Positions 1 through 64,000 of a stretch of 64,000 nucleotides of DNA are shown here, piece by piece. The position numbers and the translations under genes were made by a program. The notes beneath the pieces were generated by a model, which made no database searches, was not told the DNA's origin, and was given only the letters and a program-made list of their open reading frames with translations. The DNA comes from Paragordius varius (taxonomy: Eukaryota > Animalia > Nematomorpha). Numbering within the stretch: the first letter of the stretch is position 1; each line of letters starts with the position of its first letter. Location: contig OZ176056.1 in assembly GCA_964247055.1 (NCBI GenBank), forward strand, positions 1,798,001 through 1,862,000, in the 5' to 3' direction.

Positions 1-1096
1 TAAATTTAATAAATACAATGCGTAATTTTCTCAACTTTAAGATTAGTCTTTGTTTTATTTTTCCCTTCAATTTTCGAAATTTAAAAATCAAATTTATTTA
101 TGGGTAAACTTGGTGAATAGTGTTACTACAAAATTTGATCTATAATATTCATGGAAAATCATCCAAAAATATTATATATGACAAATAAATTATTCAGGTG
201 CCGGCTTTAGATTTCTAATGGCTTCTTCCAAAACTTCTAAAATTATAAATTAAATACAGTTATGATTAAATTTATAATTATAATGTCACTGTATGTTATA
301 GTTTAAAATTTATTTGTTATCTATATATATATACCTTTTGATATTTCAGGATCCTCCAATCCTAATGCATCTAGTTAAAAAATTGTTTATTTGGTTAAAA
401 TGGAATTTTATTATAGTAAATAACAAATTAGAAAATGTATTGAGTATTGTTAAATATTTTTTATATCTTAGGATGTATACTGTAAATAAAACTTCATTGT
501 CAATTTATACCGAGGATTTCAAATTTTCTAGTTCTTAATTATTAGGAGTTTTTTATGTGTGACAGGATTATCAATTTGCTTATATTACAATCGATATAAA
601 AATTAATAAAATAATTTTTATAAATAATAAATTACTCTCAAATCCTTCTGGAAACATGGCGCCTATATCATTAAGAAAATATATAAAGTTATGCCATATA
701 ACCAAATATTTGATATATTTTAATTAACAATATTTCATAAAATTTTATAATTAATTAAGTATTTTGTAAGTAATAATTTTTTTCCCATTTTATTTAACAA
801 TTAATAATAATAATATAAAAATTAATTACTTTCAGTTGCTTTGTCGATTAAATCTAATTTAAGGCAACATAATTATGAAAAAATGAAGCCCGCTATATAT
901 AAGGATCCTTTGTTGTTAAATGGATAAAAAGAAATCTTTAAAAATTGAATTATGGTTTTTATGGATTAACCATTATTAAAGTAATTTTATTAAAAACCTC
1001 ATATTTTGGTTTTTTTTATTTCATGGATGTTCTTTCAAATTATAAAACTATAAATATCCGTATCATACTGTAATTAAATTTTAAATTTTAAATATA

Positions 1097-1313
1097 CAGT
1101 AAAAATTGAATTATACAGACAAAATGTAATTTCAAAATACAATCATACTTTTTTATATCTTGATTTTTCTTATATAAAATATTTACTAACCACTGTAAAA
1201 TAAATTGATTGTGTTTCCAATATTCATCAGATGACTTAAAAATAAGATTTAATAGTATGGTTGTTTTTTAGAAAAATATCTACGTTTTGTCCGTGTAATT
1301 CTATTTTTTACTG
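1097..1313. mobile_element. Tc1/mariner-type MITE (CAGTAAAA family)
   Basis: TA-CAGTAAAAATTG..TATACAGACAAAA ... TTTTGTCCGTGTAA..TTTTTACTG-TA. The paralogous copy lies at ~42,570-42,789. Confidence 0.8.
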
Positions 1314-2239
1314 TATTAATAAACTAATAAATAATTAAATAGAAATGCTATTAAAAATTAATTTTTAAAATATTATAAATTTATTATAAGCCTAAATAAA
1401 ATTGTTTGGTTTGCGTGTGTTAAAAAGATAATTTTTATGTCACCTTGAATAGTGTCCATCATATCTATATAAATATTGTTTAAAGCCAATATTTTTATAT
1501 ATTAAAATCTGTAAAAAAATTAGCAATGCAAAAAATATACTGCTAATGCACTCTTTCAAAGCTAAATTATATATATATAATATATTAAATTTGTTAATAA
1601 AAATTTCAATTTTTAGTATTATAAAGCATACATTTTATGGATATTTTCATGCCATCTATGAAATAATTTATATAAATATTGAATTAACAAAACACAAATA
1701 GGTAATCTAACTTCATCTTTAAAGAGTACCTGAAAAGTACAAGACTGTCATTTTTTTCAAAATATTTAACAATTTTAATCCTATATGTGCGGTTGGAAAA
1801 TCAGCGTGTCTCTGAAACCTAAATGGCTTAAATAAATATATTTTAAAAACCGGCACTTTTAATAATTATTCGAATTTATTGTTATTACTAATCTAGGTGA
1901 TTTTAAACAAATGTCGTCAATTAATACACAATAATTATTTTGAGCATTATATAAATTTCTTAACTTATCACAAAATTTATCCCAATGTGGGCTCTTATAA
2001 TAATCTTTACATACAATTTTTTTTTTCATTAAACCAGGTTTTATTAATTATATAGAATAATTACCAATTTTGGCCCGATCTATCCGAAATTTAATGATTT
2101 AATTAAAATAAAAATTACTTATATTTTCTGGACCTAATCACGAAGTAAAATATTTTAAAATATAATAATTATTATGAAAACTATATAATAAAAATATATT
2201 ACTAATATTTCGCGTTTCCTCCAAAAAGTTTTTTGATAC

Positions 2240-2244
<5 letters not shown>

Positions 2245-2280
<36 letters not shown>
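2245..2280. repeat. (TA)n microsatellite
   Basis: Pure TA run. A shorter paralogous run lies at ~43,743-43,762, and others at ~13,376-13,398, ~20,721-20,753 and ~21,217-21,265. Confidence 0.95.
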
Positions 2281-2282
<2 letters not shown>

Positions 2283-2809
2283 ATAATTTTAATTAAAGAT
2301 ATTTAAAAAAACTAAAATTGCTATAAAATTAACATAAAAATCATAGAATTAAGATTGGACCCTAAAATGTATTGAGTATATTGTACTTTTAATTCAAAAA
2401 TAAAAGGTCATTGAGTTATAAAAATCGGTATATATGCCAAATTTAAAATTTGATGGTATTAATTTATTAGAGTCTTTAGTAGTTCTTGGGAAAAATACAA
2501 TAAACATCAATAATCAAAAAAATCTTTTTAAATTTATTCCGTCTTAAATGATATGATTCTATCAACCATTTTTACCAAACGCAACATTTTTATCCAAATA
2601 AAATTTAAAATGTTTATTTAAGTTGAAAAAATGTTGCGAAGAAATGTTGCTTTTGATTGAAAATAATGCGCTCAAGATTATAACGGTTTCTTTTATGTTA
2701 CTTTCCTTTGTCTATTGTATCAATTTATATGTATTGATTCTCACATTTAATTTCATTTTATAATTTTTACTTTGTTATACTTTTTTTAAGTTTTTTCTTT
2801 TAACAACTG

Positions 2810-2840
2810 CTGATGATGCCATTAGGCGAAAATTTAAGTC
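2810..2840 (+). ncRNA. Degenerate hammerhead-like motif in a Penelope-like remnant (~2665-2905)
   Basis: CUGAUGA-U-GCC-AUUA-GGC-GAAA-AUUUAA-GUC inside a ~240-bp T-rich segment absent from copy B. Stems I and III pair poorly. Confidence 0.45.
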
Positions 2841-2999
2841 TATAATAAATTTATTTTTATTTTCTTTCATTATTCACGACGTTAAACGAATTTTATAATA
2901 AAAAATAGTCGGGCTTTTTGAAAATCAAATAAAATTTTAATAAATGAAAATAGATCACCTACTATAAAGTAATTTTCAAAACATTTTGCCGTATTAAGC

Positions 3000-5900
3000 T
3001 GCCTAGAAGTGACATTTCTGGGTTAATTTTATTTAAAATAGTGGTGTTTGAAAGTTTGTCTGTCCATTTTATTTGGAGAAGTTCAAAAGAATTTATTTGA
3101 CGTTCGTTATATTTTTTCAGTTTCTAGCCTTCCCCCCATACATGAATGTGGAAACTGTAGCCTTGATTAATCTGATTTTGGTTTTTAGTTTGTCATGCGA
3201 CATCCAAATCTTGTATATTTGAATGTGACTGCTTTAGCAATAGCAATTCTTCGCTTTCTTCCTGGCGTAGAGTTGTTCCTACTGTTAATAATGCTACCTA
3301 AGTACGTGTAACTGTTTACTGTTTCAATCCGATTGTCGTTGAGGGTTATTGGATTAGTTTAAGCCGGGTTGATTTGCATAACTTTTGTTTTTTAAAATTG
3401 ATATTTAATCCAAGTTTATTGCATTCAGTTGTAAACACTTGCAAGGCTTGCTATAATGTGTTTACACTGTCTGCAAATAAGACTGTATCCTCCGCGTAGT
3501 GAACGGATGTTAGGTTTCCACTTACATTAATGCCATAAGTTTCTGTTATTCTTATTATGCATTCGAGGTATGCGTTAAAAAGAATTGGGAATAAAACGCA
3601 TCCTTGAAGTAGGCCGACTTGTACCTTACATGAGTCAGATATACCGTGAGGTGTAGATATTACAGCCGTTTAAATAAATTGAGAATATGACGTTGATTAG
3701 ATGTGTTGATACTCCAAGTTGTTCTAGAGCTTTACGTAATATATTGTGTTGGATGGAATCAAATGCTTTGGAAAAATCGACAAAGCACATATGCAGTTCT
3801 TTGTTGAATTCGATGTGTTTCTCGATTATCCACCTCATGTTACATATCATATCTCGGCATCCTCTACCTTTTCGAAAACCAGCCTAAATCGTGGATATCT
3901 CGGGGTCAAGAATGGTATTTAGTCGAAACTGTATTACACTAGTCGACAAATTTGGACATTTTTAAGCACCACCACTCAAACTTTTTAAATTAGACTAATT
4001 TTAGTGTTTTAAAACTGAATTTAAAAAAAATTTTAATTTCGCCAATCAGAATTTTGAAATTTTATAGGTTTTTCAATTTTTCAAAAACAAGAGAAAATCG
4101 AGAGAAAATTAAATATAACCTTATAATAAAATGTTATTATATTATAAATTTAATATCATTTAATAAAGCGTTTTAAACTCTATCTTTTGAATATAAATAT
4201 GTCATTTAAATATCAGAAAGAAAAAAATAGTACGGACTTAAACATCAAAATTTAGTCTTTTTTTCAAATGAATTTTTAACACATATATAATTTTTTTAAA
4301 AAAATACTAAAAAAGGCATTCTATGGTTTAAACCTTCGGCTTTCAGATAGGCTATATTTTTTTGTTAGTTTTCGTTCTTTTGAGTACTTATTAGACTTTT
4401 TCTCTTGAGTTGGTTATTATAAAAAATCCTTATTTATACCTAGTGGATATAACTTATTTTTTTAAAAATTATTGGTTGTTTTGTATTTTGAATTTCAGAT
4501 GGATGTTGTGTAGCCACTTTTAGTAGAATTTACTGTTATGGGATTGGACCATTTGTATTTACCTAATTTATATTCAAATTAATTGCAGAATTTATCTAAC
4601 TTTATTCAGTAAATTGGTTAATTTGACATGTCAATTTGCCTGGATTTTGCTTGCAAGTCTCTCTTATCGGACTTTACGATTATATATTGTTATCTTTGCC
4701 ACATCTGGCATAATTATAGGATCGCTTGGGGGATATGCAGAGCTTGTGCAGCCGCCCGGATCTATCACACTATACATAAGCCCCATGATTTTTAATAATT
4801 TGGCTCTTAGCTTGTTTAGTATCTTATTTAATGCCTAGAATTTGTTATCCATGCATGGAATATTACTTGTATCGACTTGCTCGTTTGAATATTTAAACAT
4901 ATGTGCATGAGGAATGATTGTTATTTTTGAATTAAATACAAATTTAAAAATTAAATTTTGCAAAAATCCTATTGGTGGCCTCAATTTTCTTTTTTGTTTT
5001 GGCCATGCCATTAGGTATTAGAAAATGCAAAAATAATGGGGTGGTGCAAAACCTTGTTGAGCAGTGTTATTTTTAGGAAAACTTTGGACACCTGGTTTAT
5101 TAGCGCTATGGTGCGATAGTTGCCGCACGGTTACCCTTTTTTTAAATAGGAATCATAATGGATGTGCACCAATCCTCAGGAATTTTTTTCATCTCAAATA
5201 TGGTATGAAATAATTTGGTATGTATATCGATTGGGATATATTTTATTATTTCAGTAGGGATGTCTCTGTGCTCCTCTGATTTGCCTGTACTAGAGTGTTT
5301 TATCGCGAATTCCGATTCTTATTTCATTATAGGTGGTTCTTTTTGTTGAGTAAGTTCGTTAATAATCTGGGGGTTATTTACGTTGTATAGTTAACTTATG
5401 TGTTTGTGCCAGAGTTTGCGAATTTCGTCTTTTTCAGTGACGATTGAGTTGTTGTCGCTTCTCATAGGTCTTAATAATATTGTTTGTATAGCAAAAAGGT
5501 TTCGGTGATTTTTGGCGTCTGTTTCTAATTTTTTACATAGTGGGTCATAATACTTATTTTTGTCTTCTCTTGCACTCTTCTGAAATTCCCTGTTTAGTTG
5601 TTTGTATTCATCCCGTTTGCATTTAATTTTGGATTATCTACGTTTTTCTGCGATCTCGAGACTTTTGGTTGACAATTTTATTTTTTGTTTAGTACGTTTG
5701 AGAGGCTGTATAAATTCGTCGGCTGTGTCTCTGCAGATTGTGTGTATAGCGTTCCAAAAGGAGTTTATATCCTGATAATTTTCGAAATTATGATCAAGAC
5801 AATCGAAACGATTTGATAAAGCGGTGCTAAACTTGTCGTCGATTGTATCATAATATAATCTTGTTCTGGTGTGTTTGGATATTTTGGGAAGTTGTAATTT

Positions 5901-6780
5901 AATGCAGAGTTTGGCGATAGGTTGTGGTCGCGTAGCAATTCGATCCTGGTAGGCATTTGACATTATGAAATGAACTTTTATATTTTACCATACCTAATAT
6001 GAAGATTTGGTTACGGTATCTTTGACACGTGGAACGCCATGTGTAGACGTCGTTTGGGGTGTTCAAAAAACGTGTTTGCGACGAAGAAAGGATGGTTAGC
6101 ACAAAATTCAATCAATCTGTCTCCTCTCTCGTTTTTTCGCCCAAGCCCATGCCGCCCGTCATAGGAGGTGTTTTGTCTCTTCCTATGATTGAATTGAAAT
6201 CGCCTAAGATAAATATGATATCTTTTTTTGAGATTTGGGAAATCGCCAAATCGAGATCGCTGTAAGAGGAGGTAGGGGCGTAAATTTGAAAGATAGTAAT
6301 GCGTTGAGGGGTTGTTTGTATGCGGATTGAATTATACGTTCATTGATTGGTTAAAAATGTCCGATAAGTTAGCTAGCTTTTCGTTCATTATTATACTGAC
6401 ACCGTTGTATTTTAACGAGTCGTGGCCGGACTATTACAAAATATGATTGTCAAATTCTAAAGATCTGATAGAGATAATGTGTGATTCTGAAATTCCTAGC
6501 ATGTCAATTTTATACTTAGTCATTTCGTTAACTACTATATCTAGTTTGTGATTGTTGTAGGCTCCACGTAAGTTCCACGTTGCGATGCGGATGAGATTAA
6601 GTGATTTCAACATTAACAGAATATGCTTAGAATGGGAGAATGTGATGAGAATGATATGGATATGTAAGGAATATAATATAACTATTTCTAATATTCGGAG
6701 AAGGTATAAAATCAATGTTTTTGGTAAAAAAGATCGATAAGAGATGGGTAGGTATACCGTACCTTTCCCACTCGATTAAA
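3000..6780 (-). mobile_element. Decayed RTE-clade non-LTR retrotransposon (APE + RT), interrupted by a DNA transposon
   Basis: APE motifs IATWNLRG, LGISE and ILGDFNS (~5990-6620). RT motifs IPEDWCTSIMIPI..KKG, NYRTIALINQVSKVFLKI (5068-5340), QAGFRKGRGCRDMICNMRWIIEK, CFVDFSKAFDSI, QGCVLFPILF and YTYLGS (3010-3935). Many stops and frameshifts. Absent from copy B. Confidence 0.9.
3936..5067 (-). mobile_element. Non-autonomous Tc1/mariner-like DNA transposon inserted in the LINE RT
   Basis: ~30-bp imperfect TIRs (ACACTAGTCGACAA..GCACCACC / GGTGGTGC..TTGTTGAGCAGTGT). The LINE RT frame resumes across it. A second copy lies at 11,973-13,282. Faint transposase-like traces (MVCGYI..GGLHK in the second copy) resemble the Tc1 MVWG region. 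Confidence 0.75.
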
Positions 6781-9700
6781 AGCATGTGTTTACATGCGTG
6801 ATAAAACGTATTTTTTAAAAAGTCAGTAAACCTATCAAGACATCGGTTCAAATGTTAAAAACCGGTATTAAAAAGTTTTACTATAAGCCAGGTTTTCCAA
6901 ATTTTAAGAGATATGCTGTTTATTATAAATTTTTTACAACCCGATTGTGATTATAACCGAGCAGAAACCATTCTGATTTTGGTTCCACTTTTTTTGACCT
7001 GGATCCAGGCATTAGTTTTCATGTTTTGTCCTTATAATTTTAATTTTTATTAATATAGATTATAAGTAAGACTTATACCTTCCATAAGATTGGATCCTTC
7101 TGCAGATGTAAAATAAAATAAATATATTCAATATATTACTAAATACCTGTATTCAAATTTTCGACATCTGAAATATATGGTTTATATTATTAGAATCATA
7201 ACGATATATGTGCAAAAATGATTTTCAAAAATTGCTCAATTATCTTTAAAGATGTATTTCATTAAAATATTTAATATATAAGAAATTTAGAATTGAAAAA
7301 CATACGCTCCAATATTTGTCGGCCTATAAAATTAAAGTGAAATAAAATTCATTTTTTTGAAAAAAAGTTTAATAATATAATTTTTTTGAATTGTACCTTG
7401 AACGATTCTGTCATGACTAGTTTTAAATCTTTTGCCTTATGTAAAATATTATGGATGGTTTACTTGGTTGAGGTTCTAAATATGAGAAACGCTAAAGTGA
7501 TGAAAAGTTTTTTGGTTACCTTTTTTTAAAAAAAATATATATTTTTTTTAATTAAATGAAGCTTAACTAAAAGGAACTACGTTCAAACGACTTTATAAAA
7601 CTAATTACCTCACTTATGTTCTTAAAGTGCTGAGTACTCAATTTTATATTTTAAAATTTATTTAAAAATTGACCAAGATTTAATCTCTATATTTAAACAA
7701 TTTGCAAAAAATATCAGCTTTAATATTAATATTTCTTTTTTGGATAAAAATATAAATCATACCGCTTATATCATCGTCAACTACATCAGAGTCTAAATTT
7801 AGGGAATATACATATGTAAATTCTTATCATCAGAATTGGAATCAGCAAAAATTAAGATTCTTAAGAACTAACTTAATTTCGTTAAATTTTGAATATCGGT
7901 CAACTGACCTCTGAGTTTATGCTTTAATCTTTACAAAGATGATATAAATTAGTTATATAAAAAATTAATATTTCGTGATTATTTTTCAACTTTTATGTAA
8001 AATATGGTTTTTTAAATTGCCACATATCTTTTTAAAGGTGTCTATTTTGATTGAATATTAATTAAAAGGTTAAAAAAATTTTCATCAGTTTTTTTGGAGA
8101 CCTATTTTTATAATTTGGTTTCATGTCATGTGATATGGACTCAGACATTTCATAATTGATATAATATTTAGCCTACCTAGTGTTAAACTGCTCATATGTG
8201 TAAAAAATTAGGTAACAAAAACAATATATGTATTAAAAAAGGCTTTAAATTATTTTAATAAATAACAAATTTTTAATAAATGTTATTTTAAAAATTATTT
8301 TAATTAATACTCTTTTTAAACTAAAAATTTATTTTAAACATAATTTTACATCCACCATAACATATGATATTTTTAAAATTTTAAAAGCGGGCACGGCTAA
8401 GGTCATATAATCTAAAACATTTTTTTATAAAAAAACTACTTCTTTGAAGGCCAGATGGTCCAGGTTGGGGTTCTGTGGCCTCTGTTTTAAATATAATTTA
8501 AAAAAATTAATATGTATTTAAAGATTAGAGCATATATAAAAATTTTAACCAGATGAGCTTTGCGGGGTAATTTCAGCAATGGCATTATCAGAAATTAAAA
8601 AGAAAATGAATAATTTTTAGTCCAAAATTATATAAATCGCAATCGATTTATAATACTATTTCCTACTTCCTTATTATTAGTCTTAAACTTGTATGGACAA
8701 TAATTTATAATGCAAAATTAATCAGATACCTATTAAAAAATACCTTCAGTTGATGGTGGATCCACTCTGGGCCCTGATAAAAATTAAATATTTGCTTTTA
8801 GTTATAAAGTAGGATTTTTTGATTTTTGAACATTAACTGCCAAAAATACTTAGGTTAGGGTGTAATACAGACAAAAAAAGTAAAAAATGTTTCTAAAAAT
8901 AACGGTAGTTGAACATTTAAAATTTGTTAATTGCCATCAAAAATTAACACTAACTTGTCATTACCTGGTTCGAATTGAGCCAATTCGCCTTCATTTTCTA
9001 GATTTTTAGATTTATTTTAAATAAACATATAAAAATTTACAAAATAGATTTTAATTGGTTTGAAATAGTTTAGCGAAGCAAATATTTAATTAAATAATTT
9101 TATACAATTTGCAATGTGTTTAATTACTTATTGTAATATTGAAAAACCAAAAATTACAAAACAAAAAGTTATTTTTATATGAAACAATCTAATTATTATA
9201 TATATTATTACCAGTATTAGCAATTGTTTCAACCAATTTAGCTGCTTCAGTGATTTCCACTATTTCAAAAAAAATAAAATTTATAAACCAAAATATAATT
9301 TATAATATATGGTTAATTTGATAATCAATTTTTATATAACATATAATTTTTTGATCAAATATACCTCCATCTAGAATATTTGGATTTGTAAAAGATTATT
9401 TGAGTTTTACCTGTGAGTACAGTGGCTACATATTTAAAAATGTGTATTATAAATTATATTTTTATCTAATTAAAAATATTAAAAATTATCGATGAAGTGA
9501 CCGTTTTTTAACAAAGCAATTAGTAAAAAAAATTTATTTTATGAAAATACTAAAATAAAGTTGCAAATTCATACAAAAATTACAAGGCTATAATTTATTA
9601 TGGTTATATTAGGTGAATAACTTATTAAAACTCTGTTTGTAATTAAAGAAAATTAATAATAATATATATTATTTTATTGGAATTTTTAAAGAACTCTTTT

Positions 9701-10154
9701 GTCTTTGTAAAAAAGAAAAATGACAATATGCAAAAATTAATTTTTATAAAAATCAGAGTCCTTATACATTTCGAGACCTGCCTTAATTGGCCCTCCCAGC
9801 AAACTATAGCAACGCGCAAAAAAATAAACTCATGTTTCGATGTATATAGAGTCTTGCTTTAAATAATAGTTTTGACTTGTTAGGTTTTTGGGGACCTCAT
9901 AAAGAGCAAAAAGCAATAAAATCAATTAAAAAGTAATCATTTTTAGGCTTTTAAAAATAAATATGGAAATTTATTTAAAAACGTGTCATAGAATAAATAA
10001 AATTTGCGAACGGTTTCGGAGACTATAACGTACGTCCGTCCTCAGCGTTAAAAAATGGCCAAAATATATTGTTGATATTTTGCAAATAAATCTGGATTTT
10101 TTTTCCGTATCAAATTTCTCGGTATGGTAATGTTTCGGTTTAGTGTTAAATGTA

Positions 10155-10714
10155 CAGTAAAAATTGAAATTATACGGACAAATTCTAATAATATTAAGAC
10201 AAATATTTTCTTTCTAAAAGATAACCATACTTTTTAAATTTTAATTTATTTAAATACAGTAAAATTGAAATTATACGGACAAAATCTAAAAATATAAAGA
10301 CAATAGACAGTCACACTTTATAAAACTGAGATTTCAAAATTTTAATTGTTTAAAAATTGTAAAATAGGATATATAAATATATTGATAACACAATCAATAA
10401 CATATTTTATATTTTGTATGTAAATAATTTATATGGAAAAATTTAGATTTAAAAAAGTATGGTTGTCTTTTAGTAAAAATATTTGTCTTTAAATTTTTAC
10501 ATTTTGTCCGTATAATTTCACTTTTTACTGTATAATTCCTTGTTTTAAACTGTAAAGTATGAAATAGAGATATATATTGAGAACATGATTAATTATGTAT
10601 TTTATTGCGATATTTATAGGATAAATTTATGGGTTAAAAAATATGGTCATCTTTTAAAATAAAAATATTGTCATTACATTTTTACGTTTTGTCCGTATAA
10701 TATCAATTTTACTG
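10155..10714. mobile_element. CAGTAAAA-family MITE with a nested copy of the same family (inner 10,257-10,530)
   Basis: Two left ends (10155, 10257) and two right ends (10530, 10714), each bounded by TA. Related compound copies lie at 49,284-49,731 and 15,977-16,515. Confidence 0.75.
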
Positions 10715-11972
10715 TACTGTATATATATAAAGGTTAAATGAAGCAATTTTAAATGCAGCTCAAAGAAAATAAGTAATGACTGGACAGAAACAATATTTAC
10801 ATATTTTTAATTCATAAAATAAAAGATTCTAGCCAATAATTTTTAATTAAAATAGGGAGAGTTAGGATCAAATATGTACTAGATATATTCATACTAACTA
10901 ATTTTATAAATTCATATCTTAAAAAGGTCAAATCAGTTAACCACTTTGTAACAAAACTTGTTCTTTATGCAAAACTATGCTTTGTGATACTATACGGACA
11001 AAAAAATGGATTTCTTACAAAGTCAAATATTGATTTGCCCTAATTTTTCCCCATTTTAATTTTATGTTTTTATTTAGTTTTTTAAGAATTTAAATCTCAA
11101 TTTATCATTTTGTAAACGACAAAAGGCTGAGTTGATTTTCAATGTCAACATTTTAAGAAAGTGTTGTCTCTTATAGAAAGCCCTTTTTTGAGTTTTTCCG
11201 TTTTGTTTGTATGATTATGGTAAAATACTAATTTCAAAATAAAATTACATTTTACATCTAATAAATACCCGAACTTTTATTCGGTATAAAATATTTGCAA
11301 TATAAATTAAATCATTAGTGCTTACCTGCCACTAAAAATATTAAATAATATAACTTAATTAAAAATATTTTTAGTCAGATATTTTTATAAATTGGTAAAT
11401 TTCAATCATAAGAATTACACGTTCATTTTAACCATTAATAATAACTAGTTTGAAATATGTATGTGAAATTTAAAAAATTTTGACCAAGATATAACAAAAA
11501 ACTAATTTAAAGTAATTTTAAAAGATTTAACTTTACAATGTGATAACTCACCAAAAATGTAAATAATTTATCAATATTGGATAAAATATAATTTAGTTTT
11601 GATTATTTCTATATTTTTTTATTAATCTCAACGGTTAAAATTACTAACTTTTTTGTTTGATATAAAGCAATTATGAAGAAATACCTTGTGGAGCTAAAGC
11701 ACCTAAGAAGTTTATAAAGCAAAATATATTTCGCATGATACAAATATATCGTACCAATTCCGAACGCTGCAACAACTAATTTATATCAATGATAAAATAA
11801 AATTAGTAATTAAATTTTTAAAACAAAACTCTTCGATATTTAAACAAAATTTTTTAAATAACTGGTGTAATTATTCTTTTTAGGCTTAAATAATGATGTA
11901 ATCCTTAAAATAATGTTTTATCCAGGGGCGTATCCTGCACCGCAATCCTTCAAAACATTTTTGTGAATTATT

Positions 11973-13282
11973 ACGCTAGTCGACAAGCATTTTTGAGCAC
12001 CACCACTCAAAATTTTAAATTATGACTAATTTCAGTGTTCTAAAACCGAATCTAAATTTTGATCCCCCCAATCAGAATTTTGAGATATTATTGGCTTTTT
12101 AATTATTCAAAAACAAGAGAAAATCAAGAGAAAATTAAATATAAATTTATAATAAATGGTTATTATATTATAAAATTAATTTCATTTAATAAAGCTATCT
12201 TTTAAATATAAATATGTTATTTAAATATCAGGGAGAAAAAAATAGTACGGATATAAACGTCAAAATTTAGTCTTTTTTAGTTAATTTTAAACACGTACAA
12301 AGTTATATTAAAAAAATACTAAAAGATGCATTCTATGGTTTAAACCTTTGGCTTTCAGATAGGCTATATTTATTTTGTTGGATTTTGTTATTTCTAGGTA
12401 TTTTCTATTCGGCTGACTCTTATAAAAAATCTTCTTACTTATACCTAGTGAATATTATTTATCTCTAAAATGATTGGCTTTTATTTAAATTTGGATGTTT
12501 GGCAGCCACTATTACCTGGATTATGGTAATATACCATAATAATATTATAAACTGCAAGCATTTGAACTTCTCTAATCTTCTTATACAATTACATGGTCAA
12601 ATCTGTCTAACTCTATTCTGTGAATTGGTTAATTTAACATGTCAATATAGATTTTGCTGAAGTTACTACTTTATATTGAACCTCTCTCCTACCGGGCTTT
12701 AATCCTCATTATTGTATACCTTAGCCATATCTGGCATTATAGGATTGCTTCGGGGATTTTTGCAGGGCTTATGCAAGCCACCGGGATATACCCACACACC
12801 ATATATTATCCTTTTGATTTTTAATAATCTTTGGCTCTTAGCAATATATTTTAATTCGATATTCTATAAGTTTTACAAAATATTTTATTTAATGCATATA
12901 ATTTTTAATTAATATATCCAATAAATTGATATTTATTTATTGTATATTGTCCATTTCTTTGTCAATAACATTTTCTGCATAGTCTTCGTTTAATCTTCTG
13001 TAGTATCGTATACAGGGTCTGGTATATTTGAATCATTTATGCATTTTAGTTCTATTTTAATAAAAAACCTGGCTTTGGAATACCACTTCTTTTGACTTGC
13101 TCGTTTAAATATTTAAATATATGTGCACTAGGAATATTTGTTTTATAAAATTAAATACAAAATAAAATTTTTAAAAAATCCTATCGGGGGCCTCATATTT
13201 TAATTTTGATTTGGCCTTTCCATGCCATTAGGTAACAGAAATGCAAAAAAATGGGGTGGTGCAAAACCTTGTTGACCAGTGT
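11973..13282 (-). mobile_element. Second copy of the same Tc1-like element
   Basis: Same TIRs and internal homology to 3936-5067. Empty site GTGAATTATCAATT is present in copy B at ~50,957-50,970. Confidence 0.8.
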
Positions 13283-14655
13283 TATCAATTAAAATTATAT
13301 GAATGGCAAAAATATGTCCATTTATTTTATTCAAATTTTTTGGAAAAACTTTGCTAAATTGGTGAATAATTAGTATAGATATATATATATATATATATTA
13401 CGAATGCTATTAAGTCAAAAATGCGTCTCATAAAGCCATTTGTATTAGTTACCCCTGTTTTTTACCCATCTTATCTAATTATTGGTTTGTATAAATTGTG
13501 AGTCAATCAAAGTAATTAATTTAATTATATCTTAACATGCAAATTTATTGTTTTTATTTTTATTGATTAATACCTTAATTCTTCAATTTTTTCACAATTA
13601 AAATTCATGTAAATGTTGACAATGAATGCCATTATGTCTAATTATTTGTCCAAACTGTCCCATTTAAGATGTATAAAATAAATGAAATATGAATAAAAAT
13701 AGTATACGAGGAGAAGCAGCTAAAATTTTTTTTCCATAAATGACAGAATCCTTTTTATATTAAATATATTTTCATACTTGAGTCCGACCTTTGTAAATTG
13801 AGTTTGTTTTGTTGGGCCTTTCATACTTCTTCTAAAAATTATAACATTACTATAAAGTTTTATCTAATGTCAGTTTCATATCACAGATATTATTTTAAAC
13901 GTATCGCAATGATATTCGAAATTCTATGCTACTAAAATTCAAGGCATGGAAAATAATGAGTATAATATAAATATAAAAAATTAAAAGCAAATTATTATTT
14001 TTTTGAATAATATGATTCAATATCAGCAAAATTAATAATAAATTATAAATTTCGTTAAATTCTTCTACCTTCTTCGGATCAACTCAAAAATAAAGCTTGA
14101 TTATAAATACATTTTCATATATAAATACCGTTTTATTAGGGTCTTTCTTTATATTCGCAGCTGTATTGAAAATGAATAAGATTCCTAATTATTATTTACA
14201 AAATTCACATAATTATCTTTAACCATTTTAACAACACGTATTAAAATGATTCGACATTGTATTTCAAATCGGTCAAAGCAACTTATATTTTTTTATTCTT
14301 ATTATTATCGTTAAGCTTTTTTATTTCAAATAAACGGACGCTCTTTATTTCAATCCTAACTATGAGCTTTAAAATATTGCCCAATATCTGCATTTTTCCA
14401 ATATAGAACAAATTTTTAATATTTATAAGCATCGTTGGTTAACATTGCATAAAAATTGTTCAAATTCAATTGTAACCGAAATAAAAACTAAACTAAAAAA
14501 TGAGGTAATCAATTCTTTTACATAAAATTAAGATTTATACAATTGGCAAAGGCAATTAATATTAATGGTTGCTTATTTCACACTATAGTTGGGCATATGC
14601 AACACACAGAAGTGTATGGAAAAAAGAAAGGAATAAATTGTTTATTCAACATTTT

Positions 14656-15741
14656 GGGTGGAGTGAATAAAAAAAAGGAAACCCTTTAAGTGTTTCCTAT
14701 GCTCACTTTTTTAAAGAAAGGGTTTCCTTATAATTCATATAAAAAACACATCTGATTAACTCTCGAGTTTCCTTAAACCATGCCTAAAACCGATATAAGT
14801 ATACCTAAATAAAGTAATTTATTAATATTTAATATTTTAGATATCCCATAGTTTTAAATTAATCTATGGTGACGTATGTTGTAATTCAAAAGAAGCCTAT
14901 AAAAATCCTCAAAAAGATTTGTTGACAGTAACAAAGAATTATTATGAGATAGATCAGATAATAAAAGCAATAGATATGAAAACTTCTATGTTTTAAATAT
15001 TGCAAGAAACGTTGTCATAAAAGATTGCACGAAATTGGAGGAAATTTTCCTAAATTCTTTATCACAAAACGCACTGAATTGGAAGAATTCCTAAATTATC
15101 ATGACAATCTAATTTACATTTTATGATAATAAATAGATTAAAGTTTATTTACACATTTTTTTATGATAAAATAATAATTTTTATACAAATTTTCATTTGA
15201 CAAGAATCACATAAGATACTGATTGACTTTAAATTTTTGAGGTTGCATACAATAAGAAATGAGATTTGTTAAAAAGTTCGCACAAAAACTAGCTTAATAG
15301 TATTTGATGCCCGGGATCTACATGAAATCTGAAAAAAAATTTTTTTTGTTCTTATCTAAGATCGTAGAACAAACATTTAATTTCTACACTGTATTCCAAA
15401 TATACTAAAAAAATCTAAAATATTTAATAATAACTCTGAAAATTAAAATTTTAAATTTATTGAATCTAATATCAAAACCGTATTAGCTCTAATTGCCTTG
15501 TTTGATCCTCTACTATCGATTGTAATAAAATTTATAAATATTTAAGGATGGTATTTAGCATCCTAAAAAATATGTAGGGTTTCCTTTAATAAATTTTTTT
15601 ATTCACTTGAAAACAAGTGTTTCCTTAAAAATCTAATGTTAATTTTTTTAGGGTTTCCTTAGCTTTTTATTCACTCCAAATTAAGGAATCTCTTAAAAAA
15701 GCTAAGGAAAAAGTGTTTCCTTTTTTTTATTCACTCCACCC
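14656..15741. mobile_element. GGG...CCC-ended non-autonomous element (PIF/Harbinger-like) nested in an older small MITE
   Basis: Perfect TIR GGGTGGAGTGAATAAAAAAAAGGAAAC / GTTTCCTTTTTTTTATTCACTCCACCC with a 3-bp TTT duplication. Empty site CAACATTTTGTTG lies in copy B (~52,552-52,564), inside a ~170-bp TIR element (host ends ~14,566 and ~15,810 in A). Confidence 0.75.
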
Positions 15742-15976
15742 TTTGTTGTTTTTTCCATACACTAATTAATGTCTTGCATATTGCCCTACTATAGTGTGAA
15801 ATGAGAACCATTAAAATGCATACTTTAATTAAAATTTATATGTATTCTTAATTATATATTATTTTTTAAAAACATGTTCAAATACTTAAAATTTAGACAC
15901 GCTTTTACTTGTTTCTCCCGGCCATGCCTAAAAAAGTATGAATAATTTTTTTGTAAAACCTAAATTTATATTGTTA

Positions 15977-16515
15977 CAGTAAAAATCATTATAAGACGAA
16001 ATCTGAAAACATATAGACAATTTTTTTTCAAAAGCAATCATACTTTTTGTCTTAATTTTTCCTAAATAAACTATTATTTACATTCGTAGAATATATAAAT
16101 GTGTTACCAATATACATCTCTATTTCATAACAATGAGTTATAAACAGTAAAAGGAAATTATACGGACAAAACGAAAAATATAAAACATTTTTTTTCTAAA
16201 AGGCAACCATTTTAATCGAGATTTAAATCAATATAACTCATTATTTTAAATGGCAAAGTGTGAAATAAAAATATATAATATCAACACAATCAATTTCATA
16301 TTTTTCAAATGTAACTAATTAGCTTATATGAGAAACATTGAGATTTTAAAAAGTATGGTTGTCTTTTAGAAAAAAATATTTGTATTTATATTTTTACGTT
16401 TTGTCCGTATAATATCAATTTTTACTGTAATTGAATAAAGTCTTATGAACTATAGTCGTGTTGAAAAATATTGGTATTTATATTTTTACGTTTAGTCTGT
16501 ATTTAATTTTTACTA
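15977..16515. mobile_element. Compound CAGTAAAA-family MITE (inner ~16,145-16,427)
   Basis: Same TIR and subterminal motifs (TATACGGACAAAA, AGTATGGTTGTCTTTTAG). Copy B retains only a shorter version (~52,800-53,060). Confidence 0.65.
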
Positions 16516-16981
16516 TAAATATTATTATACACAACATAAAAAGTTTTATAATAACAAGACCTGTTCATAATAATATTTATCCATCAACTGAGTTTCATTT
16601 GAATCTGAAAAAATAAAACAGATGATACAATTATTTCCGTGAGTTTAATCCCGGTTACAATTTCATGCTTGTTATTATAAAAATGACCAGTCAATACTTA
16701 AACAACCATATCTTATGGCTATAAATACAAATATGAATTTGACATATGATAAACTTAATTTTATAACCAAATAAGTATTTTTAATAATATATATGGTCAT
16801 AGAAAAATTAGATTTTCACTGTTTAAACCATTTAACTCTTTATGATATTAAAGCGAGAATTGCATTTATAAGCCCGTTATTTTTTAATCGGTCAAATCAA
16901 TATTTCTCTTATATGAAACCCTAAATTAAACAATGAAGCACGTACAATACTTAGTTTAATATTATATTGTAATTTTAAAAC

Positions 16982-17252
16982 CAGGGGTATCCAACACAAA
17001 TGGCTTCGCAGGTCTTTTTGACTCAAAAAATCGGCGGACCGCAACCGATTATTTATATATATATATATATATTATATATATAGTATAAATATTTTGATCT
17101 ATTAATACATATTACAATATACATCAATTTCTAGTTTATTGCCTATCGGATAAAATAATTCAGAAAATATTTTATGAAATAATAATTTAAAATTCATAGG
17201 AATTTTTTTGAAAATATATTTCCAAACGCGGGCCGTGAATCGGACACCCCTG
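16982..17252. mobile_element. hAT-type MITE
   Basis: Termini CAGGGGTATCC ... GGACACCCCTG are typical of hAT MITEs. A degenerate copy at ~53,520-53,775 shows it predates the duplication. The 8-bp TSD is only partly preserved. Confidence 0.6.
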
Positions 17253-19827
17253 CCTCAAACCAATTAAAAATTATTTACATATAAATAATCTATATAAATA
17301 TTACTTATTGCAAATTCAGTAACAGACACGTTGGGTATTTTAGTGAGATTCTGCAAATTCAAAAATTGAATTAGACAAATAATGATTGCCTAATAAAAAT
17401 AATTATGCTTAAAAGGGATTATATTTAATTATAACTTGTATATTTTCTGAAATTCCTAATAATAAATACGCATGAAAATATAAATTATAATATCGATTGA
17501 AACAGCATTGTATTTGAAATCGAAACCGCCGTAATTAACTGTTTAAAACTTTTCCTTTTTATAAATCTCTTATAATGTATGATTTAGAATCATACGATGT
17601 CCGGTTATACATTCTTTCCATAAAAATGGTTATTTTTAATATATGGAATCAATTTACAATGACTTTAAAAACCAGCTCTATCAAAGACACTAAAACTAAA
17701 ACCGAATTTAAAATGAAACCATAAAAATTTTTTTTTTCAACAAATATGTGGAAAAGTCAAAACAAAAAATTGATTTGGAACCAATTTTTATTATTCTAAT
17801 ATCAACCGTTATGCATATTTAGAGTTTTTTTCGACAAAAGTATATATATACTTTGTTCAATTTCAGTTCTGGATTGATTAGTATTAGGTGAATAATTATC
17901 ATTCTTGATCTCAATAACTAATTTACGATAAAATGTTAACTATATGTAAAAAATATAAATTGACAGCTAATATATTTTTTTGATAAAAAATTTATTCATA
18001 TTAGTTAATCATAAATATTAATATTTTGAAGTAATTTAACAAATTATAATCAGGTAAAAACATAAAGATATGTAAGTGTATATCCTTACCAAATACAATC
18101 TGTTTACGATATGCTATATAATTATATTAAAAAAATTATTAAACTTTGTATAGCACGGATCAATATATAAAAGCCGGTTTATTGGCTTTATAATACAATT
18201 ATTCGCAAACCTTCATCAATCTTTAAAAATATACCATTGCTCTTCAAATTTATTCTTGAAAACTTTAAATTCACCCTCAAGCATTTTAAATAACTATAAA
18301 ATGTTTTTAAATATCTTAAATTACATATATTTTAAAATAAAATCTGAATATTATTATTATATCCGGAAAAACAATGCCATTGAGGAATTACGAATCAATT
18401 TAATAAGTTATTATGTATTTTTAAGACTTTTCGATAAATTAAAACCCTCAAGGTAAAGAGGTGTGAACTAAACTATCAAATCAATGTCAATATTGAAAAC
18501 TAATAAAACAATTATAATTTCAAATTTTTTGCATTTAATATAAAGTATAAATGGCTATTAATCAATGATAAAATGTTTGTTTTTCCATTTACGCAAATAA
18601 GTTATTTATAAGCTTTCTACCAAATACCTAATTATAGGTTAGTTACTAATGTTAAACTACTTCTCGTTTTAATTATTTCATTGAAGTTTCAAATCGACTT
18701 TACGAATGCCTAAATACGAATGCGTTTCATCACATATAATGGATTTAGTTGTATTTGTTTAGCATTATAATATCAAATTCTATATTGTTCGCAATTTATA
18801 GAAACTCAAAATTTAGAAATTACTGCAGAGCTAAAGTCAAAAAGGGTTTTTGGCGGATGTGAAGCAGAGACGTATTATTATAAAAACTGACTGACTGTTT
18901 TTATATCTATTTACTAACGTTGTAAGGTGTGCGGCTAAAAAAGAAGCGAAAATTGCAAGCCTGCATGACGAATCTATACTCTAATAACTAATTAAAAGAC
19001 TTTAACACGCAAAAAGGTAAGTTTTATTGTGAAAATCTAAGAATCTGTAAAATATTTTTAAAATTAATTGACATAATTTGCCATTTAAAGCAGTCAAAAA
19101 GGTTTAAAGGCACAAATTGGTGCAAATTACCTGTCGTTTGACTTAGTAGAATACATGCTATAAAATTATAAATTAATGTTCGCATAATAGGAATCATCAT
19201 CATCGGAATATTTAATAAAATATTTTTTAAAAAAATATTTGGATATTCACGTAAAAAAACATTTTATAAGGTCAGTTATCTATAGTACAAGGTACGCTCC
19301 AGCTACAATGTAATATATAAACAAGATAACAAACATTCTTTCTTAATAGTTATAACAGCCTAAGCAAAACAAAGTTAAATTACGTTTAGGATTAAAAATT
19401 ATTTTGCATAAATACTTAGTGAACAATAATTTTAAAGGGATTTGTAAATCCGTGCGAATAACAAGTATTTAAGCAACAATATAAGTTTTTAAAATGAATA
19501 AATGTATAATTTGAAGAAAAAAACAACCTTTTTCACATTATTTCAGGTTAAATAAAATATATAAATACTTATTCCTGTAATATTTTAATTTTAAATGTTA
19601 CGATTATGCCATTTATTATTTAAGTTTCGCTAATTATGGAACTTAAATGCAAAAATCATGGATCAATGATAACTGATTCCCTCAAATTGAAGGCAGTCAG
19701 CTCATGTCAAAAAAAAATCGTCAATTATTTTTAGTAGAATTAAAACGCGAGACCATTACAGTCACCATATAATTAATTATTGCAAAAAATATTGGGAGGA
19801 AGCAAGTAGTTGAATTATATATATATA

Positions 19828-20719
19828 CTGTGTGCAAAAAAGAGGGTCATTTTGATTTAACGAATTTTTTTTTAATGAGATAGCTTATGACCAGCGTAGC
19901 CGCAAAAATTTTTATTTGTTGACAACCTAGTTTTTGAGATATAGAAAGAAAATCGAAATCGGGCAAAAATGGAAAAATAAGGATAATTAAGGATAATTAA
20001 AAAAATAATGATAAAATTTGAAATATTACGGTTTATTATCATTTTAGGAGATATTTTCAATATATCAACCAACAATCCTTACAATTTCCTGTAACAAGTC
20101 TGTATGACAAATTAATATTTGTGTTGGGATTTGTATGGATTGTTGGTTGATATTCCACTAATTTTCAATCCTATCATGCATAAATTAATACTTAAAAATT
20201 CCCACTCATTTAAGAATTCAAAATAAAACAGTATAAATTTTTTATACACTCATAAACCAGATGACAAAAAAGTGCAAAAATAAAAAACAATATTTTTGGT
20301 TTTATTTTGATATAGAAGTTTATTTTACTGATTAAAATATAAATTTTAAAATTATAATAGTGAGTTTAGGTAGTAAATAATTAAAAAAATATATTTTAAT
20401 ATAGTTTCATTAAAATTTTGTCTTTTAAGTGTGATAAAAAAACGCCATCTTTTGACCTGAAATTTTATAGAAACCCAAACTATATGATTTTAGGCTATTT
20501 ATATATTGAAAACCTAAAATGATAATAAACCATAATATTTCAAATTTATTATTATTTTTTGAATTATCATTAATTATCCTTAATTTTAACTTTTTGCCCG
20601 ATTTCGATTTTCTCTCAATATCTCAAAAACTAGGTTGTCAACAAATAAAAATTTTTGCGGCAAATGAATACGCTGGTCATAAGCTATCTCATAAAAAAAA
20701 ATTTTTGCGTTTCCATACA

Positions 20720-20720
<1 letters not shown>
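19828..20720. mobile_element. Long-TIR (~220 bp) foldback/MITE inserted in a (TA)n tract
   Basis: ~19,870-20,050 is an imperfect reverse complement of ~20,510-20,700. Termini CTGTGTG / CATACAG are flanked by TA repeats. Absent from copy B. Confidence 0.8.
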
Positions 20721-20756
<36 letters not shown>

Positions 20757-20879
20757 ATATTATGGAAAAACGACGTTTTTGATAAATCAAAGGATGAAAT
20801 TATCAAAATATTTAAACTAGTATATTTTAATTTTGGAATTCAAATAATATATTTTATAATTGTTTGCATTAGTTTATAA

Positions 20880-21213
20880 AATTAAAACTCTTAGGAATTG
20901 CCGGAACCAGTTCACCAAAAAAAACATTCTTTGTGGGACATTAACCCCTTAAAAATACAATAAGATTTGGTCGTCGCATGATATCGGAAAAGCTGGACAT
21001 ACATGACGAACGTTCAATAAATCCTTTAAAAATTTCTCCAAACAAATTTGTCAGACAGAATACCCAACTCTCTACTATTTTAACAAAATTAATTCTGAAA
21101 TGCCTCCCATTGGCAATACACCAAAAACTCTCCGGTGATAATTTTTCTCACATCAGAATTTAAATTAAACCTTTGTTTGCTTCCAAATGGAATCAAATTT
21201 TGTAAAAAAATAA

Positions 21214-21265
<52 letters not shown>

Positions 21266-22260
21266 TGCAACTTAACTTTGAAAAATTTTTTTAATCAAAA
21301 TTCTGAGGTGATATGTAAAGCATTAGTAAATATAAAAAAAGTCTTTTTATAACTTATCAAAGCGTACTTAAACCGTTTTCGTCATGTATGTTTGAAAATG
21401 GCATGCAATACGGCTTCATTTTGACGAAATCTTAGTTTTAAAACATTTTTCTTAAAATAATTTTTTAATGTCATAGGTGTTCAATTTGTCGCGCGATGTC
21501 GGCATTTTGCGTTATTTTAGAAAAACCATTCATTTTAGGAACCGTCCGTTGTTCGCAATCTAATGGTATGACCCAAAACGAAATCAACATAGAATTTTTA
21601 TCATTTTTTATCAGAATACATATAATTGGGTATTTTTCATAATACCTTCCCCGATTTGTTAACATTTAAATTTATTTATATTTACGAATTTACAACAACT
21701 ATTTATTTAAAAAGATAACCAACTCTTTTAAAATTAGATAATTCCTACATAAATTAAAATCAATTTTTTTATGTTTATAAAATGATTGTCTCAACATTTA
21801 ATATACCATACTTTGCACAAACGGTGATTCTATAACATATGGTTATGAAATATGGTAATATTTTATCTCTACTGTATAATTTTTAAGAATTCTGTATTTG
21901 GAAATAAATCTTGCCAATAACTTTTAATTTGGTTAAAAAAATTGAAGGTAGTATACGGAATCGCTGTGTCTGTCTTAATTGTTTTATATCAAAATATATA
22001 ACATATATTATTAAAAAATAAAACCATACAATATTCGAATATTATATACGATTAAAATTATTTATTTTTTATTTTGTAAGGTGTTATGACCCCATTTTTG
22101 TGGTTATATATGTATTATTTAAGAAAACATTAAAAATATTGGATATCAAAATAATAATGGCTGCAATTCTTTTGTAGTTTGTTTTGAGAGTTGGAGAATA
22201 AGATATGTGACAAAAATAAGAGTGAGATAGGCAAATTGGAATTATATGAAAAGCCAAATA
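20880..22260 (-). other. Candidate 5' exons of the duplicated gene (copy A; paralog ~56,830-58,330)
   Basis: Conserved blocks with open minus-strand frames in both copies (A: SMLISFWVIPLDCEQRTVPKMNG; B: SMLLSFWVLPLDCEKLTVTKMNG; both: CMPFSNIHDENG). The N-terminal stretch is hydrophobic and signal-like. Splice phases were not resolved. Confidence 0.35.
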
Positions 22261-22310
22261 CGGTACTGTTAGTTTTTGCTGTATCGATAAAAAACCTTTT
22301 GGCCTAGTCT

Positions 22311-22318
22311 TTTATATA
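22311..22318 (-). promoter_or_regulatory. Possible TATA box (TATATAAA on the minus strand) abutting satellite array 1
   Basis: Lies 2 nt from the first satellite base and upstream of the candidate 5' exons. Weak evidence in such AT-rich DNA, and not retained in copy B. Confidence 0.2.
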
Positions 22319-22320
22319 AA

Positions 22321-25300
22321 CTCATCGACGAAGCCGCAATTCAGTAACAAGATAGATAGTGTTTTAGTTGTTAACGAGTTGAGAATTGATTGAAAACAGA
22401 TTTTGCCAGACGGTTTATTTTAAGATTTGGCTAACTTGAGTTTACTGTAAAGGACTAAACAGATTAAAGTATTATTGTGGACATCCACTCATCACCGAAG
22501 CCCCAATTCAGTAACAAGATAGATGGTGTTTTAGTTGTTAACAAGTTGAGAATTGATTAAAAACAGATTTTGCCGGACGGTTTATTGTAAGATTTGGCTA
22601 ACTTGAGTTTACTGTAAAGGACTAAACAGATTAAAGTATTATTGTGGACATCCACTCATCACCGAAGCCCCAATTCAGTAACAAGATAGACGGTGTTTTG
22701 GTTGTTAACGAGTTGAGAATTGATTGAAAACAGATTTTGCCGGACGGTTTATTGTAAGATTTGGCTAACTTGAGTTTACTGTAAAGGACTAAACAGATTA
22801 AAGTATTATTGTGGACATCCACTCATCACCGAAGCCCCAATTCAGTAACAAGATAGACGGTGTTTTAGTTGTTAACAAGTTGAGAATTGATTGAAAACAG
22901 ATTTTGCCGGACGGTTTATTGTAAGATTTGGCTAACTTGAGTTTACTGTAAAGGACTAAACAGATTAAAGTATTATTGTGGACATCCACTCATCACCGAA
23001 GCCCCAATTCAGTAACAAGATAGACGGTGTTTTAGTTGTTAACAAGTTGAGAATTGATTGAAAACAGATTTTGCCGGACGGTTTATTGTAAGATTTGGCT
23101 AACTTGAGTTTACTGTAAAGGACTAAACAGACTAAAGTATTATTGTGGACATCCACTCATCACCGAAGCCCCAATTCAGTAACAAGATAGATGGTGTTTT
23201 GGTTGTTAACGTGATGAGAATTGATTGAAAACAGATTTTGACGGACGGTTTATTGTAAGACTTGGCTAACTTCATTTTACTGTAAAGGACTAAATAGATT
23301 AGTTATTTTTGCATCCACTCATCACCGAAGCCCCAATTCAGTAACAAGATAGATGGTGTTTTAGTTGTTAACGAGTTGAGAATTGATTGAAATCAGATTT
23401 CGCCGGACAGTTTATTGTAAGAATTAGCTAACTTGAGTTTACCGTAAAGGACTAAATAGATTAGTTATTTTTGCATCCACTCATCACCGAAGCCCCAATT
23501 CAGTATCAAGATAGATGGTGTTTTAGTTGTTAACGAGTTGAGAATTGATTGAAAACAGATTTCGCCGGACAGTTTATTGTAAGACTTGGCTAACTTGGGT
23601 TTACTGTAAAGGACTAAACAGATTAAGTTATTTTGTGCATCCACTCATCACCGAAGCCCCCATTCAGTAACAAGATAGATGGTGTTTTAGTTGTTAACGA
23701 GTTGAGAATTGATTGAAAACAGATTTTGCCGGACGGTTGATTGTAAGACTTGGCTAACTTGAGTTTACTGTAAAGGACTAAACAGATTAAAGTATTATTG
23801 TGTACATCCACTCATCACCGAAGCCCCAATTCAGTAACAAGATAGACGGTGTTTTGGTTGTTAACGAGTTGAGAATTGATTGAAAACAGATTTTGCCGGA
23901 CGGTTTATTGTAAAGACTTGGCTAACTTGAGTTTACTGTAAAGGACTAAACAGATTAAAGTATTATTGTGTACATCCACTCATCACCGAAGCCGCCATTC
24001 AGTAACAAGATAGATGGTGTTTTGGTTGTTAACGAGTTGAGAATTGATTGAAAACAGATTTTGCCGGACGGTTTATTGTAAGACTTGGCTAACTTGAGTT
24101 TACTGTAAAGGACTAAACAGATTAAAGTATTAATGTGTACATCCACTCATCACCGAAGCCCCAATTCAGTAACAAGATAGATGGTGTTTTAGTTGTTAAC
24201 AAGTTGAGAAATGATTGAAAACAGATTTTGCCGGACGGTTTATTGTAAGATTTGGCTAACTTGAGTTTACTGTAAAGGACTAAACAGATTAAAGTATTAT
24301 TGTGGACATCCACTCATCACCGAAGCCCCAATTCAGTAACAAGATAGATGGTGTTTTAGTTGTTAACGAGTTGAGAATTGATTAAAAACAGATTTCGCCG
24401 GACAGTTTATTGTAAGATTTGGCTAACTTGAGTTTACTGTAAAGGACTAAACACATTAAAGTATTATTGTGGACATCCACTCATCACCGAAGCCCCAATT
24501 CAGTAACAAGATAGACGGTGTTTTAGTTGTTAACAAGTTGAGAATTGATTGAAAACAGATTTTGCCGGATGGTTTATTGTAAGATTTGGCTAACTTGAGT
24601 TTACTGTAAAGGACTAAACAGATTAAGTTATTTTGTGCATCCACTCATCACCGAAGCCCCAAATCAGTAACAAGATAGATGGTGTTTTAGTTGTTAACGA
24701 GTTGAGAATTGATTGAAAACAGATTTTGCCGGACGGTTGATTGTAAGACTTGGCTAACTTGAGTTTTTTGTAAAGGACTAAACAGATTAAAGTATTATTG
24801 TGTACATCCACTCATCACCGAAGCCCCAATTCAGTAACAAGATAGACGGTGTTTTGGTTGTTAACGAGTTGAGAATTGATTGAAAACAGATTTTGCCGGA
24901 CGGTTTATTGTAGAGACTTGGCTAACTTGAGTTTACTGTAAAGGACTAAACAGATTAAGTTATTTTGTGCATCCACTCATCACCGAAGCCCCAAATCAGT
25001 AACAAGATAGATGGTGTTTTAGTTGTTAACGAGTTGAGAATTGATTGAAAACAGATATTGCCGGACGGTTGATTGTAAGACTTGGCTAACTTGAGTTTTT
25101 TGTAAAGGACTAAACAGATTAAAGTATTATTGTGTACATCCACTCATCACCGAAGCCCCAATTCAGTAACAAGATAGACGGTGTTTTGGTTGTTAACGAG
25201 TTGAGAATTGATTGAAAACAGATTTTGCCGGACGGTTTATTGTAAAGACTTGGCTAACCTGAGTTTACTGTAAAGGACTAAACAGATTAAAGTATTATTG

Positions 25301-28300
25301 TGTACATCCACTCATCACCGAAGCCGCCATTCAGTAACAAGATAGATGGTGTTTTGGTTGTTAACGAGTTGAGAATTGATTGAAAACAGATTTTGCCGGA
25401 CGGTTTATTGTAAGATTTGGCTAACTTGAGTTTACTGTAAAGGACTAAACAGACTAAAGTATTATTGTGGACATCCACTCATCACCGAAGCCCCAATTCA
25501 GTAACAAGATAGATGGTGTTTTGGTTGTTAACGTGATGAGAATTGATTGAAAACAGATTTTGACGGACGGTTTATTGTAAGACTTGGCTAACTTCATTTT
25601 ACTGTAAAGGACTAAATAGATTAGTTATTTTTGCATCCACTCATCACCGAAGCCCCAATTCAGTAACAAGATAGATGGTGTTTTAGTTGTTAACGAGTTG
25701 AGAATTGATTGAAATCAGATTTCGCCGGACAGTTTATTGTAAGAATTAGCTAACTTGAGTTTACCGTAAAGGACTAAATAGATTAGTTATTTTTGCATCC
25801 ACTCATCACCGAAGCCCCAATTCAGTATCAAGATAGATGGTGTTTTAGTTGTTAACGAGTTGAGAATTGATTGAAAACAGATTTCGCCGGACAGTTTATT
25901 GTAAGACTTGGCTAACTTGGGTTTACTGTAAAGGACTAAACAGATTAAGTTATTTTGTGCATCCACTCATCACCGAAGCCCCCATTCAGTAACAAGATAG
26001 ATGGTGTTTTAGTTGTTAACGAGTTGAGAATTGATTGAAAACAGATTTTGCCGGACGGTTGATTGTAAGACTTGGCTAACTTGAGTTTACTGTAAAGGAC
26101 TAAACAGATTAAAGTATTATTGTGTACATCCACTCATCACCGAAGCCCCAATTCAGTAACAAGATAGACGGTGTTTTGGTTGTTAACGAGTTGAGAATTG
26201 ATTGAAAACAGATTTTGCCGGACGGTTTATTGTAAAGACTTGGCTAACTTGAGTTTACTGTAAAGGACTAAACAGATTAAAGTATTATTGTGTACATCCA
26301 CTCATCACCGAAGCCGCCATTCAGTAACAAGATAGATGGTGTTTTGGTTGTTAACGAGTTGAGAATTGATTGAAAACAGATTTTGCCGGACGGTTTATTG
26401 TAAGACTTGGCTAACTTGAGTTTACTGTAAAGGACTAAACAGATTAAAGTATTAATGTGTACATCCACTCATCACCGAAGCCCCAATTCAGTAACAAGAT
26501 AGATGGTGTTTTAGTTGTTAACAAGTTGAGAAATGATTGAAAACAGATTTTGCCGGACGGTTTATTGTAAGATTTGGCTAACTTGAGTTTACTGTAAAGG
26601 ACTAAACAGATTAAAGTATTATTGTGGACATCCACTCATCACCGAAGCCCCAATTCAGTAACAAGATAGATGGTGTTTTAGTTGTTAACGAGTTGAGAAT
26701 TGATTAAAAACAGATTTCGCCGGACAGTTTATTGTAAGATTTGGCTAACTTGAGTTTACTGTAAAGGACTAAACACATTAAAGTATTATTGTGGACATCC
26801 ACTCATCACCGAAGCCCCAATTCAGTAACAAGATAGACGGTGTTTTAGTTGTTAACAAGTTGAGAATTGATTGAAAACAGATTTTGCCGGACGGTTTATT
26901 GTAAGATTTGGCTAACTTGAGTTTACTGTAAAGGACTAAACAGATTAAGTTATTTTGTGCATCCACTCATCACCGAAGCCCCAAATCAGTAACAAGATAG
27001 ATGGTGTTTTAGTTGTTAACGAGTTGAGAATTGATTGAAAACAGATTTTGCCGGACGGTTGATTGTAAGACTTGGCTAACTTGAGTTTTTTGTAAAGGAC
27101 TAAACAGATTAAAGTATTATTGTGTACATCCACTCATCACCGAAGCCCCAATTCAGTAACAAGATAGACGGTGTTTTGGTTGTTAACGAGTTGAGAATTG
27201 ATTGAAAACAGATTTTGCCGGACGGTTTATTGTAGAGACTTGGCTAACTTGAGTTTACTGTAAAGGACTAAACAGATTAAGTTATTTTGTGCATCCACTC
27301 ATCACCGAAGCCCCAAATCAGTAACAAGATAGATGGTGTTTTAGTTGTTAACGAGTTGAGAATTGATTGAAAACAGATATTGCCGGACGGTTGATTGTAA
27401 GACTTGGCTAACTTGAGTTTTTTGTAAAGGACTAAACAGATTAAAGTATTATTGTGTACATCCACTCATCACCGAAGCCCCAATTCAGTAACAAGATAGA
27501 CGGTGTTTTGGTTGTTAACGAGTTGAGAATTGATTGAAAACAGATTTTGCCGGACGGTTTATTGTAAAGACTTGGCTAACCTGAGTTTACTGTAAAGGAC
27601 TAAACAGATTAAAGTATTATTGTGTACATCCACTCATCACCGAAGCCGCCATTCAGTAACAAGATAGATGGTGTTTTGGTTGTTAACGAGTTGAGAATTG
27701 ATTGAAAACAGATTTTGCCGGACGGTTTATTGTAAGACTTGGCTAACTTTAGTTTACTGTAAAGGACTAAACAGATTAAAGTATTATTGTGGACATCCAC
27801 TCATCACCGAAGCCCCAATTCAGTAACAAGATAGACAGTGTTTTAGTTGTTAACAAGATGAGAATTGATTGAAAACAGATTTTGCCGGACGGTTTATTGT
27901 AAGATTTGGCTAACTTGAGTTTACTGTAAAGGACTAAACACATTAAAGTATCATTGTGGACATCCACTCATCACCGAAGCCCCAATTCAGTAACAAGATA
28001 GACGGTGTTTTAGTTGTTAACAAGTTGAGAATTGATTGACAGATTTTGCCGGACGGTTTATTGTAAGATTTGGCTAACTTGAGTTTACTGTAAAGGACTA
28101 AACAGATTAAAGTATTATTGTGGACATCCACTCATCACCGAAGCCCCAATTCAGTAACAAGATAGATGGTGTTTTGGTTGTTAACGTGATGAGAATTGAT
28201 TGAAAACAGATTTTGACGGACGGTTTATTGTAAGACTTGGCTAACTTGAGTTTACTGTAAAGGACTAAACAGATTAAAGTATTATTGTGGACATCCACTC

Positions 28301-31300
28301 ATCACCGAAGCCCCAATTCAGTAACAAGATAGATGGTGTTTTAGTTGTTAACGAGTTGAGAATTGATTAAAAACAGATTTCGCCGGACAGTTTATTGTAA
28401 GAATTAGCTAACTTGGGTTTACTGTAAAGGACTAAACAGATTAAGTTATTTTGTGCATCCACTCATCACCGAAGCCCCAATTCAGTAACAAGATAGACGG
28501 TGTTTTGGTTGTTAACGAGTTGAGAATTGATTGAAAACAGATTTTGCCAGACGGTTTATTGGATTTGGCTAACTTGAGTTTACTGTAAAGGACTAAACAG
28601 ATTAACTTTTATTTGCACATTCACTCATCACCGAAGCCCCAATTCAGTAACAAGATAGACGGTGTTTTGGTTCTTAAGGAGTTGAGAATTGATTGAAAAC
28701 ATATTTTGCCGGACGGTTTATTGTAAAGACTTGGCTTACTTGAGTTTACTGTAAAGGACTAAACAGATTAAAGTATTGTGTACATCCACTCATCACCGAA
28801 GCCGCCATTCAGTAACAAGATAGATGGTGTTTTGGTTGTTAACGAGTTGAGAATTGATTGAAAACAGATTTTGCCGGACGGTTTATTGTAAGATTTGGCT
28901 AACTTGAGTTTACTGTAAAGGACTAAACAGATTAAAGTATTATTGTGTACATCCACTCATCACCGAAGCCCCAATTCAGTAACAAGATAGACGATGTTTT
29001 GGTTGTTAACGAGTTGAGAATTGATTGAAAACAGATTTTGCCGGACGGTTTATTGTAAGATTTGGCTAACTTGAGTTTACTGTAAAGGACTAAACAGATT
29101 AAGTTATTTTGTGCATCCACTCATCACCGAAGCCCCAAATCAGTAACAAGATAGATGGTGTTTTAGTTGTTAACGAGTTGAGAATTGATTGAAAACAGAT
29201 TTTGCCGGACGGTTGATTGTAAAGACTTGACTAACTTGAGTTTACTGTAAAGGACTAAACACATTAAAGTATCATTGTGGACATCCACTCATCACCGAAG
29301 CCCCAATTCAGTAACAAGATAGACGGTGTTTTAGTTGTTAACAAGTTGAGAATTGATTGACAGATTTTGCCGGACGGTTTATTGTAAGACTTGGCTAACT
29401 TGAGTTTTTTGTAAAGGACTAAACAGATTAAAGTATTATTGTGTACATCCACTCATCACCGAAGCCCCAATTCAGTAACAAGATAGACGGTGTTTTGGTT
29501 GTTAACGAGTTGAGAATTGATTGAAAACAGATTTTGCCGGACGGTTTATTGTAAAGACTTGGCTAACTTGAGTTTACTGTAAAGGACTAAACAGATTAAA
29601 GTATTATTGTGTACATCCACTCATCACCGAAGCCGCCATTCAGTAACAAGATAGATGGTGTTTTGGTTGTTAACGAGTTGAGAATTGATTGAAAACAGAT
29701 TTTGCCGGACGGTTTATTGTAAGACTTGGCTAACTTTAGTTTACTGTAAAGGACTAAACAGATTAAAGTATTATTGTGGACATCCACTCATCACCGAAGC
29801 CCCAATTCAGTAACAAGATAGACGGTGTTTTAGTTGTTAACAAGATGAGAATTGATTGAAAACAGATTTTGCCAGACGGTTTATTGGATTTGGCTAACTT
29901 GAGTTTACTGTAAAGGACTAAACAGATTAACTTTTATTTGTACATTCACTCATCACCGAAGCCCCAATTCAGTAACAAGATAGACGGTGTTTTGGTTCTT
30001 AAGGAGTTGAGAATTGATTGAAAACATATTTTGCCGGACGGTTTATTGTAAAGACTTGGCTAACTTGAGTTTACTGTAAAGGACTAAACAGATTAAAGTA
30101 TTGTGTACATCCACTCATCACCGAAGCCGCCATTCAGTAACAAGATAGATGGTGTTTTGGTTGTTAACGTGATGAGAATTGATTGAAAACAGATTTTGAC
30201 GGACGGTTTATTGTAAGACTTGGCTAACTTGAGTTTACTGTAAAGGACTAAACAGATTAAAGTATTATTGTGTACATCCACTCATCACCGAAGCCCCAAT
30301 TCAGTAACAAGATAGATGGTGTTTTGGTTGTTAACGAGTTGAGAATTGATTGAAAACAGATTTTGCCGGACGGTTTATTGTAAGATTTGGCTAACTTGAG
30401 TTTACTGTAAAGGACTAAACAGATTAAAGTATTATTGTGTACATCCACTCATCACCGAAGCCCCAATTCAGTAACAAGATAGACGGTGTTTTGGTTCTTA
30501 AGGAGTTGAGAATTGATTGAAAACATATTTTGCCGGACGGTTTATTGTAAAGACTTGACTAACTTGAGTTTACTGTAAAGGACTAAACAGATTAAGTTAT
30601 TTTGTGCATCCACTCATCACCGAAGCCCCAAATCAGTAACAAGATAGATGGTGTTTTAGTTGTTAACGAGTTGAGAATTGATTGAAACAGATTTTGCCGG
30701 ACGGTTGATTGTAAGACTTGGCTAACTTGAGTTTTTTGTAAAGGACTAAACAGATTAAAGTATTATTGTGTACATCCACTCATCACCGAAGCCCCAATTC
30801 AGTAACAAGATAGACGGTGTTTTGGTTGTTAACGAGTTGAGAATTGATTGAAAACAGATTTTGCCGGACGGTTTATTGTAAAGACTTGGCTAACTGGAGT
30901 TTACTGTAAAGGACTAAACAGATTAAAGTATTATTGTGTACATCCACTCATCACCGAAGCCGCCATTCAGTAACAAGATAGATGGTGTTTTGGTTGTTAA
31001 CGAATTGAGAATTGATTGAAAACAGATTTTGCCGGACGGTTTATTGTAAGACTTGGCTAACTTGAGTTTACTGTAAAGGACTAAACAGATCAAAGTATTA
31101 ATGTGTACATCCACTCATCACCGAAGCCCCAATTCAGTAACAAGATAGATGGTGTTTTAGTTGTTAACAAGTTGAGAATTGATTGAAAACAGATTTTGCC
31201 GGACGGTTTATTGTAAGACTTGGCTAACTTTAGTTTACTGTAAAGGACTAAACAGATTAAAGTATTATTGTGGACATCCACTCATCACCGAAGCCCCAAT

Positions 31301-34300
31301 TCAGTAACAAGATAGACGGTGTTTTAGTTGTTAACAAGATGAGAATTGATTGAAAACAGATTTTGCCAGACGGTTTATTGGATTTGGCTAACTTGAGTTT
31401 ACTGTAAAGGACTAAACAGATTAACTTTTATTTGTACATTCACTCATCACCGAAGCCCCAATTCAGTAACAAGATAGACGGTGTTTTGGTTCTTAAGGAG
31501 TTGAGAATTGATTGAAAACATATTTTGCCGGACGGTTTATTGTAAAGACTTGGCTAACTTGAGTTTACTGTAAAGGACTAAACAGATTAAAGTATTGTGT
31601 ACATCCACTCATCACCGAAGCCGCCATTCAGTAACAAGATAGACGGTGTTTTGGTTGTTAACGAGTTGAGAATTGATTGAAAACAGATTTTGCCGGACGG
31701 TTTATTGTAAAGACTTGGCTAACCTGAGTTTACTGTAAAGGACTAAACAGATTAAAGTATTATTGTGTACATCCACTCATCACCGAAGCCGCCATTCAGT
31801 AACAAGATAGATGGTGTTTTGGTTGTTAACGAGTTGAGAATTGATTGAAAACAGATTTTGCCGGACGGTTTATTGTAAGACTTGGCTAACTTTAGTTTAC
31901 TGTAAAGGACTAAACAGATTAAAGTATTATTGTGGACATCCACTCATCACCGAAGCCCCAATTCAGTAACAAGATAGACGGTGTTTTAGTTGTTAACAAG
32001 ATGAGAATTGATTGAAAACAGATTTTGCCGGACGGTTTATTGTAAGATTTGGCTAACTTGAGTTTACTGTAAAGGACTAAACACATTAAAGTATCATTGT
32101 GGACATCCACTCATCACCGAAGCCCCAATTCAGTAACAAGATAGACGGTGTTTTAGTTGTTAACAAGTTGAGAATTGATTGACAGATTTTGCCGGACGGT
32201 TTATTGTAAGATTTGGCTAACTTGAGTTTACTGTAAAGGACTAAACAGATTAAAGTATTATTGTGGACATCCACTCATCACCGAAGCCCCAATTCAGTAA
32301 CAAGATAGATGGTGTTTTGGTTGTTAACGTGATGAGAATTGATTGAAAACAGATTTTGACGGACGGTTTATTGTAAGACTTGGCTAACTTGAGTTTACTG
32401 TAAAGGACTAAACAGATTAAAGTATTATTGTGGACATCCACTCATCACCGAAGCCCCAATTCAGTAACAAGATAGATGGTGTTTTAGTTGTTAACGAGTT
32501 GAGAATTGATTAAAAACAGATTTCGCCGGACAGTTTATTGTAAGAATTAGCTAACTTGGGTTTACTGTAAAGGACTAAACAGATTAAGTTATTTTGTGCA
32601 TCCACTCATCACCGAAGCCCCAATTCAGTAACAAGATAGACGGTGTTTTGGTTGTTAACGAGTTGAGAATTGATTGAAAACAGATTTTGCCAGACGGTTT
32701 ATTGGATTTGGCTAACTTGAGTTTACTGTAAAGGACTAAACAGATTAACTTTTATTTGTACATTCACTCATCACCGAAGCCCCAATTCAGTAACAAGATA
32801 GACGGTGTTTTGGTTCTTAAGGAGTTGAGAATTGATTGAAAACATATTTTGCCGGACGGTTTATTGTAAAGACTTGGCTTACTTGAGTTTACTGTAAAGG
32901 ACTAAACAGATTAAAGTATTCTGTACATCCACTCATCACCGAAGCCGCCATTCAGTAACAAGATAGATGGTGTTTTGGTTGTTAACGAGTTGAGAATTGA
33001 TTGAAAACAGATTTTGCCGGACGGTTTATTGTAAGATTTGGCTAACTTGAGTTTACTGTAAAGGACTAAACAGATTAAAGTATTATTGTGTACATCCACT
33101 CATCACCGAAGCCCCAATTCAGTAACAAGATAGACGATGTTTTGGTTGTTAACGAGTTGAGAATTGATCGAAAACAGATTTTGCCGGACGGTTTATTGTA
33201 AGATTTGGCTAACTTGAGTTTACTGTAAAGGACTAAACAGATTAAGTTATTTTGTGCATCCACTCATCACCGAAGCCCCAAATCAGTAACAAGATAGATG
33301 GTGTTTTAGTTGTTAACGAGTTGAGAATTGATTGAAAACAGATTTTGCCGGACGGTTGATTGTAAGACTTGGCTAACTTGAGTTTTTTGTAAAGGACTAA
33401 ACAGATTAAAGTATTATTGTGTACATCCACTCATCACCGAAGCCCCAATTCAGTAACAAGATAGACGGTGTTTTGGTTGTTAACGAGTTGAGAATTGATT
33501 GAAAACAGATTTTGCCGGACGGTTTATTGTAAAGACTTGGCTAACTTGAGTTTACTGTAAAGAACTAAACAGATTAAAGTATTATTGTGTACATCCACTC
33601 ATCACCGAAGCCGCCATTCAGTAACAAGATAGATGGTGTTTTGGTTGTTAACGAGTTGAGAATTGATTGAAAACAGATTTTGCCGGACGGTTTATTGTAA
33701 GACTTGGCTAACTTTAGTTTACTGTAAAGGACTAAACAGATTAAAGTATTATTGTGGACATCCACTCATCACCGAAGCCCCAATTCAGTAACAAGATAGA
33801 CGGTGTTTTAGTTGTTAACAAGATGAGAATTGATTGAAAACAGATTTTGCCAGACGGTTTATTGGATTTGGCTAACTTGAGTTTACTGTAAAGGACTAAA
33901 CAGATTAACTTTTATTTGTACATTCACTCATCACCGAAGCCCCAATTCAGTAACAAGATAGACGGTGTTTTGGTTCTTAAGGAGTTGAGAATTGATTGAA
34001 AACATATTTTGCCGGACGGTTTATTGTAAAGACTTGGCTAACTTGAGTTTACTGTAAAGGACTAAACAGATTAAAGTATTGTGTACATCCACTCATCACC
34101 GAAGCCGCCATTCAGTAACAAGATAGATGGTGTTTTGGTTGTTAACGTGATGAGAATTGATTGAAAACAGATTTTGACGGACGGTTTATTGTAAGACTTG
34201 GCTAACTTGAGTTTACTGTAAAGGACTAAACAGATTAAAGTATTATTGTGTACATCCACTCATCACCGAAGCCCCAATTCAGTAACAAGATAGATGGTGT

Positions 34301-37300
34301 TTTGGTTGTTAACGAGTTGAGAATTGATTGAAAACAGATTTTGCCGGACGGTTTATTGTAAGATTTGGCTAACTTGAGTTTACTGTAAAGGACTAAACAG
34401 ATTAAAGTATTATTGTGTACATCCACTCATCACCGAAGCCCCAATTCAGTAACAAGATAGACGGTGTTTTGGTTCTTAAGGAGTTGAGAATTGATTGAAA
34501 ACATATTTTGCCGGACGGTTTATTGTAAAGACTTGACTAACTTGAGTTTACTGTAAAGGACTAAACAGATTAAGTTATTTTGTGCATCCACTCATCACCG
34601 AAGCCCCAAATCAGTAACAAGATAGATGGTGTTTTAGTTGTTAACGAGTTGAGAATTGATTGAAAACAGATTTTGCCGGACGGTTGATTGTAAGACTTGG
34701 CTAACTTGAGTTTTTTGTAAAGGACTAAACAGATTAAAGTATTATTGTGTACATCCACTCATCACCGAAGCCCCAATTCAGTAACAAGATAGACGGTGTT
34801 TTGGTTGTTAACGAGTTGAGAATTGATTGAAAACAGATTTTGCCGGACGGTTTATTGTAAAGACTTGGCTAACTTGAGTTTACTGTAAAGAACTAAACAG
34901 ATTAAAGTATTATTGTGTACATCCACTCATCACCGAAGCCGCCATTCAGTAACAAGATAGATGGTGTTTTGGTTGTTAACGAGTTGAGAATTGATTGAAA
35001 ACAGATTTTGCCGGACGGTTTATTGTAAGACTTGGCTAACTTTAGTTTACTGTAAAGGACTAAACAGATTAAAGTATTATTGTGGACATCCACTCATCAC
35101 CGAAGCCCCAATTCAGTAACAAGATAGACGGTGTTTTAGTTGTTAACAAGATGAGAATTGATTGAAAACAGATTTTGCCAGACGGTTTATTGGATTTGGC
35201 TAACTTGAGTTTACTGTAAAGGACTAAACAGATTAACTTTTATTTGTACATTCACTCATCACCGAAGCCCCAATTCAGTAACAAGATAGACGGTGTTTTG
35301 GTTCTTAAGGAGTTGAGAATTGATTGAAAACATATTTTGCCGGACGGTTTATTGTAAAGACTTGGCTAACTTGAGTTTACTGTAAAGGACTAAACAGATT
35401 AAAGTATTGTGTACATCCACTCATCACCGAAGCCGCCATTCAGTAACAAGATAGATGGTGTTTTGGTTGTTAACGTGATGAGAATTGATTGAAAACAGAT
35501 TTTGACGGACGGTTTATTGTAAGACTTGGCTAACTTGAGTTTACTGTAAAGGACTAAACAGATTAAAGTATTATTGTGTACATCCACTCATCACCGAAGC
35601 CCCAATTCAGTAACAAGATAGATGGTGTTTTGGTTGTTAACGAGTTGAGAATTGATTGAAAACAGATTTTGCCGGACGGTTTATTGTAAGATTTGGCTAA
35701 CTTGAGTTTACTGTAAAGGACTAAACAGATTAAAGTATTATTGTGTACATCCACTCATCACCGAAGCCCCAATTCAGTAACAAGATAGACGGTGTTTTGG
35801 TTCTTAAGGAGTTGAGAATTGATTGAAAACATATTTTGCCGGACGGTTTATTGTAAAGACTTGACTAACTTGAGTTTACTGTAAAGGACTAAACAGATTA
35901 AGTTATTTTGTGCATCCACTCATCACCGAAGCCCCAAATCAGTAACAAGATAGATGGTGTTTTAGTTGTTAACGAGTTGAGAATTGATTGAAACAGATTT
36001 TGCCGGACGGTTGATTGTAAGACTTGGCTAACTTGAGTTTTTTGTAAAGGACTAAACAGATTAAAGTATTATTGTGTACATCCACTCATCACCGAAGCCC
36101 CAATTCAGTAACAAGATAGACGGTGTTTTGGTTGTTAACGAGTTGAGAATTGATTGAAAACAGATTTTGCCGGACGGTTTATTGTAAAGACTTGGCTAAC
36201 TGGAGTTTACTGTAAAGGACTAAACAGATTAAAGTATTATTGTGTACATCCACTCATCACCGAAGCCGCCATTCAGTAACAAGATAGATGGTGTTTTGGT
36301 TGTTAACGAATTGAGAATTGATTGAAAACAGATTTTGCCGGACGGTTTATTGTAAGACTTGGCTAACTTGAGTTTACTGTAAAGGACTAAACAGATCAAA
36401 GTATTAATGTGTACATCCACTCATCACCGAAGCCCCAATTCAGTAACAAGATAGATGGTGTTTTAGTTGTTAACAAGTTGAGAATTGATTGAAAACAGAT
36501 TTTGCCGGACGGTTTATTGTAAGACTTGGCTAACTTTAGTTTACTGTAAAGGACTAAACAGATTAAAGTATTATTGTGGACATCCACTCATCACCGAAGC
36601 CCCAATTCAGTAACAAGATAGACGGTGTTTTAGTTGTTAACAAGATGAGAATTGATTGAAAACAGATTTTGCCAGACGGTTTATTGGATTTGGCTAACTT
36701 GAGTTTACTGTAAAGGACTAAACAGATTAACTTTTATTTGTACATTCACTCATCACCGAAGCCCCAATTCAGTAACAAGATAGACGGTGTTTTGGTTCTT
36801 AAGGAGTTGAGAATTGATTGAAAACATATTTTGCCGGACGGTTTATTGTAAAGACTTGGCTAACTTGAGTTTACTGTAAAGGACTAAACAGATTAAAGTA
36901 TTGTGTACATCCACTCATCACCGAAGCCGCCATTCAGTAACAAGATAGATGGTGTTTTGGTTGTTAACGTGATGAGAATTGATTGAAAACAGATTTTGAC
37001 GGACGGTTTATTGTAAGACTTGGCTAACTTGAGTTTACTGTAAAGGACTAAACAGATTAAAGTATTATTGTGTACATCCACTCATCACCGAAGCCCCAAT
37101 TCAGTAACAAGATAGATGGTGTTTTGGTTGTTAACGAGTTGAGAATTGATTGAAAACAGATTTTGCCGGACGGTTTATTGTAAGATTTGGCTAACTTGAG
37201 TTTACTGTAAAGGACTAAACAGATTAAAGTATTATTGTGTACATCCACTCATCACCGAAGCCCCAATTCAGTAACAAGATAGACGGTGTTTTGGTTCTTA

Positions 37301-38916
37301 AGGAGTTGAGAATTGATTGAAAACATATTTTGCCGGACGGTTTATTGTAAAGACTTGACTAACTTGAGTTTACTGTAAAGGACTAAACAGATTAAGTTAT
37401 TTTGTGCATCCACTCATCACCGAAGCCCCAAATCAGTAACAAGATAGATGGTGTTTTAGTTGTTAACGAGTTGAGAATTGATTGAAACAGATTTTGCCGG
37501 ACGGTTGATTGTAAGACTTGGCTAACTTGAGTTTTTTGTAAAGGACTAAACAGATTAAAGTATTATTGTGTACATCCACTCATCACCGAAGCCCCAATTC
37601 AGTAACAAGATAGACGGTGTTTTGGTTGTTAACGAGTTGAGAATTGATTGAAAACAGATTTTGCCGGACGGTTTATTGTAAAGACTTGGCTAACTTGAGT
37701 TTACTGTAAAGGACTAAACAGATTAAAGTATTATTGTGTACATCCACTCATCACCGAAGCCGCCATTCAGTAACAAGATAGATGGTGTTTTTGTTGTTAA
37801 CGAGTTGAGAATTGATTGAAAACAGATTTTGCCGGACGGTTTATTGTAAGACTTGGCTAACTTGAGTTTACTGTAAAGGACTAAACAGATCAAAGTATTA
37901 ATGTGTACATCCACTCATCACCGAAGCCCCAATTCAGTAACAAGATAGATGGTGTTTTAGTTGTTAACAAGTTGAGAATTGATTGAAAACAGATTTTGCC
38001 GGACGGTTTATTGTAAGATTTGGCTAACTTGAGTTTACTGTAAAGGACTAAACAGATTAAAGTATTATTGTGGAAATCCACTCATCACCGAAGCCCCAAT
38101 TCAGTAACAAGATAGATGGTGTTTTAGTTGTTAACGAGTTGAGAATTGATTAAAAACAGATTTCGCCGGACAGTTTATTGTAAGAATTAGCTAACTTGGG
38201 TTTACTGTAAAGGACTAAACAGATTAAGTTATTTTGTGCATCCACTCATCACCGAAGCCCCAATTCAGTAACAAGATAGACGGTGTTTTGGTTGTTAACG
38301 AGTTGAGAATTGATTGAAAACAGATTTTGCCAGACGGTTTATTGGATTTGGCTAACTTGAGTTTACTGTAAAGGACTAAACAGATTAACTTTTATTTGTA
38401 CATTCACTCATCACCGAAGCCCCAATTCAGTAACAAGATAGACGGTGTTTTGGTTCTTAAGGAGTTGAGAATTGATTGAAAACATATTTTGCCTGACGGT
38501 TTATTGTAAAGACTTGGCTAACTTGAGTTTACTGTAAAGGACTAAACAGATTAAAGTATTGTGTACATCCACTCATCACCGAAGCCGCCATTCAGTAACA
38601 AGATAGATGGTGTTTTGGTTGTTAACGAGTTGAGAATTGATTGAAAACAGATTTTGCCGGACGGTTTATTGTAAGATTTGGCTAACTTGAGTTTACTGTA
38701 AAGGACTAAACAGATTAAAGTATTATTGTGTACATCCACTCATCACCGAAGCCCCAATTCAGTAACCAGATAGACGATGTTTTGGTTGTTAACGAGTTGA
38801 GAATTGATTGAAAACAATTTTGCCGGACGATTTATTGTAAAGACTTGGCTAACTTGAGTTTATTGTAAAGGCCTAAAAGATTAAAGTATTATTGTGTACA
38901 TCCACTCATTACCGAA
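22321..38916. repeat. ~167-bp satellite array 1 (~100 monomers) with higher-order repeats
   Basis: Head-to-tail monomer CATCCACTCATCACCGAAGCCCCAATTCAGTAACAAGATAG...GGACTAAACAGATTAAAGTATTATTGTGTA (164-168 bp). Diagnostic variants recur at 2322, 4143, 1328 and 1494 bp. Confidence 0.98.
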
Positions 38917-39369
38917 CCCACCGATTTTCAAAACAAGAGAAGGTTGTAGGTTTTATGTATTCTATTTGTGTGTTATTATTTAAAAAACATTAACTTTAAT
39001 AAAATGATTGTTGCTTAAATTATATATGCTCATGTTTTAAGCATTTTGTACAATAACGAGAAAAAGCTATTTCACAAATATTAATATTACAAACACAACA
39101 TGGAAAAATTGAAAAATATTTTTTTAAAAGACTACTCTACTTATTCATAAATTATGATTCCCATAATTATAAAAATAAGCTAAACCAATTTACATCTCTA
39201 ATCCCCATTTCACAACCCAAAGAGTTAAATAAAAAAAACAAAAAAAAGAAATGGTTATTTTTAATTTTTACTTATTGTCTGTGTAATTCAAATTACTGTA
39301 AGTTTGATTATACACATTTTAAAAATGTGAAAATGTAAATTAATCATTTTAAACTACCGAAAATGTTCA

Positions 39370-40480
39370 AAATATTAAAAATAAAAAACAAGGATTTTTT
39401 CATAAGATATCCACCTTATCAAATGACCCCACATGCTCAATGAAAATGGGCCAACACTGCAGTGGTTTACCGAGCAGGCGCCCGGGGCATAAAAACTATC
39501 TTGACCCATCGTCGATCGCATATATGTTAAAATAAATTTTAGTTTGCTGGAGGTTTCAAAACTAGCGACTGACGTTGAAATAGTTAAAAGTATTTGAAGT
39601 GCAATCCTTGTATTGGGAAACACCGCCGCATAAAATTATAAAGGTTAAGAGTTCTAACGGAGTTTCAGGTTTGACACCTTTTCGACTTAGGAGTACTATC
39701 CTACAATCACAAATTTCATCAAAAAGATCTGTTCCATTAAAATCTCTATTGCAAAATTCGCCTATATATTTACTATTATTTTAAAATCTTATTGTTATTG
39801 TTATTACGTGTCAATATTTTTGATATCTACAAAAATCTAAATTTTGAATTTGCATCTCTTGGCCAAGAAAATCGCTTTTCCTTTCACGTTGCAATTTATC
39901 CAATACGTGTTTCATAACCCTATAAATTTCACATTTTGCAGAAAGAATCACTCCATCTGATTGAGAATTTTTCGGTTCTCTAGCACGGGTTGATAGATCC
40001 TAGTTTTCACATATAATTTTAGCTTTTTTATGGCTTCCTCGAAAAGTTGATTCCGAATATCATTAGTTAAGGATTCAAGGTCCTTAAATGCTTCATTAAA
40101 ATTAATTTTAGGATCTTGCAATCTATGTTAAACCCTATTGATTCTTTTTCGTATTTGATGCTTGAAAAAAATTAATGTTCGAAATTAAAAACACTCTGGA
40201 TTAAAACGGATGCCTCCCTTCTTGTTTCACTAGTATTTGAAGTATTTTTACTTAAATCTTCTAATAGCTCTATCAAATCATTTATTCCCTCAACAATGCC
40301 ACTTGCTTGAATTCTGACACTCCATCGGGTTTCAGACTCACGCTTAACAGTTTTTTTACTTTCTTTTTTAATAGGTCCCATCTAATAGTTGAACGTAAAA
40401 AAGATAGATATTTTAAATTATTCCGGCGCAGGTCACAACAATAATATCTTGTTTTGATTTTTTCCATTTCAACTCTTTAT
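39370..40480 (-). mobile_element. Decayed hAT transposase fragment
   Basis: C-terminal dimerisation-like motif FPNTRIALQILLTISTSVASFETS-SKLKFILTYMRSTMGQ (39,375-39,623). Also FLRSTIRWDLLKK, KRESETRWSVR and RLQDPKINFNEAFKDL. Frameshifted. Confidence 0.85.
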
Positions 40481-43400
40481 GACCTTTTGAAGTAGTGTTA
40501 CTTACAACCAAATGCCCCTTAAAATATCTCAAAAATATTTTTAGCGTCAGGCTAAATTTAATGATGTGCAGTGTAAGCCTCTTAGGCACATGATAAAGCA
40601 AATAGGTAAAAAATCCCCATAAACTTTTCGGTGACTTTTTTTCCATTAATTTTTAACACTGTGAATACAAAGGCAAATAAATGTGTATTATAATTAAAAT
40701 CGGATTACAAAGATATTTATGATATTCAAATATCAGCGCTTCAATTGGAGTTATCCGTTTGGATTATAAAAGTTAACTATAAAAATTATAAGTTTTTTAT
40801 CTAGAAGAAATATCAAATAATTTTTAGCGTAACCGATCTCAGAACAGTATGTATCCTAAAAACTCTGGGCTAGAAAACCACCCTAAACCTGCCATCTCGT
40901 ACAGAAAATGTAATAAAATGTTAACCATTAATGGAGTGACTTGTTGGTATTAAGTATGAAATAAGTGTTTTCTATATTTTAAAAAACTAATTTTTAAGAT
41001 TTAACACTTTTCTAAAATTCTAAATTATTTTTTATAGTATATGATTATGGCTTACAAAAATGTTTTCATCTACATGCATAAAATGTAAGAAATGTTTATT
41101 TACTGTGGTAACATTCAAAAAACAGCGGTATTTTATCAGGGAATATTGTTTCAACAAATAAAAAAAATAAAAGGGGATTTAAATAGCTAAACTAAAATTA
41201 TGTCATATAGGCATTTATAAATAATTTATTTCAAACGTAAAAACAATCTTTTCCAGTTTTTGCCAATCGGGTAGATGTATATGTAGAAATGTTTTTTTAA
41301 ACATAAATTTTCATAAGGTTTTGTGAGCAAATTTTTGCCAATCATGATTTTCCGAATATTTCGCGGGGCACACGTGAGGTCTTGGAGGGTTGTTCGTTGG
41401 ACAACCTTACCTTAAATCAATTATTTGCGATGCATGTTATGTGCCATCTCGAAAAGTATTTATAACCATTTATTTTTTAATACCAATGCAGTTTCTGTAT
41501 TTTACAGGTTATATCTAATATTAACTTACGGTAACTTCAAACGATCGTCAATTTAAGAAATCTAAACACGTATCAAATATATTTATTGGATAAATAACTT
41601 AGTGAATTTTGCTACAATATATAATCTATAATAATTCATATGGAAAATCTTTCAAAAATATTATATATGACAAATAAATTATTCCGGCTTTAGATTTCTA
41701 ATGGCTTGTTCCAAAACTTCTAAAATTAGGAATTATATATACAGTATGATAAAATATATATTGATAGTGTTTAATACTGTATGTTATAGTTTATTGTTAT
41801 CTATATATACCTTTTGATATATCAGGATCCTCTAAACCTAATGCATCTAGGATTATCATAAAAAATAGTTTATTTGGCCAAAGTCATATTTATATTAACT
41901 ATTGAATATAGTGAATAAAAAATAGATAATGTTCTGGATTTATAATTAATATCACTATTTTTTTATCATAGGAAATAATTTCAAAAACACTGTCAATTTA
42001 TACACGGTTTAAAATTTTCTATTCCTAATTATATTTAGTGATATTGACATTATGTATAACAGGATTATCAATTTGCTTATATTACAACTGATAGAATAAA
42101 TTAGTAAAAATAATTTTTTTTTATAAACAATTTATTACTTTCAACTCCTACATCTGGAATCATGGCACCTTAATTAATATAAAAATAAAGTTATAATGCC
42201 AATTTTAATTTACAATATTTTAATAGAAAAAAATTATATAATTAATTAAGTAATTTGTCATATTATCTTAAATTTTTTTTAGATTTTATTTAACAATTAA
42301 TAATAATTATATTAAAATTATTTACTTTCATTTGCTTTGTCGATTAAATCTAATTTAAGGTAACATAATTATGAAAAAATGCCCGCTATATATAAGGATC
42401 CTTTGTTGTTAAATGGATAAAAATTTGTTGCTTTTTATAAATTAAAACCAAATTTTTAAAGTATTTTTTATTTAACCCAATTAATTTTTTTTGTTTTAAT
42501 AAAAAATTTTGTGGATGTTCTTTCAAATTAAAACTAAAAATATCCCTATATTGTGATTAACTTTTAATACAGTAAAAATTGAATTATACAGACTAAATAT
42601 AATTTTAAAATACAACCATACTTTTTATACCTTTATTTTTCTTATATAAAATATTTACTAACCACTTTAAAATATAAAATTGATTGTTTTTCCAATATTC
42701 ATCAGATGACTTAAAAATAAGATTTAATAGTATGGTTGTCTTTTAGAAAAAATATCTACGTTTTGTCCGTGTAATTCCAATTTTTACTTTAATTAATAAA
42801 CCGATAAATAATAAAATGCTATAAAAAATTAATTAAATTATTATAAATTTATTTTAATCCTAAATAAATTTTTTTTGGGAAGTTGTTGCGTTTGTTAAAA
42901 AGATAATCTTTATGTCACCTTGAATAGTGTCCATCATATCTATATAAATATTGTTTAAAGCCAAAAATATTATTTTTATATATTAAAGTCTGCAATAAAA
43001 TTAGACATGCAAAAAATATACTGCTAATGCGCTCTTTCAACGCTAAATTTAATATATATAATTTATTGATTTGTGAAATTTTTCAATTTTTAGTATTATA
43101 AAGCATACATTTTATGGATATTTTCATGCCATCTATGAAATAGATTACATAAATATTGAATTAACAAAACACAAAAAAGGTAATCTAACTTCATCTTTAA
43201 AGAGTACTTGAAAAGTACAAGACTGTCATTTTTTTTCAAAATATTTAACAATTTTAATCCTATATGTGCGGTTGGAAAATCAGCGTGTCTCTGAAACCTA
43301 AATGGCTTAAATAAATATATTTTAAAAACCGGCAGATTTAATAATTTTTCGAATTTATTGTTATTACTAATTTAGGTGATTTTAAACTAATGTCGTCAAT

Positions 43401-46400
43401 TAATACACAATATTTATTTTAAGCATATTTCATATAATTTATTTAATTTTTTATCACAAAATTTATCCCAATGTGAGATCTTAAATTAATCTTTACTATA
43501 TTTATTTTATTAAACCAAGTCACATTTAACTATTTGAAAAAAATTACCAATGTGTGCCCGATCTATCCGAAATGTAATGATTTAATTAAAATTTTATAAA
43601 TTATATTGCCATAAAAATTACTTATATTTTCTGGACCTAATCACGAATTAAATATTTTAAAATATAATTTTTATAATGAAAACTATATAATAAATATATC
43701 ACTAATATTTCGCGTTTCCTCCAAAAAGTTTTTTGATTCTAATATATATATATATATATATATGGATAATTTTAATTAAGATTTAAAAAATAAAAATGCT
43801 ACAAAATAAACATAAAAATCATAGAATTAAGATTGGACCCTAAAATGTATTGAAGAGTATATTTAATACAAAGCTATATTGATTTAAAAATAAAAGGTCA
43901 TTGAGTTATAAAAATCGGTATATATGCCAAATAATTAAAAATTTTATGGTATTTAAAACTTTGTTAGAGTTTTCAGTAGTTCTTGGGAAAATACAACAAA
44001 CATATAATCAAAAAAACTTTTTCAAGTTATTCCGTCTTAAATCACATGATTTTATAAACCATTTTTTTAACCAAACGCAACATTTTCTATCCAAACGAAA
44101 TAAAAAAGTTTCTTTTAGCTGAAAAAATGTTGCGATGAATGAATGTTGCTTTTGATTGAAAATGGTATAATCATAATTAAACGGGCTTTTTGAAAATTCA
44201 AATTAAATTAAAAAAAAATCAAAATATATCAGCTGCCATAAAGTAATTTTAAAAGCCTTATTGGAATCTTTATAAATTATTATAAGTCATACATTTAGAT
44301 ATAAAACATAAAATTTAAGCATTTTAGATTTTTAAGTTTTGAAGATTTTTATATTACAAATATGGTAAAAGTTTTTAACGTTCTACATTTTAGATAAAAG
44401 AGTTGAAACACAATTTATTTTTCTTGATTCACTATTATTCTTTTAGGGTATTGGCCGCTAAAAAGAATTTAAGGGAATTTGAAGAACAATCGCAGTGGTA
44501 TTTCTTAAAAATTTTAACGAGCCGTAAAAGAGCTTTTAGGGCTGCGGTTTAAATTAAATTATTAGCTTTATACAAAAACCCAAGTCTCTTAAAAGCGTAC
44601 AACCGGTATATCACAAACTACGCCAATTAAATAGAGTGGAAAAATATGAAGACTACTGACCCGATTTATTTAAATTAGCCAGCAATATAATGACCACATA
44701 GGCAAGTTTTTAGTAACACTAAGTGTTTAAACAAAATTTCTTTATAAATTATATATTTGATTTTACAAATACTTTTAGCTCATATCAAAAATTTTTTAAG
44801 AATGTGAAAGAATAAATTATACAATAACTTCACACTTTTTATATCATCATTCTTCCAATAAATTTTAATTAATAACAGTTGAATTTAGGTTTATATTTTA
44901 TAAAAAGTATTTTTTTGAAGAGTCAGTAACCATTTAAGAGATCGGTTCCAATGTTAAAAACCGGTATTACAAAATAACCATAAGTTATACTATAGCCAGA
45001 TTTTCCGAATTTTAAGAGATATGCTGTTAATTTAAATTTTTTTCCAACCCGATTGTGGTTATAACCGAGCAGAAACCATTCTGATTTTGGTTCCACCTTT
45101 TTCGGTCTGGTTCAAAGCGCTCGCAGTTTTTTATGTTTTGTTAAAATTTTAATTTTTTCTCCATGTTAAAATTTTATATAGATTTTAAAACTAGCTAATA
45201 TCACCTTCCAAAAGATTAGATCCTTCTGCAAATTTAAATTTAAAAAAAATCATAACATAAATACATTTCATTTATCAATTAATAACTAAATACCTGTATT
45301 TAAATTCTCGACATCTAAAATATATCGTTATAATTAAAATCAAAACGATATATTAATATTTGCAAAAATGGTTTATAAAAATTGCCCAGTTAGCCCTAAA
45401 AGATATTCTCTTTAATATATAGGATATTGAGATTTAAAAACATACGCTCCAATATTTGTCGGCCTTTAAAATTAAAGTGAAATAAAATTCTTTTTTGAAA
45501 AAAAGTTTAGAAAGTATTATTTTTTAGGATTTTACCTTGAACGATTCTGGCATGGCTAGTTTTAAATCTTTTGCCTTATGTAATATTATAAATAGTATAC
45601 TTTGTTGAAGTTCTAATTGATATGAGAAACGAATTATAAATTGTTGGTTCAACCTTAATCGTATTTCAGTCAAATTTATCCGTTCTGAAATAAATTTTGA
45701 TAACGGTAATTTATGTGTTTTTTTAAAGTAATAAAAAGTTTTTTGGCTATCGTTTTTAGAAAAAAATATATTTTTTGTAAATAAATGAAGCTAAACTAAA
45801 AAGAATTACCTCACTTAGGTTCTTAAAGTGCTGAGTACCCAATTTTATTTTTTGAAATTTATTTTATAAATTAACCAAGATTTTATATGTAACAAAAAAT
45901 GAAGTCTAGATTACTTATATACATAAATAATTATATTTAAACAATATTTTCATTATTAGCAAAACATAATGGCTTTATTTTTTGGATTAAAATGTAAATT
46001 ATACCGCTTATATCATCGTCAACTACATCAGAGTCTAAATTTATGGAATTATATATATGTATATTTCATCAGAACTGATATCAGCAAAATTAAAATGAAG
46101 TCTTAAGAACTAATTTAATTTCGGCCTTAAATTTTGAATATCGGTCTACTGACCTCTGAGTTTATGCTTTACCCTTTAAAAAGAAAATATAAATTAGTCA
46201 AATTATATATAAAATTAATATTTCATGATTATTTTTAAACTTTTATGTGGAATATGGTTTTTTAAATTGTCATACATCCTTTTAAATGTGTCTATTTTGA
46301 TTGCATATTAAAAGGTTAAAAAATTATCAGTCTTTTTGGACATCTATTTTTTATAATAACAGTTGTTAAAATCCGTAATATAACGATAAAGAATAATTAA

Positions 46401-46610
46401 ATAGAATTAAATGAAATTATAAATAAAAATTATAAACGATATGTGAAACCCTTCGTCAATACTCTAAATCTAGGCTTACCCCTAGAGTTAATTTTCAGTT
46501 TATTTTCAAATTTTCAGTTTAATTTTCATAAATTACATTAAATTTAATTTAAATTCGTATAACCAACTGCATTTATACCAAAATTGCAAAGTTGGATATA
46601 TATACGAAAT

Positions 46611-46713
46611 CGATATGTGAAAACTCCAAGTCAAATAGTTGTGTCGTACTGATGAGTGCTAACAAGCACGAAACTAGTCTGCGATTATTATTGACGAAGG
46701 GTTTCACATATCG
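46611..46713 (+). ncRNA. Minimal type-I hammerhead ribozyme, copy 1
   Basis: Stem I GUCGUA (46643-48) / UGCGAU (46680-85); core CUGAUGA (46649-55); stem II GUGCU-AACA-AGCAC; GAAA (46670-73); palindromic stem III ACUAGU; GUC cleavage triplet ending at 46679. Distal helix CGAUAUGUGAAA / UUUCACAUAUCG. Confidence 0.9.
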
Positions 46714-47065
46714 TTTATAATTTCTATTTATAATTTCATTTAATTCTATTTAATTATTCTTTATCGTTATATTACGGATTTTAACAACTGTTATTACAAA
46801 AACATAACCAATCCGTTCATTACTATTACAATATCATCTTTATCTTATGTTTCTTATCATAAAAGAGTGCTTCTTAGTTATTAAATTGATTTCTATGAAA
46901 TCCTTAAGTAGCTATAATCTAAATCTAGGCTTACCCCTAGAGTTAATTTTCAGTTTATTTTCAAATTTTCAGTTTAATTTTCATAAATTACATTAAATTT
47001 AATTTAAATTCGTATAACCAACTGCATTTATACCAAAATTGCAAAGTTGGATATATATACGAAAT

Positions 47066-47168
47066 CGATATGTGAAAACTCCAAGTCAAATAGTTGTGTC
47101 GTACTGATGAGTGCTAACAAGCACGAAACTAGTCTGCGATTACTATTGACGAAGGGTTTCACATATCG
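47066..47168 (+). ncRNA. Minimal type-I hammerhead ribozyme, copy 2
   Basis: Identical core 455 nt downstream (CUGAUGA at 47104; predicted cleavage after 47134). The extended stem I AUAGU/ACUAU is fully Watson-Crick in this copy. Confidence 0.9.
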
Positions 47169-47583
47169 TTTATAATTTCTATTTATAATTTCATTTAATT
47201 CTATTTAATTATTCTTTATCGTTATATTACGGATTTTAACAACTGTTATTACAAAAACATAACCAATCTATTTTTTATAATTTGGTTTCATGTTATATAA
47301 ATGTGATATGAATCATACATTTCATAATTGATATAATATTTTAGGGTAAAACTTATGTGTAAAAAAACTTTGGAAGCAAAAATAATATAGGCATTATTAA
47401 TTTATTTTAATAAATTACAAACCAAATATTAATTAAATTAATACGCTTGCAAATTTTTTAACTAAAAATTTATTTTAATTAAACATAACTTTACATCCAT
47501 TATATCATATGATATTTTTATATATTTTTAAAAGCGGGCACGGCTAAGGTCATATAAACTAATAATTTTTTATAAAAATCTAC

Positions 47584-48699
47584 TTCTTTGAAGACCGGAT
47601 GGTCCAGGTTGGGGTTCTGTGGCCTCTGTTTAAAATATAATTGGAAAAAATAATATGTATATCATAAAAATATTTGCTAGTTTTTAATTAAAACCTGATG
47701 TGCTTTGTGGGATAATTTCAGATATGGTATTATCAGAACCTGAAGAAAATATATTTTTTAAATAAAAGTATATAAATCACAGCTAATTTTTCAACAATAG
47801 TATTTTCTAATTTTATTATTTATATTACCATAAAATAATGTATAAATAGATAGAACCGAATTAAAAAAAACCTTCAGTTGATGCTGGATTTACACTGGGC
47901 CCTGATAAAAATTAAATATTTGCTTTTAGTTATAAAGTATGTTTTTTTAATTTTTGAACATAAACCGCCAAAGATACTTAGGTTAGGGTATAATACAGTC
48001 AAAAAAGTAAAAAATGTTTCTAAAAATAACGGTATTTGAACAAATTTTTAAATTAAAACTGATAATACTTTGTCACCCAAAAATTGACACTAACTTGTCA
48101 TTACCAGGTTCTAATTGAGCCAATTCGCCTCCATTTTCTAGATTTTTATATATTTATTTTAAATCAACATATAAAAATTTCTAAAATAGATTTTAATTGG
48201 TTTCAGCAAATATTTCAATTAAAATTTTTTTTACAATTTGCAGTGTGTTTACTTAATGTAACATTGTAAAACCAGAAATTACAAAACAAAAAGTTATTTT
48301 TATATAAAAATATTCAATTATTTTTTATAAAAATATTTGTGTAACATAAATTGTCATTATCAATATTGGAATTAAAATTGCTTTTTTTGGTAGATTATAA
48401 TTATTTAGATAAATCACTAATACTTATCCCATAATTTATCAATTAAACTTTTTATTTTTTTAAAAAAATATAATTACCAATATTCGCAATTGTTTCAACC
48501 AATTTAGCAGCTTCACTGATTTCAACTATTTTATAATAAAATAAAATTTAGAAAAAAACCAAATAAAACAAAATTTTTGATAATATATGGTTAATTTTTA
48601 TCATAACATATAATTTTTAGGGTCATTGAATTATATACCTCCATCTACAACATTTTTATTTGTAAAAATATATTTGAGTTTTACCTGTGAGTACAGTAG
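47584..48699 (-). CDS. Run of eight symmetric phase-1 exons (15, 6, 48, 33, 42, 30, 45, 42 nt) of gene copy B
   Basis: Exons 48685-48699, 48639-48644, 48478-48525, 48105-48137, 47978-48019, 47872-47901, 47695-47739 and 47584-47625 all have AG/GT ends. They splice into an open 261-nt frame: xTVLTDGVEISEAAKLVETIANIENGGELAQLEPETFFTFLTVLYPNLRPSVNPASTEGSDNTISEIIPQSTSEATEPQPGPSGLQR. Confidence 0.8.
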
Positions 48700-51097
48700 C
48701 TAATGTTTAAAAATATGTATTTTATAATATATTTTTATATAATTTATAATATTAAAAACTATCTTTGAAGTGACCGTTTTTTTACCAAAGCAATTGGTAA
48801 AAAAATTTTAATAAAATAAAGTTGAAATTCATACAAAAATTATATTACAAGGCTAAAATTTATGTTTTTATGTTTATATTAGGTGAATAACTTATCCAAA
48901 CTATACTCGTAATTAAAGATATATTAAAATATATTTATTAATTATTAGAAAAATGTGCCAAAATTATTTTGTAGAAAAATCAGAGTTGTTATACATTCCG
49001 CCTTAAATGGCATTCACAGCACTATAGTAACGCGTTAAAAATAAGCTCATTTTCCTATTTTTATATTAGAGTTTTGGCTTTATATTATACTTTTTGACTA
49101 TTTTTAAGTATTTGGAGACCTCATAAAAGCAAAAAACAAAAAATTTATTAATATGTAATCATTAGGCTTTTAAAAAATAGCAAAGTTATATTGTTATTAT
49201 TTTACAGTTCTTGCAAATAAATCTGTTTTTTCCTTTATATCTTATCAAATTTCTTGGTAATGTTGTCGGTTATGATAAATATACAGTAAAAATTGAAATT
49301 ATACGGACAAAACCTAAAAATAAAGACGAATATTATCTTTCTAAAAGGCAACCATACTTTTTAAATCTTAATTTATTTAAATATAATTTATTGATTTGAA
49401 CTGTAAAGTATGTAATAGAGATGTATATTGTTAACACAATCAATTACATATTTACATTTTGTATGTAAATAGTTTATAAGAAAAAATTTAGATCTAAAAG
49501 AGTATGGTTGTCTCTTGAAAAAAATTATTTCTTTATGTTTTTATGTTTTGTCCGTATAATCAATTTTGACTGTATAATTTATTATTTTGAACTGTTAAGT
49601 ATGTAATAGAGATGTATATTGGATACACAATTAATTATGTATTTTATCGCTATTAAATGATTTTTATAGGATCAATTTATGGGTTAAAAATATGCTTGTC
49701 TTTTGAAATAAAAATTTTGTCAATTTTACTGTATTGTATTTATATAAGTTTAAATGACGAAACCTTAAATGCGATTCAAAAAAAATAAGTAATGACTGGA
49801 CTAAAAAAATATTTACATATTTTTACTTTATAAAATAAAAGATTCTAGGCAATAATTTTGAATCAGAGGGAGAATTAGGATCAAATATATACATTAGATA
49901 TATTCATACAAGCCAATATAATAAATTCATATCTTAAAAAGGTCAAATCAGTTAACCACTTTGTAACAAAACTTGTTCTTTATGCAAGACTATGCTTTGT
50001 GATACTATACGGACAAAACGTACAAAAAAGGATTTCTTACAAAGTCAAATATTGATTTGCCCTAATTTTTCCCCATTTTAATTTTATGTTTTTATTTAGT
50101 TTTTTAAGAATTTAAATCTCAATTTATCATTTTGTAAACGACAAAAGGCTGAGTTTTTCAATGTCAACATTTTAAGAAAGTGTTGTCTCTTATAGAAAGC
50201 CCTTCTTTGAGTTTTTCCGTTTTGTTTGTATGATTATGGTAAAATATTAATTTGAAAATAAAATTACATTTTACGTCGAAATACCCGAACTTTTATCCGG
50301 TAATATAAAAATATTTGCAGTATAAATTATATCATTATCGTTTACCTGCCACTAAAAATATAAATAATATAACTTTATAAAACATATTTTTACTGTGATA
50401 TTTTTTATAAATGGTAAATTTTAACCATATACACGTTCATTTTAACCATTAATAATAACTAGTTTGAAATATTGATGTAAAATTTAAATTTTTTTGTCCA
50501 AGATATAACATACAAACAAATTTAAAGATTTTAAAAAAATAAAATATTTACAATAAAATAACTCACCAAAAAAATATTAATAATTAATGAAATATTGGAT
50601 AAAATGTAATATAGTTTTAATTATTTCTATATTTTTTAATCTAATTTAAACGGTTAAAATTACTAAATTTTATGTAAATTATGAGAAATACCTTGTGGAG
50701 CTAGAGCACCTAAGAAGTTTATAATGCAAATATATTTATAAGACATTTACCAATTCCGATCGCTGCAACAACTAATTTATATCAATGATAAAATAAAATT
50801 AGTAATTAAATTTTTAAAACAAAACTCTTCGATATTTAAACAAAAATTTTTAAATAACTGGTGTAATTATTCTTTTTAGGCTTAAATAATGATGTAATCC
50901 TTAAAATAATGTTTTATCCAGGGGCGTATCTTGCACCGCTATCCTCCAACATTTTTGTGAATTATCAATTAAATATGAAATATAATGAATGGTAAAATAT
51001 GCCCATAAAATTTTTAAATGTTGATATTTATTTTATTCAAATTTTCTGGATATATTTTGCTAAATTGGTGAATTAGTATATATTAAGAATGCGATTA

Positions 51098-51330
51098 CAG
51101 TAATGTTCCCTTTATTTTATCAAAAATTTATTTTTTTTTCGTTAAATTGGTATAAATATTTGGTAAAGAATGGAAAAACAAGAGCTTTATGGTAATTCTT
51201 ATACCTTTTTGATGAATATGATATACTGTTAATACCATAGAGCACTTGTTTTTTCCATTTTTTAACAAATGTTTATACCCATTTAACGAAAAAAAAATAA
51301 ATTTTTAATGAAATAAAGGATACATGACTG
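51098..51330. mobile_element. Tc1/mariner-type MITE (CAGTCATGTATCC family)
   Basis: TA-CAGTAATGTTCC ... GGATACATGACTG-TA with long internal inverted arms. Empty site in copy A at ~13,405-13,415. A right-truncated relative lies at ~56,588-56,775. Confidence 0.8.
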
Positions 51331-53802
51331 TAAGTCGAAAATGCGTTCCATGAAGCCATTTGTATTAATTACCCTTTTTTTACCCATTCTTATATTATTT
51401 ATTTGTATAAATTGTGAGTCAATCAAAATAATTAATTTTATTATATCTTAAAATGCAAATTTAATGTTTTTATTTTTATTAACATTTTAACTATAATTTT
51501 TATTCAGGTAAAATGTATTGACAATAAATGCCATTAAGTCTAATTTTTGTTCAAGGTGTCTCATTTAAGATCCTAATAAATGATAAATATAAGTAGAAAT
51601 AGTATACCAGGAGAAGCAGCTAAAAGTTTTTTTCCATCAATGACAGAATCCTTTTTATATTAAATATTTTTATACTTGAGTCCGACCTTTGTAAATTGGG
51701 CTTGTTTTGTTGGGCCTTTCATACTTCTCCTAAAAATTATAACCTTGCTATAAAGTTTTATTTAATTTCAATTTTATATCACTGAATTTATTTCAATCGT
51801 GTGTCCATGATTTTCAAAATTTTATGCTACTAAAATTCTAAGCAGTGAAAAAAATCAGTATAAATCTCATAAATATAGAAAATGTAAAAGCAAATTGAGT
51901 TTTTTTTGATAATATGATGCAATATCAGCAATAATAATTTGTTGAATTTTCATTAGATTTCTCTAACTTCTTCGGACAAATACACAAATAAAGCCTGATT
52001 AATGCATTTTATATAAATACCGTTTTATTAGGGTCTTTCTTTATATTCGCAGCTAAATGGAAAATAAATAAGATTCACAATTATTATATAAAAACATCAC
52101 ATTAAAATCTTTAACCATTATACAACACGTTAAAAAATGATTCGACATTGTATTCCAAATCGGTCAAAGCACTTTCTAATTTTTCTTATTATTATCGTTA
52201 AGCTTTTTTATTTTAAATAAATGGACGCTCTTTATTTCAATCCTAACTATGAGCTTTAAAATATTGCCCAATATCTGCATTTTTCCAATATAGAACAAAT
52301 TTTTAATATTTATAAGTATCGTTGGTTAACATTGTATAAAATAATTTTTATTGTAACCAAAATAAAAACCGCTTTATTAAAAATGCGGCAATCAATTTTT
52401 TTTAATAAAAATAAGATATATACAATTGAACAAAGGCTGTTAATATACAGTATGCATTTATGTTTGCGCTTATTTCACAACACTTTAGTAGGGGGCAATT
52501 TGCCTCACAGTTAGCAGTGTATGGAAAAAAAGAAAGGACTAAATTGTTTATTCAACATTTTGTTGTTTTTTTCCATACACTAATACTGTGTTGCAATTGC
52601 CCTACTATAGTGTGAAATGAGCAGCCATTAAAATTCATACTGTAATAAAAATTTATTTCTTAATTTTCTATTGTTTTTTTAAAACATGTTCAAATACTTA
52701 AAATTTAGATAGAATAAAACCCACACGCTTTTACTTGTTTCTCCTGGCCCTGCCTAAAAAAGTATGATTAATTTTTGTAAAAGCTAAATTTATATTTTAT
52801 AGTAAAAATTGCAATTCTAAGACAAAACCTGAAAACATAAAGACCAATATTTTTTCCAAAAGCAATCATATTTTTGAAATCTAATTTATAAGTAGAATAT
52901 ATAAATTTTGTTACCAATTAACATCTTTATTTCATACTTTGCAGTTTGAAATAATGAGTTAAAATAGAAATAAAATCTCAAAAACTATAGCCGTGTTGAA
53001 AAAATATTGGTATTTATATTTTTACGTTTTGTCTGTATAATATAAATTTTTATTGTAAATATTATTATACATAACATAAAAAGTTTTATAATTACGAGAC
53101 CTGTTCATAATAATATTTATCCATCGACTGAGTTTCATTTGAATCTGAAAAAATAAAACAAATGTTACAAAAATTTTATTGACTTCGGTTACGAATTCGT
53201 CGTGTAAATATAAAAAATAACCAGTCAGTACTTAAACAATTTTAACAATATGATATCGTTTGAAGTAAAATATGAATTTGACATATGGTAAACTTAATTT
53301 TATGTCCAAATAAATATTTTTAATAATATATATGGTCATAAAATAATGAAGTTTCACTCTCTATGCCATTTAACTCTTTATATTATTAAAGCGGGAATTG
53401 CATTTATAAGCAATAAGATCGTTATTTTTTAATCGGTCAAACCAAAATTTCTTGTATATGGTGTAAATTAAACAATGAATCACTACAATACGTAGTTTAA
53501 TATCATATTATCATAAAACCAGGAGTATCCAACCCAAATGGCGTTACGGATATTTTCGACTCAAAAAATAGGCTGGCTGCAACCAAATACATATACTATA
53601 AATATTTGATCTTTTAATAAATTACAATATACATCAATTTTTAGTTTATTGTCTATCGAATAAAATAATTCAGAAAATTTGAGAATCTATATTCATCGGC
53701 ATATTTTTTGAAAATATTTTTCCAAATTTTCCCTGTGCCTCACGAATTATCACGGAAGTGTTTGACACCCCTACTTTTAACCAAATGAAAATATTGCATA
53801 TA

Positions 53803-54080
53803 CCATTTACAATTTAACTTCACTCCTGAACACTTAAATCACCCTAAAAATAAATTAGGTGTTTTCGGGCTAATATAACTCCTTATTAATATGAAATTTA
53901 TCTTATTAGCTTAGTTTATTACTTTTCAATATTATTATAATTTTAAACAAAATTTTTTTTCTTTCAAAATATAAATAAATATAAGGTTTAAATCTTAAAA
54001 TACACTTAATTTTTTTAAGGGTGAATTTGAATGTTCGAGGACTAATTTGATTTTTTAAGGGGAATTTGAATTGTAAATGG
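53803..54080. mobile_element. MITE specific to copy B
   Basis: TA-CCATTTACAATT ... AATTGTAAATGG-TA with subterminal inverted similarity. Absent at the copy A site (~17,280). Confidence 0.7.
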
Positions 54081-57000
54081 TATATAAAAGGATTGTATAT
54101 TTGATTACAAACATATTACTTATTGCAAATTCAGTAACAGACACGTTGGGTATTTTAGTGAGATTCTGCAAATTCAAAAATTTGAATTAGATAAATAATA
54201 ATGATTGCCTAATAAATATAATTATGCTAACAAAAAAGGAATATATAATAACTTGTATATTTTCTGAAATTCCTAATAATAAATATGTATAAAAATATAA
54301 AATATAAATCGATTGAAACAGCAAAACATTTAAAAATTCTCATTTTCCTTTTTAAAAATCTCTTATATTGTATGATTTAGAATCATACGATGTGCGGTTC
54401 TTTATAAAAATCGTATTTTAAAAAATATGAAATCAAGATTTGACAATGACTTTAAAAACCACCTGTATCAAAGACACTAAAACTAAAACCGAAATTAAAA
54501 TGAAACCATAAAAGTTTTTTTTTCAAAAAATATGTGGAAAAGTCAAAACAAAAAATCGATTATTCATATTTGGAAACAATTTAAAAAATAATCTAATATC
54601 AACCGTTGTGATACATATTTAAATATTTTTTTCGACAAAAGACTATATATATATACTTTGTTCAATGTCCGTTCTGGATTGATTAGTATTAGGTGAATTA
54701 TTGTCATCCGTGATCTCAATAACTAATTTACAATAAAATGTTAATCTATATGTAATATATATCAATTGACTTTTGCTAATATATCTTTGTTATAAAAAAA
54801 AATTTGTTTATATTAGTTAAGGATAAATATTAATATTCTGAAGTAATTAATAAAACAAAATTATAATCAAGTAAAAACAATATGTAATGTTTATCCTTAC
54901 CAAATACAATCTGTTTACAATATGCTATATAATTATATAAAAAAATTTATTAAACTTTGTATAGCACGGATCAATATATAAAAGCCGGTTTATTGGCTTT
55001 ATAATACAATTATTCGCAAACTTTTATCAATCTTTAAAAATATACCATTGCTCTTCAAATATTTTCTTGAAAACTTTAAATTCACCCTCAAGCATTTTAA
55101 ATAACTATAAAATGTTTTTAAATATCTTAAATTACATATATTTTAAAATAAAATCTGAATATTATTATTATATCCGGAAAAACAATGCCATTGAGGAATT
55201 ACGAATCAATTTAATAAGTTATTATGTATTTTTAAGACTTTTCGATAAAGTAAAACCCTCAAGGTAAGAGGTGTGAACTAAACTATCAAATCAATGTCAA
55301 TATTGAAAACTAATAAAACAATAATAATTTCAAATTTTTTGCATTTAATATAAAGTATAAATGGCTATTAATCAATGATAAAATGTTTGTTTTTTCATTT
55401 ACGCAAATAAGTTATTTATAAGCTTTCTACCAAATACCTAATTATAGGTTAGTTACTAATGTTAAACTACTTCTCGTTTTAATTATTTCATTGAAGTTTC
55501 AAATCGACTTTACGAATGCCTAAATACGAATGCGTTTCATCACATATAATGGATTTAGTTGTATTTGTTTAGCATTATAATATCAAATTCTATATTGTTC
55601 GCAATTTATAGAAACTCAAAATTTAGAAATTACTGCAGAGCTAAAGTCAAAAAGGGTTTTTGGTCGGATGTGAAGCAGAGACGTATTATTATAAAAACTG
55701 ACTGACTGTTTTTATATCTATTTACTAACGTTGTAAGGTGTGCGGCTAAAAAAGAAGCGAAAATTGCAAGCCTGCATGACGAATCTATACTCTAATAACT
55801 AATTAAAAGACTTTAACACGCAAAAAGGTAAGTTTTATTGTGAAAATCTAAGAATCTGTAAAATATTTTTAAAATTAATTGACATAATTTGCCATTTAAA
55901 GCAGTCAAAAAGGTTTAAAGGCACAAAATGGTGCAAATTACCTGTCGTTTGACTTAGTAGAATACATGCTATAAAATTATAAATTAATGTTCGCATAATA
56001 GGAATCATCATCATCGGAATATTTAATAAAATATTTTTTAAAAAAATATTTGGATATTCACGTAAAAAAACATTTTATAAGGTCAGTTATCTATAGTACA
56101 AGGTACGCTCCAGCTACAATGTAATATATAAACAAGATAACACACATTCTTTCTTAATAGTTATAACAGCCTAAGCAAAACAAAGTTAAATTACGTTTAG
56201 GATTAAAAATTATTTTGCATAAATACTTAGTGAACAATAATTTTAAAGGGATTTGTAAATCCGTGCGAATAACAAGTATTTAAGCAACAATATAAGTTTT
56301 TAAAATGAATAAATGTATAATTTGAAGAAAAAAACAACCTTTTTCACATTATTTCAGGTTAAATAAAATATATAAATACTTATTCCTGTAATATTTTAAT
56401 TTTAAATGTTACGATTATGCCATTTATTATTTAAATTTCGCTAATTATGGAACATAAATGTAAAAAGAATGGATTAACGACAACTGATTCCTTCAAAATG
56501 AAGGCAGTCAGCTCAGCTCAAAAATATCGTCAAATATTTTTAATAGAATTAAAAGCAAGACCATTACAGCCACCATATAATTAATAACAGTCATGTATCC
56601 TTTGTTTTATCAAAATTTTTTTTTTCGTTAAATGGGTATAAATATTTGGTAAAGAATGGAAAAAACAAGAGCTCTATGGTATTAACCATATAAAGAACTA
56701 ATATAGAGCTCTTGTTTTTTCCATTCTTTACCAAATATTTATGCCCATTTAACGAAAAAAATTTTTTTGATAAAATATTTTGGAATTCAAATCATATATT
56801 TAAAAATTGTTCGCATTAGTTAATAAAATTAAAAATTTTAAGAAATTGCCGGAACCAGTTAACCAATAAAACACATTCTATGTGAGAAATTTTTAAACCT
56901 TAAAAATACAATAAGATTTGGTCGTCGCATGAGATCAATTTAAAAACCAAAAGCAGATCCAGTATTCATCACATTACTATTGAAAAGCTGGACATACATA

Positions 57001-58353
57001 ACGAATTAAATAAATCCTATAAAAAATTTTCCAAACAAATATGTCAGACAAAATACCCAATTCTCAACTATTTTGAAGAAAATAAATTCTGAAATGCCTC
57101 TAATTGGCAATACACCAAAAACTCTCCTATTTCGGCCTAATTATGAAATAAAAAACTTTTTTTATAAAATTCAATGGTGAGAATTCTTATCACATCAGAA
57201 TTTAAATTAAACCTTTGTTTGCATTTAAATTTGAGTTTTGTAAAAATATATATGCAACTTAAACTTAAACAAACTATTTTGTAAACAAAATTCTGGGGTG
57301 ATATGTTAAGCATTATAAAATAATATAATAAAAGTTTTTTTATAATTTTTCAAAGCGTATTTACACCGTTTTCATCATGTATGTTTGAAAATGGCATGCA
57401 ATCCAGCTTCAACAACATTTTGCCATAATCTTAGTTTTAAAAAAACATTTTTCTAAAAACAAATTTTTTTAATGTCATAGATGTTCGATATTTTTGTAAC
57501 GCAATCTTCAGCATTATGCGTAATTTTAGGGGAACCATTCATTTTAGTAACTGTCAGTTTTTCGCAATCTAATGGTAAGACCCAAAACGAAAGCAACATA
57601 GAATTTCTTATCATTTTTTTATCAGAATAAATATAATTGGGTACTTTTTCATACCACCCCCAAATTTGTGGACATTTAAACTTTTTATTTACGATTTTAC
57701 AATAAAAATTATTTACAGATAAAACAAAAATTAAAAGACAAATAAATATTTAATAAGATAAGCAACTCTTTTAAAACTAGATAATTCCTACATAAACTAG
57801 AATTAATCTTTTAAGTTTATATGATCGTGGATAAATCGATATATCATACTTTGCAACACAAAACGGTGATTCTAAAATATGGTTAAGAATTATGGTAAAC
57901 TTTTCTAAAACTTATATGTTTTTAGTTTTTACATTTTGTTTACTGCATAATTTTAATTTTTAAAAATTTATTTATTTTTTAAATATATCTTGCCAATAAC
58001 TTTTAATTTGGTTAAAAAATTGAAGGTAGTATACGGAATCGCTGTCTGCCCTAATTAATTTATATCAAGATATCTAAACTATAATAAATAAAATAACCAC
58101 ACAATATTTGAATATTATATACGATTAAAATTATTTATTTTTTATTTTGTAAGGTGTTATGACCCCATATTTGGGGTTATATATGTATTATTTAATAAAA
58201 CATTAATAAATATTGGATATCAAAATAAATGTAATGGCTGCAAGTCTTTTGTAGTTTGTTTCGAGAGTTGGAGAATAAGATATGTGATAAAAATAAGAGT
58301 GAGAAAGGCAAATTGAAATCGTATGAAAAATGTGGTAATGCTATTAAGATGTT

Positions 58354-61300
58354 TGTTTTAGTTGTTAACGAGTTGAGAATTGATTGAAAACAGATTTTGC
58401 CGGACGGTTTATTGTATGACTTGGCTAACTTGGGTTTACTGTAAAGGACTAAACAGATTAACGTATTAATGTGTACATCCACTCATCACCGAAGCCCCCA
58501 TTCAGTAACAAGATAGACGGTGTTTTGGTTGTTAACGAATTGAGAATTGATTGAAAACAGATTTTGCCGGACGGTTTATTGTAAGATTTGTATAATTTGA
58601 GTTTACCGAAGGACTAAATAGATTAGTTATTTTTGCATCCACTCATCACCGAAGCCCCAATTCAGTAACAAGATAGACGGTGTTTTGGTTGTTAACGAGT
58701 TGAGAATTGATTGAAAACAGATTTCGCCGGACAGTTTATTGTAAGAATTAGCTAACTTGAGTTTACCGTAAAGGACTAAACAGATTAAAGTATTATTGTG
58801 TACATCCACTCATCACCGAAGCCCCAATTCAGTAACAAGATAACGGTGTTTTGGTTGTTAACGAATTGAGAATTGATTGAAAACAGATTTTGCCGGACGG
58901 TTTATTGTAAGATTTGGCTAACTTGAGTTTACTGTAAAGGACTAAACAGATTAAGGTATTATTGTGTACATCCACTCATCACCGAAGCCGCCATTCAGTA
59001 ACAAGATAGACGGTGTTTTGGTTGTTAACGAGTTGAGAATTGATTGAAAACAGATTTTGCCGGACGGTTTATTGTAAGATTTGGCTAACTTGAGTTTACT
59101 GTAAATGACTAAACAGATTAAAGTATCATTGTGTACATCCACTCATCACCGAAGCCCCAATTCAGTAACAAGATAGATGGTGTTTTAGTTGTTAACAAGT
59201 TGAGAATTGATTGAAAACAGATTTTGCCGGACGGTTTATTGTAAGACTTGGCTAACTTGAGTTTACTGTAAACAAAATAAAGTATTATTATGTACATCCA
59301 CTCATCACCGAAGCCCCAATTCAGTAACAAGATAGATGGAGTTTGGTTGTTAACGAATTGAGAATTGATTGAAAACAGATTTTGCCGGACGGTTTATTGT
59401 AAGATTTGGCTAACTTGAGTTTACTGTAAAGGACTAAACAGATTAAGGTATTATTGTGTACATCCACTCATCACCGAAGCCGCCATTCAGTAACAAGATA
59501 GACGGTGTTTTGGTTGTTAACGAGTTGAGAATTGATTGAAAACAGATTTTGCCGGACGGTTTATTGTAAGATTTGGCTAACTTGAGTTTACTGTAAATGA
59601 CTAAACAGATTAAAGTATTATTGTGTACATCCACTCATCACCGAAGCCCCAATTCAGTAACAAGATAGATGGTGTTTTAGTTGTTAACAAGTTGAGAATT
59701 GATTGAAAACAGATTTTGCCGGACGGTTTATTGTAAGACTTGGCTAACTTGAGTTTACTGTAAATGACTAAACAGATTAAAGTATCATTGTGTACATCCA
59801 CTCATCACCGAAGCCCCAATTCAGTAACGAGATAGACGGTGTTTTGGTTGTTAACGAGTTGAGAATTGATTAAAACAGATTTTGCCGGACGGTTTATTGT
59901 AAGACTTGGCTAACTTGAGTTTACTGTAAAGGACTAAACAGATTAAAGTATTATTGTGTACATCCACTCATCACCGAAGCCCCAATTCAGTAACAAGATA
60001 GACGGTGTTTTGGTTGTTAACGAATTGAGAATTGATTGAAAACAGATTTTGCCGGACGGTTTATTGTAAGATTTGGCTAACTTGAGTTTACTGTAAAGGT
60101 ATTATTGTGTACATCCACTCATCACCGAAGCCGCCATTCAGTAACAAGATAGACGGTGTTTTGGTTGTTAACGAGTTGAGAATTGATTGAAAACAGATTT
60201 TGCCGGACGGTTTATTGTAAGATTTGGCTAACTTGAGTTTACTGTAAATGACTAAACAGATTAAAGTATTATTGTGTACATCCACTCATCACCGAAGCCC
60301 CAATTCAGTAACAAGATAGATGGTGTTTTAGTTGTTAACAAGTTGAGAATTGATTGAAAACAGATTTTGCCGGACGGTTTATTGTAAGATTTGGCTAACT
60401 TGAGTTTACTGTAAAGGTATTATTGTGTACATCCACTCATCACCGAAGCCGCCATTCAGTAACAAGATAGACGGTGTTTTGGTTGTTAACGAGTTGAGAA
60501 TTGATTGAAAACAGATTTTGCCGGACGGTTTATTGTAAGATTTGGCTAACTTGAGTTTACTGTAAATGACTAAACAGATTAAAGTATTATTGTGTACATC
60601 CACTCATCACCGAAGCCCCAATTCAGTAACAAGATAGATGGTGTTTTAGTTGTTAACAAGTTGAGAATTGATTGAAAACAGATTTTGCCGGACGGTTTAT
60701 TGTAAGATTTGGCTAACTTGAGTTTACTGTAAAGGACTAAACAGATTAAAGTATTATTGTGTACATCCACTCATCACCGAAGCCCCAATTCAGTAACAAG
60801 ATAGACGGTGTTTTGGTTGTTAACGAGTTGAGAATTGATTGAAAACAGATTTTGCCGGACGGTTTATTGTAAGATTTGGCTAACTTGAGTTTACAGTAAA
60901 GGACTAAACAGATTAAAGTATTATTGTGTACATCCACTCATCACCGAAGCCCCAATTCAGTAACAAGATAGACGGTGTTTTGGTTGTTAACGAATTGAGA
61001 ATTGATTGAAAAAAGATTTTGCCGGACGGTTTATTGTAAGATTTGGCTAACTTGAGTTTACTGTAAATGACTAAACAGATTAAAGTATTATTGTGTACAT
61101 CCACTCATCACCGAAGCCCCAATTCAGTAACAAGATAGATGGTGTTTTAGTTGTTAACAAGTTGAGAATTGATTGAAAACAGATTTTGCTGGACGGTTTA
61201 TTGTAAGATTTGGCTAACTTGAGTTTACTGTAAAGGACTAAACAGATTAAAGTATTATTGTGTACATCCACTCATCACCGAAGCCCCAATTCAGTAACAA

Positions 61301-64000
61301 GATAGACGGTGTTTTGGTTGTTAACGAATTGAGAATTGATTGAAAACAGATTTTGCCGGACGGTTTATTGTAAGATTTGTATAATTTGAGTTTACTGAAA
61401 GGACTAAACAGATTAAAGTATTATTGTGTACATCCACTCATCACCGAAGCCCCAATTCAGTAACAAGATAGATGGTGTTTTAGTTGTTAACAAGTTGAGA
61501 ATTGATTGAAAACAGATTTTGCCGGACGGTTTATTGTAAGATTTGGCTAACTTGAGTTTACTGTAAATGACTAAACAGATTAAAGTATCATTGTGTACAT
61601 CCACTCATCACCGAAGCCCCAATTCAGTAACAAGATAGACGGTGTTTTGGTTGTTAACGAGTTGAGAATTGATTGAAAACAGATTTTGCCGGACGGTTTA
61701 TTGTAAGATTTGGCTAACTTGAGTTTACAGTAAAGGACTAAACAGATTAAAGTATTATTGTGTACATCCACTCATCACCGAAGCCCCAATTCAGTAACAA
61801 GATAGACGGTGTTTTGGTTGTTAACGAGTTGAGAATTGATTGAAAACAGATTTTGCCGGACGGTTTATTGTAAGATTTGGCTAACTTGAGTTTACTGTAA
61901 AGGACTAAACAGATTAAAGTATTATTGTGTACATCCACTCATCACCGAAGCCCCAATTCAGTAACAAGATAGACGGTGTTTTGGTTGTTAACGAGTTGAG
62001 AATTGATTGAAAACAGATTTTGCCGGACGGTTTATTGTAAGATTTGGCTAACTTGAGTTTACTGTAAAGGACTAAACAGATTAAAGTATTATTGTGTACA
62101 TCCACTCATCACCGCAGCCCCAATTCAGTAACAAGATAGACGGTGTTTTGGTTGTTAACGAGTTGAGAATTGATTGAAAACAGATTTTGCCGGACGGTTT
62201 ATTGTAAGATTTGGCTAACTTGAGTTTACTGTAAAGCACTAAACAGATTAAAGTATTATTGTGTACATCCACTCATCACCGCAGCCCCAATTCAGTAACA
62301 AGATAGACGGTGTTTTGGTTGTTAACGAGTTGAGAATTGATTGAAAACAGATTTTGCCGGACGGTTTATTGTAAAGACTTGGCTAACTTGAGTTTACTGT
62401 AAAGGACTAAACAGATTAAAGTATTATTGTGTACATCCACTCATCACCGAAGCCGCCCATCAGTAACAAGATAGATGGTGTTTTGGTTGTTAACGAGTTG
62501 AGAATTGATTGAAAACAGATTTTGCCGGACGGTTTATTGTAAGATTTGGCTAACTTGAGTTTACTGTAAAGGACTAAACAGATTAAAGTATTATTGTGTA
62601 CATCCACTCATCACCGCAGCCCCAATTCAGTAACAAGATAGACGGTGTTTTGGTTGTTAACGAGTTGAGAATTGATTGAAAACAGATTTTGCCGGACGGT
62701 TTATTGTAAGATTTGGCTAACTTGAGTTTACTGTAAAGGACTAAACAGATTAAAGTATTATTGTGTACATCCACTCATCACCGAAGCCCCAATTCAGTAA
62801 CAAGATAGACGGTGTTTTGGTTGTTAACGAGTTGAGAATTGATTGAAAACAGATTTTGCCGGACGGTTTATTGTAAGATTTGGCTAACTTGAGTTTACTG
62901 TAAAGGACTAAACAGATTAAAGTATTATTGTGTACATCCACTCATCACCGCAGCCCCAATTCAGTAACAAGATAGACGGTGTTTTGGTTGTTAACGAGTT
63001 GAGAATTGATTGAAAACAGATTTTGCCGGACGGTTTATTGTAAAATTTGGCTAACTTGAGTTTACTGTAAATGACTAAACAGATTAAAGTATTATTGTGT
63101 ACATCCACTCATCACCGAAGCCCCAATTCAGTAACAAGATAGACGGTGTTTTGGTTGTTAACGAGTTGAGAATTGATTGAAAACAGATTTTGCCGGACGG
63201 TTTATTGTAAGACTTGGCTAACTTGAGTTTACTGTAAACAAAATAAAGTATTATTATGTACATCCACTCATCACCGAAGCCTCAATTCAGTAACAAGATA
63301 GACGGTGTTTTGGTTGTTAACGAGTTGAGAATTGATTGAAAACAGATTTTGCCGGACGGTTTATTGTAAGACTTGGCTAACTTGAGTTTACTGTAAACAA
63401 AATAAAGTATTATTATGTACATCCACTCATCACCGAAGCCCCAATTCAGTAACAAGATAGATGGAGTTTTGGTTGTTAACGAGTTGAGAATTGATTGAAA
63501 ACAGACCGGACGGTTTATTGTAAGATTTGGCTAACTTGAGTTTACTGTAAAGGACTAAACAGATTAAAGTATTATTGTGTACATCCACTCATCACCGAAG
63601 CCCCAATTCAGTAACAAGATAGACGGTGTTTTGGTTGTTAACGAGTTGAGAATTGATTGAAAACAGATTTTGCCGGACGGTTTATTGTAAAGACTTGGCT
63701 AACTTGAGTTTACTGTAAAGGACTAAACAGATTAAAGTATTATTGTGTACATCCACTCATCACCGAAGCCGCCCATCAGTAACAAGATAGATGGTGTTTT
63801 GGTTGTTAACGAGTTGAGAATTGATTGAAAACAGATTTTGCCGGACGGTTTATTGTAAAGACTTGGCTAACTTGAGTTTACTGTAAAGAACTAAACAGAT
63901 TAAAGTATTATTGTGTACATCCACTCATCACCGAAGCCGCCATTCAGTAACAAGATAGATGGTGTTTTGGTTGTTAACGAGTTGAGAATTGATTGAAAAC
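58354..64000. repeat. ~167-bp satellite array 2 (>=34 monomers, runs off the window)
   Basis: Same monomer and orientation as array 1, but more homogeneous and with private variants. Confidence 0.98.

Follow-up and report, generated by a model that had tools for sequence, protein, structure and literature searches.

We analysed a 64,000-nt stretch of the Paragordius varius genome (contig OZ176056.1, positions 1,798,001 to 1,862,000), hereafter the window, to which all coordinates refer. It carries a 908-bp insertion bracketed by a perfect 16-bp target-site duplication (TSD): the 16-mer ATCTATTTTTTATAAT is found exactly at both edges of the element, at 46342-46357 and 47266-47281. The insertion opens with an inverted 5' arm of 104-114 nt, after which come 1.78 direct units, each unit being 455 nt long. 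The inverted arm (46358-46461, minus strand) runs from about unit position 123 down to position 10; its 3' end points outwards, and 9 nt separate its inner end from the hammerhead cleavage site. The inverted piece as a whole (46348-46461) shows 98% complementarity to both 46689-46802 and 47144-47257, and its outer 10 nt overlap the TSD, indicating microhomology. On the plus strand, the direct arm comprises a first partial unit (46459-46679, unit positions 235-455; 99.5% over 221 nt by BLAST against the unit) that ends at the first hammerhead, one complete unit between the two predicted cleavage sites (46680-47134), and a last partial unit (47135-47265, positions 1 to about 131-134; 99.3% over 134 nt). 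The last forms the 3' terminus of the element, and its final 3-4 nt are again microhomology with the target. Comparison of 46459-46813 with 46914-47268 gives the period of 455 with 2 mismatches in 355 positions; the inversion junction accounts for one of the two. A private variant at unit position 79 is common to the inverted arm and both direct units (46392, 46758 and 47213). The complete unit folds to -84.8 kcal/mol (z = -4.16), and the element contains no ORF longer than 49 aa.

The segment of the window from 41.5 to 58.3 kb is a diverged duplicate of the segment from 0 to 22.3 kb. At the sister locus the alignment continues without a break across the joined flanks of the insertion, and a single homologue of the TSD 16-mer at about 8099-8114 marks the empty site. 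Given the perfect TSD, the 2 differences in 355 between repeats and the private variants found in all three pieces, the window copy is a young insertion; for the host locus it is simply a recent one, missing from one of two duplicated segments. In one run (X1), a possible empty-site contig joins 46351 to 47290; it extends only 21 letters to one side of the joint, and its sequence departs from the reference as well as from the sister locus.

The original prediction had described the 16-bp TSD, an inverted piece of about 105 bp, two direct repeats with a period of 455 and the absence of the insertion from the paralog, all of which agree with our measurements. Its reading of the whole as a young non-coding retroelement is likewise borne out by the lack of ORFs above 49 aa, the near-identical repeats and the existence of a multi-copy family. 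It had also placed the insertion in an intron, with the ribozymes antisense to the host gene. For this part we found no footing: neither Pfam searches of eight ORFs nor a profile of conservation relative to the sister locus yielded a gene model, with no ORF, Pfam match or exon-like conservation to give a gene or a strand. Sampled words of the element were absent from the listed runs that we guessed to be RNA.

Two identical 31-nt hammerhead motifs are found on the plus strand at 46649-46679 and 47104-47134, with predicted cleavage after C46679 and C47134, and there are no others in the window. Each is built of CUGAUGA, a 5-bp stem II (GUGCU/AGCAC, including the G10.1-C11.1 pair) with loop AACA, GAAA, ACUAGU and C. 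The conserved core C3-U4-G5-A6-N7-G8-A9 ... G12-A13-A14 ... A15.1/U16.1-H17 is intact in both copies (CUGAUGA ... GAAA ... GUC), as are all 13 core positions in most family members. Stem I is formed by the 5' and 3' flanks (type-I topology) and has a 6-bp proximal part and a long interrupted extension; two long hairpins recognized as inverted repeats enclose the motifs (46608-46716 and 47063-47171, plus strand). The 126-nt hairpin 46600-46725 folds to -38.4 kcal/mol (z = -4.73, rounded -4.7). Helix III consists only of the six-base self-complementary palindrome ACUAGU. Complete core, stem II, palindrome and long interrupted stem I had all been predicted, and the motifs indeed belong to the minimal type-I kind with palindromic helix III known from Penelope pLTRs, where dual motifs on opposite strands also occur (PMC4209133; review PMC6765202).

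The Rfam model Hammerhead_HH9 (RF02275), run on a 1-kb stretch, gives 25.4 bits (E = 8.5e-4) for the first motif and 26.7 bits (E = 3.4e-4) for the second. At gathering thresholds Rfam returns no match in the window; the HH9 gathering score is 52 bits, and our motifs fall below it because the helix III (loop) of the model is missing and is deleted in the alignment. The stable helix III and tertiary loop contacts of classical type-I hammerheads are lacking in the window motifs, and stem I has no closing loop able to contact loop II. Cleavage by the ACUAGU hammerhead would probably require two copies to come together as a double hammerhead. The computed energy of the double-hammerhead dimer is -25.0 kcal/mol, compared to -24.4 kcal/mol for two monomers and -26.8 kcal/mol for the dimer minimum, which places it within 1.8 kcal/mol of that minimum. 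The monomer minimum-energy fold pairs the core part ACUG with UAGU and does not return the active hammerhead fold; we do not count this against activity. Over stems I and II, 96.9% of cells are paired across two hammerhead families of this genome, A and B (shifted registers, 18-55%), and 5 of 10 pairs are compensatory, a covariation that consists mostly of one contrast between the families. Conservation is modest, the variability of the hammerhead being slightly below that of the remaining unit (rank 36/280 windows).

The original prediction had called for a genome search for further copies. We obtained 411 candidate places, and from these 136 matches at 73-100% identity; the window copy belongs to this family, family A, which is scattered over the genome in hundreds of copies. 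Genome-wide, the hammerhead pattern matches 203 times versus 2 in the reversed control, and in two deep DNA runs the element reaches a summed contig depth of about 100-1000 times the value for its flanks. The second hammerhead family, family B, has the helix III ACGCGU and would be closer than family A to the motif class of the schistosome Sm-alpha / Sj-alpha elements; its reference copies themselves contain inverted arms. A family-B pair suspected to be a hammerhead-plus-ORF locus was discarded, its neighbouring ORFs being the gag/protease of an LTR element and a fucosyltransferase.

We then examined how family-A copies are inserted, using 28 loci and, in addition, coordinates read from a table, which together represent part of the family. 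Two arms are present in 23 of the 28, always a minus arm followed by a plus arm with their 3' ends outwards, and in 19 of the 28 an exact repeat of 11-18 bp flanks the insertion. Single-arm copies also exist. The 5' ends of the arms are variably truncated and meet in the middle of the insertion. The 3' ends are confined, with 49 of 52 at unit positions 93-168 and clusters at 112-123 and 149-158, and microhomology with the target is seen at arm junctions. Most arms (42/52) cross at least one cleavage site, running seamlessly through one to three of them, and the longest, of 1,083 nt or 2.4 units, has no ORF; indeed, no ORF was found in any family-A copy examined. The window copy deviates from this pattern: its arms leave a gap of 111 nt, and its 3' end, at position 134, belongs to neither cluster.

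The arm 5' ends are also unevenly distributed. Twenty lie at unit positions 1-47 versus five at 409-455 (p = 0.004), and seven fall at positions 1-10 (p = 9e-4); several arms begin 2-9 nt past the cleavage site. Eight arms start at positions 34-47, the foot of the long hairpin, so stalling of the reverse transcriptase could explain part of the enrichment without cleavage. In 10 of the 23 two-armed copies the long arm starts between -30 and +60 nt from the priming site of the short arm, compared to an expected 20% (p = 0.009).

The same genome encodes Penelope-like elements (PLEs). Open frames of 788, 758, 727 and 893 aa are present, Pfam matches to RVT_1 plus GIY-YIG are seen on relatives, and PLE reverse transcriptase (RT) matches occur at 59 places belonging to several families. 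The RT+GIY-YIG PLEs have head-to-head inverted arms and 12-15-bp duplications. Family A thus has the anatomy of PLEs from its own genome, which provides structural evidence for PLE-mediated mobilisation. The original prediction had expected an autonomous RT+GIY-YIG Penelope with the same pLTR: the intact ORFs exist, whereas the same pLTR was not found in the PLE loci inspected.

Several searches bear on this second part. BLAST of the 455-nt unit against five 10-kb PLE loci found no similarity, Rfam at E<=1 found no hammerhead on the PLE loci, the regular expression CUGANGA...GAAA had no match there, and nhmmer with a family-A 3'-region profile recovered only a stray family-A fragment in locus L040. 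These comparisons cover PLE families closer than those at 31-67% protein identity. A Smith-Waterman alignment of unit positions 21-108 to one PLE 3' UTR scores 45, in the top 0.2% of the genomic background, and is weak and AT-rich. PLE family 1 has a 30-nt tail and an unrelated 133-nt pLTR. Every tail of this family contains a hammerhead-like motif of the variant U3-A8, and the statement that PLEs of this genome lack hammerheads was dropped for that reason.

We consider it likely that the window copy is a recent copy of an ORF-less, non-autonomous element of the Penelope type and retrozyme kind, with a 455-nt unit. This kind of element is already known from the literature of 2014, 2020 and 2026, and family A is a new member of it. 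What is new are hints from the arm ends: 3' ends cluster 112-123 and 149-158 nt beyond the cleavage site, whose immediate downstream side is enriched in 5' ends. In the mechanism we propose, a transcript of more than one unit would be used in trans by the reverse transcriptase/endonuclease of a PLE. Staggered nicks made by the GIY-YIG endonuclease would lead to the TSD, and each nick would prime cDNA at one of two preferred template sites, 112-123 or 149-158 nt downstream of a hammerhead cleavage site, with microhomology to the target over a few bases assisting. The two cDNAs would be joined in the middle, as in twin priming, giving the inverted arm, and the hammerhead would trim multimeric transcripts. 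The arms of the window copy (10-123 inverted; 235-455, 1-455 and 1-134 direct) fit a single linear template that measured about 1,044 nt or more, with a 5' end within 9 nt of a predicted cleavage site and two sites uncut or religated. A simple 455-nt monomer template does not fit this copy.

Alternatively, the window copy may stem from the classical retrozyme cycle, with a religated 455-nt circular RNA as template, the 1.78-unit arm as a rolling-circle cDNA and no linear multimer. Arms that run seamlessly through up to three cleavage sites are compatible with such a circle, as is the compact fold of the unit (z = -4.2), and circular RNAs of animal retrozymes have been documented (PMC7229834). 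A circle has no 5' end, however, so the enrichment of arm 5' ends 2-47 nt after the site counts against it, together with the inner end of the inverted arm of the window copy 9 nt away. Minimal PLE-type hammerheads are moreover slow to cleave even as dimers (PMC6765202), and genomic multi-unit copies able to yield linear multimers exist, for example one of 3.4 units (L006). We regard a circular template as possible, if rather unlikely.

The hammerheads could also be inactive relics or structural signals, the long hairpin being what matters, for instance in RT recognition or stalling. The masking of part of the core in the monomer minimum-energy fold and the cluster of arm starts at the hairpin foot (34-47) both point in this direction; the activity of PLE hammerheads in vivo has been called a mystery (PMC7761336), and Naiad PLEs thrive without hammerheads (PMC8557442). 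Against this stand the 13 of 13 core positions intact in both copies and most family members, the core shared by two unrelated families while stems I and II covary, and the seven arms that begin at most 10 nt past the cleavage site. This reading is, on balance, doubtful.

Truncation offers a different origin: the copies would be heavily 5'-truncated remnants of an autonomous PLE whose pLTR is the 455-nt unit, a reading proposed by Cervera and de la Pena (2014) for the majority of dispersed minimal hammerheads. PLE insertions are usually strongly 5'-truncated, with hammerheads in pLTRs near the 3' end (PMC8557442, PMC4209133), and our inspection covered part of the PLE families of this genome. 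In the arms examined, however, unit position 1 is always preceded by unit position 455 and never by coding sequence; 42 of 52 arms cross this junction, and arms extend to 1,083 nt without an ORF. A tblastn search with PLE proteins found nothing at 58 family A/B loci, except one PLE ORF split by a family-A copy with its own duplication. Among the hammerhead places listed, a single one overlaps any of the 59 RT matches, namely a PLE fragment in L022 that a family-A copy interrupts. Such remnants are very improbable. Finally, inverted termini and a TSD also occur in DNA transposons, yet a foldback/MITE-like transposon with terminal inverted repeats, or a local duplication or inversion, deserves next to no credence given unequal arms with variably truncated inner ends, outer ends at internal points of a periodic unit, duplications varying from 11 to 18 bp, single-arm copies and junction microhomology that fits target-primed reverse transcription.

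Returning to a non-autonomous element moved by PLEs, a bolder version can be read from the sequences, although we think it improbable. The hammerhead would be the cis-acting heart of a PLE parasite, its long hairpin would position the PLE RT for cDNA starts at fixed sites, 112-123 or 149-158 nt past every cleavage site, at both nicks, and the excess of arm 5' ends 2-10 nt past the site would be a genomic record of self-cleavage in vivo. Canonical-core hammerheads (families A and B) would then reside only on ORF-less elements exploiting PLEs with the U3-A8 variant. If true, the PLE-associated hammerhead would gain a testable role.

The role of minimal PLE-tied hammerheads is still described as unknown, and animal retrozymes lack direct evidence for the enzyme that moves them. 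Family A offers insertions that are young and clean and share their anatomy with the RT+GIY-YIG elements of the same genome. The positions of arm ends relative to the cleavage site report on template ends and priming sites cheaply and from sequence alone, an approach that could be applied genome-wide.

Animal retrozymes have been described as non-autonomous PLE derivatives (PMC7229834; PMC7761336; bioRxiv 10.64898/2026.07.22.740005). Like family A, metazoan non-LTR retrozymes (PMC7229834; Li, Clavereau and Pollet 2026 preprint) are ORF-less, AT-rich tandem units of a few hundred nucleotides with a type-I hammerhead each, show duplications of more than 4 bp, lack LTR, PBS and PPT, co-occur with PLEs that are proposed to mobilise them, and give cDNAs longer than one unit. 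Their reported units measure about 150-400 nt, so the 455 nt of family A lie at the upper end. They have classical type-I hammerheads with loop-loop contacts, form long tandem arrays and are known as circular RNA, whereas family A has a minimal hammerhead of the PLE type that lacks a real helix III, is dispersed as insertions of one to three units with an inverted arm, and is described here from DNA.

With the minimal PLE hammerheads (PMC6765202) family A shares the type-I topology, the palindromic mini helix III, the expected dimer-dependent cleavage and the tandem or opposite-strand pairing of motifs mostly dispersed in non-coding DNA. Unlike PLE-borne hammerheads, the family-A copies examined have no RT/GIY-YIG ORF between or beside the repeats, and the PLE family inspected here differs from them in its U3-A8 variant motif and unrelated 133-nt pLTR. 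Going by that review, family A can also be likened to the Sm-alpha / Sj-alpha elements of schistosomes, short non-coding, dispersed or tandem retroposon-like repeats with type-I hammerheads (Ferbeyre 1998, Laha 2000, cited in PMC6765202). Canonical EN+ PLE insertions are partial tandems (pseudo-LTR) next to which lies an inverted 5'-truncated copy; they are strongly 5'-truncated and their duplications vary, all as in family A (Craig et al. 2021, PMC8557442). Unlike them, the window copy is non-coding and has neither a 30-40-bp tail nor a (TA)n target. In L1, 5'-inversion by twin priming, which Ostertag and Kazazian reportedly described in 2001, leaves an inverted 5' segment joined to a direct 3' segment, and where the two meet there is a small gap or overlap. 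Family A resembles L1 in this joining of an inverted 5' segment to a direct 3' segment; it would differ in that the second priming takes place not at a random internal site but at the same preferred zone after the hammerhead in another unit of a periodic template, and in the enzyme, which we propose to be a PLE RT/GIY-YIG protein.

The insertion at 46358-47265 (908 bp) carries all the sequence features that the original prediction described. It is flanked by an exact 16-mer, ATCTATTTTTTATAAT, at 46342-46357 and 47266-47281, confirming a 16-bp target site duplication. As proposed, the piece at 46348-46461 is inverted, with 98% complementarity to both 46689-46802 and 47144-47257, and a direct repeat with a period of 455 nt relates 46459-46758 to 46914-47213 (99%). 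Comparison with the 455-nt unit (46680-47134, numbered from the predicted cleavage site) resolves two arms, each a continuous oriented stretch of unit sequence: an inverted minus arm running from unit position 123 to 10, and a direct plus arm comprising positions 235-455, 1-455 and 1-134. Over 355 compared positions, the direct copies show 2 differences, one of them located at the inversion junction. The inverted arm overlaps the duplicated 16-mer over its outermost 10 nt, apart from one mismatch; the terminal AATC of the direct arm adjoins ATC.

The window holds a segmental duplication of ~22 kb (67-22252 versus 41548-58329, 75-93% identity) and 167-bp satellite arrays at 22320-38919 and 58354-64000 with 95% matches within the array. 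Each array follows one copy of the segment, and the window therefore corresponds to a segment-plus-satellite duplication. The sister locus aligns unbroken over the joined flanks of the insertion and contains a single homologue of the 16-mer at ~8099-8114. The element is thus absent from the paralog, as had been claimed, and inserted later than the segmental duplication. The proposed intronic position and host-gene strand could not be confirmed: ORFs at the insertion site have no Pfam match, no exon pattern was found there, and conservation relative to the sister locus is patchy. In one sequencing run (X1), a short contig joins window positions 46351 and 47290 without the element; it includes 12 other letters, and one of its sides is only 21 letters long. 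This contig may represent an allele with the empty site or a further paralog.

The two hammerhead motifs of the original prediction, identical and 31 nt long, are located at 46649-46679 and 47104-47134; the window contains no others. Both contain all core positions, a 5-bp stem II with the G10.1-C11.1 pair, a stem I with 6 bp beside the core and then an interrupted extension (~35 bp), and a helix III consisting only of the self-complementary ACUAGU. Both align to the Rfam model Hammerhead_HH9 at 25-27 bits (E ~3e-4 to 9e-4 for a 1-kb stretch), below the gathering score of 52 bits because helix III of the model is missing from the motifs; at gathering thresholds, Rfam returns no RNA family match in the window. 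Each motif lies in a predicted long hairpin (-38.4 kcal/mol, z = -4.7). In the minimum-energy fold of the monomer, the core ACUG is paired with UAGU. For a double hammerhead formed by domain swapping, in which helix III (6 bp) pairs between the two molecules, the computed energy is -25.0 kcal/mol, compared to -24.4 for two monomers and -26.8 for the dimer minimum. These computed energies agree with the behavior of minimal motifs of this type, which cleave as dimers, and slowly, according to PMC6765202, which refers to Lunse et al. (2017) and to Forster et al. (1988).

The insertion belongs to an ORF-less hammerhead family (family A), and the same genome contains a second one (family B) with stem II GUCC/GGAC and helix III ACGCGU. 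Family B (43 exact pattern matches genome-wide; loci L048-L077) is likewise ORF-less, shares the long-stem-I design of family A with an interrupted stem of ~30 bp, and comprises at least two subfamilies whose arms end ~125-187 nt past the predicted cleavage site. Across 29 distinct family A and B sequences, 96.9% of stem I/II cells are paired, compared to 18-55% pairing in shifted registers, and in 5 of 10 pairs both partners change. This covariation is mostly one between-family contrast with a few within-family events, and thus supports the fold without representing many independent events. Within family A, the variability of the 31-mer is only a little below that of the remaining unit.

A search of the 110.6-Mb assembly with the unit returned further copies: 411 candidate places yielded 136 matches, with identities of 73-100%. 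A generic hammerhead pattern matches 203 times genome-wide versus twice in a reversed control. Two deep DNA runs labelled as the same species show a summed contig depth over the element that is ~100-1000 times that of the flanks; a run under another species label also contains family A and near-identical flanks. We studied the anatomy of 28 distinct family-A insertions, 19 of which are bracketed by an exact repeat of 11-18 bp. Two-armed copies account for 23 of the 28, always with the minus arm followed by the plus arm, meaning that 3' ends point outwards and 5' ends meet mid-copy. Most arms (42/52) seamlessly cross one to three predicted cleavage sites, the longest spanning 2.4 units. No ORF was found in any examined family-A copy, and tblastn of PLE (Penelope-like element) proteins against 58 family A and B loci gave no match except one PLE ORF split by a family-A copy. 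At this locus (L022:761-2776), the copy at 1098-1917, which has its own 13-bp duplication, interrupts the endonuclease-coding part of the Penelope-like ORF, placing a non-autonomous element within a possible helper. One flank of this copy and one of the copy at locus L013 are the same unrelated repeat, containing CCCCCTGTTTTGTGTTCATTAAGATT, which suggests that both are nested in another repeat family.

Arm 3' ends are not scattered over the unit. Nearly all (49/52) fall between positions 93 and 168 of the unit and cluster at 112-123 and at 149-158; at the junctions, element and target have a few bases in common. Of 70 arm 5' ends, 20 lie at positions 1-47 versus 5 at 409-455 (p = 0.004), and seven lie at positions 1-10 (p = 9e-4). 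Several arms begin 2-9 nt past the predicted cleavage site, among them the inverted arm of the insertion, at position 10. A solo family-A fragment (146 nt at L040:406-551, 153 nt in unit numbering) covers unit positions 3-155, as if copied from the 5' end of a cleaved RNA; a PLE endonuclease fragment, itself diverged, is found ~0.9 kb away. Eight arm starts at positions 34-47 coincide with the foot of the long hairpin, and reverse transcriptase stalling could account for these starts with no cleavage involved. The long arm starts -30 to +60 nt from the short-arm priming site in 10 of 23 two-armed copies (20% expected, p = 0.009), as predicted by twin priming on a single RNA molecule. The corresponding gap in the insertion, 111 nt, is larger than this range.

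Autonomous PLEs encoding both reverse transcriptase (RT) and GIY-YIG domains are present in the genome. Their open frames measure 788, 758, 727 and 893 aa, and the 59 matching places belong to several families. The 727-aa frame lies on the contig of the window, ~165 kb downstream, and the 893-aa frame on contig 10. We inspected three copies of one family, PLE family 1 (L043:5238-8551, L044:5615-9454 and L045:5692-8209, with 788-, 758- and 485-aa frames). They have head-to-head inverted arms, 12-15-bp duplications and, on one side, a 30-nt tail such as has been described for PLEs (PMC8557442); the L044 copy adjoins a (TA)n run. The original prediction pointed to an autonomous partner PLE with the same pseudo-LTR (pLTR). 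None was found among the loci inspected: the 133-nt pLTR of the three copies has no similarity to the unit by BLAST or nhmmer. One Smith-Waterman alignment, of unit positions 21-108 to a PLE 3' UTR, is among the highest 0.2% of the genomic background, an AT-rich match that we regard as a lead only.

In every copy, the family-1 pLTR contains a U3-A8 variant hammerhead-like motif, UUGACAAA followed by a 7-bp stem and GAAA, a variant previously described for PLEs (PMC4209133). Its occurrence in every family-1 tail speaks against the reading that these PLEs lack a hammerhead. A second U3-A8 motif with unrelated flanks (L035 minus strand, ~2949; L047 minus strand, ~5685) consists of UUGACAA, a 7-bp stem GUAUGGA/UCCAUAC and GAAA; it has the same variant core as the family-1 motif, and its stem II, with 7 different but complementary pairs, covaries with that motif. 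Among the loci inspected, canonical-core motifs (families A and B) are found only on ORF-less elements and the U3-A8 variant on autonomous family 1. GIY-YIG-like fragments were also observed on genome contigs C7 (7794), C3 (14411901), C4 (14188756) and C28 (8476), those of C7 and C3 at most ~8 kb from their contig ends.

Judging from sequence, the insertion is probably a retrozyme-type hammerhead element, non-autonomous and mobilised by PLEs. This reading is based on family membership, lack of coding capacity, PLE-type anatomy, intact PLE ORFs in the genome and an intact, covarying hammerhead design. The GIY-YIG endonuclease would introduce staggered nicks in the target, priming would occur on both nicks at preferred sites 112-158 nt downstream of the hammerhead, and the two cDNAs would be joined mid-copy. 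For the insertion, the template would be an RNA of ~1,044 nt with its 5' end at or near a predicted cleavage site, in which two internal sites had stayed uncut or been religated. The original interpretation of a hammerhead retroelement moved by a Penelope RT appears largely right.

Hammerhead-bearing non-autonomous PLE-type elements are a kind already known. Minimal hammerheads with a palindromic helix III were described in 2014 in PLE pLTRs, as dispersed single motifs and as opposite-strand pairs (PMC4209133). In 2020, the name non-LTR retrozymes was introduced for ORF-less tandem hammerhead units of animals, and PLEs were suggested as their helpers (PMC7229834, PMC7761336); a 2026 preprint on vertebrate genomes argues that retrozymes are non-autonomous PLE sequences (10.64898/2026.07.22.740005). 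The standard PLE structure is itself a partial tandem with an inverted copy (PMC8557442). We found no description of arm-end regularities relative to the cleavage site like those of family A in the PLE and retrozyme literature cited. Family A is useful mainly as a clean data set on PLE enzymes copying hammerhead-bearing templates. Compared to known elements of this kind, it combines the minimal motif of PLEs with a periodic unit of 455 nt that is entirely non-coding, and this unit has no detectable homology to the inspected PLE pLTR.
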